Assembly: GCA_050743625.1 (NCBI GenBank) | Contig: JBOGED010000195.1 | Location: 1,643-65,642 of the forward strand | Direction of reading: 5' to 3' | Origin: Egibacteraceae bacterium | Lineage (GTDB): Bacteria > Actinomycetota > Nitriliruptoria > Euzebyales > Egibacteraceae | Length of the DNA: 64,000 nt | Part shown: positions 1-64,000 of the stretch, piece after piece | Layout of the letters: every line of letters starts with the position of its first letter | How positions within the stretch are numbered: the stretch's first letter is position 1 | Program-made: the position numbers and the translations under genes | Notes under the pieces: generated by a model | What the model saw: the letters and a program-made list of their open reading frames with translations, nothing else | What the model was told of the DNA's origin: nothing | Database searches by the model: none

Positions 1-190
1 CTCCGGCCGCGTCAACCAGCCGGTCGATGCGTGGAATCTTCTCCAACGGCGTCTCCATACCCCGCAGCCTAGTGGCCCATCGCCGAAATTCCTTTAGCAG
101 TCCCGGAGCGCACACCCTACGCCCGGGACCGCCCGACGGTCGTTGTGTGCTGGCGTGGTTGCCAAGCGGCGAGCGCCATAGCATGCGGAT

Positions 191-973
191 GTGGCCGTTC
201 TCGACGAGCTCACGAGCGTGGTGCTTGCGCCCAATCCGTCGCCGATGACGTTAGAGGGGACGAACACGTACCTCCTTGGCGCACCGGGCAGCGGCACCAT
301 GATCGTCGTCGACCCTGGACCGGACAGCCCGCAACATCGCACCGCGGTAGAAGCGGAGCTGGCCCACCGGGACGCTGAGGTGGTGGCAGTTGTGCTGACC
401 CACCATCACGCCGATCACGCCGGGGCGGCGGGATGGGCGGCGGCCTGGGGAGCCACGCTCTACGCCTTCGCACCCGCACTGATCCACGCCGCCGCTGTCG
501 CGCGGCTGGCCGATGGGCAGGCGTTGGACCACGGCGGCGTGCGAATCGAGGCGGTGCACACCCCTGGGCACGCGAGCGACCACCTGTGCCTGCGCGTCCC
601 CGCGACTGGCGCCGTGCTCACCGGCGACCACGTCCTGGGACGCGGGACCACCGTAGTGGCATGGCCGGACGGGAACATGACGGCGTACATGGACTCCCTC
701 AAGCGCCTCGGAAGCCTGGGGGCGCGGGTCCTCTACCCCGGGCATGGCCCGGTGATCGACCAGCCCGCGCGGGTCGTTGCGTCGTACCTTGCCCACAGAG
801 CGGAGCGTGAGGACCAGATCCTCGCGGCGCTCGCCGCCGGCTACCGCACGCCCTCGCAGATCGTTGCCCGCGTCTACGCCGGCGTCGATGCCGCCCTGCA
901 CCCCTTCGCGGAGCGAAGCGTGCGCGCCCACCTCGATAAGCTCGTCACCGACCATCGAATCCCCCCTATGTAG
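191..973 (+). CDS. MBL-fold metallo-hydrolase (hydroxyacylglutathione-hydrolase-like)
   Basis: 260-aa ORF with a GTG start. It has the HxHxDH motif (THHHADH) and downstream HTPGH and PGHG histidines typical of the metallo-beta-lactamase fold. Confidence 0.85.
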   Translation: MAVLDELTSVVLAPNPSPMTLEGTNTYLLGAPGSGTMIVVDPGPDSPQHRTAVEAELAHRDAEVVAVVLTHHHADHAGAAGWAAAWGATLYAFAPALIHAAAVARLADGQALDHGGVRIEAVHTPGHASDHLCLRVPATGAVLTGDHVLGRGTTVVAWPDGNMTAYMDSLKRLGSLGARVLYPGHGPVIDQPARVVASYLAHRAEREDQILAALAAGYRTPSQIVARVYAGVDAALHPFAERSVRAHLDKLVTDHRIPPM

Positions 974-984
974 GAGCACAGCAC

Positions 985-2514
985 GTGACGATCAAGCTAC
1001 CGCCAGCGAAGTCGGTTGCTGCCAACCCGACCCAAGACGCACTCAAGGCGATGACCTCGCGAATGCCGAACGCGCAGCTCACTGAGTTCGACAACTGGCA
1101 CGTGAAGGCGCGGGTCACCGCGCGCTCCGGTTCCTCGACGTTCGTCGTCACGGACGTCCCCGGATGGACAGAGAAACAATCCATGCCTCGCGCCGAGTAC
1201 GAGGCTGTCGCGGCCATGCAAGACGAGCACATCGCGAGCCGGGACATGATCCTCGTCGAGGGGTACATCGGGCCGGAGAACTCTCCCGTGCGAGTCCCCG
1301 CACGGGTCTACATCGATGCGAGCTTCGCGAACATCCCGGCCATGCAGCAGCAGCTTTACTATCCCAAGGACGAGGACTGGGGAGATGACCAGGCATTCAC
1401 CGTCATCTACACACCAGATCTGCCAGCCCCTGGCTACTCCGGCGATCGCCTTATCGCGATTGACTTGCAGTATTGGGTCACGCGCGTCTGGAACGCCGAC
1501 TACTTCGGCGAGAGCAAGATGGGTGCCTTGCGGATGTGGAACGAGTATGTCTACCAGCGGGGCGGTCTCGCGATGCACGCGGGGGCCAAGGTCATTCCCG
1601 TTGAGGGCGGTGAGAAGGTCTGCCTGATCGTAGGGCTGTCGGGTACCGGAAAGACCACGACCACGTTCACGAGGCAAAACAATTCGCTCCCGGTGCAAGA
1701 CGACTTTGTCGCGCTGATGCCTGGCGGTGAGGTCTATTCCTCTGAGGACGGATGTTTCGCCAAGACATTTGGTCTGGACCCTCGGCAGGAGCCGACGATC
1801 TACCGGGCGCTCACGACACCCGAGGGGTGGCTCGAGAACGTCGCCGTCGACCAGCGGGGAGGCGTCGACTTCTTCGACGGCAGCTACACCGCCAACGGTC
1901 GCGGTACGTTCAAGCTGTCGATGATCGAGCATTTCGATCCCCGCAGGGTCGGCAAGGGGGATTTCCTGCTTATCCTCAACCGCAACGAGACGATCGTCCC
2001 CGCGGTCGCGAAGATGGCGTCCAAGGAGCAGGCGGTCGCGTACTTCATGTTAGGGGAGACGAGGGGCACGTCCGCCGGCGGGGCGACCGAGGCCGGCAGG
2101 TCCCTGCGAATACCAGGCACGAATCCGTTCTTCCTGCAATACGACTATATGCAGGGCAACCGCCTCGGCCAACTGCTGGAGTCGATGGACTACGGATTCG
2201 AGGTGTACGTGCTGTCGACCGGCCGGATCGGGGGCTCGAAGAAGGTCACGATCCCGCACACGTCAGCGATCGTGAAGGCCATCGCCGAGCGCACCATCGA
2301 GTGGGAGCCCGACCCGGACTTCGGCTACCTGACCGCAACCGCGGTCCCAGGCATCGACGACCCCGAGCTCCTCCAACCCCGCCGCCTCTACCAACGAGAA
2401 AACCGCACCCAGGAGTACGAAGACTCAGTCGAGGCCCTAAAAGCGGACCGCCGCGTGTACATGAAGCAACACGAGGGCCTGAACCAGAAGTACATCGACG
2501 CCCTCAACCCATAG
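985..2514 (+). CDS. pckA: Phosphoenolpyruvate carboxykinase (ATP-dependent type)
   Basis: 509-aa ORF with the kinase-1a P-loop GLSGTGKTT. Overall length and motifs (RGTFKL, GGATEAG region) fit ATP-type PckA rather than the roughly 600-aa GTP type. Confidence 0.9.
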   Translation: MTIKLPPAKSVAANPTQDALKAMTSRMPNAQLTEFDNWHVKARVTARSGSSTFVVTDVPGWTEKQSMPRAEYEAVAAMQDEHIASRDMILVEGYIGPENSPVRVPARVYIDASFANIPAMQQQLYYPKDEDWGDDQAFTVIYTPDLPAPGYSGDRLIAIDLQYWVTRVWNADYFGESKMGALRMWNEYVYQRGGLAMHAGAKVIPVEGGEKVCLIVGLSGTGKTTTTFTRQNNSLPVQDDFVALMPGGEVYSSEDGCFAKTFGLDPRQEPTIYRALTTPEGWLENVAVDQRGGVDFFDGSYTANGRGTFKLSMIEHFDPRRVGKGDFLLILNRNETIVPAVAKMASKEQAVAYFMLGETRGTSAGGATEAGRSLRIPGTNPFFLQYDYMQGNRLGQLLESMDYGFEVYVLSTGRIGGSKKVTIPHTSAIVKAIAERTIEWEPDPDFGYLTATAVPGIDDPELLQPRRLYQRENRTQEYEDSVEALKADRRVYMKQHEGLNQKYIDALNP

Positions 2515-2642
2515 GCAACCGCGGCGCCAAGGACCGCGCGGAGCGAAGCGGCCCGTGCGCGCGGTTCGGGGGGCTCGATGCCCCCGAACCGCAGCAGCGT
2601 GAAAAGAACGCCTCGACGTAACCGGAGGGGACTTCGGGACCT

Positions 2643-3290
2643 TTAGCCCAGCCCCAAACTATCCCGAAGCCGGATCAATCCGTCCCGCAACCTTGTCTTC
2701 ACCGTGCCGAGGGGAGCATCGAGGAGCTCCGCCACCTCGCGGTAGGTGTACCCCCCGTAATACGCAAGCTCGACGGCTTCGCGCTGTAGCTCCGTGAGGT
2801 GACTCAAGGCAGCCCGGACCTGTTGGTGCTCGAGGCGGACCTCCACCTCTTCGGCGACCGCGTCGAAGTCCTCGCTCTGTAGGTCTCGGGTTCCCACTGA
2901 GACGTCTCGTTTACGAGCGGCCTCCTCACTCCGCACCCGGTCGACGGCCCGGCGATGCGCCATGGTCATGATCCAGGACCTGGCGCTGCCCCGTCCCGGG
3001 TCGAAGCGGGGAGCCTGCCGCCAGACCTCTAGCAGGACCTCTTGCGCGACCTCCTCCGACTGGGCGGGATCTCGGAGCACTCGACGGATCAGCCCGTACA
3101 CGGGGCCGGATACCCGGTCGTAAAGGGCCGCAAAGGGCGCCTGATCGCCCTTGGCGACCTGGGTGAGCAGTTGCTCAAGCGTGGGTTCCGCCCCCTGGAT
3201 GGCGAACGGTGCGAACGAGCCTTCGTTGCGCCGGCCGCTGCCGCCGTGGCGGCGCAAAGGGGGGCGGGCGTCAGGCAAGCACAGCTCCAA
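2643..3290 (-). CDS. sigK: ECF RNA polymerase sigma factor, SigK-like
   Basis: Region 2 (VYGLIRRVLRD..AEEVAQEVLLEVWR) and region 4 (LTELQREAVELAYYGGYTYREVAELL..PLGTVKTRLRDGL) resemble mycobacterial SigK as I recall it. The N-terminal 30-35 residues of the ORF look non-coding, so the true start is probably internal. Confidence 0.8.
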   Translation of the reverse strand: MELCLPDARPPLRRHGGSGRRNEGSFAPFAIQGAEPTLEQLLTQVAKGDQAPFAALYDRVSGPVYGLIRRVLRDPAQSEEVAQEVLLEVWRQAPRFDPGRGSARSWIMTMAHRRAVDRVRSEEAARKRDVSVGTRDLQSEDFDAVAEEVEVRLEHQQVRAALSHLTELQREAVELAYYGGYTYREVAELLDAPLGTVKTRLRDGLIRLRDSLGLG

Positions 3291-4399
3291 TCCGCGATCG
3301 TTGAATCTACGGCGATGGTCGGAGAGGCCAGTCTATGCAGGAAGTGACACGTGGAAGAGACCCGGGTCCATTGCGCTGCGGAGGAAAGCTGGCAGTCGGC
3401 GGGGGCGGGACACCTTGGGGGCGCGTGAATTTCTGACTCCAGACCTCCTGACACAGCGGCATGAAATGCCAGTTCAGTGCCGTGCGCTGCTGTCGCTGGT
3501 GCGATAATTCATGCGGCGCGACAGGCCGCGGGCAGCCTCGGCAGCTCAGCCCCGCAACGGCGGGCTCCTCCACACTTTTCTGGTTGTCGTGGCCAACAGC
3601 TGCGCAACCCCACTGGGTGACCGCACGAATTATCGCACTATGTCAGGAGCTCTGTAGGCCGACCGGGCCAATGTCGCCTGGTCCTGCTGGGTAACGCCCT
3701 GAAGAGGAAGGCCCATGGCGACTGCGACCTCGATAGCCTCATTCCAAGCTTGTGCGCTCGCCCGTGCGACAAAGGTGAAGCGCAAGACCATCTCGAAACG
3801 GATGCGGCCAAGCTGGCCGAGACCAACATCTCGCTCAAGCAATGCCGGCACCAGCCATCCCGTACAAGGGCAATGGCTGGCACGCGTGGCCAGAGGCCAC
3901 CTCGCCTATTGCGTCGTGCGGCTACGTGCGCTTCGACGCCCGTACCCGAGGCAGGAGCCCAGCGCATGAGTAGCGTTCGTAGGATCTGTGCGGGGGCCGT
4001 CCGCAACGACGGTCCCTACCGCGATCCTTTGATTTTCTGTACTCCTGGTGAAAGAATCCCTCAGCACAGCCGCTATTTTGATAGATGAGCTAAATGAGAT
4101 ATTTGCTCCCTTCCAGCACCGTTCGAACATTCCTACGACGAGCTTGCAGGCTTGAGAAACGCAATGGCCCGACCCGACACAACGGGAACGCAAACGGGCG
4201 ACAAGGCCCGGTGCCAACGGCCACCCGGATCAGCCAGCGTCTGGCCACCCTTGGCTCATGGCCTCGCATGGTGGCCTCATACCAGCAGCCACGAAAGGGC
4301 AGTCATGCTGCAGCGGCACTGCAGGAACGAGGCAAGGGGCTTGCTTCGTAAGTCGTGCCGTTCAACGCTAGTGCCGCTTTATGCACAAGGGGAACAGCT

Positions 4400-5722
4400 G
4401 TGACCGAGATAGCCGAGTGGGACGGCTCGGCGGCCCGAGCGTTGAGGAAGGCCTTGCGCATGACGCAGGAATCCTTCGCCAAGCATTTGGGAGCGAGCGT
4501 ACGGACCGTCCGCGTATGGGAAGCCTCTGGACCTGCCATCACCCCCGCGATGGTGTACCAAGAGGCACTCGACACCGCACTGAAGCAAACCACGCCTGAA
4601 CAGCGCTTACGGTTTAGCGCGCTGCTGGCTGATGAGCAGCGGCCGGACGCGAGGTGGATGGCAGGTGCTGAAGAGGAGGAGGACACGAACCGTCGAGGCT
4701 TCGTCGCGCGGTTCGCCGCAGCGGTCATCACCGCAGGCCTCGTCCCCGGAGACACTGTCGAGCGCCTCGCGGCACCCATGGGCGGCCGGGTGGACTCCAG
4801 CCTCGTGTCCAGCCACGAAGACCTCGCCGATAAGCTCGCGACGGCTCACCGAATCGTGCGCCCCGACATCCTCATCACTCCAGTCTCGAAACACGCCGAC
4901 GAGCTGCTCACCCTCCTGGAACAGCCAATGTCTTCGCCGGACCGAGCCAAGCTCTACGAGCTGACGACGGCCGTGTGCGCATACGCGGGCACGCTCGCGT
5001 TCGGCCTTACGGACCGAGTCCGCGCCCGTCGCTACTTCTCACTGGCCCGCGACGTAGCCGACGACCGCGACAACGATATCCTCCACGCCCAGGCCCTCGG
5101 CGCCTCAAGCGCTATGCACTCCCCACTCCCGCAGGGCGGTCGGGGAGGCAACCCCGAACGCGCCACGGCCATGCTGTCCGAAGCAGTCGACCACGCCGAC
5201 CGAGCCGACGCGCACACCCGCTCGTGGCTGAACCGTTGGCTCGCGTTAGAGCTAGCCGCAGCAGGCGACGAGCGCGGCTTTCGGTTTCACATGCACCGGG
5301 TCGAACAGGCCTTTGCCGAACCCATCGAGGACGGCAAAGGATATTTTGGTCGCGCGCACGATGGCAGCTTTGGCATAGACGACGAGCGTCTCTACGCCGA
5401 TACGGGCCTTGGCCTGATGCTCTTAGGCAAGGCCGACGCCGCGGCGAACCTGTTGGCCCGTGCCCTGACACCTAAGGCAACCCGCTGGGGCGTCTTTCAC
5501 AGCACGATACTGACCGACACCGCTGCCGCTCGTGTCCTGCAGCGCGAGCCCGAGGCGGCCTGCGCCACCCTCTGCCATGCGCTGGACATGACTCTTGCCG
5601 CCGGCTGTCCCGTTGGCGTCGAACGCATCCGCGGCGTGCGTGCCCGTTTCCCGTCAATGTGGACCTCGCTATGGTACGTACGCGACCTCGACGAGCGCTT
5701 GCCTCCCGGGAAGCTCGCCTAA
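4400..5722 (+). CDS. XRE-family helix-turn-helix transcriptional regulator with a long helical C-terminal domain
   Basis: HTH segment LRKALRMTQESFAKHLGASVRTVRVWE near the N-terminus. A GTG at 4400 is preceded by GGGGAA. The Ala/Leu-rich, TPR-like C-terminal part resembles actinobacterial XRE/TPR regulators. Confidence 0.7.
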   Translation: MTEIAEWDGSAARALRKALRMTQESFAKHLGASVRTVRVWEASGPAITPAMVYQEALDTALKQTTPEQRLRFSALLADEQRPDARWMAGAEEEEDTNRRGFVARFAAAVITAGLVPGDTVERLAAPMGGRVDSSLVSSHEDLADKLATAHRIVRPDILITPVSKHADELLTLLEQPMSSPDRAKLYELTTAVCAYAGTLAFGLTDRVRARRYFSLARDVADDRDNDILHAQALGASSAMHSPLPQGGRGGNPERATAMLSEAVDHADRADAHTRSWLNRWLALELAAAGDERGFRFHMHRVEQAFAEPIEDGKGYFGRAHDGSFGIDDERLYADTGLGLMLLGKADAAANLLARALTPKATRWGVFHSTILTDTAAARVLQREPEAACATLCHALDMTLAAGCPVGVERIRGVRARFPSMWTSLWYVRDLDERLPPGKLA

Positions 5723-5825
5723 CGCAGCAACTGCCCTTATCCTGACGCGTCGTGTGTGACCTTGGTGAGCGTACGCGTCGACGGCTCGACCAAGTTGGCG
5801 TCGGATCCGATTTAGAGGCGGCCGA

Positions 5826-6245
5826 TCAGATCGCGGGGATGGGAACGACGTCGATCGCCCCGGCGTGACGGAGCGCCTCTTGGCTGAACCCCCCGGTCCG
5901 GACGCCGAACATCCCGATTCCGGCGCGTCCTGCGGCATAGGCATCCCATGGGCTATCTCCCACGAGAAGTGCCTGAGACGGTGCCACGCCCATGGAGTCG
6001 CGTGCTTCAAGAAACGACGCTCGTGATCGTCGGACATCTGCGACGCCTCTCCCACATGCCCGCCGAGCAGCCACGGCACCAACCGCTGCCCACCCATCCC
6101 GATCCCGTCGTGGATACGCCACAGCGGCACGTCATATCCCCGCGCGTGCAAAGGCCTCCCTCCACGCGAGCACATGATGGAAGACCGAGTCCACCAGCGT
6201 CCCGTCCAGGTCCAGGAGCACGCCTACTGGATCGTGGCTTGCCAT
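5826..6245 (-). pseudogene. HAD-superfamily phosphatase, disrupted by at least two frameshifts
   Basis: The reading from 6245 gives MASHDPVGVLLDLDGTLVDSVFHHVLAWREAFARAGI-stop (HAD motif I, DxDGT). It continues in a second frame (YDVPLWRIHDGIGMGGQRLV...) and then a third (LLVGDSPWDAYAAGRAGIGMFGVRTGG, HAD motif IV). Confidence 0.55.
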
Positions 6246-6272
6246 AGATCGTCCTACCCCGCACCGCGGAAC

Positions 6273-7235
6273 TTACGCGTTCGCGTCAAGGCTCTCGCGC
6301 ACCTCGAGGCTGCCGAAGAGGGTGAACGAGCGGATGACGAGTACCGGACCGTCCTCGGGCGCGGGGCGGTCGCAGGCGAGGCATTCCTGGGAGCCGAAGA
6401 GCGCGAAGGCTCGCGGCTCGACACGGACGTCTGGTGGGACGATGACGTCGACGCTCCCGAAAAGTGACAGCGCGTCCACCTCTTGGGCCGTGGCCGGTAC
6501 CCGGTAGGTGGTTTCGCCGAAGACGGCGGCGGCGTCGTAGCTCCCGACGAACCGCCCCGCACCCAGCAGGGCGAGCACGACGCCGCCCGCGGCGAGCCAT
6601 CGGGCAACGCGGCCGGACCGGCGGCGTTGAGGATGCCTGGCGGGCGCTGGCGCGGGCAGCGCGGTGGCCGGGCGTTCGCGCTCTTGTGTTCGGACCTTGA
6701 CCTCTCCGAGCACGGCGAACGCCCGCACCCGGAGGAGCGGCCCTCGGTCGTCGGATGGCGGGAGGCTCCGGTCCTTGCGCTCGCCGAGCAGCGCGAACCC
6801 TGACATCTCGACCTCGACGTCGGGCGGGACCACGATGTTCACCTCGCCCAGCCAGGCGACCGCCGTCACGGCCACCTCTTCACGATCGAGCTGGGCATGC
6901 CGGAAGTCGAGCGTGGTCTCGCCTAGCGCCGCGATCGTGACCGTCTCGTCCGCCGGACGCCAACGGCCTTCCACCTTGTCCTCGCCGAGGACCGCGGCAA
7001 TCAGCCTGCGGGGCCGGCGGGTGCGATCTGGCCTAGCGTCGAGTGCTGGCAGGCCGGTGAGGGCAGGCTCCAGCTCCCCGCGGGTGTGTGCCCTCAGCAC
7101 GATGTCGATGCGCTCGTCGAACTCATCGAGCTCGAGCAACCCGTCACCCACCGCCTCCTGCAGGCGCCGCTCCGCCGCCTCGCGCTCCGCCGGCGTCAGC
7201 CGGGCTCCCCCCGCCTGTTCAATATTCATATTCAT
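6273..7235 (-). CDS. DUF1707-domain protein with duplicated LiaF-like C-terminal repeats
   Basis: The N-terminal segment AEREAAERRLQEAVGDGLLELDEFDERIDIVLRAHTRGELEPALTGLP matches the DUF1707/SHOCT-like signature. A central TM segment separates two similar beta-rich halves (LGEVNIVVPPDVEVE / FGSVDVIVPPDVRVE). Confidence 0.7.
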   Translation of the reverse strand: MNMNIEQAGGARLTPAEREAAERRLQEAVGDGLLELDEFDERIDIVLRAHTRGELEPALTGLPALDARPDRTRRPRRLIAAVLGEDKVEGRWRPADETVTIAALGETTLDFRHAQLDREEVAVTAVAWLGEVNIVVPPDVEVEMSGFALLGERKDRSLPPSDDRGPLLRVRAFAVLGEVKVRTQERERPATALPAPAPARHPQRRRSGRVARWLAAGGVVLALLGAGRFVGSYDAAAVFGETTYRVPATAQEVDALSLFGSVDVIVPPDVRVEPRAFALFGSQECLACDRPAPEDGPVLVIRSFTLFGSLEVRESLDANA

Positions 7236-7303
7236 CGAAGCCTAGTGTCCGCGCCCCGTCATCCGGTGTCGACCGGGGGTTGCATATCGAGGGCCGAAAG
7301 TGA

Positions 7304-7339
7304 GGCGAGGGACCGGGGTGGGCCACCCGGTCCCTCGCC
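7304..7339. terminator. GC-rich hairpin downstream of the 3-module Gly/Asp-rich gene
   Basis: GGCGAGGGACCGGG-gtgggcca-CCCGGTCCCTCGCC forms a perfect 14-bp stem. The stem core GAGGGnCCGGG recurs after the two paralogous genes. Confidence 0.6.
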
Positions 7340-7372
7340 GTGACCCGCGGCTGGCGGTTGCCGCGGTCGGGG

Positions 7373-8104
7373 TTAGGCGTGGATCGCGATGGCGTCGCCG
7401 CCGTCGCCGCCGCTGGCGTTCGCGCGGCCGACGTCTTCGCAGCTGACCAGGATGGCGCAGATGCCGATGCCTAAGGCGAGGCCGCCGTCGCCACCGTCGC
7501 CACCGATGGCGATGGCCCTGTTGCGGCCGTGGCCCTTGCCCCAGTTCAGTGCTTTGGCGTCGCCGCCGTCGCCGTCGCTGGCGTTCGCGCGGCCGACGTC
7601 TTCGCAGCTGACCAGGATGGCGCAGATGCCGATGCCTAAGGCGAGGCCGCCGTCGCCGCCGTCGCCACCGATGGCGATGGCGCGGTTGTGACCACGGTGG
7701 TTGTCGTCATCGTCATCGTCGTGCTTCTTTTTGTCATGGTCATCGTTGTCGTCGCGGAATTTGTGCTTGTCATCGTCATCGTCATCGTCGAAGAAAAAGT
7801 CGCTGTCGCCGCCGTCCAGGTTGATGGCGGTGGCGTCGCCGCCGTCACCGCCGCTGGCGTTGCCGCTGCCGACGTCTTCGCAGTCCGCGAGGATCGCGCA
7901 GATGCCGATGCCGAGGCCGAGTCCGCCGTCTCCGCCGTCTCCGCCCTTGGCGATGGCGATGTTGTCGTCGCCATTGTCGTCGCCATTGTCGCCGCCATCG
8001 CCGTCGTCGTGGGCGTGAGCGGCCGGAGCCAGCCCGGCGCCCATCATCGCTCCGACCAAGGCGCAAATGAACAATACGTGAAGATTTTTTCGAACGATAG
8101 GCAA
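7373..8104 (-). CDS. Secreted Gly/Asp-rich protein with three two-Cys modules and a poly-Asp/His/Lys linker
   Basis: Signal peptide ending in AAHA. Three copies of IAIGGDGGDGGLALGIGICAIL(V/A)(S/D)CEDVG(R/S)(A/G)NAS(G/D)GDGGDA. Linker FFFDDDDDDDKHKFRDDNDDHDKKKHDDDDDDNHRGH. Two modules are near-identical at the DNA level (7389-7520 versus 7560-7690). Confidence 0.75.
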   Translation of the reverse strand: MPIVRKNLHVLFICALVGAMMGAGLAPAAHAHDDGDGGDNGDDNGDDNIAIAKGGDGGDGGLGLGIGICAILADCEDVGSGNASGGDGGDATAINLDGGDSDFFFDDDDDDDKHKFRDDNDDHDKKKHDDDDDDNHRGHNRAIAIGGDGGDGGLALGIGICAILVSCEDVGRANASDGDGGDAKALNWGKGHGRNRAIAIGGDGGDGGLALGIGICAILVSCEDVGRANASGGDGGDAIAIHA

Positions 8105-8759
8105 GGCGAAACACTCCTTCTTGATCGAAAGCGTCGTATTCTGCCGCCTCCCGACGCCTTAAGCAGCCCATCAGCCGCGATCGGAAAGTCCTGGAACCGA
8201 GTTCCCCTCTCGCGATGGCATTGTAAGCCGGCTATCCCACTGAGAGTGAGTAAGAGTAGGCGCTTATAGTGCTTTTCCGAACTTTTCGGAAGAGCTAGTC
8301 ATTCGTGATTAGGAGAATGGTATCGGGATGAAATATCCTACACTTATATGACTAAATATGGCTATTGGTAGGTATCCCGCGGCTCGGTCGTATCACTCAG
8401 GGTTATCTTGGGCTTGGTCACAGGGTCTCTTACCGTTCTGACGAGTTCCGCTCGCTCCCGCTGTGGAAGGCATAAGTCGTCTGGGGGCTCCACGCCATAT
8501 CCATGAGATCCCACACACAACAGCTGGCGGCACTATTTGACGGCATTCCCCGTGATGGGCAAGCGCGTTGGCGCGCCTATGCGCCCGCAAACGCACATCC
8601 GGTCTTGCGAATGTGCAGGGACACGAGTCGCGTGGAGTATCCGCGCGGGCGGCAGATTGTGTGCGGGATCCTGGCGGTCCGTACTCGCCCGAGCCCGCGC
8701 ACAACTCGTGGCCTTCACGTCGGCGAGACTCGTCGCAACGGTAAAGGGCGAGATGCAAA

Positions 8760-8787
8760 GAGGGACCGGGAAGTATCCCGGTCCCTC
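8760..8787 (-). terminator. Hairpin downstream of the small Gly-rich gene 8830..9093
   Basis: GAGGGACCGGG-aagtat-CCCGGTCCCTC forms an 11-bp perfect stem, 43 nt after the stop codon. Confidence 0.55.
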
Positions 8788-8829
8788 ATGTGCGTATCGG
8801 CGCAGGGGCGAGGGCCGATCGTTCCCGTC

Positions 8830-9093
8830 TTAGCCGATGGCGACCGCTTTCCCGCCGTCTCCACCGCTTGCGTCGGCGACTCCATTGTTCTTGCAGCCGG
8901 CAGAGCCGATGACGGCGATGTTCACCGCGCAGACTCCTACACCGACCGCGATGCCACCGTTGCCACCATTACCTCCGGCCGCGAACGCGGCACCACCCGC
9001 GTGGGCTGCCGGTGCGAGCCCGAACATCATCGTCCCAACGATCAGGACGACCATCACGACGATCCGAAGTTTGTTTCGCAGGATAGACAACAT
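8830..9093 (-). CDS. Small secreted Gly-rich two-Cys peptide (single module)
   Basis: 87 aa. Signal peptide MLSILRNKLRIVVMVVLIVGTMMFGLAPAAHA. Mature part GGAAFAAGGNGGNGGIAVGVGVCAVNIAVIGSAGCKNNGVADASGGDGGKAVAIG. It is a paralogue of 9442..9705 and of the modules in 7373..8104. Confidence 0.75.
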   Translation of the reverse strand: MLSILRNKLRIVVMVVLIVGTMMFGLAPAAHAGGAAFAAGGNGGNGGIAVGVGVCAVNIAVIGSAGCKNNGVADASGGDGGKAVAIG

Positions 9094-9387
9094 AGACCCT
9101 TTCTTGCGTAAGGACGCCCAGGTCTCCCCTCAGGCGACCGCCATTTCCCTTTGGGCAAAGTTGCGGAACAGAAATGGCCCCCTTTGCCTCCCTTTTCCGC
9201 AACAACAGGGAAGCATATCGATGCAGCCGCTAGGCGACAAGGGGGCTATGCGAATTAATTTGAAGTAACTAGTTATAGCGGGAAATAGTAAAAGCATGGA
9301 AATCCGGAAAAGGGGCTATGGCGGCAAATTCCTTTAGTGAATATCTGTCGTGAATAGTATTTACCGGAGTATAGGTGCGGGCATGGC

Positions 9388-9415
9388 GAGGGGCCGGGTC
9401 GCGGCCCGGCCCCTC
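9388..9415 (-). terminator. Hairpin downstream of the small Gly-rich gene 9442..9705
   Basis: GAGGGGCCGGG-tcgcgg-CCCGGCCCCTC has the same stem core as the hairpins at 7304 and 8760. Confidence 0.55.
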
Positions 9416-9441
9416 ACCCGACTTGATCCGTAACCTGGTCG

Positions 9442-9705
9442 TTACCCGCGGGCGATGGCGACAGCTTTGCCGCCGTTCCCACCGTTGGCCTTGGCAACGC
9501 CGTTATTGCGGCAGCCAGCGTTGCCGAAGACGGCGATGTTGACCGCACACACGCCGACGCCCACGGCGGCCCCGCCGTTTCCGCCGTTACCGCCGACCGC
9601 AACCGCCGTGCCGGCGTTGGCCATTGGGATTAACCCGATCGTAATCATGCCCATCACGAGCAACACCATGAGGGCAACACGAAATTTCTTTAGCGCAACA
9701 GACAA
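9442..9705 (-). CDS. Small secreted Gly-rich two-Cys peptide (single module)
   Basis: 87 aa. Signal peptide ending in PMANA. Mature part GTAVAVGGNGGNGGAAVGVGVCAVNIAVFGNAGCRNNGVAKANGGNGGKAVAIARG. Confidence 0.75.
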   Translation of the reverse strand: MSVALKKFRVALMVLLVMGMITIGLIPMANAGTAVAVGGNGGNGGAAVGVGVCAVNIAVFGNAGCRNNGVAKANGGNGGKAVAIARG

Positions 9706-9944
9706 GATGGATCACCCTTCGCGACTCGAAGGCGCCGCCGGTATCCCGCCGCAAGGCGCCTGAATTTGGTGAGATGCGGCTGGGCAATCTTCACCCCGCT
9801 CGCAACTGTGGACAGTATAATCCATTCCTAGCTCACGTACAAGCGATAAGAGGTAATAATCTTGAGGGTGGTCGGGGTCGCGGCGCGTTTATCGATAGCA
9901 TCGCATGTGCCGCGCTGTCCCGTCTGAGTGGGAGGGGGCTGCTG

Positions 9945-10900
9945 ATTCGCACTGAGATGAGAACCGGCTGCACGTCGCCCGCTTTACCGATTTTGCCTTA
10001 AGAGCGACATGCCAGCCGGCCTAAGGGCTTGGGAGGAAAATGACGTTATGGTTTGTCTGACTTGGGCCGACCGGCAAGGTGTCGGTCGACAGGTGTCCGT
10101 GGAGCATCCGCGACCGATACGTCGTCAATGCTCCACACAACCAGCTTCCCCCAGGTGAGTGTGCGTTCATGAGCGCATACGCCTGAGCACGCACATCACA
10201 CCGGAGCGCACCCGCGGACGGGCGCACGGTGGATGCGGTTCCCCAAGGGGGCGTATACGCGCCAATGGCAACGTTATTTGCACCCGTGCCCTGACTAACC
10301 AACTCTGCACAGCAGCTCATGCCGGCTGCCGCCGCGCCCCGGAGGATAAGAATCCGGCAAACCAGGCATCCCGTGATCTTTCCGCGTTCGAGTGGGGCAC
10401 CGAACGAAGCGCCGGGCGCTACTGAGAATCGGCTGCACGTCGCCCGGTTTGTCGGATTTTTGCCTTAAGGGCGGCGGCGTCAGCCAGCATTTTCCTGCAC
10501 TGTGCAGAGTTATGCCGAACTGCCGGCATTACTCTGCACAGTACGGTGAAGTGCTCCACCAGACTGGGGTGTTTCACCCAAACGGGGCCGCATATCGTCC
10601 CGTTTGCCGGATTCTCATCATCCGGGATGACGGCGCCAGCCGGCATGAGCTGCTGTGCAGAGTTATGCCAAACTACCGGCATTACTCTACACAGTGCAGG
10701 ATTAGGCCGCCAACCAACTGGCGCGAACCCGGCAAACCGGGCGGCATGTAGCCGATTCTCATCTCAGTACGGGGAAGTGGCTCCACCCGACTGGGGTGTT
10801 TAGCCCGAATGGGAACTGCACATCGCACGGTTTGCCGGATTCTCATCATCCGGAGGTTGTCAATGGCGCCAGCCGGCATTACCTGCACTGTGCAGGCCTG
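9945..10900. repeat. Cluster of nested palindromic MITE/REP-like repeats (families A and B, both orientations)
   Basis: Family A hairpins CTGTGCAGAGTTATGCCG-n-CGGCATTACTCTGCACAGTGCAGG lie at about 10496-10545 and 10653-10700, with a partial copy at 10868-10900. Family B units (GGATTAGGCCGGCTG..TAAGGC..CCGGCAAACCGGGCGAC..GCCGATTCTCATCTCAGTGCAGG) lie at 9948-10024 and 10420-10495 (reverse) and 10695-10770 (forward). Sub-repeats GTTTGCCGGATTCTCATCATCCGG and GACTGGGGTGTTT also occur. Confidence 0.8.
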
Positions 10901-11072
10901 ACTAAACCGCCAACGAGCTCTAGTTTGTAGCGACCTGTATGAGAAGAGCTGCGTCTCTCGGCGCTAGTGGAGCGTCGCATAAGTCGTTTGAATGTCCGTC
11001 GGCGCCATTTGTGCTGGATATCGGCGGTCCATACTCCGCCGGGTCCAGCACAAAGAACTTCGGCAACGGTCA

Positions 11073-12314
11073 CTAGGGGGGTGCGATCTCCGAGGGTGGG
11101 TCCTCTACTTCTGTGAGATTCTCGTCCGAGGATGAGTCGATGTTCGTTGCTGTTGTTTCCTTATTGGTGATTGCTGGTGGCGTGTCAGATCGCTGGGACG
11201 GTTCCTCTGCGGGAGGCGGTGGAGCAGATTTCGTTAGGGGGAGTGGCTCAAACCCGTCGGGCGGCGGTTGTGAGGATTGCTCGATCAGCTCCGGGGGAGG
11301 CTGTTCTGGAACCTCCGTGGTCACCGCTCCCGTCTTTGGCTCATCGGCTGTGGTGTCGCCGGCTGTGGTGTCGCCGGCAGTCGCGTCATCGGCGGCCGCG
11401 GGAGTGCCGGCCGCAGCGAGAGCGGTCGAGGGAGGAGCCTCTACAAGCGGGTCATTCGGAGCAGGACCGGCGGTCACGGTCGCGGCGTGGTCATTGGCTG
11501 GTGGGGACTCGGCGGTGGAGAGCAGCGCCGGCGGTTCAACGGGCGTCGGCGGTTCAACGGGCGTCGGCGGTTCAAGGGCCGCGGGTGGCTCGGCCGTCGC
11601 GACCGGCTTCGCTTCGTCCAGCGGAGCCGGTCCCGCAGGCGTGGCCATATGCGGTGAGACGGGCTGATGCTCTGGGGCGGGCTCGAAGTCGGTCCACGGC
11701 GTGCCCAGGTAGGTGGGAGTTGTCGTGGTGACGGGCTGCATGGGGAGCAATGGGTTGCCGCACTGGCAGCGGACCCGCGGGACGCCGTGGGCGTCGACGA
11801 GCACGCCGCTGCCCTGCTGGAGCACCGCTTGGAAGGCTCGGAGACTGCCATCCTTGAACCCATGGTTGGTGACGCGGAGATCCCGGTCGAGCGTGCGTGG
11901 AGTGAGCTCGCGCATGTACGCCCCGATCTGGTCGACCTCGAGGCTCCACCCGAGCGCCGGGTCGGCGTTCAACGCTTGCGTCCACGCCGCCGCGCGTGCG
12001 GAGTCGGAGGTGAGGAACGCGATGAGCCGCTCCGGGTCACAGCCGGTGCCAGAAGTGACGCCAGCCGACGGAGCCGGAGCCGGGGCGTCCGAAGCCGGAG
12101 CCAGGGCGTCGAACGCCGGCGCGCCTGGACCCGGTGCCTCAGCGGCCGCCGCGGGACTGGGGACGAAGGGGTCGGAGCCCTGTTCCGCGGCCTGCTCCAG
12201 GACGATCTGGCTCTCGCCGGCCAGCCAGCCGGTGAAGCCCAACCATCCCGCGGCGCTGACGACGGCGGTGACAGCGATGATGGCCAACGTGAGGTTGCCG
12301 CTCTTCGATACCAT
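11073..12314 (-). CDS. Membrane-anchored protein with a conserved globular domain and a Pro/Ala/Thr-rich tail
   Basis: The ATG at 12314 is preceded by GAGGAA. There is an N-terminal TM helix (LTLAIIAVTAVVSAAGWLGFTGWLAG). The central domain contains GVPRVRCQCGNPLLP. The tail has short repeats (PPTPVEPPTPVEPP, TAGDTTAGDTTA) mirrored by 18-nt and 15-nt DNA tandem repeats. The gene lies directly downstream of the ABC pair on the same strand. Confidence 0.65.
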   Translation of the reverse strand: MVSKSGNLTLAIIAVTAVVSAAGWLGFTGWLAGESQIVLEQAAEQGSDPFVPSPAAAAEAPGPGAPAFDALAPASDAPAPAPSAGVTSGTGCDPERLIAFLTSDSARAAAWTQALNADPALGWSLEVDQIGAYMRELTPRTLDRDLRVTNHGFKDGSLRAFQAVLQQGSGVLVDAHGVPRVRCQCGNPLLPMQPVTTTTPTYLGTPWTDFEPAPEHQPVSPHMATPAGPAPLDEAKPVATAEPPAALEPPTPVEPPTPVEPPALLSTAESPPANDHAATVTAGPAPNDPLVEAPPSTALAAAGTPAAADDATAGDTTAGDTTADEPKTGAVTTEVPEQPPPELIEQSSQPPPDGFEPLPLTKSAPPPPAEEPSQRSDTPPAITNKETTATNIDSSSDENLTEVEDPPSEIAPP

Positions 12315-12325
12315 TGTCGTATTCC

Positions 12326-14080
12326 TCACAAAACTCGTTGCGCGACGGGACGGCGTGGCGGCGACATCTGTGGCTGCCAATGCCCGACAAGGTCGGCGTA
12401 GATAGGCGAGGTGGCGAGCAAGGACGCGTGCGTCCCGAGGAGGGGCGTCGCGCCGTTCATGAGCAGGATCCGCTCGGCGCGGAGGGCGGAGCTGATCCGG
12501 TGGGCGATGACGATGAGCGTGCCTCCCCGGGACGCGAAGGCCTGTTCGGCGCGCGCCTCGGCGACGGGGTCGAGGTGGCAGGTGGCCTCGTCAAGCAGCA
12601 CGATCGCGGCTCGGGAGAGGTAGACCCGGGTCAGGGCGACGAGCTGCCGCTCACCGGTGGACAGCTCGGCGCCGTCTGGGCCGAGCAGCGCGCCGTAGCC
12701 GCCCAACCGCTCCACCACCGGCCGCATGCCGACGAGCTCAGCGGCTCGGTCGAGCTCGTCGTCGTCGGCGTGCGGCCACAGGTAGGTGAGGTTGTCGCGG
12801 AGCGTGCCCGCGAACACGTATGCCTCCTGCGGGATCAGCGCGACGACGCGCCGGAGGTGCGGTCCAGAGACATCGACCAAGGGAACGCCGCCGAGACGCA
12901 CCTCCCCGCGGTCTGGGGGTACCAGCCCCGCGAGAAGGTTCGCGAGCGTCGACTTGCCAATGCCGCTCGGGCCCACGATCGCGAGGTGGGTGCCATGTGA
13001 GATCCCAAGGGTGAGGTCCCGTACGACCGGCTCCGCATGCGCACCGTACGCGAACGTGACGCCGTCGAGCTCAAGGTCGTGGCCGGCCGGCACCAGCCCC
13101 AGACCGGCCGGTGGCTCGGGAGGGACCCGGCACGCGACCGCGAGGTTCGCCAACACGACGCGCAGCTGCAAGCCCCAGCTCCCCGTCACGTCGACGAGGG
13201 AGTCCAAGGCGGGCGCGAGGCTGCCGGTGAGGTAGACGATCGCGCCACTCAGCTCGCCGATCGACAGCTGCTGGCGCCGGAGCAACCACGGGGATGCGAT
13301 CAGAATTCCGATGACGGGGAGGTCGGCTCCGAGGGTAACGACGAGGGTTCTGATGGTGTCGGCGCGGGCCATCCGGCGGGACGCGAGGGCCTGCTGGTCG
13401 ATGGACGCGCCCACCAGCGCGGCGGCGCGTTGCCCGGCGCCACACGCCACCACGTCGCGCAGGCCGCCGAGGACCTCACCGGCGGATCGCGCGATCGCCT
13501 CGGTCTCGAGCACGAGCGACCGTTGCCGCTGGCTCAGCGGTCGCAGGAGGCTCACATAGAGCACCAGGGCGAGGATCAGCGGTGGTGCCACGAGCAGTGC
13601 GATGCTGGGTGCAAGGGCGGCGATACCCACGAGGCTCGCGATCAACCCGAAACCGACCTGTCGCATGGTCTGTATCAGCGCGGACAGGAGCCCGCGCACC
13701 GACTCCACCTGTTGGGCGAGTCGCGCGACCTCTGTGCCGTCCGGCGCGCCCTGCCGGGCGGTCCCCCTTACCAGCGCCGCGACGGCGACGTCGCGGGCGA
13801 GCGCGTCGCGGACCGGCTCCACCACCTCGGCGAGCCAGGGAAACAGCCGGCGTGTGGCGACCGTGGAGACCACGCGGGCGATACCGAGCAAGCCGAGCCA
13901 ACTCAAGCCCACCATCGGGCGCCCGGCCAGGAAGCCCTCGTCGAGCGCGGCGGCGACGTAGAGCCCAGAGGTCAGCGCGGGGAGCGCCTCGACGAGGGAC
14001 CAGCCGACGACCCGCAGGAGCGCACGCCACTGGCGCGACAGGTGCCGGAAAAGCAGTGCCCAACCGCCGCCGCGCCTCAC
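12326..14080 (-). CDS. ABC exporter, fused permease-ATPase (half-transporter 2 of the class IV lanthipeptide operon)
   Basis: Six-TM N-terminal domain. Walker A GPSGIGKST, signature LSTGERQ and Walker B IVLLDEATCHLD. Its start overlaps the upstream gene by 4 nt. Confidence 0.9.
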   Translation of the reverse strand: MRRGGGWALLFRHLSRQWRALLRVVGWSLVEALPALTSGLYVAAALDEGFLAGRPMVGLSWLGLLGIARVVSTVATRRLFPWLAEVVEPVRDALARDVAVAALVRGTARQGAPDGTEVARLAQQVESVRGLLSALIQTMRQVGFGLIASLVGIAALAPSIALLVAPPLILALVLYVSLLRPLSQRQRSLVLETEAIARSAGEVLGGLRDVVACGAGQRAAALVGASIDQQALASRRMARADTIRTLVVTLGADLPVIGILIASPWLLRRQQLSIGELSGAIVYLTGSLAPALDSLVDVTGSWGLQLRVVLANLAVACRVPPEPPAGLGLVPAGHDLELDGVTFAYGAHAEPVVRDLTLGISHGTHLAIVGPSGIGKSTLANLLAGLVPPDRGEVRLGGVPLVDVSGPHLRRVVALIPQEAYVFAGTLRDNLTYLWPHADDDELDRAAELVGMRPVVERLGGYGALLGPDGAELSTGERQLVALTRVYLSRAAIVLLDEATCHLDPVAEARAEQAFASRGGTLIVIAHRISSALRAERILLMNGATPLLGTHASLLATSPIYADLVGHWQPQMSPPRRPVAQRVL

Positions 14081-15906
14081 GTGAGCACCCCTTGGTGCTC
14101 CTCCTGCGTGGAGCCGGCGAACACCGCCTGGTACTCCGGGTCGTCCCAGAGCAGCACGTGCGGCGCCAACGCCCTGATCCGTCCCCCGTCGAGCCAGGCG
14201 ACGAGGTCAGCTCTGGCCGCCGCGGCGGCTCGGTGCGCCACCACCATGCGGGTGCGGCCCGCCGGCGAGGCATACAGAGCCGTCTCCACCTGGACCTCGG
14301 TGGCGGTGTCGAGGCTCGAGGTCGCGTCGTCGAGCACCAACACCCGCCCACCCTGCGCGATCGCGCGGGCGAGGCCGAGCCGCTGGACCTCGCCACCCGA
14401 CAACGGCATCCGCGCGGGCGGTGTTGCGTAGCCGGCGGGAAGGCGGCGGACGAAGCCGTCCGCCTGAGCAGCCTCGGCGGCGCGCTCGACCTCCGCTCGG
14501 CTGGCCGACGGCCGGCCGTAGGCGATCGCGGCCTCGATCGTCGAGCCGAGCAGCGCGGGGCGCTCGAAGGCGTAGGAGACCGCGCGGCGCAGCTCGCCCT
14601 CGCGGATCCGCGAGACGGGGACGCCGTCGAGCAGCACCTCGCCCTCGTCGGGATCGACGAGGCGCCCGACTAGGGAGGCCAACGTCGTCTTGCCCGCGCC
14701 CGAGCGGCCGACGATCGCGACGGCGGCGCCGGCCGGAATGTCGAGGTCGAGCTGGTCGAGCACCACGGTCTCGCCCGCGCGGACGGTGATGCCTCGGAAC
14801 GTCACCGCGCCTGGGCCATCGGGCAGCGGGCGTGTGCCGGGGAAGTGGATGGGGCGCTCGGCGAGTACCTCAGCCACCCTGGCGGCGCCGGCGCGTGCGC
14901 TGACCGACTCCAGGACGGAGTCGATCTGCTCAAAGAGGCCGAGGGCCAGGGTGAAGTAGCCGACCGCGGCGAGCAGGTCGCCGGGCGTGAGGCGCCCGGC
15001 CGTCACGCCGAAGCCGGCCACGGCGAGCACGACGATCTGGAGCAGTGGCACGAGCAGCCCGAACTGCCACGTCACCTCCTGCTGTGCCCTCCACATACCG
15101 CGGCCGGTGGCCGACAGCTGGGGGAGCGGAGCGAGGACCCGGTCGATCTCGCGAGTCACCGTCCCGCTCGCGCGGATCGTCCGTATGCCCCGGAGCGCGT
15201 CGATGAGCCTTGTGGCGATCGCGGCCTGCAGCCGCCGGTAGTCGAGGAACAGATCCGACGCCTCGTGGATGAACCTGCGCAGGAACATGAACGTGATCGG
15301 CGCGCTGACGAGGAAGGTCGCGGCGAGGCGCCAGTCGATCAGCCAGAGCGCCACCACGGCGCCGATCGTGGTGGCCACGGTCACGACCGCGTCGAGCACC
15401 TCGCCCAACACCTGCGCGGCACCGGGTGCGTCACCGGTGAGCCGGGTCATCACGTCGCCTGCCCCGAAACGGCGCTGCCCCGCGATCCCCAGCGCGAGCA
15501 CGTGCCGGAACAGCCGGTGCCGCAGCCAGGCGACGACCGACGCTCCATAGGACGCGCCGGCCACGCTCGCCAGCATCTCCGCGAGCATCCCGGCGGCGAC
15601 CAGCGCGCCGAGGCGCACGAGTGCCACGCCGGGTGGCTCTCCTTGCAGCGCGGCGTCGACCGCCACCGCCAGCGCGGCGGGGAACAGCAATGCCGCGCCC
15701 GCATCGACGAGCATCGCGATGACGAGGGCGATGGTCCAACGCGGCGTTCGCCTCGCCGCCTGCAGCAGTAGGCGGTTGACCGTCGGCGGAGGCTCGTACG
15801 CGCCGGCCGAAGTCAATGGGGGATGACCCTGGGAAGCCGCCGCCGGCTCAGGGATCGGCCGGGGGGATCCCCGATTGTGCTTGCCCGCTCGCTCAGTGAA
15901 CATCAT
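14077..15906 (-). CDS. ABC exporter, fused permease-ATPase (half-transporter 1 of the class IV lanthipeptide operon)
   Basis: TM domain followed by Walker A GRSGAGKTT, signature LSGGEVQR and Walker B VLVLDDATSSLD. Confidence 0.9.
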   Translation of the reverse strand: MMFTERAGKHNRGSPRPIPEPAAASQGHPPLTSAGAYEPPPTVNRLLLQAARRTPRWTIALVIAMLVDAGAALLFPAALAVAVDAALQGEPPGVALVRLGALVAAGMLAEMLASVAGASYGASVVAWLRHRLFRHVLALGIAGQRRFGAGDVMTRLTGDAPGAAQVLGEVLDAVVTVATTIGAVVALWLIDWRLAATFLVSAPITFMFLRRFIHEASDLFLDYRRLQAAIATRLIDALRGIRTIRASGTVTREIDRVLAPLPQLSATGRGMWRAQQEVTWQFGLLVPLLQIVVLAVAGFGVTAGRLTPGDLLAAVGYFTLALGLFEQIDSVLESVSARAGAARVAEVLAERPIHFPGTRPLPDGPGAVTFRGITVRAGETVVLDQLDLDIPAGAAVAIVGRSGAGKTTLASLVGRLVDPDEGEVLLDGVPVSRIREGELRRAVSYAFERPALLGSTIEAAIAYGRPSASRAEVERAAEAAQADGFVRRLPAGYATPPARMPLSGGEVQRLGLARAIAQGGRVLVLDDATSSLDTATEVQVETALYASPAGRTRMVVAHRAAAAARADLVAWLDGGRIRALAPHVLLWDDPEYQAVFAGSTQEEHQGVLT

Positions 15907-16012
15907 CTAAGACATGCGAGCCGCGACGGACACTGCATGATCCAAGGTCCTTTCGGTGGATCTGTAGGCGTGGCATTGCTGCCTGATCCTTGCGATGCTG
16001 GGTGAGGTGAGG

Positions 16013-16064
16013 GGTACGGAGGACGAGCCCCCAGGACTTGAATCCTGGGACTCGCCTCCGTACC
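16013..16064 (-). terminator. Long imperfect hairpin between the class IV precursor gene and the ABC genes (candidate attenuating terminator)
   Basis: GGTACGGAGG-ac-GAG-ccc-CCAGGA-cttgaa-TCCTGG-ga-CTC-g-CCTCCGTACC, located 48 nt downstream of the precursor stop codon. Confidence 0.45.
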
Positions 16065-16111
16065 TCTCCGGGCCGACCTGACTCTTGTAAGGCCGGATGG
16101 TCGTCTGTGCC

Positions 16112-16303
16112 CTAGAACTGAATGTTCGCTTGGGTCCCAACGCAGGTGACTGCGCAGGAAAGGCCGCAGACGAAGACGTTGACTCCGACGTTGACCCGGA
16201 CCCGGCGCCTATGGCGAAGGCCGATCTCGGTGCTGCTTGCCGTGACAGGATCGGTTTCCGGCAGGAGCTGCAACGCGGTGACGTCGACTTCCAGTGTTTG
16301 CAT
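16112..16303 (-). CDS. Class IV lanthipeptide precursor (LanA)
   Basis: 63 aa: MQTLEVDVTALQLLPETDPVTASSTEIGLRHRRRVRVNVGVNVFVCGLSCAVTCVGTQANIQF. A strong RBS (GGAAGGAGGTGAACA) lies 3 nt before the ATG. The leader LLPETDPV resembles the venezuelin-type leader as I recall it. The C-terminus is Cys/Ser/Thr-rich. GC3 is high. The gene sits between the peptidase and the transporters of a LanL operon. Confidence 0.8.
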   Translation of the reverse strand: MQTLEVDVTALQLLPETDPVTASSTEIGLRHRRRVRVNVGVNVFVCGLSCAVTCVGTQANIQF

Positions 16304-18158
16304 CGATGTTCACCTCCTTCCGTGGTGTCGTGGATGAACGGAGAAATCGCACGATGCGTGCCTGCAGCGGGTCGGGACCACCGGGACCGAGCACCTCGTG
16401 CCCGTCCGGGACCTCGACGTAGTCGAGGTCCAGGCCTTCACACCTGCCCAGCCCGAGCAGGCGGCCTCGGAGCAGGCGTGAGTGGCTGACCGGGATCAGC
16501 TCGTCGTGGTCGCCGTGGACGATCAGCAGCTTGGCGGTGATCGCGGGGCAGAGCCGCAGCACGTCACGAGGCCCGTGCGCGTCGCCCAGCTCCTCGTGAC
16601 CGCCCAGCCGCTCGAGCAACCCGCGGACCGCCGGGGAGCCGTCGGCGTAGAGCCGGGGTCCCGAAAGGAAGGGCGCGATCGCGGCGCAGTGGGACCACGA
16701 GCTGGACTCGCGGGCCGCGCAGAGCAGCGCCAGGAACGCGCCGTAGCTGATCCCGAGGAGCATGAGCCCCTCGTGGCCGCGCTCGGCGGTGAGGGACCGT
16801 GCGACGGCCAAGATGTCCTCGACGTCCGGGCCGCCCCAAGCGCCGTGGATGGCGTCCGCGTGCGCCGCCCCGTATCCGGTGCTACCGCGGGGGTTGAGCG
16901 CGACGACGGCAATGCCGGCGCGAGCCAATGCTTGGAACAGTGGGTCGAACTCGAAGCGCCAGGCGTCGGCGGGACCGCCATGCAGCGCGACGACGAGGCG
17001 CTCGGCCCTGCGCCACCCTTCGCCCCCATAGACGATGGCCTCGATGGGACCGGCCGGGCCGTCGAGGCGCTCGATGCGAGCGGGCTCCCAACCTTCCCCG
17101 GACTCTCCGGCCACCGACCAGCCCTGACCTCCTTCGACGCCGACGGTGGCCACGGCTGGCGGCATGGCGGGGGTAGAAAACGGAAAGCGCAGCAGCTCAT
17201 CGTCCCAGTACGCGGTGCCGCGGACCTGGCCCGCGGGGATCTCGACGGGGGTGAGGTGGTCCTTGGCGGGGCTGTACACCACGAGGCAGGACCGCACGCC
17301 CTCGTTCAGGTGCACCAGGACGCGCTCCTGGCTCGTGTCCAGCGTCAGCGGCCGTGGCGCGTGGCTGGGGTGGTGCAGTGCCTCAGGGAACCGCACCGGC
17401 TCACCCGAGCCGAGCCTGGCCCAGCCGAGCCGGTCCTCGCCAGCCGCGTCCGTGCTGACCACCACCAGTCCGGACCGAGGGCCGGCCAGCAGCAACCGGT
17501 CGTTGCTCTGTGTGGAGACGTGGAGCAGTGGGGTCCACTCACCGGTCCGAAGGTCGAGGCCTCCCGCCTTGATCGGGCCGCCGTCCTCGGCGCGGTTGAG
17601 GCCCAGCAGGGTTCCCGCCTCGTCGAGCCAGGCGCCGCCGTAGAGCAGGCCAGGCAGCTCGATCACCCGCTCGAGGCGCGGTCGCCCATGCGTGACACGC
17701 CAGATGGTCGAGCATCCCGCGCTGTCCGTCTCGATCGCGAGCGCGTGCGAGCCCGCTCCGAGCGACGGCAAGAGCCGCAACCCGAGGCTTTCGACTACCG
17801 CGAGCACCTCCTCGCCTACGGCGCCCCCGCGGGGCCCCCAGCAGGAGCTGGGGAGGCGGGCCTCGATGCTGTCGACGCATCGGGCATCGAGCATGGCGAT
17901 CTCGTGGACCGTTTCGCGGTTGCGGCACAACAGGATGCGCCCGTCGTCGAGTGGCAGGAGCTGATCGGTGATCTCGACGGATCCGGGGACCTCGAGCGGC
18001 CGCCGATGGGCCGACGCGCCGCGAAACGACCAGGCCTCGAGCCTCGGGTGGTCCCGCTCGACGATGGCGAGGCACGCGGCGTGGCTGCCGTCCGGGGAGA
18101 ACCGGAAGCTCACCCGGTCCAGGACGAGCGTGCCGGTTTTCTCCAGGGTGGCGGTCAC
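16209..18158 (-). CDS. S9-family serine peptidase (prolyl-oligopeptidase / acylaminoacyl-peptidase-like), candidate leader peptidase
   Basis: N-terminal beta-propeller-like region. C-terminal alpha/beta-hydrolase domain with GISYGA (nucleophile Ser), HGDHDELIP (Asp) and PDGHEV (His). The GTG at 18158 overlaps the LanL stop codon (GTGA). The 3' tail overlaps the precursor start by 95 nt. Confidence 0.85.
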   Translation of the reverse strand: MTATLEKTGTLVLDRVSFRFSPDGSHAACLAIVERDHPRLEAWSFRGASAHRRPLEVPGSVEITDQLLPLDDGRILLCRNRETVHEIAMLDARCVDSIEARLPSSCWGPRGGAVGEEVLAVVESLGLRLLPSLGAGSHALAIETDSAGCSTIWRVTHGRPRLERVIELPGLLYGGAWLDEAGTLLGLNRAEDGGPIKAGGLDLRTGEWTPLLHVSTQSNDRLLLAGPRSGLVVVSTDAAGEDRLGWARLGSGEPVRFPEALHHPSHAPRPLTLDTSQERVLVHLNEGVRSCLVVYSPAKDHLTPVEIPAGQVRGTAYWDDELLRFPFSTPAMPPAVATVGVEGGQGWSVAGESGEGWEPARIERLDGPAGPIEAIVYGGEGWRRAERLVVALHGGPADAWRFEFDPLFQALARAGIAVVALNPRGSTGYGAAHADAIHGAWGGPDVEDILAVARSLTAERGHEGLMLLGISYGAFLALLCAARESSSWSHCAAIAPFLSGPRLYADGSPAVRGLLERLGGHEELGDAHGPRDVLRLCPAITAKLLIVHGDHDELIPVSHSRLLRGRLLGLGRCEGLDLDYVEVPDGHEVLGPGGPDPLQARIVRFLRSSTTPRKEVNIDANTGSRRHRVAAPAGNRSCHGKQHRDRPSP

Positions 18159-20860
18159 GCCGTGGCTCCCGCGACGGTCACGGGCTCGGCCATCCACATG
18201 CGCGGGCCTGGATGCTCGAGCCGCATCAGGAACGCGAGCACTCCGGCGAGCCCGACACCGTAGTCGGCGACGACTGTCACCCGCGACTCGTCGGGGATGA
18301 CGATCCTGCCCTCACGGAGCGCGTGGCAGGCGAACATCGGCGCGACGAGCTCGGTTGCCCAGTCCCGGTAGCGCGGCTCGTCCAGAGCCTCCGCCAGGTC
18401 CAGCAGGAACTCGCCGTTGCCGGCCAGCCCGTGACAGGACGCGGGGGAGGCCAGCCACCGCGTGCGGCGTACCGCCATACTCGCCATCTCGGCCAGCTCC
18501 CGGTGGCGCTCGTCGCCGGTGACCCGCCAGAGGCGGAGCAAGAAGGAGCCGACGCCGGACGAGCCGTGGCACCAGTGCACGAAGCGGCTGTCCTCGTCTG
18601 CTGGGCCTTCGCTCCAGGTCGCGATGCCGCCGTCGCGCTGGGCGGCCGCGCAGAGCGTCTCGCCGGCCTCCTTGGCGATCTCGACGCAGTCGTCGCGGCC
18701 AAAGGCGAGGCCGGCAGCCAGCAGGAACCAGGCGATGCCGGCGACCCCATGCGCGAAGCCGTAATAGGTCTGGCCGGTGAGGGCTGAGTCGAACGAGGCG
18801 GGGATCGGCCAGGCCACTCCGGTCGGGCCGTATTCGGCCGTCTTGAGCAGGCCGTCGGCGCAGCGCTCCACGCGCTCTGGAAGCTCGGCGTCCCCTGTCG
18901 CTCGCCAGAGATACAGCTGGGTGAGGCCCGCGCCGGCCGCGCCATGCGTGATGTCTGGGTTTGGCCAGGTCACCGGGACGCGTTTGGCGAGCGCGAGCGC
19001 CCGAGCCGCCATCTCGAGGTCGTTGAGCGCTTCGGCGGCGTCGTAGAGCGCCCACGCCGTCCCCGACCGGCCGAAGTACAAGCCGGGCAAGAGGCGCGGC
19101 TCCGCGGCCATCCGCCGCTCGATCCAGGCGCAGGCTGTCCGTAGCGGATCGTGCCAGCGCTCGCCGCCGTGGCGGCTCGCCGCCTGAGCCAGCACGGCGA
19201 CGACACCGGCGGCGCCGTGCTGGACCGCGCAGGGATCGGTGGCCGCGCCGAAGGGGGTCGACGGCCACAGGCGGGACTTCTCAGGGGTCATCGAGGAGAT
19301 CAGGTGCGCGAGGCCGTCCTCGATGAGGCGCTGGTGATCGGGAAGCGACGTGGTTGGCCGCGTCACGGGCCGGAGTGCGCGCTCCTCCGCGTCGAGGAAC
19401 GCGGTGACGCGCTCCAGGCTCCAGCGGCGCTCGGGCGCCTCGTCCATCAAGCCGATGATCAGCGGCCGCAGGCGCCTGGCGGCCTCGCAGTCGGCGGCCA
19501 TCGCCGTCAACCAGCCATCGAGGCGACCCTGTGTGGACCGCACCGCGAGGGAATCCTCGGGCAGAGCGGGGTCGCTGCCGGTCGCGAGGAGGAAGCTGAT
19601 GGCCCCCAGGCTGTACAGGTCCGCCTCCTTGGCGGCAGGAGATCCCGCCAGCTGCTCGGGCGCCGCATACGCGCGCGTCCCGGCCCGTGTCCCCTCGGCC
19701 CCGAACGGCGCGGCCAGCTCGAGATCGACGATCCGGATCTCGCCATCAGGCGTGATCATGATGTTGTTCGGCGTCAGGTCGCGAAGCGCGACTCCCGCCG
19801 CACGTACCCGAGCGAGCGCGCGCGCGAGCTGGCGGATCATCTTTGCGGCCGCCAACCACGGGAGGCCAGGTCCATCCTCGGTATGGTCGGCGACCCAGTC
19901 CCGCAAGCCATCCCCGTCGACGAGCTCTGAGACAAGGAATACATGCCCACCCTGCTCGAGCAGCCTGATCGGGCGCGGGGTGATCCGCAGCGGCAGGAGC
20001 AGCAGGAGCATCTCGGCCTCGTGCCGCAACGCGTCGCGGACGTCCCTGCCGTGCTCGTCCGCCTGGACGTGAGGTCTGGCCTCCTTCACGATCACGTCAG
20101 CATCGGTCGCCGTATCCGTGGCGCGATACACGCCGCCCTTATTCGCGTGGCGGATCGCCTCGCGGACGATGAAGCGATCCCCGAGCAGCACCGACCGTGG
20201 CCGGCTGGGTCCCGTGGCCGGCGTCTCGGCGTCCTCTCCGACCGGGGGGACGACACCAGCGGGTGGGTTGAACCACGCGTCCCGCCGGTCCTCGACGAGG
20301 GCGCCGCCCGGCCCGATGATCATCGGCCGGTAGTAGCCGTCGTTGGTCAGGACCGCCGTCCCGGCAAAGGCTCCATACCGGTAGTGCACAAGGCTGCCCG
20401 GTCGGTACGGGCGGTCAGAGAGAATGGCGGGGCCCGCAAGCCCGGCGGTCACGGCATCGAGCTCGGCCGCCAGGCGACGGAAGTGGTCGTCGTCGTCGGG
20501 GTAGGCGGTCAGGAACTTCCCCGCGCCCCCACGGTGGTAATGCGTCGAGTTCAGGATCCCCGCCTGCTCCCGGCTCTTCGCGAACTTGAACGCGCACCCG
20601 CTGGCCGTCAGCACGCCCACCGCCCTGGTGAGCACCGCTCCCGCCGAGGCGCGGGTCGCCGACACGTGCAGCTTCCAACCTTGGTCGCGCTCCTGGTACC
20701 GGGGCGGCCGTACATGGCACCAGAGCTCGTCCAGCCAGACGTCCCAGCCTCGCGCCCCTTCTTGGTCCATCCCGGCGCGAAGTAGATCAATGAGTGAAGA
20801 ATCATTCATATCGTCGCGCTTAGGCTCAAATAATGGCGCAACAAAATCGACATTGTTCAA
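18155..20860 (-). CDS. Class IV lanthipeptide synthetase (LanL: lyase-kinase-LanC cyclase)
   Basis: 901 aa. N-terminal OspF-like lyase motif QGWKLHVSA. Ser/Thr kinase core (VIVKEARPH, DLTPNNIMI, DLELAA). The C-terminal LanC-like domain retains the zinc ligand motifs GFAHGVAG, WCHGSSG and CHGLAGNGE, which indicates class IV rather than class III. Confidence 0.9.
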   Translation of the reverse strand: MNNVDFVAPLFEPKRDDMNDSSLIDLLRAGMDQEGARGWDVWLDELWCHVRPPRYQERDQGWKLHVSATRASAGAVLTRAVGVLTASGCAFKFAKSREQAGILNSTHYHRGGAGKFLTAYPDDDDHFRRLAAELDAVTAGLAGPAILSDRPYRPGSLVHYRYGAFAGTAVLTNDGYYRPMIIGPGGALVEDRRDAWFNPPAGVVPPVGEDAETPATGPSRPRSVLLGDRFIVREAIRHANKGGVYRATDTATDADVIVKEARPHVQADEHGRDVRDALRHEAEMLLLLLPLRITPRPIRLLEQGGHVFLVSELVDGDGLRDWVADHTEDGPGLPWLAAAKMIRQLARALARVRAAGVALRDLTPNNIMITPDGEIRIVDLELAAPFGAEGTRAGTRAYAAPEQLAGSPAAKEADLYSLGAISFLLATGSDPALPEDSLAVRSTQGRLDGWLTAMAADCEAARRLRPLIIGLMDEAPERRWSLERVTAFLDAEERALRPVTRPTTSLPDHQRLIEDGLAHLISSMTPEKSRLWPSTPFGAATDPCAVQHGAAGVVAVLAQAASRHGGERWHDPLRTACAWIERRMAAEPRLLPGLYFGRSGTAWALYDAAEALNDLEMAARALALAKRVPVTWPNPDITHGAAGAGLTQLYLWRATGDAELPERVERCADGLLKTAEYGPTGVAWPIPASFDSALTGQTYYGFAHGVAGIAWFLLAAGLAFGRDDCVEIAKEAGETLCAAAQRDGGIATWSEGPADEDSRFVHWCHGSSGVGSFLLRLWRVTGDERHRELAEMASMAVRRTRWLASPASCHGLAGNGEFLLDLAEALDEPRYRDWATELVAPMFACHALREGRIVIPDESRVTVVADYGVGLAGVLAFLMRLEHPGPRMWMAEPVTVAGATA

Positions 20861-21647
20861 CTAATCCCCCAGATGACTGAAGCCACCGTAGGCGCGTGAA
20901 GTCGGCGACGCCTACTTAGGAATCCGTGAATGCACGCGAGCCGCGTACGTTCCCCGCCTGTAAACTAACCCTTAGTTAGTCAGGAATCCTTGTATTGCCC
21001 GGTGGGGGCCAATACGCCTTCCATGTTCCCGCCTTCCTTCTCATCCCGCTCATGGAAGTTGTAGCCCTCCTGTTCACTCTCCGCAAGGCTATTTTCTCTT
21101 CGGTGCCGCCCGTGAGGACAGCACTACCTAGAGCTGATATGCTTCGCAGCCTTTCATCCCCTTTCTCGGTATCGCCCGAATTATCTTAGTCAAACAGGCA
21201 AGATCGTTGGTCCGGTAATTCCTATACAAGATGATTACTGACCGTAATCTAACTGATACGGCGACGCCGTTATCGGGACACGAAATTGTGCGCCGGATGA
21301 TGGCTGACTCGGAGACTTCGCCACGGATCGACTGGATAGGGATGAGGTGAGCGTTGGCCAGATATGCGACAGATACCCTGTGAGGTTTGCGATAATGGCG
21401 CTTGGAACAACGTCAACTTCTGAGCTGGAGTGCATCTGTCGGGTAAAAGCATGACACAATCTGTATACCGGCTGCCCCAGGCCAAGCTGGTGGTCCGTCG
21501 CCGAGGTCCTTTCAATGGCGGGGCGCGATCTGCGCCCCGCTCGCTTGTGCGGGAGGAGCGACGCGTATCCGCTGAGAACGCTGAGCGACGAGCAACGCCG
21601 CGAGGCCCGGGCGTGGGATGCGCATTCCGACGTGAAAGGAACTTAAG

Positions 21648-21842
21648 TGGTCGCGCGGATAGGCCGTGACCGGCTGTGCGGCATGGAACCGCAGCTTTCC
21701 TCCGCATGCGAAGGAAAGCTGCGGTCTTGTTCCCGCGGCGCGCGTTGAACCCGCAGAAATCCTCCGTATACGGAGGAAAGCTGCAGTGTGACCATGCATC
21801 TGCTCTCTGTCTGCGCGCTGAGGGCCGGGCGCCTATCCGCGC
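21648..21842. repeat. MITE-like element: 14-bp terminal inverted repeats enclosing two family C hairpins
   Basis: TCGCGCGGATAGGC (21648-21661) is matched by its exact reverse complement at 21829-21842. Inside lie CCGCAGCTTTCCTCCGcatgCGAAGGAAAGCTGCGG (21689-21724) and CCGCAGAAATCCTCCGTATACGGAGGAAAGCTGCAGTGTGACC (21751-21793). Confidence 0.6.
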
Positions 21843-21849
21843 GAGCGGT

Positions 21850-22048
21850 TAGGCGACGGGCCACTGGTCATCCGCGACAGGAAGGGGCCGCTGGCGCACA
21901 CGACCTCGGGGATGTTCATCGCTAACGCCGCCTGGGCCGCCCTTGCCATGCTGGCGCACAACCCGGGCGGTGGAGCCTGCGCTGTGCGTCGGCAAGGGGA
22001 CCGTGCGGACTGCTCTACCTGCGTCTCGTTATTAACTGGTGATCCATA
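21850..22048 (+). pseudogene. Remnant of a transposase C-terminus (IS1380-like)
   Basis: The + frame reads ..RDRKGPLAHTTSGMFIANAAWAALAMLAHNPGGG..stop. The segment F-x-AN-AAW-x-LA-x-LAHN is a motif I associate with IS1380-family transposase C-termini. There is no intact upstream ORF. Confidence 0.35.
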
Positions 22049-22746
22049 GCGGGTTCCTTTTGGCATTCGATTACGCCTGCATCCCGTCGATCGCAGTTCG
22101 ATGCTCAAGGACCTCTTCTACGGATCGCCAGTTAGGAGCGCCCTCGGACCCCCGAGACGACACAGGAGCGGTAGCGCCCCAGCTGTCTTGTCCGACACGA
22201 CTCCGTCCACACCATCCCAGAATTCCGCCGCCAAGAGTTAAGTTATCTTAATATAAATTGCCATCGGTAGGCGGGCGCTCACGGAGGGTGTTATTATATC
22301 GTGCTGCCTTCGGTTAGTGGCTGATGTGGTCACTGGAGCTTCTGCGAAACGAATTCTGTCCCTTTCGGGCGAGGGATGGTAAGCCAGACATTCCAGTTGG
22401 TTAAATGTCGCAAGCTGTCTCGACGTGGTTCAAGGTGGCAATTTTCAGGCCTTGGTGAAATTTATATGGGCAAGATCCTCGTGATGAGGGAGCTTGCCTC
22501 TATGCGGCTAAAAAAATCACTATCTGGGGTTGACTTCCAGGGACTCATCATTACCATCGGGTGACCTGGGGATGAACAACGTGGCCCAGAAGGGCGGCTA
22601 GGAAGTAGTCCGATGGCGTAAAGGCGGCGGCGCATTCTCGAGTGTTTCGGATAAGTCCGACTGTATGTGTCGTCGTGTAGTTGAGGAATCACTTCCAGCT
22701 CCTCCCGACGAGGTGAACTCTGATCACCACTTCGGAGGAATGAGCG

Positions 22747-23253
22747 ATGGCAGGCTTCGATTTTGGCATGTTCACTGCTATGTCACGGGGCAACGGCGCA
22801 GACGATCCTGTGCTGGTCGAGATGCGTAACGACGCCTCCCTGACACGGGCGGCGAGGCGGAGCGCTGAGGGGCGGCGACCGGCGGCCTCTCGTGTGGCAT
22901 CACGCCAAAGGAAGGCGCGGTGGAGGCTCCATGTGTCTGCGGCGCACGCGTCTGCGCAGGCGATGTTTGCTCGATCGCTTCCCCTGCCGGGGGAGGCGCA
23001 TGCGGGCTTCAAGCTTGCGAGTACGAGCGAGCACGTTGCCTCAACCGAAGGTAGGCGACGCTTCGCAGCCATGGGTCTCCACGAGGTGACGAAGAAGTCG
23101 TCCGATGGGGCGAGGCGCCCTACTGGACGGCAGCGGGCCTCGCCGCTCCCCGTATTCTCGCGGACCATCCGTACGCGTGACGCGCGGGAAAGGCTCGTTC
23201 GCTGCCGGTACGGCGCGTTGCTACCGCGGGCTCGTCCCGCATCGGCCTCATAG
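22747..23253 (+). pseudogene. Degenerate stand-alone homologue of the LanL/LanKC N-terminal lyase domain (relic or inactive paralogue)
   Basis: 168 aa. The segment RWRLHVSAAHASAQAMF..GFKLASTSE..RCRYGAL aligns with GWKLHVSATRASAGAVL..AFKFAKSRE..VHYRYGAF of the LanL at 18155..20860. The Lys of GWK is replaced by Arg. The ORF is Arg-rich and has lower GC3 than its neighbours. Confidence 0.4.
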
Positions 23254-23482
23254 ACGTGGCTCACCAGACTGATCTCATCTTTCGAAACTTCGGTCATGTC
23301 TATGTGGACAAAAAGCAAATAAATAGAAAGAAGCGCCCACCCTCCGTTTTTCAAAAAAGATCCGTCAACCCCTTGACTGATATCCAGGCGTCATTTTAAA
23401 TAGCAACCCCGGGTGGCGGAACCGCGTCGAGGTTGGCAGCGGGCGCGCGTCGATAGAGGGACCCAAAGAGAACAGGCATATC

Positions 23483-26098
23483 ATGGATATGCAGTATGAA
23501 ATGTATTGCCTTACGGATCCGATCTTCTACGACTCGCTTATCAATGCGCGGGCAGAGAATCTCGAATTCGAGGTTGCCCGACGCCCAGTACCGCAGGGGT
23601 GGCAGCGCTTTGACAATGATGGCTGGTTGATATACCAAACGGCCGATATGCAACTTCCGTTGCAGGGGTGGAAGATCCACGTTTCGGCATGTATGCACAA
23701 CGCCGAGGAGATTCTCGCCACGGTCTGGGATTACTGTATCGCGCGCGGTATCTCGTTCAAGTTTCTGTGCGGGCGTCATATCCTCTATATGGCTAACTCT
23801 AAATACGCGGGCCGGGGTGGCAGTGGGAAGCTTGTGACGATCTATCCGGTGGACGAGGCTGAGCTGGAATTGGTGCTCAAGGAGGTGGGTGAGCTCCTAG
23901 AAGGCCAGCCGGGTCCTTACATCTTGAGCGATCTGCGCTGGGGCTCGGGACCCCTGTATGTCCGGTACGGGGGCTTCGCCGAGCGGTACCGCCTGTCGGA
24001 GCAAGGGGAGTGGGAACTCGCCATGGAAGACCCCACCGGCGAACTGGTTCCCGATAGACGCGAGCCGACATTCAAGGTTCCGCCGTGGGTGACGCTTCCC
24101 GACTTTCTCGTTCCCCACCTGGCGGCGCGCAACAGCACGACGGTAACGGATCTTCCCTACAATATTGAACGGGCGCTGCACTTCTCCAACGGAGGCGGCC
24201 TGTACCTTGCCCAGGACCGGCGGACGGGCGAGCAGGTCGTGCTCAGGGAAGCACGGCCTCACGCCGGGCTCGCTGCCGACGGGACGGACGCCGTCACCAG
24301 GTTGCAGCACGAACGGGCGATCCTAGAACGACTGGCCGGCCTCGACGTAGCGCCAGGTCTCCGCGACTACTTCATGCTGGGCGAGCATCACTTCCTCGTC
24401 CAGGACTTCGTCCAAGGGCAACCCCTCAATAGAGCCTTCATCGAGCGCTACCCCCTGATCCAGCGCGGAATCGACCAGCGCGTGGTCGCCGAGTACACGG
24501 CGTGGGCGCTGGCTGTCCTCCGTGAGGTCGAGCAGACCATCGCTGCGCTACACGAACGCGGCATTGTCTTCGGAGACCTCCACGTGCTCAACATCATGCT
24601 CCTGCCCGACGATCGCGTCAGGCTCATCGATTTCGAGGTCGCGGCACACGTCCGCGAGGGAGGCCGGCCAAGTCTGGCCAACCCGGCCTTCGCCGCGCCG
24701 CCGGACCGCACCGGTTTCGACATCGACCGGTACGCACTGGCCTGCCTGCGCCTCTTCATGTTCTTGCCCCTGACCTATCTGCTACCGCTCGAGCTGGGCA
24801 AGGCAGAGCATCTCGCCGAGGAGATCGCCGAGCGTTTTCCGGTCACTCGCGAGTTCCTGGAAGAGGCGCTGCAAGTGATCATCGGCACGAAAGAACGGCA
24901 GGAGACAGACGCCGGGACAGGATCGGGGAGCGCGCTCCGTCACCTGCCGCTGCCCAGCCCAGGCCGCTCCGGCTGGGAGCGTACACGTGAGTCCATGACT
25001 CAAGCCATCCTGACCAGCGCAACGCCGGACCGTGACGATCGCCTCTTCCCGGGAGACATCGAGCAGTTCAACTCGGGTGGTCTCAACGTCGCCTATGGCG
25101 CAGCAGGAGTGTTGTATGCGCTGTCCGTGACCGGGGCGGGCCGTTACCCGGAGCACGAGGAGTGGCTCACGCGACAGGTTATGCGCTTGGACCAGAAGGC
25201 CCGTCTGGGCTTCTACGATGGGCTTCACGGCGTGGCCTACGTCCTAGCCCATCTCGGGTATCGAGGCGAAGCCCTGAGGGTCCTCGACATGTGCCTGGCC
25301 GAGAAGTGGGAGAGGCTAGGCCTCGACCTCTTCGCAGGTCTCGCTGGTGTCGGCCTGAACGTGGCGCACCTTGCCGCAGTGACTGGTGACGCGTCGCTGC
25401 GAGACACCGCGCTTCGGGCGGCGGACATGATTGCGGACCGGTTGGGCGACGAGGACAGTGTCCCGACCGTCAGCGGCGGCGATCACCCCTACGCCGGGCT
25501 CATGCGCGGATCTTCCGGACCCGGCCTCCTGTTCGTCCGCTTGTACGAACTCACCGGCGACAGCGGCTTCCTGGACCTCGCCGCGACGGCGTTGCGCCAA
25601 GACCTCCGGCGCTGTATGACCCACGAGGATGGGGGCATGGAGGTCAACGAAGGCTGGCGGACTATGCCCTACCTCGCGACCGGCAGCGTGGGCATTGGGT
25701 TGGTACTGGACGACTATCTCGTTCACCGCCAAGATGAGCGGTTCGCGGATGCCAGCGCCGCGATCCGGGGAGCTGCCGAGTACGACTACTACGCCGAGTC
25801 GCAAGTCTTTGACGGCCGTGCAGGCATCATCCTCTACCTCAGTCGTTCGCACCGCGTCGGTGCGGCCGCGAAGGACCCGCTCGTGGCCGACCACGTACGC
25901 CGTCTCGCGTGGCATGCCATGCCCTACCAGGGCTATCTGGCCTTCCCAGGCGAGCAGCTGCTTCGGCTATCCATGGATCTCGCCACGGGCACGGCCGGGG
26001 TCCTCCTCGCCCTAGGCGCTGCACTGCACGACGAGCCCGTGGGCCTGCCATTCCTCAATCCCCGGCAGCCTTCGAGTTTCTCGCGGTCATCTTCATGA
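23483..26098 (+). CDS. ramC: Class III lanthipeptide synthetase (LanKC; RamC/AmfT-like)
   Basis: 871 aa. Lyase motif QGWKIHVSA. Kinase core (VVLREARPHAG, DLHVLNIML, DFEVAA). The C-terminal LanC-like repeats lack the Cys/His zinc ligands: LMRGSSG replaces WCHGSSG and LATGSVG replaces CHGLAG. Confidence 0.9.
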   Translation: MDMQYEMYCLTDPIFYDSLINARAENLEFEVARRPVPQGWQRFDNDGWLIYQTADMQLPLQGWKIHVSACMHNAEEILATVWDYCIARGISFKFLCGRHILYMANSKYAGRGGSGKLVTIYPVDEAELELVLKEVGELLEGQPGPYILSDLRWGSGPLYVRYGGFAERYRLSEQGEWELAMEDPTGELVPDRREPTFKVPPWVTLPDFLVPHLAARNSTTVTDLPYNIERALHFSNGGGLYLAQDRRTGEQVVLREARPHAGLAADGTDAVTRLQHERAILERLAGLDVAPGLRDYFMLGEHHFLVQDFVQGQPLNRAFIERYPLIQRGIDQRVVAEYTAWALAVLREVEQTIAALHERGIVFGDLHVLNIMLLPDDRVRLIDFEVAAHVREGGRPSLANPAFAAPPDRTGFDIDRYALACLRLFMFLPLTYLLPLELGKAEHLAEEIAERFPVTREFLEEALQVIIGTKERQETDAGTGSGSALRHLPLPSPGRSGWERTRESMTQAILTSATPDRDDRLFPGDIEQFNSGGLNVAYGAAGVLYALSVTGAGRYPEHEEWLTRQVMRLDQKARLGFYDGLHGVAYVLAHLGYRGEALRVLDMCLAEKWERLGLDLFAGLAGVGLNVAHLAAVTGDASLRDTALRAADMIADRLGDEDSVPTVSGGDHPYAGLMRGSSGPGLLFVRLYELTGDSGFLDLAATALRQDLRRCMTHEDGGMEVNEGWRTMPYLATGSVGIGLVLDDYLVHRQDERFADASAAIRGAAEYDYYAESQVFDGRAGIILYLSRSHRVGAAAKDPLVADHVRRLAWHAMPYQGYLAFPGEQLLRLSMDLATGTAGVLLALGAALHDEPVGLPFLNPRQPSSFSRSSS

Positions 26099-26137
26099 TC
26101 CGAAACTCACCCAGCAACCAAGGAAGGAGGTGAACAG

Positions 26138-26266
26138 ATGGCCCTTCTCGATCTTCAAGGAATGGAACTGCCCGTCGAGGCGAAGGATGCACTCGCCGGC
26201 AAGAGCAGCAGAAGCAAGCACAGCTGCGGCCCGAGCGTGCTCAGCATCACGATTATTTGCCTGTGA
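26138..26266 (+). CDS. ramS: Class III lanthipeptide precursor, SapB/AmfS-like (not in the ORF track, 42 aa)
   Basis: MALLDLQGMELPVEAKDALAGKSSRSKHSCGPSVLSITIICL. The class III leader motif LLDLQ is present. The core carries SxxSxxxC (S23-S26-C30) and SxxSxxxxC (S33-S36-C41). The RBS GGAAGGAGGTGAACA lies 1 nt before the ATG. The gene lies directly after the LanKC and before two ABC genes, matching ramCSAB order. Confidence 0.85.
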   Translation: MALLDLQGMELPVEAKDALAGKSSRSKHSCGPSVLSITIICL

Positions 26267-26367
26267 CGCTGACCACAATCACGATGCGGAGATGATGGAC
26301 GTCTCTGCGACAACCAGCATGGCGTAGCAGCGTCTCCTAGAGAGACAACGCAGGCTATAGCGGTTGC

Positions 26368-26407
26368 GGTCTCGGGCGGGCGGGATGCAGCCCGTTCGTC
26401 CGAGACC
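26368..26407 (+). terminator. Imperfect hairpin downstream of the class III precursor
   Basis: GGTCTCGG-g-CGGGC-gggatgca-GCCCG-ttcgt-CCGAGACC. There is no clear U-tract. It may act as an attenuator between ramS and the transporter genes. Confidence 0.3.
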
Positions 26408-26410
26408 ATT

Positions 26411-28261
26411 ATGCCCGCGCCGCCCTTCGAATCCAAGAGAACATTCGGTCACGGAAATGGGGATCTCGTGAGGAGCAAGCCGGGCGCGCGACTCTGGGCG
26501 TGGTGCTTGCCTCGCGATGCAGCTGACCGCCTTGTCATCCGGGTCGCCCGGCATGGTGGCGGCTGGGTCGGTGTGCTTGCGGTCACGGCGATCGCGAGCG
26601 CCGTGATGGAGACGCTCCTCCCAGCCGCTCTCGGACGCGCGGTGGACGTTGTGCTTAGCGGCGGCGACGCGGCCGCATGGATCACGCGATGCGGCATGTT
26701 GATCGTACTCCTCGTGGTCTGTGATGTGCTGAGCAGTCTCGCCGACGGTGCGAGCAGTGCGGAGTCCACGGCGTGGCTACGCCACACGCTGTTGCGTCAC
26801 GTCCTGGCGCTCGGGACGCGGACCGCCCGGCGGTTCACTCCCGGAGACCTGGTGAGCCGCATGGTCGGCAATACGGCTGAGGCCGGGCGTGTGGGGGCAG
26901 CCGCGGTCGTGGGCATGGCCTCCGCCATCCCTTCGGTCGGCAGCCTCATCGCACTCGTGCTTATCGATCCGTGGCTTTGCGTCGCGTTCCTGGCTGGGTT
27001 CCCCCTGCTCGCGCTGCTGCTACGAGCCTTCGTCCGGGACTCCTCGAATATCGCCACTCAGTACCTTGGGGTTCAGGGCGCCATCGCGGCACGGCTCGTT
27101 GACGCCTTGGCGGGGGCACGCACGATCGCGGCCGCCGGGACGGTGGACCGTGAGGTAGAACGTGTGCTCGCCCCACTGCCCGAGCTGTACGAGCATGGCC
27201 AGGGGATGTGGCGCGCGCAGACCAGGATCGTCTCACAGGCTGGCCTCCTCGGTCTGCTCGAGGTCGCGGTGCTCGCGGTCGCGGGGTTCGAGCTCGCGCG
27301 GGGGCGGATCACCCTCGGTGACATGCTCGCCGCCAGCCAGTACGTGACGCTGGGCATGGGGCTCGGTGGAATCGTGGCGTTCCTCACTCGACTGTCCCGT
27401 GTCCGGGCTGGAGCCAGGCGCACGGCGGAGGTTCTCGCTGAGGCGCCGATGAGATATGGGACGGGGAACCTGCCCGCCGGACCCGGGCGGCTCGAGTTTC
27501 GCGGAGTGACCGTGAGCGTAGGCGGCGAGCGGGTACTGGATGGTCTTGACCTCGTCGTGCCGGGGGGAGCCGCGGTCGCGGTCGTGGGACGTTCCGGAGC
27601 CGGCAAGTCGCTGCTCGCCGCGCTTGCTGGGCGGCTCATCGACCCTGACGAGGGGCAGGTAGTCCTGGACGATGTGCCGCTCCACCATTTGGACCGTCGC
27701 GAGCTCCGTCGTGAGGTCGGCTACGGCTTCGACCGTCCGGCGCTGATCGGGCACACCGTTGCCGAGGCGATCGGGTTCGGGCAGCACGCGCCCAGTCAGA
27801 GGCGGCTGGAGGACGCCGCCCGCGCCGCTTGCGCTGACGTCTTCATCCGCCGGTTGCCGCAGGGCTACCGGACGCGGCTCGCCGACGCGCCGATGTCCGG
27901 GGGAGAGGTCCAGCGCATCGGGCTCGCACGCGCGTTCGCCCAGGCGGGGCGTGTGCTGGTGCTGGACGACGCCACCTCGAGCCTCGACACCGTGACCGAG
28001 CTGCAGATTAGCCGTACGCTCACCGGCGAGTTGAGCGACCGCACCCGTCTTATCGTTGCCCATCGAGCCTCCACAGCCGCCCGGGCGGACCTCGTCGCTT
28101 GGCTGGACGGGAATCGGGTACGGGCGCTCGGGCCACATCACGAGCTGTGGAGCAACCCGGACTACCGTGCCGTCTTCATCGCGGATGTGGCGGAACTCGA
28201 GACCGTCGACACCGTCGACGCGGTCCACACCCGCAACGGGAGTCGAGGTGGGCCGGCGTGA
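26411..28261 (+). CDS. ramA: ABC exporter, fused permease-ATPase (RamA-like)
   Basis: TM domain followed by Walker A GRSGAGKSL, signature MSGGEVQR and Walker B VLVLDDATSSLD. The start is uncertain; the first 40 or so residues may not be translated. Confidence 0.85.
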   Translation: MPAPPFESKRTFGHGNGDLVRSKPGARLWAWCLPRDAADRLVIRVARHGGGWVGVLAVTAIASAVMETLLPAALGRAVDVVLSGGDAAAWITRCGMLIVLLVVCDVLSSLADGASSAESTAWLRHTLLRHVLALGTRTARRFTPGDLVSRMVGNTAEAGRVGAAAVVGMASAIPSVGSLIALVLIDPWLCVAFLAGFPLLALLLRAFVRDSSNIATQYLGVQGAIAARLVDALAGARTIAAAGTVDREVERVLAPLPELYEHGQGMWRAQTRIVSQAGLLGLLEVAVLAVAGFELARGRITLGDMLAASQYVTLGMGLGGIVAFLTRLSRVRAGARRTAEVLAEAPMRYGTGNLPAGPGRLEFRGVTVSVGGERVLDGLDLVVPGGAAVAVVGRSGAGKSLLAALAGRLIDPDEGQVVLDDVPLHHLDRRELRREVGYGFDRPALIGHTVAEAIGFGQHAPSQRRLEDAARAACADVFIRRLPQGYRTRLADAPMSGGEVQRIGLARAFAQAGRVLVLDDATSSLDTVTELQISRTLTGELSDRTRLIVAHRASTAARADLVAWLDGNRVRALGPHHELWSNPDYRAVFIADVAELETVDTVDAVHTRNGSRGGPA

Positions 28262-30042
28262 GCCGCGCGGAGCGGAGGCACATGCTCTTGCGCGTCCTGT
28301 CTGCTCCGCTGCGACGCCGGCCTTGGGTCATCGTGCAGCTCGCGGGCTGGTCGATCGTCCAGGCGCTGCCCGCGTTCCTGTCAGGCTATGCCGTCGCGCG
28401 CGCAATCGACGACGGCTTCCTCGCCGGCCGTACCGCGACAGGGTTTGCCTGGCTGGGCCTCATGGCAATGTCTGTCGTTGCCGGAGCCTGGGGTACCCGT
28501 CAGGTCTACCAACGGCTGGCGGGCATCGTCGAACCGTTCCGGGATGAGCTGGTCCGCCGTGTCGTGACCGGTGTGCTCCACCACTCCATCGCGCGCGGGA
28601 ACCCTCCCGACACCGCCGGGGTTGGGAGGCTCACCCAACACGTCGAGATCGTGCGCGAGGCGTTCGCCAGCTTGATCATGGTTTCGCTCAACTTCGCCTT
28701 CACCGTGACGAGCGCACTGCTCGGCATGCTCTCCTTGGTCCCCATCGTCTTGGCGTTCGTTCTTCCCCCCTTGGTGCTCGGCCTCGGATTGTTCTTCGGC
28801 GCGCTCGCCGCGATGGCGGCGCGGCAGCGGGTCTTCGTCTTGGCCGACGAGCGCCTCGCCGAGACGGCGAGCACCGTGGTAGGCGGCCTGCGCGACGTGG
28901 TCGCGTGCGGTGCCGAGGAGCAGGTCCGCGCCACGGTTGGTGAGCACGTCGACGCGCAGGCTCACGCCGCACACGCGTTGGCGCGCCTCTCAACGGTCCG
29001 GATCCTGGCCCTGGCCGTTGGCGGCTGGCTGCCGCTGCTGGGCATCCTGGCTGGCGCGCCGTGGCTGCTGCGTAACGGGGCGACGACGGGTGCGGTCCTG
29101 GGCGCGTTTACGTACGTGGCCTATGGACTGCAGCCGGCCCTGGAAACCCTGATCCAGGGCCTCGGCGGCAGCGGCCTGTGGCTTGCGGTTACCCTGGGCC
29201 GGATCGTTGAGGTGAGCAGCGGTCCGGGCGAGATCCCCCACGCTACCGAACGGCTACAGCCGCGGCCCCATCGGCAAGATCTGCGGCTTTGCGGAATCAC
29301 CTTCGGCTACGGAACACACGCCGAACCGGTGATCCGCGATCTCGACCTGGTCATCTCCGATGGTGACCACGTCGCCATCGTGGGCCCGAGTGGCATCGGA
29401 AAGTCGACGCTCGCGAACCTCATGACGGGGCTGCTCGAACCTCAAACCGGAGAGGTGCGGATCGGCGGCGTTCCCGTCCGCGAGCTTGGCGTGGACAGCC
29501 TGGCCCTTCATCGCGTGCTGATTCCTCAAGAGGCGTACGTCTTCACCGGCATGCTCAGGGAGAACCTCACCTACCTGCGGCACGACGTCTCTCAAGCCGA
29601 GATCGACGAGGCGGTCGAGGCAATGGGGCTAAGACCGCTCGTTGAGCGGGTCGGCGGATACAACGCCGAGGTGGATGCCTCAGCGCTCTCGGCTGGCGAA
29701 CGCCAGCTCATCGCCTTGACTCGCGCGTATCTCTCGCCGGCGAGGCTTGTGGTCTTGGACGAGGCCACGTGCCATCTGGACCCGGTCGCGGAAGTGGGGG
29801 CTGAGCGGGCGTTCGCCCGCCGTCCGGGCACGCTCGTCGTGATCGCGCATCGGGTGAGCTCGGCGATTCGTGCGCGCCGGATCCTCGTCATGGACGGCGC
29901 GCACGTGCTGGATGGCACCCACGAGAGCCTGCTGGCGGCCTCGCCGTTGTACCGCGACTTGGTCGGCCACTGGACAGTCACTGACCCGACGGCTCCCCTC
30001 AGCCAAGGGATTACCGCGGGCTTGAGCTGGCAACAGCCATGA
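28258..30042 (+). CDS. ramB: ABC exporter, fused permease-ATPase (RamB-like)
   Basis: The GTG at 28258 overlaps the upstream stop codon (GTGA). Walker A GPSGIGKST, signature LSAGERQ and Walker B LVVLDEATCHLD. The longer track ORF starting at 28099 is an upstream extension. Confidence 0.85.
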   Translation: MSRAERRHMLLRVLSAPLRRRPWVIVQLAGWSIVQALPAFLSGYAVARAIDDGFLAGRTATGFAWLGLMAMSVVAGAWGTRQVYQRLAGIVEPFRDELVRRVVTGVLHHSIARGNPPDTAGVGRLTQHVEIVREAFASLIMVSLNFAFTVTSALLGMLSLVPIVLAFVLPPLVLGLGLFFGALAAMAARQRVFVLADERLAETASTVVGGLRDVVACGAEEQVRATVGEHVDAQAHAAHALARLSTVRILALAVGGWLPLLGILAGAPWLLRNGATTGAVLGAFTYVAYGLQPALETLIQGLGGSGLWLAVTLGRIVEVSSGPGEIPHATERLQPRPHRQDLRLCGITFGYGTHAEPVIRDLDLVISDGDHVAIVGPSGIGKSTLANLMTGLLEPQTGEVRIGGVPVRELGVDSLALHRVLIPQEAYVFTGMLRENLTYLRHDVSQAEIDEAVEAMGLRPLVERVGGYNAEVDASALSAGERQLIALTRAYLSPARLVVLDEATCHLDPVAEVGAERAFARRPGTLVVIAHRVSSAIRARRILVMDGAHVLDGTHESLLAASPLYRDLVGHWTVTDPTAPLSQGITAGLSWQQP

Positions 30043-31466
30043 CCCGCGGGAGGCCGGTTTGCCCGTCCGTCACTTTGGCCCGCCTCGTCAGCGGGTCTCG
30101 GTCGCAAACGATCACCGAATGGATGTCGAACATGCTTGCTCGCCATGGGTACGGTCCGGGAGCGACCACCCCGAATCTGACCGTGCCCGCGCTGCCGTAT
30201 CCGATCGAGCGCGCGACGCTGGTCAACGGGCTGCGCGTCGTGATCGCTCCGGACTCGCGTGCGCCCGCGATCGCCGTCACGGTGTACTACGACGTCGGCA
30301 TCCGCTCCGAGCCTGAGGGGCGGACCGGCTTCGCGCACCTGTTCGAGCACTTGATGTTCCAAGGGTCGGCGTCCCTCGAGAAGCTCGCGCACTCCCGATA
30401 CGTGCACTCGTCTGGCGGGGACTTCGACGGGACGACCCACCTTGACTACACAAACTTCTACGAGATCCTGCCGAGCAACGCGCTGGAGCGCGCATTGTTC
30501 CTCGAGGCCGACCGCATGCGAGCGCCGCGACTGACCGAGCAGAACCTCGCGAACCAGATCGCGGTGGTGAAGGAAGAGGTCCGCCTCAAGGTGATGAACC
30601 AAGCGTACGGCGGGTTCCCGTGGCTGCAGCTGCCGCCGGTGCTGTTCGACACGTTCCCGAACGCGCACAACGGCTACGGCGACTTCGCCGACCTGGAGGG
30701 GGCGAGGATCGAGGACGCGCAGGGTTTCTTCGACCGCTACTACGCGCCTGGCAACGCGGTGCTGGCGGTGGTCGGCGATCTCGACGTCGCCGAGACGCTC
30801 CGGCTGATCGAGCGGCACTTTGGTGATATCCCCGCGCGCCCGGTGCCTGAGCGTCCCAGCTTCGCCGAGCCGGACCTCGACGGCCCGCGCCACGACCGGA
30901 CAGTCGACCGTCACGCCCCGATGCCCGCGGTAGCGCTGGGCTGGCGGGTGCCCGACCCGATCACCGACTTCGGTGCGTACCTTCCATACCTGGTGCTCTC
31001 CGTGGTGCTGACCGACGGGGATGCGTCGCGCCTCCGCCGCCGTCTCGTGAAGGACGACCGGCTCGTCACCGCCCTGTCCGCCTTCCTGTCGGTCATGGGC
31101 GACCCGTTCGATGTGCGTGAGCCGAGCGCGATGGTGGTGAGCGCGATCCATACCAGGCCGGTCGAGGATGTCCTGGTGGCACTCGACGAGGAACTGGACC
31201 GCCTGGCGACGGACGGTCTCGTGGACGGCGAGCTAGAACGCGCGCGGGTGCGGCTCGTAGTCGGCCAGATCGGCCGGACCGAGCCGCTTCTCGACCGGGC
31301 TCGGTTGATAGCGGTCTTGGAGCAGCAGCGCGGCCGTGCCGAGCTAGCCGGCGAGCTGCCGGGGCTGCTCGCCGAGGTCACCGGCGAGCAAGTCGTGAAG
31401 GCCGCCGCCATGCTGCGCCCCGACCGGCGTGCAGTGCTCGAGCTGGTGCCGGGAGGTCGGAAGTGA
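30039..31466 (+). CDS. M16-family zinc peptidase, catalytic subunit (pitrilysin/insulinase-like)
   Basis: Inverted zinc motif HxxEH in FAHLFEHLMFQGS. The ATG overlaps the ramB-like stop codon (ATGA), implying translational coupling. Confidence 0.85.
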   Translation: MTRGRPVCPSVTLARLVSGSRSQTITEWMSNMLARHGYGPGATTPNLTVPALPYPIERATLVNGLRVVIAPDSRAPAIAVTVYYDVGIRSEPEGRTGFAHLFEHLMFQGSASLEKLAHSRYVHSSGGDFDGTTHLDYTNFYEILPSNALERALFLEADRMRAPRLTEQNLANQIAVVKEEVRLKVMNQAYGGFPWLQLPPVLFDTFPNAHNGYGDFADLEGARIEDAQGFFDRYYAPGNAVLAVVGDLDVAETLRLIERHFGDIPARPVPERPSFAEPDLDGPRHDRTVDRHAPMPAVALGWRVPDPITDFGAYLPYLVLSVVLTDGDASRLRRRLVKDDRLVTALSAFLSVMGDPFDVREPSAMVVSAIHTRPVEDVLVALDEELDRLATDGLVDGELERARVRLVVGQIGRTEPLLDRARLIAVLEQQRGRAELAGELPGLLAEVTGEQVVKAAAMLRPDRRAVLELVPGGRK

Positions 31467-32848
31467 CCGCGATCGTCGAGCCCCGGCCTGTCCCCCCGCT
31501 CACGCCGCCGCGTTCGGTCCCGCCGCTCTTGATCGCCAAGCACAAGCTCGACACCGACCTGAAGGTTCTCGCAGTCGAGAGCGGTGGGGCGCCCCTGGTG
31601 CAGCTACGGCTGTGGGTGCCGTTCGCGGGGCCCCCAGCAGGAGCTGGGGAGGAGGGCCTGGACGCTGTCGACGCGTCCGGCTCCAGCGAGGCCGACACCG
31701 CGCGCGCGACGTTGCTCGCCAGGACCTTGCTGTCCGCCACACAGCGGCGGAGTAACGCCGAGCTGGCCACGGCGTTCCAGGCGCTGGGGGCCACATTGCG
31801 TGTTGGGGCCGACCCGGACGGCCTGCTATTCACGGGCAAGGCGCTCGCGAGCAGCCTACGGGACCTGCTAGAGCTGCTCGCTGAGGTGCTGACCTCCGCT
31901 ACCTACCCCGAGGATGAGGTCGCGGGAGAGCGTGCCCGCGTTGTGGAGGAGCTCACGATGGCGCGGTCGGCGCCGTCGGTGCTGGCCAGCGAGGCACTGC
32001 TACGACGCATGTTCCGCGGTCATCCCTACGCATGCAAGGTGCCCAAGCCCGAGCAACTGGCGGAGACGCGTCCAGACGACCTGCGGCGCCAACACGCGGA
32101 AGGCGTGCTGCCGGACGGGAGCACGCTCGTGCTCGTGGGTGATGTGCCGGCTCACCAGGCGCTGGCTCAGGCCGCTGAGGCGCTGTCCGGCTGGAACGCC
32201 GTGGGATCGACTCCTGTGGCGCCAGCCGTGCTGGCGCCGGAGCCCGGCCCCGTCCTGCTCGTGAACCGGCCGGGCTCGGTTCAGTCGTCCATCCGCATGG
32301 GCGGCCTGGCGTTGCCGCGGTCGGATCCCGACTACGCCGCCTTGAAGCTGGCGAAGACCATCTTCGGCGGCTACTTCGCATCCCGTCTGGTGGAGAACAT
32401 CCGCGAGGACAAAGGCTACGCCTACTCACCACACTGCGTGATCCGGCACGCGGTAGCGGGCTCTACGCTGCAGCTCGGAGCAGACGTGGCTAGCCAGGTC
32501 ACCGCCCCCTCGCTGCTGGAGATCGCCTACGAGCTGGGTCGCATGGCAACCCTGCCAGTGGGCGCCAACGAGCTGGAGAACGCTTGCCAGTACGCGATCG
32601 GCACGCTCGCGCTGGAAACCACGACGCAGGGCGACCTCGCCGACAAGATCGTTGCGCTGGAGGCCAGCGGGCTCGGCCCCGACTGGCTGGATGAGCACTC
32701 GCGCCGCTTGGCAACGGTAACGGTCGAGCAGGTGATGGAGCAGGCGGCCCGCTTCCTCGCGCCTATGCGGCTCGTGACGGTCGTCCTAGGCGACGCCAAC
32801 GTGGTCGAGCCGTCGATGCGCACACTCACCGAGGTCACACGGGGTTAA
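31463..32848 (+). CDS. M16-family peptidase, non-catalytic partner subunit
   Basis: Same fold and length as the upstream gene but without HxxEH; the equivalent region reads ARATLLARTLLSATQ. The GTG overlaps the upstream stop codon (GTGA). Confidence 0.8.
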   Translation: MTAIVEPRPVPPLTPPRSVPPLLIAKHKLDTDLKVLAVESGGAPLVQLRLWVPFAGPPAGAGEEGLDAVDASGSSEADTARATLLARTLLSATQRRSNAELATAFQALGATLRVGADPDGLLFTGKALASSLRDLLELLAEVLTSATYPEDEVAGERARVVEELTMARSAPSVLASEALLRRMFRGHPYACKVPKPEQLAETRPDDLRRQHAEGVLPDGSTLVLVGDVPAHQALAQAAEALSGWNAVGSTPVAPAVLAPEPGPVLLVNRPGSVQSSIRMGGLALPRSDPDYAALKLAKTIFGGYFASRLVENIREDKGYAYSPHCVIRHAVAGSTLQLGADVASQVTAPSLLEIAYELGRMATLPVGANELENACQYAIGTLALETTTQGDLADKIVALEASGLGPDWLDEHSRRLATVTVEQVMEQAARFLAPMRLVTVVLGDANVVEPSMRTLTEVTRG

Positions 32849-32956
32849 CCTCAATGCCGCCAATTTGGGCGGCTGACGCGGTGCGCTTCGCCATCGGCGG
32901 GTCCAAGTTTCTACCAATCGGCGTCGTTTGCCGCCCGCTACCGGCGCGCTGTCTGC

Positions 32957-33049
32957 TTTTGCGCGCCGGCGCGCAAAAACGGCGGCCAACCGGTGCTATC
33001 GGTGTCGCGAACGCCGTTGGCCTGCGACTTTTGCGCGTATGCGCGCAAA
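32957..33049. promoter_or_regulatory. Pair of related palindromes TTTGCGCG(C)..(G)CGCGCAAA upstream of the LtrA-like gene (candidate operator sites)
   Basis: A perfect 22-bp palindrome TTTTGCGCGCCGGCGCGCAAAA lies at 32957-32978. A second copy, TTTGCGCG-tatg-CGCGCAAA, lies at 33030-33049. Confidence 0.4.
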
Positions 33050-33196
33050 GACGGAGGCTTGACCCCGTTTACGCAGCTATCTCGCCAGACCCTATGTGAG
33101 TGGCATTGGCGTTAACCTCATCCCTGCGATGCGGCACGCATGCGTGCCGAATCCTGGCCACAAGCGCATGGGTGGCGTGCCACCATCGGGGTTGTG

Positions 33197-34441
33197 ATGA
33201 ATACGCGTCGCGTTCGGATGGAGGCGGTGGACGAGACCGCCAGGGTTACCCCGATTGAGCTCTTCTTCGACTTGGTGTTCGTGTTCGCGTTGACGCAGGT
33301 GACCGCCCTGATGGCGGACGACCTGTCGGGGCGCGGGTTGCTCCGCGGGCTGTTGGTGCTCGCATTGGTGTGGTGGGGTTGGGTCGGCTACTCATGGCTT
33401 GGAAACGTGGTCCGCGCGGACGAGGGCGTCGTGCGGTTGGCCATGTTCGGGGCGATGGGGGCGATGTTCGTGCTCGCCTTGACGATCCCCGAGGCCTTCG
33501 ACGACCTACCCGGGGGGTTGGCCGGCCCGGTGGTCTTCGCCGTGGTGTACTTCGCGGTCCGAGCGTTGCACCTGGCGATGTTCTGGGTGGTCAGCCGCGG
33601 CGACCCCGGCTTGCGCCGCCAGCTCGTGCACTTCACGCCGTCGATGCTGGGTGGTACCGCGCTGCTGCTGGTCGCATCGCAGCTCGACGGGCTGGCGCAG
33701 ACCTTGGTGTGGGGCGCGACGGTGCTCGCGGATTACGGTGGCACCCTGCTGGGAGGCTCGGCGGGTTGGCGGCTGTACTCTCCCGGCCACTTTGCCGAGC
33801 GCCACGGACTCATCCTCATTGTGGCCCTGGGCGAGTCGATCGTCGCGATCGGTGTCGGGGTCGCCGCGTTGCCGATCTCCTGGCCGATCATCCTGGCCTC
33901 GATGCTCGGTCTGGTGGTGGCGGCGAGCATCTGGTGGGCCTACTTCGACGTGGTAGCGCTCGTCGGTGAGCGCACGCTCGCGAGGGCCTCGACCCAGGAC
34001 CGTCCGCGGTTGGCCCGCGACTCCTACAGCTACCTCCACCTGCCGATGGTGACCGGGGTGGTGCTGGTGGCACTGGGGATGAAAAAAGTGCTCGAGTACG
34101 TCGGCAATCCGAGCGAGCACCAGATCACCGACCCACTCACGATGCTGCCACTCGTCGCGCTGTACGGGGGAGTGGTGCTCTACCTGCTGGCCCATGTCGC
34201 GTTCCGGCTGCGCAACCTGCACAGCGTCAATGTGCAACGCGTGGCCGTGGCTCTGGCGCTCTTGGCGGCCGTCCCATTGGCCGCGCAGATGCCGGCGCTG
34301 GCCGCGCTTGCCCTGCTCGCCGCCGTCGCCGCCGGCCTGATCATCTTCGAGATGACCCGCTACGCCGACGTGCGGGACCGGGTCCGCCACGTCGGCGAGG
34401 TCGCGGTATCCGAGCGGCAGTCTCACCGGTCACGGGAGTGA
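33197..34441 (+). CDS. LtrA-family (low temperature requirement A) polytopic membrane protein
   Basis: N-terminal signature ELFFDLVFVFALTQV, followed by about 10 hydrophobic helices. Confidence 0.8.
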   Translation: MNTRRVRMEAVDETARVTPIELFFDLVFVFALTQVTALMADDLSGRGLLRGLLVLALVWWGWVGYSWLGNVVRADEGVVRLAMFGAMGAMFVLALTIPEAFDDLPGGLAGPVVFAVVYFAVRALHLAMFWVVSRGDPGLRRQLVHFTPSMLGGTALLLVASQLDGLAQTLVWGATVLADYGGTLLGGSAGWRLYSPGHFAERHGLILIVALGESIVAIGVGVAALPISWPIILASMLGLVVAASIWWAYFDVVALVGERTLARASTQDRPRLARDSYSYLHLPMVTGVVLVALGMKKVLEYVGNPSEHQITDPLTMLPLVALYGGVVLYLLAHVAFRLRNLHSVNVQRVAVALALLAAVPLAAQMPALAALALLAAVAAGLIIFEMTRYADVRDRVRHVGEVAVSERQSHRSRE

Positions 34442-34518
34442 CGCGCTGGGCCCTTATGGCCGGGGTTCGTAACGGATACGTGAGAAAGCCTGGCCACAAG
34501 GCCGAACCGACGCGAACA

Positions 34519-34556
34519 GCACCGGCCGTGGCGTGGTTGGTCGCCACGGCCGGTGC
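34519..34556 (+). terminator. Perfect 15-bp stem hairpin downstream of the LtrA-like gene
   Basis: GCACCGGCCGTGGCG-tggttggt-CGCCACGGCCGGTGC. Confidence 0.6.
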
Positions 34557-34985
34557 TGCCGCTGCCAGCCGACCGGAGGGGGGCCGGTCGAGTGGCCGAA
34601 CCAGGCGTCTCGCCGGTTCTTCGGGAGGTTTGCGTGTCCTTTAGTGGTCTTGATCATGGACGGCGGGCCAAGGCTTGGGGCACCCCCGACGGCGTTTCGC
34701 AAGGGACGTCAACCAAACCTAGGGCTTGCGGTTGCGTGTTTTCCGTTCGAGCGAGGACCCACCCCGTCCGCAGCCCGGCAATTCGTGGTTTCGTCCCTTC
34801 CGCCCGCGCGTTACGGTCGTAGCCCGCTGTGTAGTTGTAGCTCTCCCGTTCGCCGGCTGCAACACTGTGCGGCGACACGTTCTTGTTGTGTTCGCCGAGG
34901 TCTTACGGGTGCGAGTCATCGGCGTCTTGCGTACGATAGAAGCTCGCGGCGGGGCATAGCTGGCGAGCGCGCGGGGCTTGAGCGG

Positions 34986-36164
34986 ATGGGCGAGAACGAT
35001 GCGGAAACAGCGGGTGTGGGCGGGCGCGCCCGGATGGAAGGCGGTGAGATTCCCCGCGTGAGCTACACCGATCTCTTGGCGGCGATCGCGGCGTTCGGTC
35101 TTCCCAACGCGTCGACCGCGCTACCGGGCGTCCCGCTTGCTCCCGCGCAATGGCGGCGGCTTATGGAGGGCACCGCGGCGGCGCGCCTGAGTGGTCATCT
35201 CGTCGAGGCCATTGACTCCAAAGCATTCGCCGTGACCGCTGAGCAGGCCCGGCAGGCGGCAGAGCTTCATCGCAAGCTGACGTGGCGGGTACTGGGGCTC
35301 GAGCGGCGGTTGCTGGAGGTGGCCGGGCTGCTCAGTGCGCTCGGTATCGAGATGCGCGTGTTGAAAGGGCCGGCGCTCGCCCGCACGTGCTACCCAAAGG
35401 TGTCCGCGCGCACCTTCGCCGACGTCGACGTGCTCGTGCCGGCGGATCGGTTCGACGAGGCGGGGGCGGCGCTGGCGGATGCGGGCTGCGCACGCACCCT
35501 CCCGCAGCTTCGGGAAGGGTTTGACCGACGGTTCGGGAAGAACGCGACGTTCGTCGGTCTCGATGGCTTACAGGTCGACGTGCACCGCACGTTCGTCGTC
35601 GGTCCCTACGGGCTCCTGATCACCCTCGAGGACCTGTTCGCCACGCACGAGTCATTCGCCCTTGGCGGGCGCATGCTGAAGGCGTTGGGCACCGAGGAGC
35701 AGTTCCTCAACGCCTGTTACCACGCGGCGTTGGGTGACGTGCCTCCGCAGCTGAGTGCCCTCCGTGACGTCGCCCAGATGCTCCTCGGCGCCAAGCTCGA
35801 CGTCGACCGCGCCCGTCGGCTCGCCGAAGCATGGCGGGGAACGGCCGTCCTGGCTCGGGCGGTCGCGTTGACGTGGCGAACGCTTCGCCTGAGCGAGCAG
35901 CCCCCGCTTGCCGTATGGGCGCGAGGGTTCACCCCCACCAGGTGGGATCGGCGGCTGCTCACCTGCTATGTGTCCGCGAACCGGAGCAACAGCCTGAAGT
36001 ACCTCGCGTCCGCGCGTGTCATCCCCGGCACGGGTGCCAAGCTCGCGTACCTGCGAGGACTCCTGCTTCCCGACCGCGCGTTCCTCGCGCGGCGGAGAGT
36101 GGCGTACGGTGCCTGGTGGCACCACGGCGCGATGGGGCTTCTGGGGCGGGAGCCGAAGCGATGA
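34986..36164 (+). CDS. Nucleotidyltransferase-family protein of the type found in RiPP/lasso clusters (PF14907-like), copy 1
   Basis: FADVDVLVPADRFDEAGAALADAGC is an NTase-fold motif. It is a paralogue of 44353..45540 and similar in length once the implausible 150-aa N-terminal extension of the track ORF is removed. Its stop codon overlaps the next start (ATGA). Confidence 0.7.
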   Translation: MGENDAETAGVGGRARMEGGEIPRVSYTDLLAAIAAFGLPNASTALPGVPLAPAQWRRLMEGTAAARLSGHLVEAIDSKAFAVTAEQARQAAELHRKLTWRVLGLERRLLEVAGLLSALGIEMRVLKGPALARTCYPKVSARTFADVDVLVPADRFDEAGAALADAGCARTLPQLREGFDRRFGKNATFVGLDGLQVDVHRTFVVGPYGLLITLEDLFATHESFALGGRMLKALGTEEQFLNACYHAALGDVPPQLSALRDVAQMLLGAKLDVDRARRLAEAWRGTAVLARAVALTWRTLRLSEQPPLAVWARGFTPTRWDRRLLTCYVSANRSNSLKYLASARVIPGTGAKLAYLRGLLLPDRAFLARRRVAYGAWWHHGAMGLLGREPKR

Positions 36165-36955
36165 TCGTATCGCTGTACCTGTTCACGACAGCGTGGCTCG
36201 AGCGGTTCTTCCGCATCGTGAAGGCCTGCTTCGACGGGGTCTGGCTGGGAGTGCTGAGCAGGGAACGGCTGCACGCCATCGACGCCTTGTACTACCACCG
36301 GGAGAAGCGGTACGCCGACGAGGAGTACAACCGTGGCGGACTTTGGCCGTGGGAGCAGGCCGCGCTCGACCGGTTCTTCGTGGGCTGTACGCGTGTCGTG
36401 GTGACTGGCGCGGGGGGCGGCCGTGAGGTCCTCGCCCTGCGCAAGCTCGGCTACGACGCCATCGGGTTCGAATGCAACCCTCAGCTCGCCGCCATTGGCG
36501 ATCGGCTCCTGGCCTCCGAAGGCCAACCGGGGCGGCTCTCACCGGCGCCCCGGGACGCCTGGCCCGGCACGGCGGGTCCCTGCGACGGCGTCATCGTCGG
36601 CTGGGGGTCGTACATGCTCATCCAAGGGCGCGCGCACAGGGTGGAGTACCTGCAAGGGGCCCGAGCGTGCCTGCCCGAGGGTGCCCCGATCCTCGTCTCG
36701 TTCTTCGCGCGTGGTGGAACGCCGATCTCTCTGCGAATCGTGGCGGTGGTCGGGAGCGCCTTGCGAAAGGTTCGAGGTCAACCTCCCGTAGAGATGGGCG
36801 ACGCGCTCCAACGTAATTATGTGCATTACTTCACGAGAGCCGAGATCGTCGACGAGCTTGCCGAAGGTGGTTTTGCGCTCGAGTTTTACGACACGAAGGA
36901 CTACGGGGTTGCGATTGCTCGTGCGGTCAAGGGAGAGCGAGATGAGCATGATTAA
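36161..36955 (+). CDS. Class I SAM-dependent methyltransferase
   Basis: Motif I VVVTGAGGGREVLALRKLGYDAIGFECNP. Translationally coupled on both sides. Confidence 0.75.
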   Translation: MIVSLYLFTTAWLERFFRIVKACFDGVWLGVLSRERLHAIDALYYHREKRYADEEYNRGGLWPWEQAALDRFFVGCTRVVVTGAGGGREVLALRKLGYDAIGFECNPQLAAIGDRLLASEGQPGRLSPAPRDAWPGTAGPCDGVIVGWGSYMLIQGRAHRVEYLQGARACLPEGAPILVSFFARGGTPISLRIVAVVGSALRKVRGQPPVEMGDALQRNYVHYFTRAEIVDELAEGGFALEFYDTKDYGVAIARAVKGERDEHD

Positions 36956-37202
36956 GGTCCGTGACGGCGCCGCCGTGTGGCGCGAGATCGAGGGAGAAAC
37001 GATCCTGCTTGCGCTCAAGGCGTCTGTGTACCTAGGGCTTAACCACACAGGAACGATACTCTGGGAGACGATGGTCGGCGGGACGACCTCGGACAACCTC
37101 ACCGATCTCCTCGTAGCGCAATTCGCCATCGACCGCGAGGATGCGGCGTCGGACGTCGCCGCCTTTGTCGACGGATGCCGCGCACACGGATTGCTCGAGT
37201 AG
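36942..37202 (+). CDS. PqqD-family RiPP recognition protein (lasso B1-like)
   Basis: 86 aa: MSMIKVRDGAAVWREIEGETILLALKASVYLGLNHTGTILWETMVGG..DREDAASDVAAFVDGCRAHGLLE. This has the typical PqqD/RRE length and pattern. Confidence 0.8.
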   Translation: MSMIKVRDGAAVWREIEGETILLALKASVYLGLNHTGTILWETMVGGTTSDNLTDLLVAQFAIDREDAASDVAAFVDGCRAHGLLE

Positions 37203-37210
37203 CCGGCACC

Positions 37211-37651
37211 ATGGCGGCGCCCGCGGAGCGGTTGACAACGGTGAGGGTCCTGTTTACGGCATGCTCGGTAGAGATCGCGATCCGTGCGCTGCCGATTCCT
37301 CGCTTCGTTCGCCTACTCGGGGTCACGCTTGCCACTGACGAAGGCGGCATCCCCCCAGAGCCGGCGACCGCTCCCGCGCTGTCGACGTTCGACCCCATCG
37401 AGCGCCGCCGGATACGGGCAGTGCTACGGGTTATGCGGCGTTGGCCTTTCGGGCGAGGCTCTTGCCTGCGCCAAGCCCTGCTGCTCGGCCACTTCCTTCG
37501 CGCGCGCCACCCGGTATTGCATCTCGGGGTGGCGGGACGCGGTGAGGAGATGGCTGCCCACGCGTGGATCGCGGTGTCAGGCGTCACCATCGGCGGCCTG
37601 GAAGGGTTTCTCCCGCTGATCGGTCGAGCGGGCGGTGATGAGGCGGGATGA
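37211..37651 (+). CDS. Lasso peptide biosynthesis B2 protein (transglutaminase-like Cys protease)
   Basis: RRWPFGRGSCLRQALLLGHFLRARH..LHLGV....AAHAWIAVSG carries the catalytic Cys and His in the spacing typical of PF13471-type B2 proteins. Confidence 0.8.
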   Translation: MAAPAERLTTVRVLFTACSVEIAIRALPIPRFVRLLGVTLATDEGGIPPEPATAPALSTFDPIERRRIRAVLRVMRRWPFGRGSCLRQALLLGHFLRARHPVLHLGVAGRGEEMAAHAWIAVSGVTIGGLEGFLPLIGRAGGDEAG

Positions 37652-37658
37652 ACGCCGT

Positions 37659-37791
37659 ACTGTGCAGAGTTAGTCCGGTATACCGGACTAACTCTGCACA
37701 GTGCAGGATTAGGCCGGCTGGCGCCGTCACTGCTAAGGCGAAAGATCCGGCAAACCGGGCGACGTGTCGCCGATTCTCATCTCAGTGCAGG
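37659..37791. repeat. Composite family A hairpin plus family B unit inserted between the B2 and ABC genes
   Basis: CTGTGCAGAGTTAGTCCGGTATACCGGACTAACTCTGCACAGTGCAGG is followed by GATTAGGCCGGCTGGCGCCGTCACTGCTAAGGCGAAAGATCCGGCAAACCGGGCGACGTGTCGCCGATTCTCATCTCAGTGCAGGG. Confidence 0.8.
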
Positions 37792-37829
37792 GCTAGGGGT
37801 GGAACGCGATCCCATCCGGAGGGCTCCTT

Positions 37830-39653
37830 GTGAGCGCGCCCATCGACGAGCTTTTTGGGCCGGTGAGCCGTAAACCGATCAAGCGGCTGCCCAGGCTCGT
37901 CGGTCAGGCGGTGGTGCTGGTGTGGCGGGCCGCCCCACGCCAATTCGCGCTGTCCGTGGTCTCGCAGGTTGGCGCGGGCTTGGGGCTCGCCGGCCAGTTG
38001 CTCGCCGGGCGGCGGCTGCTGGCGAGCGTACTTGCTGGCCAAGGGCTCAACGCAGTGCTCGACGACCTGGTGTTGCTCACGATCTTCACCGCGCTCGTGT
38101 CCTTCGCGGGGATGGCCCGGACGGAGCAACAACGGATCTTGAGTGAACTCGTCGCGAAATACGCAACGAATAAGGTGATCGAGGTCGCTTCCGCTGTCGA
38201 CCTCATCGCCTATGACGATCCCCAGTTTCACGACCGCTTTCAACGCGCCCGCATGAATGCCGCCGTGCGCCCTCTCCAGATGGCGAGCGGTGTTCTCGGC
38301 GTGCTCAGCGCGACAGCTGCCATCGCGGGCATTAGCCTCGCCCTGTTCGCGCTTGAGCCGCTATTCCTTCTGCTCGTCCTGGTCGCCTACATCCCGGTGT
38401 GGCTCGCGACGGCGCGTGGAAGCAAGCTCATTCATGCCTTTTCAGTACAACAAACCGCGCGTGACCGTCGCCAGGCATACCTCTGTCACATCCTGACGGA
38501 GAAGGACGCCGCCAAGGAGATGCGGACGTTCGACCTCCATGTCCCTCTCCGGCGCCGGCACGATCAGCTCATCGACGAGAAGCTGACGTATCTGCGTTCG
38601 GTGACGCGGCGCCGACTCCTGCTCGGGCTGGTGGCGAACGTCGCGACCGCGGCACTGACCGCCGCGAGCCTCGCCGTGTTGGTGGGGTTCGTCACGACGG
38701 GGCGTCTTACGCTCGCCTCCGCGGGGGCCGCGGCCGGTGCCATCGTCTTGCTCGGCCAGCGGCTGCAGGCGTTGACCAGCGGCGCGGGAGCGATCTATGA
38801 GAGCGCGCTCTTCCTAGAGGACTTCACGGGTTTTGTCGACATAATGCCCGCATTGCGCGCCGCGCGGCCCACCGCCTTGCCCCCACGCTGGCGAGTCCTT
38901 CGCGCGGAGCACGTCAGCTTCCGCTATCCCGCGCGCCAAGAGCCGAGTCTCCGCGATGTCTCGATCGAGATCCGCGCAGGCCAGGTCGTCGCCCTCGTCG
39001 GCGAGAACGGTTCGGGAAAGACGACGCTTGCGAAGATCTTGGCAGGGCTCTATGCCCCCTCCTCGGGCAGCGTGACGCTCGACGGTGCCGACGCCCGCGC
39101 GGTGGACCCGGCGCGCTGGCGCGACAGCCTCGGCGTGCTGTTCCAAGACTTCATGCGCTACCACTTCTCCGCGGGAGAGAACATCGGCCTCGGCCGGCAC
39201 GAGCACAGCGATGATCAATCCAGGATCCACCGGGCCGGCCGCGAGGCCGGTGTGGACGAGATGGTCGCGCGGCTGGAGCACGGATACGACACGCTGCTTG
39301 GACCCGAGTTCTACGGGGGCAGCGACCTGTCCGGGGGCCAGTGGCAACGCCTTGCCCTCGCCCGCGTGTTCTTCAGGGACGCGCCATTCCTGATCCTCGA
39401 CGAGCCGACCGCCGCGCTCGACGCGCGCGCCGAGGCCGCGCTCTTCGAGCGCGTCCGCCTGCTGTCGCGCGGCCGTTCCGTGCTCCTCATCTCGCACCGA
39501 CTCGCGAGCGTCCGGTCCGCTGACCGCATCTATGTGCTCGCTCACGGGCGAGTCGTCGAACAGGGCACTCACGACGAGCTGATCGCGCAAGGAGGGCTGT
39601 ACGCCGAGCTATTCAAGCTTCAGGCGTCAGCCTATCTCGGCCAAAAAGCCTAA
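37830..39653 (+). CDS. ABC exporter, fused permease-ATPase (lasso D-type)
   Basis: TM domain followed by Walker A GENGSGKTT, signature LSGGQWQR and Walker B FLILDEPTAALD. Confidence 0.9.
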   Translation: MSAPIDELFGPVSRKPIKRLPRLVGQAVVLVWRAAPRQFALSVVSQVGAGLGLAGQLLAGRRLLASVLAGQGLNAVLDDLVLLTIFTALVSFAGMARTEQQRILSELVAKYATNKVIEVASAVDLIAYDDPQFHDRFQRARMNAAVRPLQMASGVLGVLSATAAIAGISLALFALEPLFLLLVLVAYIPVWLATARGSKLIHAFSVQQTARDRRQAYLCHILTEKDAAKEMRTFDLHVPLRRRHDQLIDEKLTYLRSVTRRRLLLGLVANVATAALTAASLAVLVGFVTTGRLTLASAGAAAGAIVLLGQRLQALTSGAGAIYESALFLEDFTGFVDIMPALRAARPTALPPRWRVLRAEHVSFRYPARQEPSLRDVSIEIRAGQVVALVGENGSGKTTLAKILAGLYAPSSGSVTLDGADARAVDPARWRDSLGVLFQDFMRYHFSAGENIGLGRHEHSDDQSRIHRAGREAGVDEMVARLEHGYDTLLGPEFYGGSDLSGGQWQRLALARVFFRDAPFLILDEPTAALDARAEAALFERVRLLSRGRSVLLISHRLASVRSADRIYVLAHGRVVEQGTHDELIAQGGLYAELFKLQASAYLGQKA

Positions 39654-39658
39654 AAGAA

Positions 39659-39692
39659 TGCAGCTTTCTTTCGTAGATGGAGGAAAGCTGCA
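39659..39692. terminator. Family C hairpin between the convergent ABC and precursor genes (likely bidirectional terminator)
   Basis: TGCAGCTTTCtttcgtagatgGAGGAAAGCTGCA, the same hairpin family as at 21689, 21751 and 60552. Confidence 0.5.
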
Positions 39693-39711
39693 TTTAGGTC
39701 TACGTGCGAAT

Positions 39712-39867
39712 TTATCCAGAAAGAAAGACTTGGGCCCCCACAAGCCCGTCGACCAGGCTGCTGAACTGGTCTTGGCCTCTCCCGATCTTGTTGAACGGCT
39801 GCTGGGCCGTCAGCTCATGCACTGACCCCAGCTCGACTATCCTTGGGGATTCGTACGAGATGGTCAT
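39712..39867 (-). CDS. Lasso-type RiPP precursor peptide (51 aa)
   Basis: MTISYESPRIVELGSVHELTAQQPFNKIGRGQDQFSSLVDGLVGAQVFLSG. The leader fits the Y-x-x-P-x-(L/I)-x-x-x-G-x5-T pattern of lasso leaders. It lies within a PqqD/B2/ABC/kinase neighbourhood. The longer track ORF (39903 start) adds 12 residues. Confidence 0.6.
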   Translation of the reverse strand: MTISYESPRIVELGSVHELTAQQPFNKIGRGQDQFSSLVDGLVGAQVFLSG

Positions 39868-39953
39868 AAGATCTTCTTTCTTCTCCGCTTGCTTCCCACC
39901 CAACGTTTACCCGCAATCGATAGACTATATCTCGCGAGCGAAGCGGGCAAGGC

Positions 39954-40847
39954 TTGTTGCGGGCGGGGACACCATTGCGAACAAGAGAACCGGTCGGGGC
40001 ATATGGGTTATCTCTCACGGGCCTCGACCATGCCGGTAGAGTTCTGCAACCGGCGCCGGCCGACTGGGAACCCATGCGAGTCATTCATAAAATCGGCGCG
40101 CCGGGCCGTGAAGGCGCTCGTTGCATGGTCGGGCGAGACCGGGCTGAGTGGCTCATACAAGATGGTCCGTCCATCGTCGTCGATCGGGCCACGGCATCAG
40201 TCGTGATCACCGCTTCCTCGCCGTTGCGTGTCGATGCGCTGGTGCATCCCTACCTCGCCTTTCCCGCGGCGGTGTCCAGCTACTGGGCTGGCCGCTGTTC
40301 GCTGCACGCCGGTGCGCTCGCCGTCGACGGGAAGGTATGGGCACTGGTAGGCCAGAAAGGAGGCGGGAAGAGCTCGACGCTTGGGTGGTTCGCGCAGCGG
40401 GGCCACAGCGTCGTCACCGACGATCTGCTCATCATCGACCACGGGCGTGCCCTCGCCGGTCCGCGATGTATCGACCTTCGTGAGGAGGCCTCCCGCGATC
40501 TGGGAGCAGGCGAGGATCTGGGTGTTATCGGCATGCGGACGCGGTTTCGCGTCCGGCTCGGTCCGGTCCCTCCATGTCTACCCCTTGCGGGCTGGATCTT
40601 TCTCTCATGGGCGGACAAGCTGCATGTGGAGGCCATCCCCCCTGGCGAGCTGCTCAGGAGGATCTTCGCCAATCAGGCGTTGAGCCTCATCCCTCCCGAT
40701 CCGCACGTGTACCTCGATCTCGCCTCGCTTCCCGCTTGGGCGGTAGGGCGGCCTCGACGGCTGGACGCGCTTCCCGCGGTTTCCCGGCGCATCCTTGACC
40801 TCATCCAAGAGTGTGCTGAGACAACCACGCAGACTGCAACAGGCTGA
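39954..40847 (+). CDS. HPr-kinase-related (HprK-like) P-loop kinase
   Basis: P-loop ALVGQKGGGKSSTLGWFAQRGHSVVTDDLLII resembles the HprK C-terminal domain. The start is uncertain. The 3' end overlaps the convergent AsnB-like gene. Confidence 0.65.
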   Translation: MLRAGTPLRTREPVGAYGLSLTGLDHAGRVLQPAPADWEPMRVIHKIGAPGREGARCMVGRDRAEWLIQDGPSIVVDRATASVVITASSPLRVDALVHPYLAFPAAVSSYWAGRCSLHAGALAVDGKVWALVGQKGGGKSSTLGWFAQRGHSVVTDDLLIIDHGRALAGPRCIDLREEASRDLGAGEDLGVIGMRTRFRVRLGPVPPCLPLAGWIFLSWADKLHVEAIPPGELLRRIFANQALSLIPPDPHVYLDLASLPAWAVGRPRRLDALPAVSRRILDLIQECAETTTQTATG

Positions 40848-41907
40848 GGGTGCGACCGTCTGGTGGGTTCGACGCCCAGGTCCGCCGGAGGGCGGCAACA
40901 TCGACCAGGGACGAGTCGATCCCCATGCCATCCCACGCGCGGATAAACTCCCGCGTCCGGGGACCCCATATGGCCTCGTCGAACGCTGCCTTCGAGCCGC
41001 GCGCCAGGACAGAGGAGGGCAGGAGGTCGGCGAAGAATCGCGTCATGACCGTCGTTCGGTCCTCGAAGCCGGCCGCCCCACCAGCTTTCGCGAACGCGGC
41101 GATGACGCTCGGTGCCATGAACGGGTTCCGGACGCGTACGTCGACGGGGGCGGCGAGCGTTTCGAGCGCGCGGACGCCCGCTTGGAAGTCGCGGCTGCGC
41201 CACCACGCGTCGAGGCCGCGATCCCAGCGCTGCGGCCAGCTCGCCTCCCAGGCGGCGAGCTCCCAGGAGGCCTCAGCGGCTGCCTTGGGCAAAAGCCAAG
41301 GCAGCGCATCCGCCTGCCTTCGGTAGGCCACCCGAGCGCGGATCCCGCGCGGTGACGCGGCGAGGATCAGGCGCGGGAGGTCGCGGGGGACCGGCCGGAC
41401 CCGCCCAGCCAGGAGCCTCGCGACCCGCGAGCCGCTCGACCCGAACATCTGGTCGCCACCGATCCCGGTGAGCAACGAGCCGCCGCGAGCACTCTCGAGG
41501 AGCGGGAGGTGCGCGTAGGCGTTGGGAGGAAACAGGAGCCCGTGGCGATCGAGCACACGCGTCGCGACGGGGCCGAGCGCCTCCAGCTCGCCACGGACCT
41601 CGATGCGGAGCCAGTCGACCAGGCCGAGATGCGCGACCACCAGCTCCTGCCACTCGGTCTCGTCCGTACCCGCGGCGTCGGGATACCGGAAGGTCGCGGG
41701 GACAGGGAGCGGCAGGCCCTCTCGCCGCGCCACGTCAACCGCGACCGCGAGGACCGTAGACGAGTCCCGGCCTCCAGAGAAGCTCACCAGGCAAGGCGGC
41801 CTGACCAGCGCCGATCGGACCACTTTCTGGACCGCGGTGATCGGGCTCTCCTCGACGGCGGCATGCCCGCGCAGCCTCGGCACGGTCGGATCGGTGCCGA
41901 TGAGCAT
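40801..41907 (-). CDS. Asparagine-synthetase-related PP-loop ATPase lacking the N-terminal glutaminase-like domain (short lasso-cyclase-like), copy 1
   Basis: The PP-loop motif VSFSGGRDSS lies only about 45 residues from the proposed start (ATG 41907). The track ORF start at 42024 lies inside a family A repeat and is rejected. It is a paralogue of 62857..64000. Confidence 0.7.
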   Translation of the reverse strand: MLIGTDPTVPRLRGHAAVEESPITAVQKVVRSALVRPPCLVSFSGGRDSSTVLAVAVDVARREGLPLPVPATFRYPDAAGTDETEWQELVVAHLGLVDWLRIEVRGELEALGPVATRVLDRHGLLFPPNAYAHLPLLESARGGSLLTGIGGDQMFGSSGSRVARLLAGRVRPVPRDLPRLILAASPRGIRARVAYRRQADALPWLLPKAAAEASWELAAWEASWPQRWDRGLDAWWRSRDFQAGVRALETLAAPVDVRVRNPFMAPSVIAAFAKAGGAAGFEDRTTVMTRFFADLLPSSVLARGSKAAFDEAIWGPRTREFIRAWDGMGIDSSLVDVAALRRTWASNPPDGRTLSLLQSAWLSQHTLG

Positions 41908-41956
41908 GCCGACGGCGATGTCGAGGGGACGCGGCTCGGGTCTCGCGACCCCGCAT

Positions 41957-42003
41957 CGTGCAGAGTTATGCCGGTGTACCGGCATAACTCTGCACAGTGC
42001 AGG
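41957..42003. repeat. Family A palindromic hairpin between the GT4 and AsnB-like genes
   Basis: CGTGCAGAGTTATGCCGGTGTACCGGCATAACTCTGCACAGTGCAGG. Confidence 0.8.
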
Positions 42004-42020
42004 AAAAAGCGGGGCGGGGC

Positions 42021-43160
42021 TCACCGACCATTGAGCACCTCGTCGTAGAGGTCCTCCAAGCGCCGGACGGCGTGGGCAATCCGGAAGCGCTTGGCGCTTT
42101 GCCGGGCCTGCGCCGCCATCTCGGCGCGCTGCCCGGGATCCCTCAACAGGCTGTCGATGGCGTTCGCCATGAGTGCTGGCTGGGCGGGTGGGACGAGGAG
42201 GCCTTCACGCCCGTCCGTGACGACCTCAGGGACGCCGCCCGTGGTGGTGGCGACGGCGGGTACGCCGGCCGCCAAGGCCTCTATGAGCGCCAGCGACAGG
42301 CCCTCGTAACGGGAGCTGATCACGAAGGCGTCGAACGCCGGCAGGATCTCCTGGACATCGTCGCGACAACCGGTGAACATCACGCGCTCGCCGATGCCGG
42401 CCGTGACGGCGTGAGCCCGCAGGCGTGCCTCAAGCGGCCCACTGCCGACCAGGACGAGACGCAGCCGTGGGTGATGGCCCGCCACCTGGCGCACGGCCTC
42501 GAGCATCGTGCGGTGGTCCTTGGCCGGGGTAAAGCTGCCGACCGCGCCGAGCACCACGTCGCCGTCGGCGAGCCCTAGCGTGCGGCGGGCGAGGGCGCGT
42601 GCCTCGGGTCCGCTCCGGACGAGCGCCTCGTCGATACCGTGATGCAGGACCTCGACGCTCGGCATCGAGACCCAGAACATCCACCGGGGCGGTCGGATCG
42701 AGTCCGCCACCCCCTGTGAGATGGCCACAACCGCGGCGTTCCGCCCGTACGTCGCCGCGTTGACCAGGTAGGTCGGCAACCGGTAGCGCGGCCACACGCT
42801 GTGCTCGGTATGCATGAGGATCGGGCCTGCCCGAGCGAGTGCGATCCGGGCAACGCTGGCGGGCAGCGGGCTATGGGTATGGACGACGCCGAAATCCCCT
42901 GTGCGCACGAGCCGGCGAAGGCGCCATACCCAGGAAAGGTCTGGCAGAACCCCACCCTCGAGGCAGTGGACGGCAAGGCCGCGACCGCGGATCTCCTCGA
43001 CGAACGCGCCCTGGTGGGGCAATAGGTAGGCGACCTCGACGTGGACGCGCTCGCGATCGAAATACGGGGCGGACGCGCTGATCAACCGCTCCATTCCTCC
43101 CCGTCCCAGGCCCTTGGTGAGCAGGAGCACACGTACCGGGCGGGCCCTCGTCATGGACAA
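42021..43160 (-). CDS. Glycosyltransferase family 4 (GT-B, RfaG-like)
   Basis: N-terminal VLLLTKGLGRGGMERL. The C-terminal motif EGLSLALIEALAAGVPAVATTTGGVPEVV is the typical E-x7-E region. Confidence 0.85.
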   Translation of the reverse strand: MSMTRARPVRVLLLTKGLGRGGMERLISASAPYFDRERVHVEVAYLLPHQGAFVEEIRGRGLAVHCLEGGVLPDLSWVWRLRRLVRTGDFGVVHTHSPLPASVARIALARAGPILMHTEHSVWPRYRLPTYLVNAATYGRNAAVVAISQGVADSIRPPRWMFWVSMPSVEVLHHGIDEALVRSGPEARALARRTLGLADGDVVLGAVGSFTPAKDHRTMLEAVRQVAGHHPRLRLVLVGSGPLEARLRAHAVTAGIGERVMFTGCRDDVQEILPAFDAFVISSRYEGLSLALIEALAAGVPAVATTTGGVPEVVTDGREGLLVPPAQPALMANAIDSLLRDPGQRAEMAAQARQSAKRFRIAHAVRRLEDLYDEVLNGR

Positions 43161-44356
43161 GGTGGAGCACCTTCACCCGAGGCATCACGGAGCGCCCGTG
43201 CGACCGGCTCCGCGTGAGCGTGGAGGCTCATGACGGCCTTGGCCAATCGGTCGATCTGCTCGTCCCTCATGTGTGACCAGAGAGGCAAGGAAAGTACGCG
43301 TGCGGCCGCATCCTCGGTGACCGGAAGCGGGCGGCGAGGTGGCTCGCCGGCATAGCACCGCTGCCGGTGGACGGGGGGATGGTAATAGCGTCGCGAGTCA
43401 ATCCCCTCGCGGCGCAACGCCACGCCGAGGGCTTCGGCGCCGAGCCCGAACCCGCCAGCTGAGATGAGCATGGTCATGTCCTTGAAGGTCGACACGTCGC
43501 CGGGATCGACTGCGGGGAAGGTGCATCCCGGCAGTCCGTGAACCGCGCTCCGGAAGCGCTCGACGAGCTCAGTGCGGCGAGACACCCGCGCATCCAGACC
43601 CCGCAAGGAGGCCAGCCCGATCGTCGCGTGCAGCTCTGACATCCGGGCGTTGAGCCCGGGGAACAGGCAGTCATAGTCGCCGGGATTCCCGTAGTCCCGT
43701 CCAAGACGCACCGTCTCCGCGAGCCCGCCGTCGTTCGTGGCGACCAACCCACCCTCACCGGCGACGACGACCTTCGTCGGGCTCAGGCTGAAGACCTCCG
43801 CTGTCCCGAACCCGCCGATCGCTCGCTGGCGACGCCGGCTGCCGAGGGCGTGCGCCGCGTCGTAGACCAGCGGGAGCCGGGCCGCGTCAGCCTGCCTCTG
43901 CAAGCCCTCGACGTCGCAGGGGGTCCCGTAGAGATGCACCGCCATGATCGCGCTCGCTCCACCGGCGCCGAGCGCCGCCGATGCGGGATCCAGCGTGAGC
44001 GTCTCCGGGTCGATATCCGCCCAGTCCGGGCTGCCGCCCGCCCAGCGGATCGCATGTGCGGTCGCCGAGAACGTGAAGCTGGGTACCACCACACGGCCCC
44101 AGGCGTTCACGGCTTGCAGGACGAGCATAAGCCCTGCGGTGCAGCTCGAGGTGGCCACCACATGGCGGACGCTGAGATAGGCGGCGGCCGTCTCCTCAAG
44201 CCGGCGGACGACCGGGCCGTTGGTGAGCATGCCGCTGGCGAGAACCGATTCGAGCGCTCGGGCAATGCTCGGCACGTCCTGGATCGCCGGGCGAACGAGG
44301 GGGAGGCCCTCTGGGAAGGCAGGATCACCGCCGAGGATCACTGGGCGGCGCGTCAT
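43151..44356 (-). CDS. DegT/DnrJ/EryC1/StrS-family PLP-dependent sugar aminotransferase (PglE-like)
   Basis: The proposed start MTRRPVILGGDPAFPEG (ATG 44356) overlaps the upstream stop codon (ATGA). The PLP-lysine region reads FSLSPTKVVVAGEGG. The 108 upstream residues of the track ORF are rejected. Confidence 0.85.
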   Translation of the reverse strand: MTRRPVILGGDPAFPEGLPLVRPAIQDVPSIARALESVLASGMLTNGPVVRRLEETAAAYLSVRHVVATSSCTAGLMLVLQAVNAWGRVVVPSFTFSATAHAIRWAGGSPDWADIDPETLTLDPASAALGAGGASAIMAVHLYGTPCDVEGLQRQADAARLPLVYDAAHALGSRRRQRAIGGFGTAEVFSLSPTKVVVAGEGGLVATNDGGLAETVRLGRDYGNPGDYDCLFPGLNARMSELHATIGLASLRGLDARVSRRTELVERFRSAVHGLPGCTFPAVDPGDVSTFKDMTMLISAGGFGLGAEALGVALRREGIDSRRYYHPPVHRQRCYAGEPPRRPLPVTEDAAARVLSLPLWSHMRDEQIDRLAKAVMSLHAHAEPVARALRDASGEGAPPCP

Positions 44357-45540
44357 GGCCGCCTCCGCGAGCACACGACGGACGAGAGGCCGCGTCCTAA
44401 CCAGCGGAGCCGGTGCTGCCCGTGGTGAGCGAGCCACGCGGGATCGGGCAGGACAAGGGCTCGCATGAACGCCGCCTTGGAGCCAACGCCCTCTATCGCC
44501 TGCAGGGTGTCGAGGGCCCGATGGGCGTATCGCCGGCTTCGGTAGCCCGCGAGAAACCGTTGTTCCCTCCTGCTCGGCGTATACCGGTGAGCCCAGACAG
44601 ACAGGGGCACCGCGTCGGACAGCGCGAGCCGCTCCCACGACAGCCGTACCGCGAAGGCAAGCGCCCCTTCGGCGGCCCACGCCCTCGCCATCTCGAGCAC
44701 GCGGTCGGTGTTCAGCATGTCGGCCAGCACGTGCTGAGCGACATCCCGGAGCCGTACCAGGCGCGGGGGGACGCCAAGCGCCGCCTGATAGCAGGAGTGG
44801 AGAAAGTGCGCCTCAGGCGGCAGCGCCATGATCGGCCTGCTCCCGACCGAGAACACCGTCGCATCGTGGAACAGGGAGTCGAGCGGGATGGTCAGGCCGA
44901 ACGGACCGGAAATCAGGTTGCGGTGCAGGTTGATGGACATCCCGTCAGCCCGCGAGAGTGTGACGGCCATACCGAACGTCTCGTCGAAGCCTGGCCGTAA
45001 TGTCGGTGACCCGCGTTGGTACCCGAGCGCCATCAGCACATGCAGCGCCGTATGGAGCTGCGCTTGCGGTACGAGCACGCCAACGTCCCGGTAGGGACGT
45101 GCCGCAGGATCTGGGTAGGCGAAACGGGCCGTCGCCGCGCCGTTGAGGGCCCGCGATGCGATGCCGGCCCGGTTGAGCGCCTCCACGGCCTCCAAGAGCC
45201 CGGCCTCGCGCAACAGCACCCCACCCGTCGCCCGCGCATGCAGCTGGCGCGCCCCCCGGGCCTGCTCACGGGTCGCGGGCAACGCCTGCGACGCGATCGC
45301 GTGGAGCAGCAGCCCGCTGAGCCGATGCTGGTCGACCTGTGACAGGAAGTACCGCCAGCGCGCATCCTCCAAGAGCTCTGCCGGCCAAGCTAGCCGGGAG
45401 CCCGGTAAACCCGCGGCCGCCGTGGCATGCAAGAGACGCCCGATCGCGCTGGCGTGGGCGGGAGAGGCGGACCCGGCGGGATTGTGTGAGGGATAGGCGA
45501 CATATAGGTCGCGTATCCCGCACACAGGGAATCCGGCCAT
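44353..45540 (-). CDS. Nucleotidyltransferase-family protein (PF14907-like), copy 2, embedded in the polysaccharide operon
   Basis: YRDVGVLVPQAQLHTALHVLMALGYQR is an NTase motif. It is collinear with 34986..36164 (for example DVAQHVLADML versus DVAQMLLGAKL). It is translationally coupled at both ends. Confidence 0.7.
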   Translation of the reverse strand: MAGFPVCGIRDLYVAYPSHNPAGSASPAHASAIGRLLHATAAAGLPGSRLAWPAELLEDARWRYFLSQVDQHRLSGLLLHAIASQALPATREQARGARQLHARATGGVLLREAGLLEAVEALNRAGIASRALNGAATARFAYPDPAARPYRDVGVLVPQAQLHTALHVLMALGYQRGSPTLRPGFDETFGMAVTLSRADGMSINLHRNLISGPFGLTIPLDSLFHDATVFSVGSRPIMALPPEAHFLHSCYQAALGVPPRLVRLRDVAQHVLADMLNTDRVLEMARAWAAEGALAFAVRLSWERLALSDAVPLSVWAHRYTPSRREQRFLAGYRSRRYAHRALDTLQAIEGVGSKAAFMRALVLPDPAWLAHHGQHRLRWLGRGLSSVVCSRRRP

Positions 45541-47288
45541 CAGGCGTCGTGGCCGTTGAGCGGCGTGGACGCGGGTGCCGCCATGCGGGCGTGGTTATCC
45601 GGTTGCGTCCCATGGCCAGGGTTGCCGTACTGACGGCCTGGCGCCGCGCCGTGCCCTGCGGCCACCCCGACGAGCACCACACCCAGGACCGGGGCCTCCA
45701 GCCGGCCGAGGAGCTCTCTGGTGAGCGCGGCGGACTCGGCGGTCGTATACCCACTCCGGGCGACGACCACCACCGCGTCAGCATGGGGGATGAGCGCCGC
45801 GGGGTCGTTGACGCCCAGCATCGAGCCCGCGTCGATGATGACGATGTCGGCGATCTCGCTCGCCTCCCTGATCAGGGTCTGGTCCGAGCGCAAGATCTGA
45901 CCGAGCCTCGCGAGCTGTCGCCCGCTTGGCACGATCCACACGCCGCTGATGTCGGTCTGCTGGGCCAGCGTCGACAACGAGGTCTTCTCCGAGTCCCGCA
46001 GCAGGAAATCCGCCACACCCGGATGGGGCAGGGCGCCGAGGTACCGATGCGCTCCCGGATTGCGAAAGTCGCAATCCAACACAAGCACCCGCGTACCGAT
46101 CTCTGCGAAGCTGGCGGCAAGGTTCGCGACGGTGCTGGTCTTGCCCTCGCCCGTGCTGGCAGAGGTGACAAGCACGACGCTGGGGGGCGTCCCTTTAGTC
46201 TCACGAGACGCGGTGGCCAGCTCCGACGGGCCTGGCGGATGCCCGCTGCCGGGCGGTTGTGGGGCCAGCACCCAGCGTGGCATGAGCTGCAGTGACAGGC
46301 GCAAGGCCGTGTACGCCTCCGCCGTTTGCGACCGAGGATCGGAGCGGACGATGACTGCGTGGTCGGATAGCGCACGGGATGGGAGGCGAGGGACCTCCGC
46401 GACGACCGGGAGGCCAAATGCGTGCTCGACACTGCCGCGTGTCCGCAGCCGGCTGTCGACCCGATCGAGCCGGTAGGCCAGCGCAAGCCCCAGCGCGAGC
46501 CCCATGACCGCCCCGATGGCGATGCGGGCGGCCAAGCTGGCCGGGGGTCGGATACCCTGCTGGGTCGGGATGGGGATCGCCTCTTGCAAGGTGTAGAGCC
46601 CTCCCATCGCCGCCTCCGCCCCGGAGAGCTGCTCGATCCGCCGCAAGGTGGCGCTGTACTCACCTTGGAGCGCGTCCCGCTCGGTCAGCGTGACCTGGTA
46701 CTGGGCGTCCGCCCCCAGCGCGACTGTCAGGTTCGCGGGGGACGCCACCGCCGCGATCTCTTGCAGCCTTCTCGCGACGTCAAGGCTGAGGTCGCGGATT
46801 CGCTCCTCCTGAGAGCGCCGCAGCCTTTCGGCGCTCTCGAGCGCGGCTTGCCGCGCCTCCTCGGCCTCGGCCCGCACGTAGCGCACCGCCTCCTCCGCGA
46901 GCGTGTTCGCGAGCAGAGCGGCGAGCGTGGGGTCCTCATCTTCGGCGGTCAACGACAGGATGCCGGTCTCTGGATCGCCGGTGGCGATGACCTTGCTGGC
47001 GAGCTCCGCCGGCTCGAGGCCCACGCCGAGCCGCTCGGCGGCGGCGGTCGGGATCGGCCCTGTGGCGATCAGCAGAGCGAGCACGTCCAGCCCGATCGCA
47101 TTGCCCTCGCGCTCCGGCAGGGCGTCCTGGACCAACAGGTGGGTCGCCGAGTAGATGACGGGCTCGGGCTCCCGGGGCGTGGTCAGCCAGGCGACGACCG
47201 TAGCCAGCTGGAGCGAGAGGAGCACCACTGGCCACCTACGGCGCAGGATCCTCAGATAGTGAACGGGTCCCATTACCGCACCTGTCAA
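45540..47288 (-). CDS. Polysaccharide co-polymerase / BY-kinase-like protein (Wzc-like: Wzz domain plus P-loop ATPase)
   Basis: N-terminal TM helix, coiled-coil and second TM helix, then Walker A SASTGEGKTSTVANLA and VLVLDCDFRNP. No obvious C-terminal Tyr cluster; there is only one Tyr in the tail. Confidence 0.8.
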   Translation of the reverse strand: MTGAVMGPVHYLRILRRRWPVVLLSLQLATVVAWLTTPREPEPVIYSATHLLVQDALPEREGNAIGLDVLALLIATGPIPTAAAERLGVGLEPAELASKVIATGDPETGILSLTAEDEDPTLAALLANTLAEEAVRYVRAEAEEARQAALESAERLRRSQEERIRDLSLDVARRLQEIAAVASPANLTVALGADAQYQVTLTERDALQGEYSATLRRIEQLSGAEAAMGGLYTLQEAIPIPTQQGIRPPASLAARIAIGAVMGLALGLALAYRLDRVDSRLRTRGSVEHAFGLPVVAEVPRLPSRALSDHAVIVRSDPRSQTAEAYTALRLSLQLMPRWVLAPQPPGSGHPPGPSELATASRETKGTPPSVVLVTSASTGEGKTSTVANLAASFAEIGTRVLVLDCDFRNPGAHRYLGALPHPGVADFLLRDSEKTSLSTLAQQTDISGVWIVPSGRQLARLGQILRSDQTLIREASEIADIVIIDAGSMLGVNDPAALIPHADAVVVVARSGYTTAESAALTRELLGRLEAPVLGVVLVGVAAGHGAAPGRQYGNPGHGTQPDNHARMAAPASTPLNGHDA

Positions 47289-49207
47289 CGCATGCCCATG
47301 GCTTGGACGCGATCCGCTTGGGCGCGCGGGGTCTCAGCTCCGGCCTCGCGCTGCGATCGAGATGGGTCCTCGCGGGCGTCGCCCGCGATCGCGAAGAGGA
47401 CATCGGCGACCGCGGCGTCGTCGTGGTGACGAGCCAGCTCCTCCAGCCTGGTGATACCGGCGTCCAGGACCCGTGCGTCGAGCTGCGCGGGACGGAGCTT
47501 GAACACCGCGGGGTGGTGGGTTGGGATCGGCATCTCGTCAGCGCTGTGAAGCTCTTCGGCGAACTTCTCGCCTGGTCGCCTCCCGACGACGCGTAGGGGC
47601 ACGTCGATGCCTACCCGCCGTCCCGACAAGCGGATCATTCGCTCGGCCAGGTCGAGAATCCTCACCGGCTCGCCCATCTCGAGCATGAAGATCTCCCCCC
47701 CATCCGCGAGCGCCGCCGCTTGCAAGACGAGCTGGACCGCCTCTGGAATGCTCATAAAGAAACGAGTCATCCGCGGATCGGTTACCGTCACCGGGCCGCC
47801 AGCGGCGATCTGGCGCATGAACGTGGGGATCACGCTGCCGCGGCTGCCCAGCACGTTGCCGAAACGGACCGCGCAGTAGTGCGAGCCTTGCGGCGCCCGC
47901 GCGAGCAGGATCTGCTCACCGAGCCGCTTCGACGCCCCCATCACGGACGAAGGACGGACGGCCTTGTCGGTCGATACGAAGACGAGCCGTTCCACTCCCA
48001 CGTTGGCCGCCGACTCCACGACATTCACCGTGCCAAGGACGTTCGTGGCGACCGCTTCGCAAGGATACTCCTCGAGGATCGGTACGTGCTTGTGCGCGGC
48101 CGCATGGAAGATCACCTCCGGCCGGTGGCGGATCATCAGCTTGTCCATGATGGACCGGTCCCTGATGTCCGCGAGGACCTGAACGCATGCCGCTTCCACG
48201 CTCGCGGCGCTCTCGAACAGATGGGTCTCGTCGTGATCGAGGAGTATCAGCGAGGCCGGATCGGATGCGGCGACCTGCCGGGCGATCTCCGAGCCGATCG
48301 AGCCGCCCGCGCCGGTGATGAGCACCCGCCGGCCTGCCAGTATGCGGTCGATCGCGTCGCGGTCGGTCGTGATCTGCCGCCGCCCGAGCAAGTCGTCGAT
48401 ACAGAGATCGCGAACGTCGCGAACGCTGATCCTGCCGTCGACCAGCTCACGCACGCTCGGGAGGACCTTGAGCGGCAACCCGGCGGCGTCGGCCGCATCG
48501 GCTACCCGCCGGACCAACTCGCTGCTGGCCGACGGGATCGCGAGCAGCGCCTGCTCTGCCCGGAACCGCTCCACGGCGGCCGGCATCTGGTCGATGCCTC
48601 CGATGACCGGCACACCGCACAGGGAAAGGTGCTGCTTCCGCGGATCGTCGTCGAGCGCCGCCACGGCGACGAGCCCGCTGCCCGCCGTCCGCGCCAGGTC
48701 ACGGAGGATGGCCGCGCCGGATTCACCCGCCCCAATGACAAGGACCCGCGTCGCCTGCCTTGAGCTCACACGACGGAAGGCGAAGAGCCGGGACTGGAAG
48801 CGCAGCCCGCCGACGAGCAGCATCGCGATCACCGGACCGAGAAAGAGCACCGAAGCGGGCAGGACGCGATGACCGTCTAAGAACCACCTGAGGTTAATTA
48901 TCCCCGCCATGGCGCTGGCCAGCACGACTCGCCGTGCTTCTTGAATGCTGGCGTGTCGCCACATCTGGCCATACAAACCCCATACGGCGTGCGCGAATAG
49001 GTGCACACCCAGTGCGAGGGGAATGAAGCGTGGAAAGTTCCTCCAATACGCGTGCGGCACGAGACCATCAAAGCGTGCGAGCAACACAATCAGATATGCG
49101 AAACTCACGAGCACGGCATCCAGTACCAGCAGGGGCAACCCGCCGCGTACCCGGGTGGCTGCCAGAGACACGCGCAGCTGCCAGCCAGACAACGACGCGG
49201 GACACAT
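47285..49207 (-). CDS. Membrane-bound NDP-sugar 4,6-dehydratase/epimerase (CapD/PglF/WbpM-like)
   Basis: N-terminal TM helices and two Rossmann motifs (VLVIGAGESGAAI and VLITGAGGSIGSE). ATG 49207 is preferred over the extended track start at 49414. Confidence 0.85.
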   Translation of the reverse strand: MCPASLSGWQLRVSLAATRVRGGLPLLVLDAVLVSFAYLIVLLARFDGLVPHAYWRNFPRFIPLALGVHLFAHAVWGLYGQMWRHASIQEARRVVLASAMAGIINLRWFLDGHRVLPASVLFLGPVIAMLLVGGLRFQSRLFAFRRVSSRQATRVLVIGAGESGAAILRDLARTAGSGLVAVAALDDDPRKQHLSLCGVPVIGGIDQMPAAVERFRAEQALLAIPSASSELVRRVADAADAAGLPLKVLPSVRELVDGRISVRDVRDLCIDDLLGRRQITTDRDAIDRILAGRRVLITGAGGSIGSEIARQVAASDPASLILLDHDETHLFESAASVEAACVQVLADIRDRSIMDKLMIRHRPEVIFHAAAHKHVPILEEYPCEAVATNVLGTVNVVESAANVGVERLVFVSTDKAVRPSSVMGASKRLGEQILLARAPQGSHYCAVRFGNVLGSRGSVIPTFMRQIAAGGPVTVTDPRMTRFFMSIPEAVQLVLQAAALADGGEIFMLEMGEPVRILDLAERMIRLSGRRVGIDVPLRVVGRRPGEKFAEELHSADEMPIPTHHPAVFKLRPAQLDARVLDAGITRLEELARHHDDAAVADVLFAIAGDAREDPSRSQREAGAETPRAQADRVQAMGMR

Positions 49208-49519
49208 TTGAGTATTCCGCCTCACGACCAGGCCACACGTGTTGCCGCCACCCGCCCCATAGCCGACATGTCTCGCCCGCTTTCCGCCCCGCTTGGTACT
49301 GGTGGTCCACAGTACCTCCCGCATCGCCCTCGCCAGCTTAAGCCGCAAATCCGTTCCGTCAATAGCCATCGAGTAGTAACCCGTGTGGGCCAATGGCGAC
49401 ACATGCGTCGCCAATGCTCCTCAAAGACACATCGGAGTTTTTATATATGTTCACGTCTTGCCGTGGACGCAGTGAGCTGATGCGGTACCATCCAGCGGGC
49501 GGGATTGGGCGTATGAATA

Positions 49520-51322
49520 GTGCCAAAGGTGGGTGCATTGGTCGGTGCGGTGACCCAGCTGGGGACGGCGCGGCGGCGTGGGCGCTGGGTCGCAGAGATA
49601 CGGCCGCTGCTCGGTACGCGGCGGTGGCGGCTGATCGCGCTGGCCGCCAGCTCCACGATCGGTGGGTTTAGCCAAGCGCTGATCCTCGTCGCGCTTGTCA
49701 ATATCGCGCTCGCACTGACCGCCGGACGTCAACGGGTGAACCTCACCGTCGGCGTTGTCCGCCTGGGGGAGGCCCCCATTGGGATGGTATTCGCGATTGC
49801 CGCGGGACTGATCGTGGTGGTGCTTGTCGCCACCTACCTGGCGGCGACTCTCGCCGCGCGCATGAGCGCTGACGTGCTCGCGTCGCTTCGCCGGGCGATG
49901 TTCGCGAGCTTCATGGAAGCGTCGTGGAGCCTGCAGGTCACCGAGAGCCGCGGAGGGTTCCAAGAGCTCGTCACCAACCACAGCGAGAAGGCCGCGACGG
50001 TTGTGTTGCACGTTGCGGCCTTGATCGTGGGAGTCACGAACCTCGGCGCCTTACTGCTCAGTGCGCTGCTGATCGACACCCTGTCGACGGCGGCGATGCT
50101 CCTTGGGGTAGGCCTGCTGCTCGCCGGGATCCAGCCGCTTGCGCGGCGCATTCGCGAGCACTCGCACGCGCAGGCGCGCGCGGGAACCGCGTTCGCCGCG
50201 GCGGTGTCCGAGTCCGTCGCGCTGGCCCGGGACGTACGGGTGTTCAACGTCGAGCCGTCCATGCGCGCGCGGTTGGGAGGCTACATCGACGCGGTGTCCG
50301 GCCCGTACTTTCGTACCCACTTCAACCAGCGCTTTGTCCCGAGCCTGTTCCAACACCTCGCGTTCGTGCTCGTGCTCTTGGCCATGGGTCTCGTGTACCT
50401 GCTTGGGGCCACCCGCGTCGATGCGCTCGGAGCCGTGGTCCTCCTGTTGCTGCGCGCGCTCGCCTACGCGCAGAACCTCCAGCGAACCGCCCATCAACTC
50501 ACGGAGGCAGGCCCGTACGCCCAGCGATTGCGCGAGCGGAAGGAGCGGTACGAGGGAGCGCGCGTCACCCGAGCTGGGCAGCCGCTGAGGCGGATCGAGT
50601 CGATCGAGCTGCAGGACGTGTGGTTCACCTACCCGACCGGCGCTCCCGGCCTGCAAGAGGTCAGCGTTCGCATCGACCGTGGGCAATCCATCGGTGTCTT
50701 GGGTCCTTCGGGCGGCGGGAAGTCGACCTTGGTCCAGCTGCTGCTGCGCTTGCGGGATCCCGAGCGTGGGCGCTACCTCATCAACGGGTCGGAGGCGTCT
50801 CGGTTCGACCTGGACGACTGGTACCGCAGGGTTGCGTACATGGCGCAAGAGCCGCAACTCTGCTCGGGCAGCGTCCGCGACAACATCCGCTTCCTGCGGG
50901 AGGGCGTTGGCGACGCGGACGTCGAGCGGGCCGCTCGGCTCGCGCGCATCCACGACGAGATCCTCGACCTCGCGCACGGGTACGACAGCGACGTCGGCGA
51001 GCACGGGAAGAACCTGTCCGTCGGGCAGCGCCAGCGTATCTGCCTGGCGCGCGCCCTTGTCGCCGACCCCGCTCTGCTCATTCTCGATGAACCCACCTCA
51101 GCGCTCGACCTGCGCTCGGAGGCGGCGATCCAGCGGACGCTCGACGAGCTGAGGGGAACCGTGACGCTGATCCTCGTCGCCCATCACCTGTCGACCCTCA
51201 GAGGGTGCGACCACTTGATGGTGCTCGAGCGGGGACGGCTCACGGCCTTCGGTCCACCGGAGCTGATCCGAGACGCCAACGCCTTCTACCGTGATGCGCT
51301 CCGGCTCTCGCGCCTCGATTGA
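49520..51322 (+). CDS. ABC exporter, fused permease-ATPase (MsbA-like), copy in the polysaccharide locus
   Basis: TM domain followed by Walker A GPSGGGKST, signature LSVGQRQR and Walker B LLILDEPTSALD. Confidence 0.85.
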   Translation: MPKVGALVGAVTQLGTARRRGRWVAEIRPLLGTRRWRLIALAASSTIGGFSQALILVALVNIALALTAGRQRVNLTVGVVRLGEAPIGMVFAIAAGLIVVVLVATYLAATLAARMSADVLASLRRAMFASFMEASWSLQVTESRGGFQELVTNHSEKAATVVLHVAALIVGVTNLGALLLSALLIDTLSTAAMLLGVGLLLAGIQPLARRIREHSHAQARAGTAFAAAVSESVALARDVRVFNVEPSMRARLGGYIDAVSGPYFRTHFNQRFVPSLFQHLAFVLVLLAMGLVYLLGATRVDALGAVVLLLLRALAYAQNLQRTAHQLTEAGPYAQRLRERKERYEGARVTRAGQPLRRIESIELQDVWFTYPTGAPGLQEVSVRIDRGQSIGVLGPSGGGKSTLVQLLLRLRDPERGRYLINGSEASRFDLDDWYRRVAYMAQEPQLCSGSVRDNIRFLREGVGDADVERAARLARIHDEILDLAHGYDSDVGEHGKNLSVGQRQRICLARALVADPALLILDEPTSALDLRSEAAIQRTLDELRGTVTLILVAHHLSTLRGCDHLMVLERGRLTAFGPPELIRDANAFYRDALRLSRLD

Positions 51323-51325
51323 GCC

Positions 51326-52240
51326 ATGACCCGCCGCCTCAGCGATCTCGTGAGCGGCCGGCGCCCTCCCGCCGTACGCCCCGACACCTTCATCGTCGGC
51401 GCCGCCAAGTGCGGTACGACGGCGATGTACCACTACCTCGGGCAACACCCATCCATCTTCATGTCGGCGTACAAGGAGCCGAACTACTTCTGCGACGACC
51501 TTAACGTCCGGAGCCTCCACGCCCGCAACTTGGATACCTACCTCGCGCTGTTCGTGAGAGGGGAGGGCGCCACCCGCGTAGGAGAGGCATCCGTCGCCTA
51601 CCTGCTCTCGACGCGCGCGGCGTCGAACCTGGCGGCCTTCGCGCCCCGAGGTCGGGTCATCGTCATGCTCCGCAATCCGGTCGACGCGGTGTACTCGATG
51701 CACGGCCAGCTTGTGTTCAGCCGCATCCAGGCGGAGAAGGACTTCGCTCGGGCGCTTGCCCGGCGGCCGGCACCGCACGACAACGACTGGCTCGACTACC
51801 GCCGGTTCATGCGCTTCGGTGAGCAAGCCCAGCGGTACTTCACCGCGTTCGAGCGCTCGCGCATCTGCATCGTGCGCTACGAGGAGCTGCGCGCCGACAC
51901 GGCCGCCACGTACGACCGGGTGTTGCGCTTCCTCGGTGTGACGCCGCACCAGCTCAGCGGGTTCGGTGTGGTCAACGCGCACAAGGTGCCGCGATCCGAC
52001 GCGGTGCAGCGCCTGCTCACCCAGCCTCCAGACCGTTCGCGGTCGTTCGCTCGCGCGGCCATCCCAGACCGAATGCGGCACCAGATCCTCAGGTGGCTGA
52101 TCCGGCGCAACACTCGGCGCGCCCCCCGCGAGCCCATGCCACCCAGTCTTCGAGCCAGGCTCGTCGCGCAGATCCACGACGACATCCAACACCTGCAGGA
52201 GCTGACACAGCTCGACCTCACCAAGTGGCAAGAACCTTGA
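51326..52240 (+). CDS. Sulfotransferase (PAPS-dependent family)
   Basis: The 5'-PSB loop FIVGAAKCGTTAMYHYL and the following KEPNYF resemble cytosolic/heparan-type sulfotransferase folds. Confidence 0.8.
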   Translation: MTRRLSDLVSGRRPPAVRPDTFIVGAAKCGTTAMYHYLGQHPSIFMSAYKEPNYFCDDLNVRSLHARNLDTYLALFVRGEGATRVGEASVAYLLSTRAASNLAAFAPRGRVIVMLRNPVDAVYSMHGQLVFSRIQAEKDFARALARRPAPHDNDWLDYRRFMRFGEQAQRYFTAFERSRICIVRYEELRADTAATYDRVLRFLGVTPHQLSGFGVVNAHKVPRSDAVQRLLTQPPDRSRSFARAAIPDRMRHQILRWLIRRNTRRAPREPMPPSLRARLVAQIHDDIQHLQELTQLDLTKWQEP

Positions 52241-53094
52241 CGCAACTCCCAAACTTCTTCCTTATCGGTGCGCACAAAGCCGGCACCACGAGCATCAGCG
52301 TGCTGCTCGCCGCCCATCCTCAGATCGCGGTGGCTCGTCCCAAAGAGCCAGGGTTCTTCGCCAGAGACCGCGTCTACGCGAAGGGGCGCGGCTGGTACGC
52401 CGCCTGCTTCGATCACGCCGGGGAGAGCCGCGCGATCGGGGATTGCAGCACGATCTATTCCCAGTGTGGGGTCTTTCCCCAGACGGCGGCGCGGATCGCC
52501 GCGTTGACCCCTGCGGCCCGCATCATCTACGTCGGGCGCCATCCTCTCGAACGGGTTGCCTCGGCGTGGGTGCAGTATCGAGCGCAAGGACGGCCAGACG
52601 TCCCCGCGGACTTCTCCGCCGCGGTGCGATCCGTTCCCCAGCTGCTCGACGCCACCCTCTACTGGAAGCAGCTCTCGCGGTACCGCGGTCGCTTCTCGGA
52701 CCAGCAGATCCTCGCGCTGACCTTTGACGATTTCGTCGCCGACCCGGCCGGCGTGATGCGTCGCGTCTACCGTTTCCTCGGCGTCGACCCCGACTTCGTC
52801 CCCGAGGCCGCGAGCTGGGCGCATAACGTCTCCGCCGGCCAGCGCGAGCCCACGGCAATCCTGATGGTGTTGCGCAAGCTCAGGCCTCGGGACGGGCCTT
52901 TTCGCTTGCCAGTAGGCGCCATCACGCGAATCCGGCGCTGGACAACGCGACCGCTGCGATATCCCGCGTTCGACGCGGGCACGCGCGAGTGGGTGCTCGA
53001 GCGAGTCTGGAGCGACAACGCCGCGTTCCTTCGCTACGCCGGCGCAAGGTCCGACCTCTGGTCACGTCCCGTGAGCGCGCGGGGTGCCTCATGA
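52237..53094 (+). CDS. Sulfotransferase (second, paralogous)
   Basis: FLIGAHKAGTTSISVLL and KEPGFF motifs. The TTG at 52237 overlaps the upstream stop codon (TTGA). The longer track start at 52093 is rejected. Confidence 0.75.
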   Translation: MTQLPNFFLIGAHKAGTTSISVLLAAHPQIAVARPKEPGFFARDRVYAKGRGWYAACFDHAGESRAIGDCSTIYSQCGVFPQTAARIAALTPAARIIYVGRHPLERVASAWVQYRAQGRPDVPADFSAAVRSVPQLLDATLYWKQLSRYRGRFSDQQILALTFDDFVADPAGVMRRVYRFLGVDPDFVPEAASWAHNVSAGQREPTAILMVLRKLRPRDGPFRLPVGAITRIRRWTTRPLRYPAFDAGTREWVLERVWSDNAAFLRYAGARSDLWSRPVSARGAS

Positions 53095-54473
53095 ACGTGA
53101 TACATACCGGCCGTGTGCGGCGGGATCACGCCACCATGGTCATCGGCCTGGCCGGCATCGCGCTCGCGGTCGGCGGCGCGATGTGGGCGGGCAACACGCT
53201 CAGCTACAACATCTGGGCTGGCCTGATCGTCGCTGTGGCGCTGCTTGGGGTAAGCCTGCCGTTGCTGGCTCGCGCCGAGCGGGACCGGCGCATCGCCCGT
53301 CTGCTCATCGCGGCGCTCGTCGTCAGGCTGGCGGCGTCGGCTGTCCGATACGTCATGGTCTTCGCCTTCTTGGACTTCGGGGACGTGCTCAACTACGTGC
53401 GAGCCGGCGATCAGCTCGCTGAGCTTTTCCGCCAGGGTGTCTTCTCCTTCGACCTCGGGCGTTCCCTCGTGGGCACAGGGTTCGTCCAGGTCGTCACGGG
53501 CGTCGTCTTGACGGTGACGGGCTCGTCGCTGTTGGGTGCGTTTTTCATCTTTGCGTGGCTCGGATATTGGGGGATGTACTTCTTCTATCGCGCCTTCCGC
53601 ACCGCATGTCCAGAGGGCGACGGCGTGCGCTACGCATGGCTCGTGCTATTTATGCCCTCTTTGGTCTTCTGGCCCGCGGGCATTGGCAAAGAAGCGTGGA
53701 TGCTTCTCACCTTAGGCCTCAGCGCCTACGGCGTCGCTCGTGTGTTGAACCATCACGCGGGCGGATACCCGCTCCTCGCCCTCGGTCTGGGCGGCGTGAC
53801 GATGGTGCGGCCGCACATGAGCGTGTTGCTGTGCTGCGGCCTCGTCGCGAGTTATCTCGCGCGGTCCTCCCGCCACGGCGTGTCGCCAGAGCGCTCGCAC
53901 GTCGGTCTCGCGGCACGCCTTGGCGGGATGGTGATGCTCGCTGCGCTCAGCGTGGTGGTCGTCACGCAGGCGGAGCGCTTCTTCGGTGTGGAGGACCGGG
54001 ACCTGACGGCACAGGTCGATGCGGTCCTGGCCTTGACCCACCAGCGAAGCACACGGGGGGGCTCGGAGTTCGAGGCCACCCCGGTCCGGTCACCACTCCA
54101 GCTGCCAGGGGCGATCGCGACCGTGCTCTTACGGCCGTTCCCCTTCGAGGCGCACAACACCCGGGCGCTGATCGCCTCCCTCGAGGGCGTTGCGCTCATC
54201 GGTCTGGCGGTCATCTCGCTGCCACGGCTGCGAGGTGTCCCCTCTCACATGAGACGAAATCCTTATGTGACGTTCGTGGTGGTGTACTCGCTCCTGTTCG
54301 TCGTGGCGTTCTCCAACATCGGGAACCTCGGCCTCCTCGCCCGCCAACGGATACAGGCGTTCCCCATCCTGCTGGTCCTCTTCGCGCTCCCCCCGCGGCC
54401 TACCGGCGCACAGGCTCCGAGGGTGTGGGCTCGGGGGCGGGAAAGTCCGGGTTCACGCCCCCCTCGCCGGTGA
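53091..54473 (+). CDS. Polytopic membrane protein, possible polysaccharide polymerase (Wzy/EpsG-like)
   Basis: The ATG at 53091 overlaps the upstream stop codon (ATGA). There are at least 10 predicted hydrophobic helices. I found no recognisable catalytic motif. Confidence 0.5.
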   Translation: MNVIHTGRVRRDHATMVIGLAGIALAVGGAMWAGNTLSYNIWAGLIVAVALLGVSLPLLARAERDRRIARLLIAALVVRLAASAVRYVMVFAFLDFGDVLNYVRAGDQLAELFRQGVFSFDLGRSLVGTGFVQVVTGVVLTVTGSSLLGAFFIFAWLGYWGMYFFYRAFRTACPEGDGVRYAWLVLFMPSLVFWPAGIGKEAWMLLTLGLSAYGVARVLNHHAGGYPLLALGLGGVTMVRPHMSVLLCCGLVASYLARSSRHGVSPERSHVGLAARLGGMVMLAALSVVVVTQAERFFGVEDRDLTAQVDAVLALTHQRSTRGGSEFEATPVRSPLQLPGAIATVLLRPFPFEAHNTRALIASLEGVALIGLAVISLPRLRGVPSHMRRNPYVTFVVVYSLLFVVAFSNIGNLGLLARQRIQAFPILLVLFALPPRPTGAQAPRVWARGRESPGSRPPRR

Positions 54474-55008
54474 TGCCCTGGGGGCGGAGCAGCCCGAGGA
54501 TCGTCCACCCGATGATGCGGAGGTCGAGCCAGATATTGCGGTGCTGGATGTACCAGATATCCAGCTCGATCCGTTCTGGCCAGCTGAGGCTGTTACGGCC
54601 CTTGGTCGCGGCGTAGCCGGTGAGCCCGGGACGCACGCGCAGGCGCCGGCGCTCGTGAGCGCCGTAGCGGGCGACCTGCTCGGGCAGCGTCGGGCGTGGG
54701 CCGACGATGTCCATCTCACCGCGGAGCACGTTCCAGAACTGTGGAAGCTCATCCAGGCTGTAGGTGCGCAGCAGCTTGCCCAGCCTGGTCGTGCGGTCGC
54801 GATCGGTTTCGCCGGGGTAGCGAGGCGGGTGCATGGTGCGAAACTTGCAGATCCAGAACTCGCGTCCCTCGAAGCCGCTGCGGCGCTGGCGGAACAGCAC
54901 CGGACGGCCCATACCGACCAGGATGGCCGCGGAGATCACGGCGAGCAGGGGGCTCAGCACTGTCAACGCGACCATGGCAACGATGAGGCTCAACGTTCGT
55001 CTCGCCAC
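54400..55008 (-). CDS. Small bacterial sugar transferase / phosphoglycosyl transferase (PglC/WbaP C-terminal type)
   Basis: LFRQRRSGFEGREFWICKFRTMH and DELPQFWNVLRGEMDIVGPRP are hallmark motifs. The GTG at 55008 gives about 202 aa with one N-terminal re-entrant helix. Confidence 0.85.
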   Translation of the reverse strand: MARRTLSLIVAMVALTVLSPLLAVISAAILVGMGRPVLFRQRRSGFEGREFWICKFRTMHPPRYPGETDRDRTTRLGKLLRTYSLDELPQFWNVLRGEMDIVGPRPTLPEQVARYGAHERRRLRVRPGLTGYAATKGRNSLSWPERIELDIWYIQHRNIWLDLRIIGWTILGLLRPQGITGEGGVNPDFPAPEPTPSEPVRR

Positions 55009-56156
55009 CCTAGTCCCTTCCTGTGTGCCACGGCCTGGTACGCCTGGATCGAGGCATCGGCGAGCCGCCGCTGGTCGAAGGACCGGTGGGCATAGGCGGC
55101 GGCGCGCTGCCCCAGCCGCGCTCGCAGCCGCGGGTCGTCGAGGAGCCGTGCGATTGCGGCGATCAGGGCATCCGTGTCCCGTGGGGGGACGAGCAGCAGG
55201 TGGCGCTCGTGCTGGCCGATCTCGCGGCACCCGCGGATGTCCGTCAGCACCAGCGCGCAGCCGCAGGCGGCCGCTTCCATGCCTGCCCGCGAGATGCCCT
55301 CGCGGTAGGTGGGAAGCGCGAAGATGTCCAAGGCGGAGTAGAGCTCTCGCATGTCCCGTCGCATACCGAGGAACCTGACCCCTTCCTGATCGGCGCTCAG
55401 GTGATCCGATTTGTCAGGATCGAGCGGGCCCGCCCAGACAAACGTGGCGCGCCCGGCTAACGCTCGAGCGGCGGCGCTGAACTCACGAACGCCTTTCGCC
55501 TCGATGAGCCGGCCGACACCTCCCACCAGCACCTCGCCGTCCGCCACTCCGAGCTCCGCTCGGACGCGCGTGCGCCCCGCCGGGTCGTGACGGAAGAGAT
55601 CGAGGTCGATGCCGTTGCCGACCGTCCGTGCGCGCCGCTGGGGGACGAGGTGGCGCAGCGCCCGCCGGTCGGTGTCGTTCTGGTACAGCTCGACGTCGGA
55701 GAACGACGCGGCGACCGCCTCGGCGCCATAGACGAGTACCCGTCTCACCAATCCGTCTTCGGGCTGCGCCCACAGCCCGTGACAGGTGTTGACGACCACC
55801 GGCACCCTCGCGACCCGCCCCGCGATCCGGCCCAGCACGCCGGTCTTCGGGTTATGCGTATGAAGGACGTCGAGGTCCAGGATCCGCAGGACGCTCAGAA
55901 GCTCGCGGGCCGCGGCGAGGTCGCGGCGCGGATCCCAGCGCCGGGTGAGCGACGGGACGGCGACGTGGCGTACGCCGAGGTGCTCGACCTCCGCGACGAA
56001 GGGCCCCGGCGCCGAGATGCCATAGACCTCGAACCCCGCGTCCACGTCGACCTGGAGCTCCGCGCCGAGCAGGATCGCGAGGCTGGTGTCGACGGTGCAC
56101 AGGTGGGCGACTCGCAGCCGTTTGAGCCCGTGGAGGGATCGCCGCCCGTGCTTCAC
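54990..56156 (-). CDS. Glycosyltransferase family 4
   Basis: GT-B fold with the motif PTYREGISRAGMEAAACGCALVLTDIRGCREI. Confidence 0.85.
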   Translation of the reverse strand: MKHGRRSLHGLKRLRVAHLCTVDTSLAILLGAELQVDVDAGFEVYGISAPGPFVAEVEHLGVRHVAVPSLTRRWDPRRDLAAARELLSVLRILDLDVLHTHNPKTGVLGRIAGRVARVPVVVNTCHGLWAQPEDGLVRRVLVYGAEAVAASFSDVELYQNDTDRRALRHLVPQRRARTVGNGIDLDLFRHDPAGRTRVRAELGVADGEVLVGGVGRLIEAKGVREFSAAARALAGRATFVWAGPLDPDKSDHLSADQEGVRFLGMRRDMRELYSALDIFALPTYREGISRAGMEAAACGCALVLTDIRGCREIGQHERHLLLVPPRDTDALIAAIARLLDDPRLRARLGQRAAAYAHRSFDQRRLADASIQAYQAVAHRKGLGWRDER

Positions 56157-57001
56157 GCCGGGACTCCCACGCGTGTGGTGGCGTTGAGGATGCTCGCGTA
56201 GGCGCGCTCCGCGAACAGGTGCCCCGCAAGCTTGGCGGCGACGGCATCGAGCGGGTCGGTCTCGCGCACGGGGATGCGCTTGAGCTGGATCGGGTCGTCA
56301 CCGGGCAGGTTGCGGCCGACCCTGCCGGTGGCGGCCGAGCGGAACCTCATCCGCAGCGCCGCCTCGATCCCGCGGGCGGGGACGCTCCATGGATACGCGA
56401 AGTGCGCCGGGGCGACTCCCACATGGCGCTCGATCTCCTCGGCGCCAAGGTCCAGCTGGTCGGGCGTGAATCGCTCGGGATGACCGTGGGAACCCGCGGA
56501 GTTGCCGATCGTGCAAAGACCTGAGTCAGACAGCTCCTTGGCCTGATCCCACGTCAGAAGCGGCCCGAGCGCCGGGGCCGCAGAGCCGCCCAGATGCGGC
56601 TGGCCGTTGGCCTGCGCCGTGACCAGATAGACGGTGAACGGCAACCTCCGCGCCTCCAACAGCGGCCAGGCATGGCGATAGACGCCCGTGGAGCCGCCGT
56701 CGAATGTGAGCACGACCCGATGCGTGCGGTCGCCCCTGGCCAGCCCATCGAGCGCGGCGTCGAGGCTGACTACGTCGTGATCGCGCAACAGGCTGATCTG
56801 GCGGGCGAACTCGCCCTCCGTCGCGCCTTCGATGTGGTGAAAGGCGAGGAGGCTGACACCTTGCGCCGCCCTCGAGGGCCGGGAACGCCCTCGTATCAGC
56901 GCACGCCATACTCGGTCACTGGAAAGAAGGACCGTCGCCAGACGGTTCAAGCCGACTACCAAGACTCCCGACCTCATGCGCCCGCCTACTTCGTCCGTCA
57001 C
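56153..57001 (-). CDS. Polysaccharide deacetylase (NodB-homology domain)
   Basis: LTFDGGSTGVY (the DD/TFDG motif region), plus H-x-x-x-H-like GSHGHPE and YPWS motifs. Confidence 0.75.
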   Translation of the reverse strand: MTDEVGGRMRSGVLVVGLNRLATVLLSSDRVWRALIRGRSRPSRAAQGVSLLAFHHIEGATEGEFARQISLLRDHDVVSLDAALDGLARGDRTHRVVLTFDGGSTGVYRHAWPLLEARRLPFTVYLVTAQANGQPHLGGSAAPALGPLLTWDQAKELSDSGLCTIGNSAGSHGHPERFTPDQLDLGAEEIERHVGVAPAHFAYPWSVPARGIEAALRMRFRSAATGRVGRNLPGDDPIQLKRIPVRETDPLDAVAAKLAGHLFAERAYASILNATTRVGVPA

Positions 57002-57117
57002 TCCACCCGCATACGGATCTCGCCGGATCCGCCCCTCTGGTCAGTGATCCCCCAAATGGGGGAACGAGGACTCACTCTTACTTGCTGGCCGCATGATGCT
57101 CATGCGATACCTGCAGG

Positions 57118-58179
57118 TCAAGAGGACAATGCAGACCGTCGCGTCTGCGACACGCCAGCGGCGGCCAGCGCGGCGGCGGCCAGCGTCACCGCGGGAAAGT
57201 GCAGTACGTAATCGACCGTTGCGTTCGTGAGCAGCGCGGCTATCGCCGCCGCGGCGATGACCGCCCCCACGTCGTGCCGGCTGCACCAGAGCCGGGCGAA
57301 CACCCACGCCGCCACGGCGATGCCGAGCGCCAGGCCGACCAGACCCGTCTCAGCGGCGAGCTGCAGGAGCTCATGGTGGGCCCACCGCCAATCGTCGTCG
57401 AGCCTGGCGGTCGGGCTCAGCTCGGCGAACCGGCCTGGACCGACTCCGGTCAATGGCTTGGCGTGCACCATCGCGAGCGCGTCGTGCCACAGCTCCACGC
57501 GCACCGCCGAGAAGGTCGCATCGACGAGGCGTGTTTCACGGGACGAGGTCCCGCGGGCGCCGAGCGACAACGCCCCCATGGTCGTGGAGATCACCAGCGC
57601 GAGCACGACCAGCGATACGCCCCCCAAGATCGCCGTTCGGCCGTTCCCCACCCGGCGTTGCCCGAGCCACGCGAGCCCGACGAGTGCCATGCCAACCGCC
57701 GCCGCCCGGCAATCGCTCGCCACCACGGCGGCGGCAGACCCCGCGGCCATCAGGAAGGCCACCGCGCGTACCGCGACGTGCCGCTGCCGGGCTGCCAGCA
57801 TCAACGCGGCCGCCGCGCCAAGCACCTGGAAGGCACAGGCGGCGTTGGCGTAGCCCAAGAACCGCTCGTGGATCGCGTCGGGTAGCAGGAGCAGTCCCGC
57901 CGCGCACGCCGTCACCACGGCCGGCACCGCCCACCGGCACCGGCGCGTGATCAGCCGAGCCAGGGCGAACGTCACACCGGCGGCGGCGACGAGCAGGCTC
58001 GCCGGCCCGCTCCGGCCGCCCGAGATCGCGGTGGACACCTGAATCCACAGCACGAGGGCGGTCAGCAGCGCCACGCCGGTGCCCGCCGTGACGAGGTCCG
58101 GTCGGCGCCGTACCCGAGGATCCGTCGCAACTGTGTGACGGATCCTGGAATCCTGGCGATGCCGCTGATCGGCCGACAC
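57118..58179 (-). CDS. O-antigen ligase / Wzy_C-family membrane protein
   Basis: About 10 TM helices, with the periplasmic-loop motif WRWAHHELLQLAAETGLVGL typical of the O-antigen ligase-like family. Confidence 0.7.
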   Translation of the reverse strand: MSADQRHRQDSRIRHTVATDPRVRRRPDLVTAGTGVALLTALVLWIQVSTAISGGRSGPASLLVAAAGVTFALARLITRRCRWAVPAVVTACAAGLLLLPDAIHERFLGYANAACAFQVLGAAAALMLAARQRHVAVRAVAFLMAAGSAAAVVASDCRAAAVGMALVGLAWLGQRRVGNGRTAILGGVSLVVLALVISTTMGALSLGARGTSSRETRLVDATFSAVRVELWHDALAMVHAKPLTGVGPGRFAELSPTARLDDDWRWAHHELLQLAAETGLVGLALGIAVAAWVFARLWCSRHDVGAVIAAAAIAALLTNATVDYVLHFPAVTLAAAALAAAGVSQTRRSALSS

Positions 58180-58324
58180 TCGGCTCTCTTGTCGCTTGCC
58201 AGCTTTGCCCGCTGCCCAACACCAGTATAGATCGCTGGGGGCTACCGCTTGGCCGCTGGTTAGGGCAAGCTGGAGGTCTACGGCGCGGGCCAGGGCGGGC
58301 TATGCGGGCAGCGGGAGGGATTGC

Positions 58325-60391
<2,067 letters not shown>

Positions 60392-60400
<9 letters not shown>

Positions 60401-60480
60401 GATAAACACCCCAGTCGGGTGGAGCACTTCGCCGTACTGTGCATCAGGATTAGGCCCAATGCCAGGTTACTTAAGAAGTC
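60392..60480. repeat. Degenerate composite repeat (families A and B) at the 5' break of the hppD pseudogene
   Basis: CCACTTTGGGGATAAACACCCCAGTCGGGTGGAGCACTTCGCCGTACTGTGCATCAGGATTAGGCCC shares sub-repeats with 10555-10610, 10785-10840 and the family A/B units. Confidence 0.6.
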
Positions 60481-60551
60481 GCGCGGGTGACAGGCGGCGC
60501 TGGCCGTGTGCCGGGAAGGCTGCGCCCTTGTTCCTTCGAGCACGCGCGTAA

Positions 60552-60595
60552 CCTGCAGGATTCCTCTGTATACGGAGGAATCCTGCAGTGTGACC
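60552..60595. repeat. Family C palindromic hairpin
   Basis: CCTGCAGGATTCCTCTGTATACGGAGGAATCCTGCAGTGTGACC. Compare 21751-21793. Confidence 0.75.
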
Positions 60596-60660
60596 GGGCA
60601 CTGGCGCGTGCTGATGACCGTACCCGTATCCCCCGCGTGACCTCTAAGGCAGCAGTATTG

Positions 60661-60746
60661 GGATTAGGCCGGCTGACGCTGTCGCTCTTAAGGTGGCAAA
60701 TCTGGTAAAACGGGCGACATGTAGCCGGTTCTTATCTCAGTGCAGG
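60661..60746. repeat. Family B repeat unit just upstream of the acetyltransferase gene
   Basis: GGATTAGGCCGGCTGACGCTGTCGCTCTTAAGGTGGCAAATCTGGTAAAACGGGCGACATGTAGCCGGTTCTTATCTCAGTGCAGG. Confidence 0.75.
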
Positions 60747-60758
60747 AGCATTGGTCCC

Positions 60759-61367
60759 ATGAGCCTCTACATTGCGGGTGCGGGCGGGTTGGGGCGCGAG
60801 GTGCTCGATGCGCTTATTGCCCTGGGCGACGTGGCGACTGCCTTTCTCGACGACGGACGCGCGGGGGAGATCGTCCGCGGCTTACCAGTCCTCCTTCCGG
60901 GGGACGCTGAAGGTGGACGGTTCGTCGTCGGGCTGGCCGACCCCGTGGCGCGCGGCCGGCTCGCGGTCCTGCTCAAAGCCCGGGGCTTGCGACCGCGTAC
61001 CGTCGTCCACCCGTGGGCGATCGTCGGGCCGGAGACGACGCTCGGGCCGGGCTGTATCGTGCTCGGCGGAGCGCATGTCTCGTCGAGCATCACGGTCGGC
61101 GCCCACTGCCAGGTCCAGTACAACGCGACGGTGGGTCATGACGCGATCCTCGACGACTACGTGGCGGTCTTTCCCGGCGCCAATATCTCAGGCAACGTGC
61201 GGCTGGAACGCGGGGTCACCGTCGGCAGCGGCGCGATCGTCCTGCAAGGCCGCACGGTCCATGAGGGCGCGTTTGTCGGGGCGGGAGCGGTCGTCACCCG
61301 GGACGTACCCCCAGGCGCCGTCGTCACCGGCGTGCCAGCACGCCGTGTCGGCGGGTGTGCCGGCTGA
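60759..61367 (+). CDS. NeuD/PglD/VioB-family sugar N-acetyltransferase (left-handed beta-helix)
   Basis: N-terminal Rossmann-like segment LYIAGAGGLGREVLDAL, followed by hexapeptide repeats (IGPGCIVLGGAHVSSSITVGAHCQVQYNATVGHDAILDDYVAVFPGANISGNV). The ATG at 60759 lies after the repeat unit. Confidence 0.8.
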   Translation: MSLYIAGAGGLGREVLDALIALGDVATAFLDDGRAGEIVRGLPVLLPGDAEGGRFVVGLADPVARGRLAVLLKARGLRPRTVVHPWAIVGPETTLGPGCIVLGGAHVSSSITVGAHCQVQYNATVGHDAILDDYVAVFPGANISGNVRLERGVTVGSGAIVLQGRTVHEGAFVGAGAVVTRDVPPGAVVTGVPARRVGGCAG

Positions 61368-61390
61368 GACCAGCCGGCACCGCGGTCGAG

Positions 61391-61939
61391 TCACAGGCCC
61401 GTAAGCCGGTGAAAGGCGCGGTTGTAGTAGACGATCGGTTCACCCTCGGAGGTCCTGCAACGCTGGACGTGTCCGAGGAGGATTATGTGGTCGCCTCCAG
61501 CAAGTCGTTCCTCGATCCGGCTTTCGATCACCGCGAGCGCATCGGGAAGAATAGGGAGCCCCCACGGACTGCGGATGAACTCGCCCGAGCCGAACTTGTC
61601 CGCACCTTTCGTCGCGAAGGTGAGCGCGGTCCGCTTGTGCGTTGGCCGCAGGACATTCACTGCGAACCGGTCAGAAGTCGTAAATGAGGAGGCGCACGCC
61701 GCACCGCGATCGAGGCACACGAGCACGAGCGGTGGCTGCAGCGACACCGCGGTGAAGGCGCAAGCGGTGAAACCCCACGGCCGCCCTTCGGCGTCCATAG
61801 TGGTGACGATCGTGACACCTGCCGAGAAACGCGCGAGCGCGTCGCGCAGCGCGGCCTCCGGAGCGGATTGTTCGGAGGTGGACAGCGGGCATTCCGTTCG
61901 CTGTAGCCCAAGGGCCATCTTGATCTCTCCGCTTCTCAC
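61391..61939 (-). CDS. Flavin reductase-like (split-barrel FMN-binding) protein
   Basis: FSAGVTIVTT.DAEGRPWGFTACAFTAVSLQPPLVLVCL is the canonical flavin_reduct domain signature. Confidence 0.8.
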   Translation of the reverse strand: MRSGEIKMALGLQRTECPLSTSEQSAPEAALRDALARFSAGVTIVTTMDAEGRPWGFTACAFTAVSLQPPLVLVCLDRGAACASSFTTSDRFAVNVLRPTHKRTALTFATKGADKFGSGEFIRSPWGLPILPDALAVIESRIEERLAGGDHIILLGHVQRCRTSEGEPIVYYNRAFHRLTGL

Positions 61940-62241
61940 TAGGAAGGAACGTCGCGGAGGCGTGGCCGTCCCTCGCTCGGCATGGCCTCGTTGATCTCGC
62001 CAAGGGAGACCAGGTAGTCCGCGATGCGCCCGGGAGTCCGGAAGTACTCCACGTCGAAACCGTCCAGCGGCAGCTCGTGTCCGTACGCCTCTTCCAGGCC
62101 CACGATGAGCGACACCACAGCGATCGAGTCGAGCACCCCGGTGTCGATCAGGTCGGTGTCCGGGGTAGGGATGTCGACGGTGAGGAGATCACGGATCAAG
62201 AGGCTGATCCGCTTGGCGAGGTCGCCGTGCCCGCGCATCAA
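61939..62241 (-). CDS. Acyl/peptidyl carrier protein (phosphopantetheine-binding)
   Basis: 100 aa. DTGVLDSIAVVSLIVGLEEAYGHELP contains the (L)DS(I/L) Ser attachment motif in the helix II context. Confidence 0.75.
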   Translation of the reverse strand: MMRGHGDLAKRISLLIRDLLTVDIPTPDTDLIDTGVLDSIAVVSLIVGLEEAYGHELPLDGFDVEYFRTPGRIADYLVSLGEINEAMPSEGRPRLRDVPS

Positions 62242-62856
62242 CCCGTCCCCGCGTCCACCGAAGTCCCTGCGGTCGCGGTCGCGGTCTGGTCACGCCCTTC
62301 CGTGAAGCGTTCACGCAGCATCTTGCAGCGCCGGGATCATCCGAAGGTTCTTGACGTTGTAGTAACGACCGTGGAGGCGTCGATGCTCAATTGCGTCCCT
62401 TTCGGCTTTGCCCGCTCCCGCCCGGAACACGTTTAGGGTACCCCCGGTCGTTGTGAAAAGAAAGGGCGACCTGCGCGGACAGGCGATACGCGCCTGAGGC
62501 GGGCAGCACCTTATTGTTGCTCGAGTCCCAAGTGCCCGTTGACCGGGAGAAGTCTGTCCCCTTACACTCATCGTTAGCCGGTGTTAATTATCGGTCGGCG
62601 GGTTGTCGATCCAGCTCAATTCTCGTGGGCTTGCAAGGGTATGTCGAGGTAATCGGTGATGACAATCCCGGGCCGGCGCTGTTTCGTCGTCGCGTCGGGT
62701 TGGCGAGGGTTTTCATCATGTTCCAGTCCCACACAATGTACGAGGGAGCGACCGCGTGCATCGAGAGGCCGTGACCCAGATGTTGAGTGGGCGTGCGGAC
62801 AAGGGAACGGTGCCGTGGGAGCACGCGCTCTCACCCCGTTAGAAGTCGCCACCTGC

Positions 62857-64000
62857 ATGGTGTTCGGCGTCGAGGCTGCCAAGCCGCCGCTACGGGAGGC
62901 CGGCGAGGACTCTGCGCGAGCCGTCTTGGAGCGGGTGGTCGCCGAGGCGCTCGCCCGCCCGCCGGTCATGGTGAGCTTCTCTGGCGGGCGGGACTCGTCC
63001 GCCATCTTGGCGCTCGCCACCCACCTGTCGCGCCGGCTCGGGGCCGCGCCGCCGGTGCCGGTTACGCTGCGGTTCGCTCGCTGCGCCCAGACGCACGAGG
63101 CGACCTGGCAGGAGGCCGTCGTCGGCCACCTCGGACTTGACGACTGGATCCGCTTGGAGCTCGACGACGAGGTCGACGCGCTGGGCCCGTATGCTCGCGG
63201 AGTCCTGCTCGCGCACGGGGTTCTCTGGCCGCCGAACGCTCACTTCCACGCTCCTATCTTCGAGGTCGGCCATGGGGGAACGGTGTTGACCGGTGCCGGC
63301 GGGGACGAGGTGATGAGCCCACACAGGTGGTCGCGCGTCGCGCAGGTCCTGACCGGTCGGGTCCGACCACGACCGCGTGACGTGCTTCGTGTCGGTCATG
63401 CGCTCTCTCCCCGTTGGCTGCGGATCGCGGTTCTCCGCCACCGCCGCACCGCGGAGCCAGCCGGCAGTTGGCTGCGACCGGAGGCGGCGCGGGCCCTCAT
63501 GGATGAGTCGGGCACGGACGTCGCGGCGGACCCGTGGCGTTGGGACGCGTGGCTGCGGCACCGGTGGTGGCCAAGTCGGTACCGGCTCCTCGCAGAGGAG
63601 AGCCTGGCGATCATGGCGGCCGATTTCGGCGTGTCCGTCGCGCACCCGCTCATGGACGGACGGTTCCTGGCCGCGGCGGCCCGGCAGTTTCGCCTGGTGG
63701 GGTTCGAGGGCAGGACACTGGCTATGTCGCGGTTGTTCGGCGACTTGTTACCGCCAGCCCTGTGCGCGCGGTCGAGCAAGGCCAGCTTCAACTCGGTCTT
63801 CTTCAACCGGCACTCACGAGCGTTCGTCGCGGACTGGACCGGCGCCGGCGTGGACGACCGGCTCGTCGACGTGGAGGCGCTCCGCCGCGAGTGGTCCGGC
63901 GAGCGCGGGTTCGACGCGCGAACGCTCACCCTCTTGCAGTCGGCCTGGCTCGCGCAACGGTCCCACGACATCGAGGAGGCAGCGGACGGCCGGCTCGATG
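62857..64000 (+). CDS. Asparagine-synthetase-related PP-loop ATPase lacking the N-terminal domain, copy 2 (runs off the window end)
   Basis: Own translation from ATG 62857: MVFGVEAAKPPLREAGEDSARAVLERVVAEALARPPVMVSFSGGRDSSAILALATHL...LTGAGGDEVMS... It is collinear with 40801..41907. There is no stop codon before position 64000. It is not listed in the ORF track. Confidence 0.75.
   Translation, partial: MVFGVEAAKPPLREAGEDSARAVLERVVAEALARPPVMVSFSGGRDSSAILALATHLSRRLGAAPPVPVTLRFARCAQTHEATWQEAVVGHLGLDDWIRLELDDEVDALGPYARGVLLAHGVLWPPNAHFHAPIFEVGHGGTVLTGAGGDEVMSPHRWSRVAQVLTGRVRPRPRDVLRVGHALSPRWLRIAVLRHRRTAEPAGSWLRPEAARALMDESGTDVAADPWRWDAWLRHRWWPSRYRLLAEESLAIMAADFGVSVAHPLMDGRFLAAAARQFRLVGFEGRTLAMSRLFGDLLPPALCARSSKASFNSVFFNRHSRAFVADWTGAGVDDRLVDVEALRREWSGERGFDARTLTLLQSAWLAQRSHDIEEAADGRLD

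What the first reader, a model, noticed from the sequence alone, without database searches (positions are those of the whole stretch)
39712..39867. Lasso-like precursor whose core cannot form a canonical 7-9-residue macrolactam
The leader MTISYESPRIVELGSVHELT fits the YxxPxLxxxG...T lasso leader pattern, with Thr at the expected -2 position. That predicts the core QQPFNKIGRGQDQFSSLVDGLVGAQVFLSG.

The first acidic residue is then Asp12, with the next at Asp20. Starting the core at either internal Gly gives Asp at position 5/12 or 3/10. No choice places Asp or Glu at positions 7, 8 or 9. The first core residue would be Gln rather than the more usual Gly/Ala/Ser/Cys.

The penultimate Ser (..FLSG) could be the kinase target, by analogy with C-terminal Ser phosphorylation in paeninodin.

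Either the ring size is unprecedented or the peptide is processed differently, for example by B2 cleavage only followed by tailoring.
Basis: partly seen in the sequence, partly recalled or inferred. Interest (0 to 1): 0.65.

Follow-up and report, generated by a model that had tools for sequence, protein, structure and literature searches.

The report
Lasso-type precursor with conserved Lys–Asp pair
This small gene encodes a lasso-peptide-type precursor whose ring-forming aspartate lies too far from the cleavage site, and about 100 relatives show an invariant lysine six residues before that aspartate, which suggests a so far undescribed ring closed through the lysine side chain.

Summary
Window 39712-39867(-) encodes a 51-aa peptide with a recognised lasso leader (NCBIfam NF033521, above cutoff) and Thr at -2. 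Counted from that site, the first acidic core residue is Asp12. The second Asp is core 19, not 20.

The gene sits among PqqD/B1, B2, an HprK-like kinase, NTP_transf_5, an ABC exporter and a short (394 aa) Asn-synthase-like enzyme. There is no other precursor candidate in the window.

Eighty related actinobacterial loci plus 7 peptide homologues gave 103 unique cores. The distance from the Thr(-2) site to the conserved Asp ranges from 8 to 26. A Lys lies exactly 6 residues before that Asp in 83 cores (7.65 expected by shuffling), and 7 before it in 8 more.

Cores lacking this Lys mostly have a canonical Gly/Ala1-Asp8/9 layout. Two loci without the cyclase have neither Lys nor Asp. Cys occurs as exactly one before the Lys and one in the tail in 40 cores.

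Best reading (inferred, about 0.5): B2 cleaves after Ala21, and the cyclase joins Lys27 Nε to Asp33. That gives a 26-atom ring, the size of an 8-residue Glu lasso ring, and leaves a free N-terminal tail.

I found no description of this in the searchable literature. It needs MS/MS and NMR.

The parts
39712..39867 (-). Precursor peptide gene (51 codons plus stop at 39712-39714)
   Evidence: Translation. NF033521 lasso leader at 23.7 bits against a cutoff of 19. Homologues.
39805..39867 (-). Leader, residues 1-21 (MTISYESPRIVELGSVHELTA), with Tyr5, Pro8, Ile10, Gly14 and Thr20 (-2)
   Evidence: Leader columns across the 103 cores: -17 Tyr, -14 Pro, -8 Gly and -2 Thr are fixed by the search motif; Leu at -3 (92/103) was free to vary. 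Canonical Lys-less family members have Asp exactly 8 or 9 residues after this site, which supports the Thr(-2) rule inside the family.
39790..39804 (-). Variable N-terminal extension of the core, residues 22-26 (QQPFN). Its length differs between relatives.
   Evidence: In the subfamily alignment the gaps fall between Thr20 +2 and Phe25. Family-wide the Lys sits at core positions 2-20. Residue 1 of extended cores is most often Gln (20 of 75).
39769..39789 (-). Conserved K-x5-D unit, residues 27-33 (KIGRGQD). Lys27 codon is AAG at 39787-39789; Asp33 codon is GAC at 39769-39771. This is the proposed isopeptide ring.
   Evidence: K-x5-D in 83 of 103 unique cores against 7.65 expected on shuffling. 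K27, G29 and D33 are invariant in the subfamily. The ring would have 26 atoms.
39715..39768 (-). C-terminal tail, residues 34-51 (QFSSLVDGLVGAQVFLSG). Contains Ser36 (Asp+3), invariant Gly44 and penultimate Ser50.
39954..40847 (+). HprK-like lasso-peptide kinase, divergent from the precursor gene (longest ORF, TTG start)
   Evidence: Weak Pfam Hpr_kinase_C and TIGR04352 matches. 334 homologues. Invariant H118, G138-K139-S140 and D156-D157, with the same spacing as the BsfK catalytic motif H148...K169-S170...D186-D187 (PMC10368454).
40801..41985 (-). Short Asn-synthase-like enzyme (C', 394 aa as called by NCBI; the longest ORF runs to 42024). Putative macrolactam cyclase.
   Evidence: PF00733. 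PP-loop F82-S-G-G-R-D-S88 invariant. P0129 is 100% identical and 394 aa. AF2 pLDDT 93.7. Foldseek best hits are TsnB9, ASNS, and carbapenam and beta-lactam synthetases. A homologue is present in 74 of 80 loci.
37175..37651 (+). B2 leader peptidase (transglutaminase-like)
   Evidence: PF13471 and NF033537 at 59 bits against a cutoff of 33. Cys97 and His129-Ala-Trp conserved in 68 of 69 homologues. A B2 is found in 65 of 80 loci.
36942..37202 (+). B1 / PqqD-type RiPP recognition element. The likely start is Met42 of the longest ORF 36819-37202.
   Evidence: PF05402 at 56.6 bits; lasso PqqD models match below their cutoffs. Present in 66 of 80 loci.
37830..39653 (+). ABC exporter (fused permease and ATPase), convergent with the precursor gene
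   Evidence: PF00005 and MsbA-like models.
34533..36164 (+). NTP_transf_5 nucleotidyltransferase (PsmN-like). This is the longest ORF; the domain spans residues 204-447, so the real start is probably later.
   Evidence: PF14907 at 102 bits. The same family lies in the operon of L062, L040 and L060.
36161..36955 (+). Accessory ORF of 264 aa with a GxGxG motif like that of SAM methyltransferases. Found only in a subset of loci; role unknown.
   Evidence: No Pfam hit. Homologues only in L012, L043, L049 and L066.
44353..45540 (-). Second NTP_transf_5 gene, inside the adjoining polysaccharide genes. Its membership in the cluster is uncertain.
   Evidence: PF14907 at 97.8 bits.

Best explanation
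The gene encodes the precursor of a lasso-type RiPP from an Egibacteraceae-like actinobacterium.

Proposed pathway:
1. B1 (PqqD) binds the YxxPxL leader.
2. B2 cleaves after Ala21, two residues past Thr20.
3. The short Asn-synthase-like enzyme adenylates the side chain of Asp33.
4. The amine that attacks is not the N-terminal alpha-amine but the epsilon-amine of Lys27. This closes a 7-residue, 26-atom side-chain-to-side-chain macrolactam (K-I-G-R-G-Q-D).

The product would carry a short free N-terminal tail (QQPFN, with Gln1 able to become pyroglutamate) and an 18-residue C-terminal tail that may thread the ring. The HprK-like kinase and the NTP_transf_5 enzyme would then decorate a Ser, as PsmK and PsmN do for pseudomycoidin. 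The ABC transporter exports the product.

Shown here: the gene set, the leader match, the catalytic motifs, the position of Asp33, and the family-wide K-x5-D invariant with its correlates.

Inferred: the cleavage site, the Lys-Asp bond, threading, and the phosphorylation site.
For: 1. Fixed Lys-Asp spacing. Among 103 unique cores, 83 have K-x5-D (7.65 expected on shuffling) and 8 more have K-x6-D. Other spacings are rare, apart from x4, which comes from KK doublets.
2. Variable extension. The Thr(-2)-to-Asp distance runs from 8 to 26, so insertions and deletions accumulate before the Lys but not between Lys and Asp. Cyclases that are 89% identical (L025 and L047) go with cores whose Asp is at 10 and 11.
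3. One cyclase, several precursors. Thirteen loci hold two or three such precursors. Eleven of them have the Asp at different positions, for example 9 and 20, 10 and 16, or 12 and 26. Only K-x5-D is constant. Changing ring size by one residue is reported to cut lasso production sharply (PMC13352647).
4. Canonical acid versus Lys motif. Of 71 cores with no acid at positions 7-9, 68 have K-x5/6-D. Of the 12 cores without that motif, 9 have an acid at 7-9; at least five of these start with Gly/Ala and have Asp9, e.g. GNIHGNVSD. Fisher p = 0.0012.
5. Natural controls. Loci L040 and L060 keep A, K, B2, B1, N and ABC but lack the cyclase, and their cores have no Lys/Asp pair.
6. Cysteine pairing. 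40 cores have exactly one Cys before the Lys (21 of them at K-4) and one in the tail; 49 have none. That points to a disulfide, and so to retention of the N-terminal extension.
7. Ring size. Lys Nζ to Asp(i+6) Cγ gives 26 ring atoms, and K-x6-D gives 29. Canonical rings span 22-29 atoms, whereas an alpha-amine ring to Asp12 would have 37.
8. Subfamily conservation. In the window's subfamily the invariant core residues are K27, G29, D33 and G44 only.
9. Enzyme set. B2 keeps its Cys and His, and the cyclase keeps its PP-loop. The cyclase has the fold of amide-forming Asn-synthase relatives, including beta-lactam and carbapenam synthetases.
Against: - There is no chemical evidence. The bond is inferred from sequence conservation alone.
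- No lasso cyclase is known to use a Lys side chain. The same enzyme family would have to use the alpha-amine in the Lys-less members.
- In 15 cores both readings are possible (Lys at 2 or 3 and Asp at 8 or 9).
- The conserved Lys could serve recognition, target binding or another modification.
- A start at Phe25, Asn26 or Lys27 would give a 9-, 8- or 7-residue alpha-amine ring if a second protease existed.
- L018 has a K-x5-D precursor with the kinase but no cyclase within 10 kb.
- The cyclase scores far below the NCBIfam lasso-cyclase cutoffs (37 bits against 300) and lacks about 175 N-terminal residues. Its reaction is therefore less certain than for a canonical C protein.
- The 80 loci are the best 80 of 211 relatives found with one kinase profile, so the sample is related and the counts are not independent events.
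Confidence: 0.5

Rival explanations
1. Two-step proteolysis and a canonical ring. After or instead of B2 cleavage at Thr(-2)+2, the extension is removed. A new N-terminus two residues before the Lys (Phe25 here) is joined through its alpha-amine to Asp33, giving an ordinary 9-residue ring. A start at Asn26 would give 8 residues, and Lys27 would give 7.
For: - Asp33 is 9, 8 or 7 residues from Phe25, Asn26 or Lys27.
- Family members with Asp at 9 and Gly, Ala, Ser or Cys at position 1 look canonical.
- Unusual first residues are known: Asn1 in metanodin (PMC12670498).
- Pseudomycoidin can be made without B1 and B2 (PMC6993621), so host proteases can take part in leader removal.
Against: - There is no conserved Thr or other motif before the putative second site, and the residue at K-2 is highly variable (F, C, Q, W, I, L).
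- The leader-to-ring distance would vary by up to 17 residues, while the Tyr-to-Thr spacing of the leader is the same in every precursor recovered, in 77 of 80 loci.
- No second protease is conserved in the loci. The M16 peptidases of the window are absent elsewhere.
- In 23 of the 40 two-Cys cores the first Cys lies 4 or more residues before the Lys. It would be discarded, leaving an unpaired tail Cys.
Confidence: 0.2
2. Oversized alpha-amine macrolactam. B2 cleaves after Ala21 and the cyclase joins Gln22 alpha-NH2 to Asp33. This 12-residue, 37-atom ring is probably a branched-cyclic, unthreaded peptide. It is the first reader's 'unprecedented ring size' option.
For: - It uses only known lasso chemistry.
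- Asp33 is the first acidic residue of the core.
- The cyclase is atypical (short, divergent) and might have relaxed ring-size control.
Against: - It would require one cyclase to make rings of, for example, 9 and 20 residues in the same locus, and rings from 8 to 26 residues across the family. That runs against the reported intolerance to one-residue changes (PMC13352647).
- It does not explain the invariant Lys at Asp-6.
- Gln1, the commonest first residue of extended cores, is prone to pyroglutamate formation, which would block the nucleophile (general peptide chemistry).
Confidence: 0.12
3. No Lys-Asp bond. The peptide stays linear, or carries only phosphate or sugar decoration. Lys27 and Asp33 are conserved for enzyme recognition, a salt bridge or target binding. 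The short Asn-synthase-like enzyme does something else, for example amidating Asp33 or acting in the neighbouring polysaccharide pathway.
For: - The enzyme lacks the N-terminal domain and is far below the lasso-cyclase model cutoffs.
- The cluster is embedded in polysaccharide genes.
- Cyclase-less loci L040 and L060 show that the kinase/B1/B2/N set can operate on peptides that cannot be cyclised.
- L018 has a K-x5-D peptide without a nearby cyclase.
Against: - The enzyme is syntenic with A, K, B2 and B1 in 74 of 80 loci, whatever the surrounding genes.
- Lys-less members have the textbook Gly/Ala1...Asp8/9 arrangement of substrates for a macrolactam cyclase.
- The Lys/Asp pair disappears where the enzyme is missing.
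Confidence: 0.13

Closest known systems
Kinase-associated lasso peptide clusters of the paeninodin / pseudomycoidin / Bsf type (genes C, A, K, B1, B2, N, D)
   Same: - The gene inventory is the same: precursor with a YxxPxL...T leader, HprK-like kinase with the same catalytic motif spacing, split B1/B2, an NTP_transf_5-type 'N' gene, an ABC exporter and an Asn-synthase-like enzyme.
- Ser is last or penultimate in 85 of 103 cores, matching C-terminal Ser phosphorylation by PadeK and PsmK.
   Different: - In those peptides the ring runs from the alpha-amine of residue 1 to Asp/Glu 8 or 9, for example Ala1-Glu9 in pseudomycoidin.
- Here the conserved Asp is at core position 12 (8-26 across the family), preceded by an invariant Lys at -6.
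- The cyclase homologue here is about 395 aa, with its PP-loop near residue 83 rather than about 250 in the NCBIfam lasso-cyclase models.
- The hosts here are Thermoleophilia, Acidimicrobiia and other Actinomycetota MAGs.
Class V lasso peptides (lariocidin B, gelatinamin A, triculamin type)
   Same: A Lys epsilon-amine forms an isopeptide bond in a lasso-type RiPP (PMC13178200).
   Different: - There the Lys (Lys2, inside a normal Gly1-Asp8 ring) is joined to the C-terminal carboxylate. A clostripain-like transpeptidase (GelP) does this after canonical lasso formation.
- Here the partner would be the ring Asp itself, the enzyme would be the Asn-synthase-like cyclase, and no such transpeptidase is among the conserved genes.
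Class I/III lasso peptides with disulfides (siamycin, sviceucin, BI-32169; from my own knowledge)
   Same: Family members such as CEKAFGGSDGHTFQQIAIQCTSA have Cys1, Asp9 and a tail Cys, the layout of a Cys1-Asp9 ring tied to the tail by a disulfide.
   Different: - In most two-Cys cores of this family the first Cys lies 2-10 residues before the Lys, within an N-terminal extension of varying length.
- The window peptide has no Cys.
Graspetides / microviridins
   Same: Side-chain-to-side-chain Lys-Asp/Glu macrolactams in RiPPs (abstracts of PMC13097080 and PMC12848669).
   Different: - Those bonds are made by ATP-grasp ligases acting on leader-bearing precursors.
- No ATP-grasp gene was found among the ORFs scanned here. 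The leader, B1 and B2 are of the lasso type.
Beta-lactam synthetase, carbapenam synthetase and TsnB9 (Asn-synthase-fold enzymes)
   Same: These are the best structural matches of the modelled enzyme. They use ATP and a PP-loop to adenylate a carboxylate, followed by amide formation. In the two lactam synthetases that step is intramolecular (my own knowledge).
   Different: - They act on small molecules and keep an N-terminal domain.
- TM-scores are only 0.37-0.51 and sequence identity is 12-18%.

Membership tests
Lasso peptide (canonical definition) | Precursor leader with YxxPxLx3Gx5Tx and Thr at -2 | tested here: met
   NF033521 at 23.7 bits against a cutoff of 19. Motif Y5, P8, I10, G14, T20.
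Lasso peptide (canonical definition) | RiPP recognition element (B1, PqqD-like) | tested here: met
   PF05402 at 56.6 bits against a cutoff of 23.4. The lasso-specific PqqD models match only below their cutoffs, 43 against 70.
Lasso peptide (canonical definition) | B2 transglutaminase-like Cys protease | tested here: met
   NF033537 at 59.1 bits against a cutoff of 33. Cys97 and His129 are conserved in 68 of 69 homologues.
Lasso peptide (canonical definition) | ATP-dependent Asn-synthase-like macrolactam cyclase (C) | tested here: inconclusive
   PF00733 is met and the PP-loop SGGRDS is present. The lasso-cyclase models score 37 against 300 and 12 against 525 bits. About 175 N-terminal residues of those models have no counterpart.
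Lasso peptide (canonical definition) | Asp or Glu at core position 7, 8 or 9 counted from the cleavage site (PMC9266682) | tested here: not met
   The acidic residues are at core positions 12 and 19. The same is true for 71 of 103 family cores.
Lasso peptide (canonical definition) | Isopeptide bond from the alpha-amine of residue 1, and a threaded tail | not testable with these tools
   This needs MS/MS, NMR and protease or heat stability assays. Sequence comparison points to Lys27 rather than the alpha-amine.
Kinase-associated lasso clusters (paeninodin/pseudomycoidin type) | HprK-like peptide kinase with the H...GxxGxGKS...DD motif | tested here: met
   Invariant H118, G138-K139-S140 and D156-D157. 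The spacings are identical to BsfK H148/K169/D186. The Pfam and TIGR HprK matches are only weak.
Kinase-associated lasso clusters (paeninodin/pseudomycoidin type) | C-terminal Ser as the phosphorylation site | tested here: inconclusive
   The window peptide ends in -LSG (penultimate Ser50). Ser is last or penultimate in 85 of 103 family cores but in only 5 of 12 in the window's subfamily, where Ser/Thr at Asp+3 is present in 12 of 12.
Kinase-associated lasso clusters (paeninodin/pseudomycoidin type) | PsmN-like nucleotidyltransferase-fold gene | tested here: met
   PF14907 at 102 and 98 bits for two genes. The same family lies in the operons of L062, L040 and L060.
Class V lasso peptides | Clostripain-like transpeptidase joining a ring Lys to the C-terminus | tested here: not met
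   No such peptidase was found among the ORFs scanned around the precursor or in the conserved gene set. Only part of the window was scanned.
Graspetides | ATP-grasp ligase next to the precursor | tested here: not met
   No ATP-grasp domain in the 20 window ORFs scanned, nor in L062.

The most novel reading that the evidence does not exclude
A widespread family of lasso-type RiPPs, seen in at least about 200 actinobacterial species-level genomes, closes its macrolactam through a Lys epsilon-amine instead of the N-terminal alpha-amine. The result is a 26- or 29-atom ring with both an N-terminal and a C-terminal tail. In many members a disulfide would lock the two tails together. It is made by a minimal, single-domain lasso cyclase. 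That would be a new lasso topology class and a new substrate logic for the cyclase.
Probability: 0.45. Interest if true: 0.85.

Novelty: new variant of a known kind. Interest (0 to 1): 0.75.

Why it matters
Lasso peptides are defined by an alpha-amine-to-Asp/Glu ring of 7-9 residues. Genome-mining tools and engineering efforts build on that rule.

If this family uses a Lys side chain, several things follow:
- The ring can sit anywhere in the core.
- The N-terminus becomes a free handle, or a second tail that a disulfide can lock.
- A 395-aa single-domain enzyme is enough to close the ring.

That would widen the chemical space of mechanically interlocked peptides. It would explain why such precursors score poorly under position-7-9 rules. 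It would also offer a compact cyclase for engineering.

The prediction is directly testable with a handful of genes. A cultured strain, Solirubrobacter taibaiensis KCTC 29222 (L062), carries a related cluster.

Even if the Lys is not the nucleophile, the invariant K-x5-D unit with a variable N-terminal extension is an unexplained rule that any model of this family must account for.

Tried and rejected
- Word-index protein search with the 51-aa peptide found only one 98%-identical protein. The exhaustive HMMER search found 8.
- BLASTP with the window B2 at 1e-5 found no B2 in any locus, which briefly suggested B2-less clusters. An iterated HMM then found a small (about 118 aa) B2 in 65 of 80 loci, so that idea was dropped.
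- The two M16 peptidase genes upstream (30039-32848) were considered as a possible second leader or extension protease. They have no homologue in any related locus and were rejected as part of the system.
- A sequence search of the cyclase against PDB chains gave nothing meaningful. Only the fold search was informative, and no solved lasso cyclase was among the matches.
- The simple terminator and promoter scans around the gene gave nothing beyond chance.
- Literature searches for a Lys-Asp lasso ring, N-terminally extended lasso peptides, lasso peptides from Thermoleophilia, and the core motifs themselves returned nothing relevant. The library covers open-access papers and bioRxiv only.
- Class V lasso peptides were considered as an explanation for the Lys and rejected, because the bond partner and the enzyme are different.
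- A complex or fusion structure prediction of cyclase plus peptide was not attempted, because only window or database sequences can be submitted.
Full report
**1. What is in the window**

The minus-strand ORF 39712-39867 translates to MTISYESPRIVELGSVHELTAQQPFNKIGRGQDQFSSLVDGLVGAQVFLSG. Residues 5-21 match the NCBIfam model for lasso RiPP leaders (NF033521, 23.7 bits, cutoff 19). The leader has Tyr5, Pro8, Ile10 and Gly14, with Thr20 at the -2 position and Ala21 at -1.

Counted from Gln22, the acidic core residues are Asp12 (D33) and Asp19 (D40). No other ORF in the 64-kb window carries the leader motif.

**2. Neighbouring genes**

| Coordinates | Strand | Gene |
|---|---|---|
| 34533-36164 | + | NTP_transf_5 |
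| 36161-36955 | + | 264-aa ORF with a methyltransferase-like GxGxG motif, no Pfam hit |
| about 36942-37202 | + | PqqD/B1 |
| 37175-37651 | + | B2 (NF033537, above cutoff) |
| 37830-39653 | + | ABC exporter |
| 39712-39867 | - | precursor |
| 39954-40847 | + | HprK-like protein |
| 40801-41985 | - | Asn-synthase-like protein |
| 42021-49414 | - | polysaccharide genes: GT4, DegT, a second NTP_transf_5, a Wzc-like ATPase, Polysacc_synt_2 |

The Asn-synthase-like protein is identical to a 394-aa protein that NCBI names 'asparagine synthase-related protein [Egibacteraceae bacterium]'.

This gene set is that of the kinase-associated lasso clusters. The psm cluster is described as C, A, K (HprK family), B1, B2, N (NTP transferase) and D. 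There PsmK phosphorylates the C-terminal Ser and PsmN is needed to add hexose to the phosphate (PMC6993621).

The window kinase has invariant H118, G138-K139-S140 and D156-D157. The spacing is the same as in the mutationally validated BsfK motif H148...K169-S170...D186-D187 (PMC10368454).

**3. Relatives**

- The kinase has 334 homologues in the protein collection.
- A profile of 30 of them found 211 relatives in species-representative genomes. I fetched the best 80 loci. Nearly all are MAGs of Thermoleophilia (Gaiellaceae, Solirubrobacterales), Acidimicrobiia and other Actinomycetota. One cultured strain is among them, Solirubrobacter taibaiensis KCTC 29222 (L062).
- 77 of the 80 loci carry one to three small ORFs with Y-x2-P-x-[LIVMF]-x3-G-x5-T-x. 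These mostly lie about 100-150 nt upstream of the kinase and divergent from it, as in the window.
- Gene content is conserved: Asn-synthase-like gene in 74 loci, PqqD in 66, ABC in 60. A small B2 of about 118 aa is present in 65 loci. It was found only after iterating an HMM.
- The B2 keeps its Cys and His-Ala-Trp, and the cyclase homologue keeps its PP-loop.
- In L062 the order is A(-), K(+), C'(-), B2(-), B1(-), NTP_transf_5(-), ABC-2 permease(-), ABC ATPase(-).

**4. The key comparative result**

The loci plus seven peptide homologues from the exhaustive search gave 103 unique cores. I aligned them on the predicted cleavage site.

- Only 32 have Asp or Glu at positions 7-9.
- A conserved Asp, usually followed by Gly-Phe-Thr-Phe, lies anywhere from position 8 to position 26.
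- A Lys sits exactly six residues before that Asp in 83 cores. Shuffling each core gives 7.65 on average. Eight more cores have K-x6-D.
- Every other spacing is rare. The exception is x4, which comes from KK doublets.
- Around the pair the consensus is [D/N]-K-x-x-G-x-[S/P/T]-D-G-F-T-F.

In the window's own subfamily (12 sequences, [F/L/I]-[N/T]-K-[I/V]-G-x3-D) the only invariant core residues are Lys27, Gly29, Asp33 and Gly44. The alignment gaps fall between the leader end and Phe25.

So insertions and deletions are tolerated before the Lys, but not between Lys and Asp. Two cyclases that are 89% identical (L025, L047) accompany cores with the Asp at 10 and 11.

**5. Correlates that bear on mechanism**

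(a) Of the 71 cores without an acid at 7-9, 68 have K-x5/6-D. Of the 12 cores without that motif, 9 have an acid at 7-9; at least five of these are textbook canonical cores (GNIHGNVSD, GSLRGNASD, AGLSGSSGD, GVTGTIAD, AEATGTESD). Fisher p = 0.0012. These canonical members also show that the Thr(-2) rule places the cleavage site correctly within this family.

(b) In the cyclase tree the Lys-less cores of L078-L080 sit next to Asp9 cores that still carry a Lys (L050, L057).

(c) Thirteen loci contain two or three Lys-type precursors. Eleven of them have the Asp at different positions (9 and 20; 9 and 18; 10 and 16; 12 and 26; 10, 10 and 13). No second cyclase homologue turned up in these loci. 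A 2026 review states that changing lasso ring size by one residue markedly lowers production (PMC13352647).

(d) Two 20-kb loci, L040 and L060, keep the precursor, kinase, B2, B1, NTP_transf_5 and ABC genes but have no cyclase gene in its usual slot. Their cores (DGTGFHPIAHHS and GGGLPGFPGQPGQGGQPGNSWHHGSW) have no Lys/Asp pair.

(e) Cysteines occur in a strict pattern. Forty cores have exactly one Cys before the Lys (16 at K-2, 21 at K-4) and one in the tail. Forty-nine have none. Only two deviate, and one of those is cut by a contig end. This indicates a disulfide between the N-terminal extension and the tail, and so retention of the extension in the product.

(f) The first residue of extended cores is most often Gln (20 of 75). 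That suits a free, pyroglutamate-capped end better than a nucleophile.

(g) Counting atoms, a Lys Nζ to Asp(i+6) Cγ ring has 26 members and K-x6-D has 29. Canonical rings have 22-29, with an 8-residue Glu ring at 26. An alpha-amine ring to Asp12 would have 37, and one to Asp26 would have 79.

**6. Best explanation**

B1 and B2 process the leader at Thr20-Ala21. The Asn-synthase-like enzyme activates Asp33, and the epsilon-amine of Lys27 closes the ring. The peptide is left with two tails.

This one model accounts for all of the following:
- the fixed spacing and the variable extension;
- the multi-precursor loci;
- the Cys pairing;
- the loss of the Lys only where a canonical alpha-amine ring is possible;
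- the loss of both residues where the cyclase is absent.

It remains an inference from sequences, and I give it about 0.5.

Rivals:
- Second trimming to Phe25, Asn26 or Lys27 followed by a normal 9-, 8- or 7-residue ring (0.2). This is disfavoured by the lack of any conserved second site or protease and by the Cys pattern.
- A 12-residue alpha-amine ring (0.12). This is disfavoured by points c and g and leaves the Lys unexplained.
- No Lys-Asp bond at all (0.13). This is disfavoured by synteny and by points a and d. It is kept alive by L018, where a K-x5-D precursor and kinase sit in a polysaccharide locus without a cyclase within 10 kb, and by the atypical enzyme.

**7. The enzyme**

- Of the 1604 homologues found for the Asn-synthase-like protein, the best 120 are all 375-450 aa.
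- The PP-loop is at residues 82-88. It aligns to positions around 250 of the NCBIfam Asn-synthase and lasso-cyclase models, and scores against the lasso-cyclase models are far below their cutoffs.
- An AlphaFold2 model built with 48 sequences is confident (pLDDT 93.7, pTM 0.91).
- Its best PDB matches are TsnB9, human asparagine synthetase, carbapenam synthetase and beta-lactam synthetase (E 2e-7 to 2e-4, TM 0.37-0.51). No solved lasso cyclase was among the matches.

It is therefore a single-domain member of the carboxylate-adenylating, amide-forming Asn-synthase fold. The short form also accompanies the Lys-less canonical cores. In L078, for example, the B2 gene begins about 390 codons upstream of the cyclase stop. 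The truncation is therefore a family trait and is not tied to the Lys.

**8. Kinase target**

Ser is the last or penultimate residue in 85 of 103 cores. In the window's subfamily only 5 of 12 peptides have such a Ser, whereas Ser/Thr at Asp+3 (Ser36) is present in all 12, and in 61 of 82 family-wide. BsfK shows that a lasso kinase can act on a ring-proximal Ser. The site is open.

**9. Comparison with what is known, and novelty**

The definition in use is an alpha-amine of residue 1 joined to Asp/Glu at 7-9 (PMC9266682).

The nearest use of a Lys side chain is in class V lasso peptides. There Lys2 is linked to the C-terminus by a clostripain-like transpeptidase after normal lasso formation (PMC13178200). 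Graspetides make Lys-Asp/Glu lactams with ATP-grasp ligases. As late as 2025, Asn at position 1 was reported as an unprecedented ring feature (PMC12670498).

Eight full-text searches, including one for the core motifs themselves, found no description of this family or of a Lys-closed lasso ring. The library lacks most subscription journals, so prior description cannot be excluded.

I rate this a new variant of a known kind. It has lasso machinery and a lasso leader, but a different predicted nucleophile and topology, and a minimal cyclase.

**10. Caveats**

- The precursor search required the leader motif with Thr at a fixed position, so precursors with other spacings were not sampled.
- The 80 loci are related to one another, so counts are not independent events.
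- ORF starts in these GC-rich loci are uncertain.
- All chemistry is inferred.

Noticed in passing
window 40801-41985 (-); loci L001-L080: The Asn-synthase-like putative cyclase is a short single-domain protein family-wide. The best 120 of 1604 homologues are 375-450 aa. The PP-loop is at residue about 83, against about 250 in the NCBIfam lasso-cyclase models, so the N-terminal domain of canonical lasso cyclases is missing.
   Followed up: partly
window 42021-49414 (-); L018 7000-13200: The cluster abuts a polysaccharide locus (GT4, DegT aminotransferase, a second NTP_transf_5, a Wzc-like P-loop protein, Polysacc_synt_2). In L018 a precursor plus kinase pair sits alone among flippase, GT2 and amine-oxidase genes, with no B1, B2 or cyclase within 10 kb.
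   Followed up: partly
window 36161-36955 (+): A 264-aa ORF between NTP_transf_5 and B1 has a VVTGAGGG motif like that of SAM methyltransferases but no Pfam hit. Homologues occur only in L012, L043, L049 and L066. L043 and L066 have FNKIG-type cores close to the window's and L049 is of the related Cys-free type; L012 is a different core type.
   Followed up: partly
window 26411-32848 (+): Two ABC transporter genes are followed by two M16 (insulinase-type) peptidase genes (30039-31466 and 31463-32848). This could be part of another peptide-processing system. The M16 genes have no homologue in any of the 80 related loci.
   Followed up: partly
L040 9800-12500; L060 9800-12600: These are natural cyclase-less variants of the cluster (precursor, kinase, B2, B1, NTP_transf_5, ABC). 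Their cores (DGTGFHPIAHHS and GGGLPGFPGQPGQGGQPGNSWHHGSW) lack the Lys/Asp pair but keep a Ser near the C-terminus. They are presumably linear decorated peptides.
   Followed up: partly
P0123 (199 aa, from the representative library): One protein contains four tandem leader-like units (YEPPRLVSLGSVRELTQ... / YEPPAVERLGTLADLTAG...), each followed by a short core-like stretch. It may be a multi-core or fused precursor.
   Followed up: no
window 39657-39694: A perfect 12-nt inverted repeat (AATGCAGCTTTC / GAAAGCTGCATT, 14 nt apart) lies between the convergent ABC and precursor genes. It looks like a shared hairpin terminator, though the simple terminator scan did not list it.
   Followed up: partly
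window 39760-39762 (Ser36 codon); family cores: A Ser/Thr three residues after the conserved Asp is present in 12 of 12 peptides of the window's subfamily and in 61 of 82 family-wide (the Thr of D-G-F-T-F). It is an alternative candidate for the kinase site or a structural residue.
   Followed up: partly
L034 around 9499 (-): The second precursor-like ORF of this locus (GRCWFGEAGRWIGRVHLL...) starts like the NGCYWGKQLGG type and then diverges, with no K...D. It may be a frameshifted or decaying copy.
   Followed up: no
L022 7953, L038 2240 and 5151, L075 14580: Several loci hold further lasso-leader ORFs next to a second B2-like gene a few kb from the kinase cluster. Some have His-rich or canonical Asp8/9 cores, which suggests neighbouring independent lasso clusters.
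   Followed up: no
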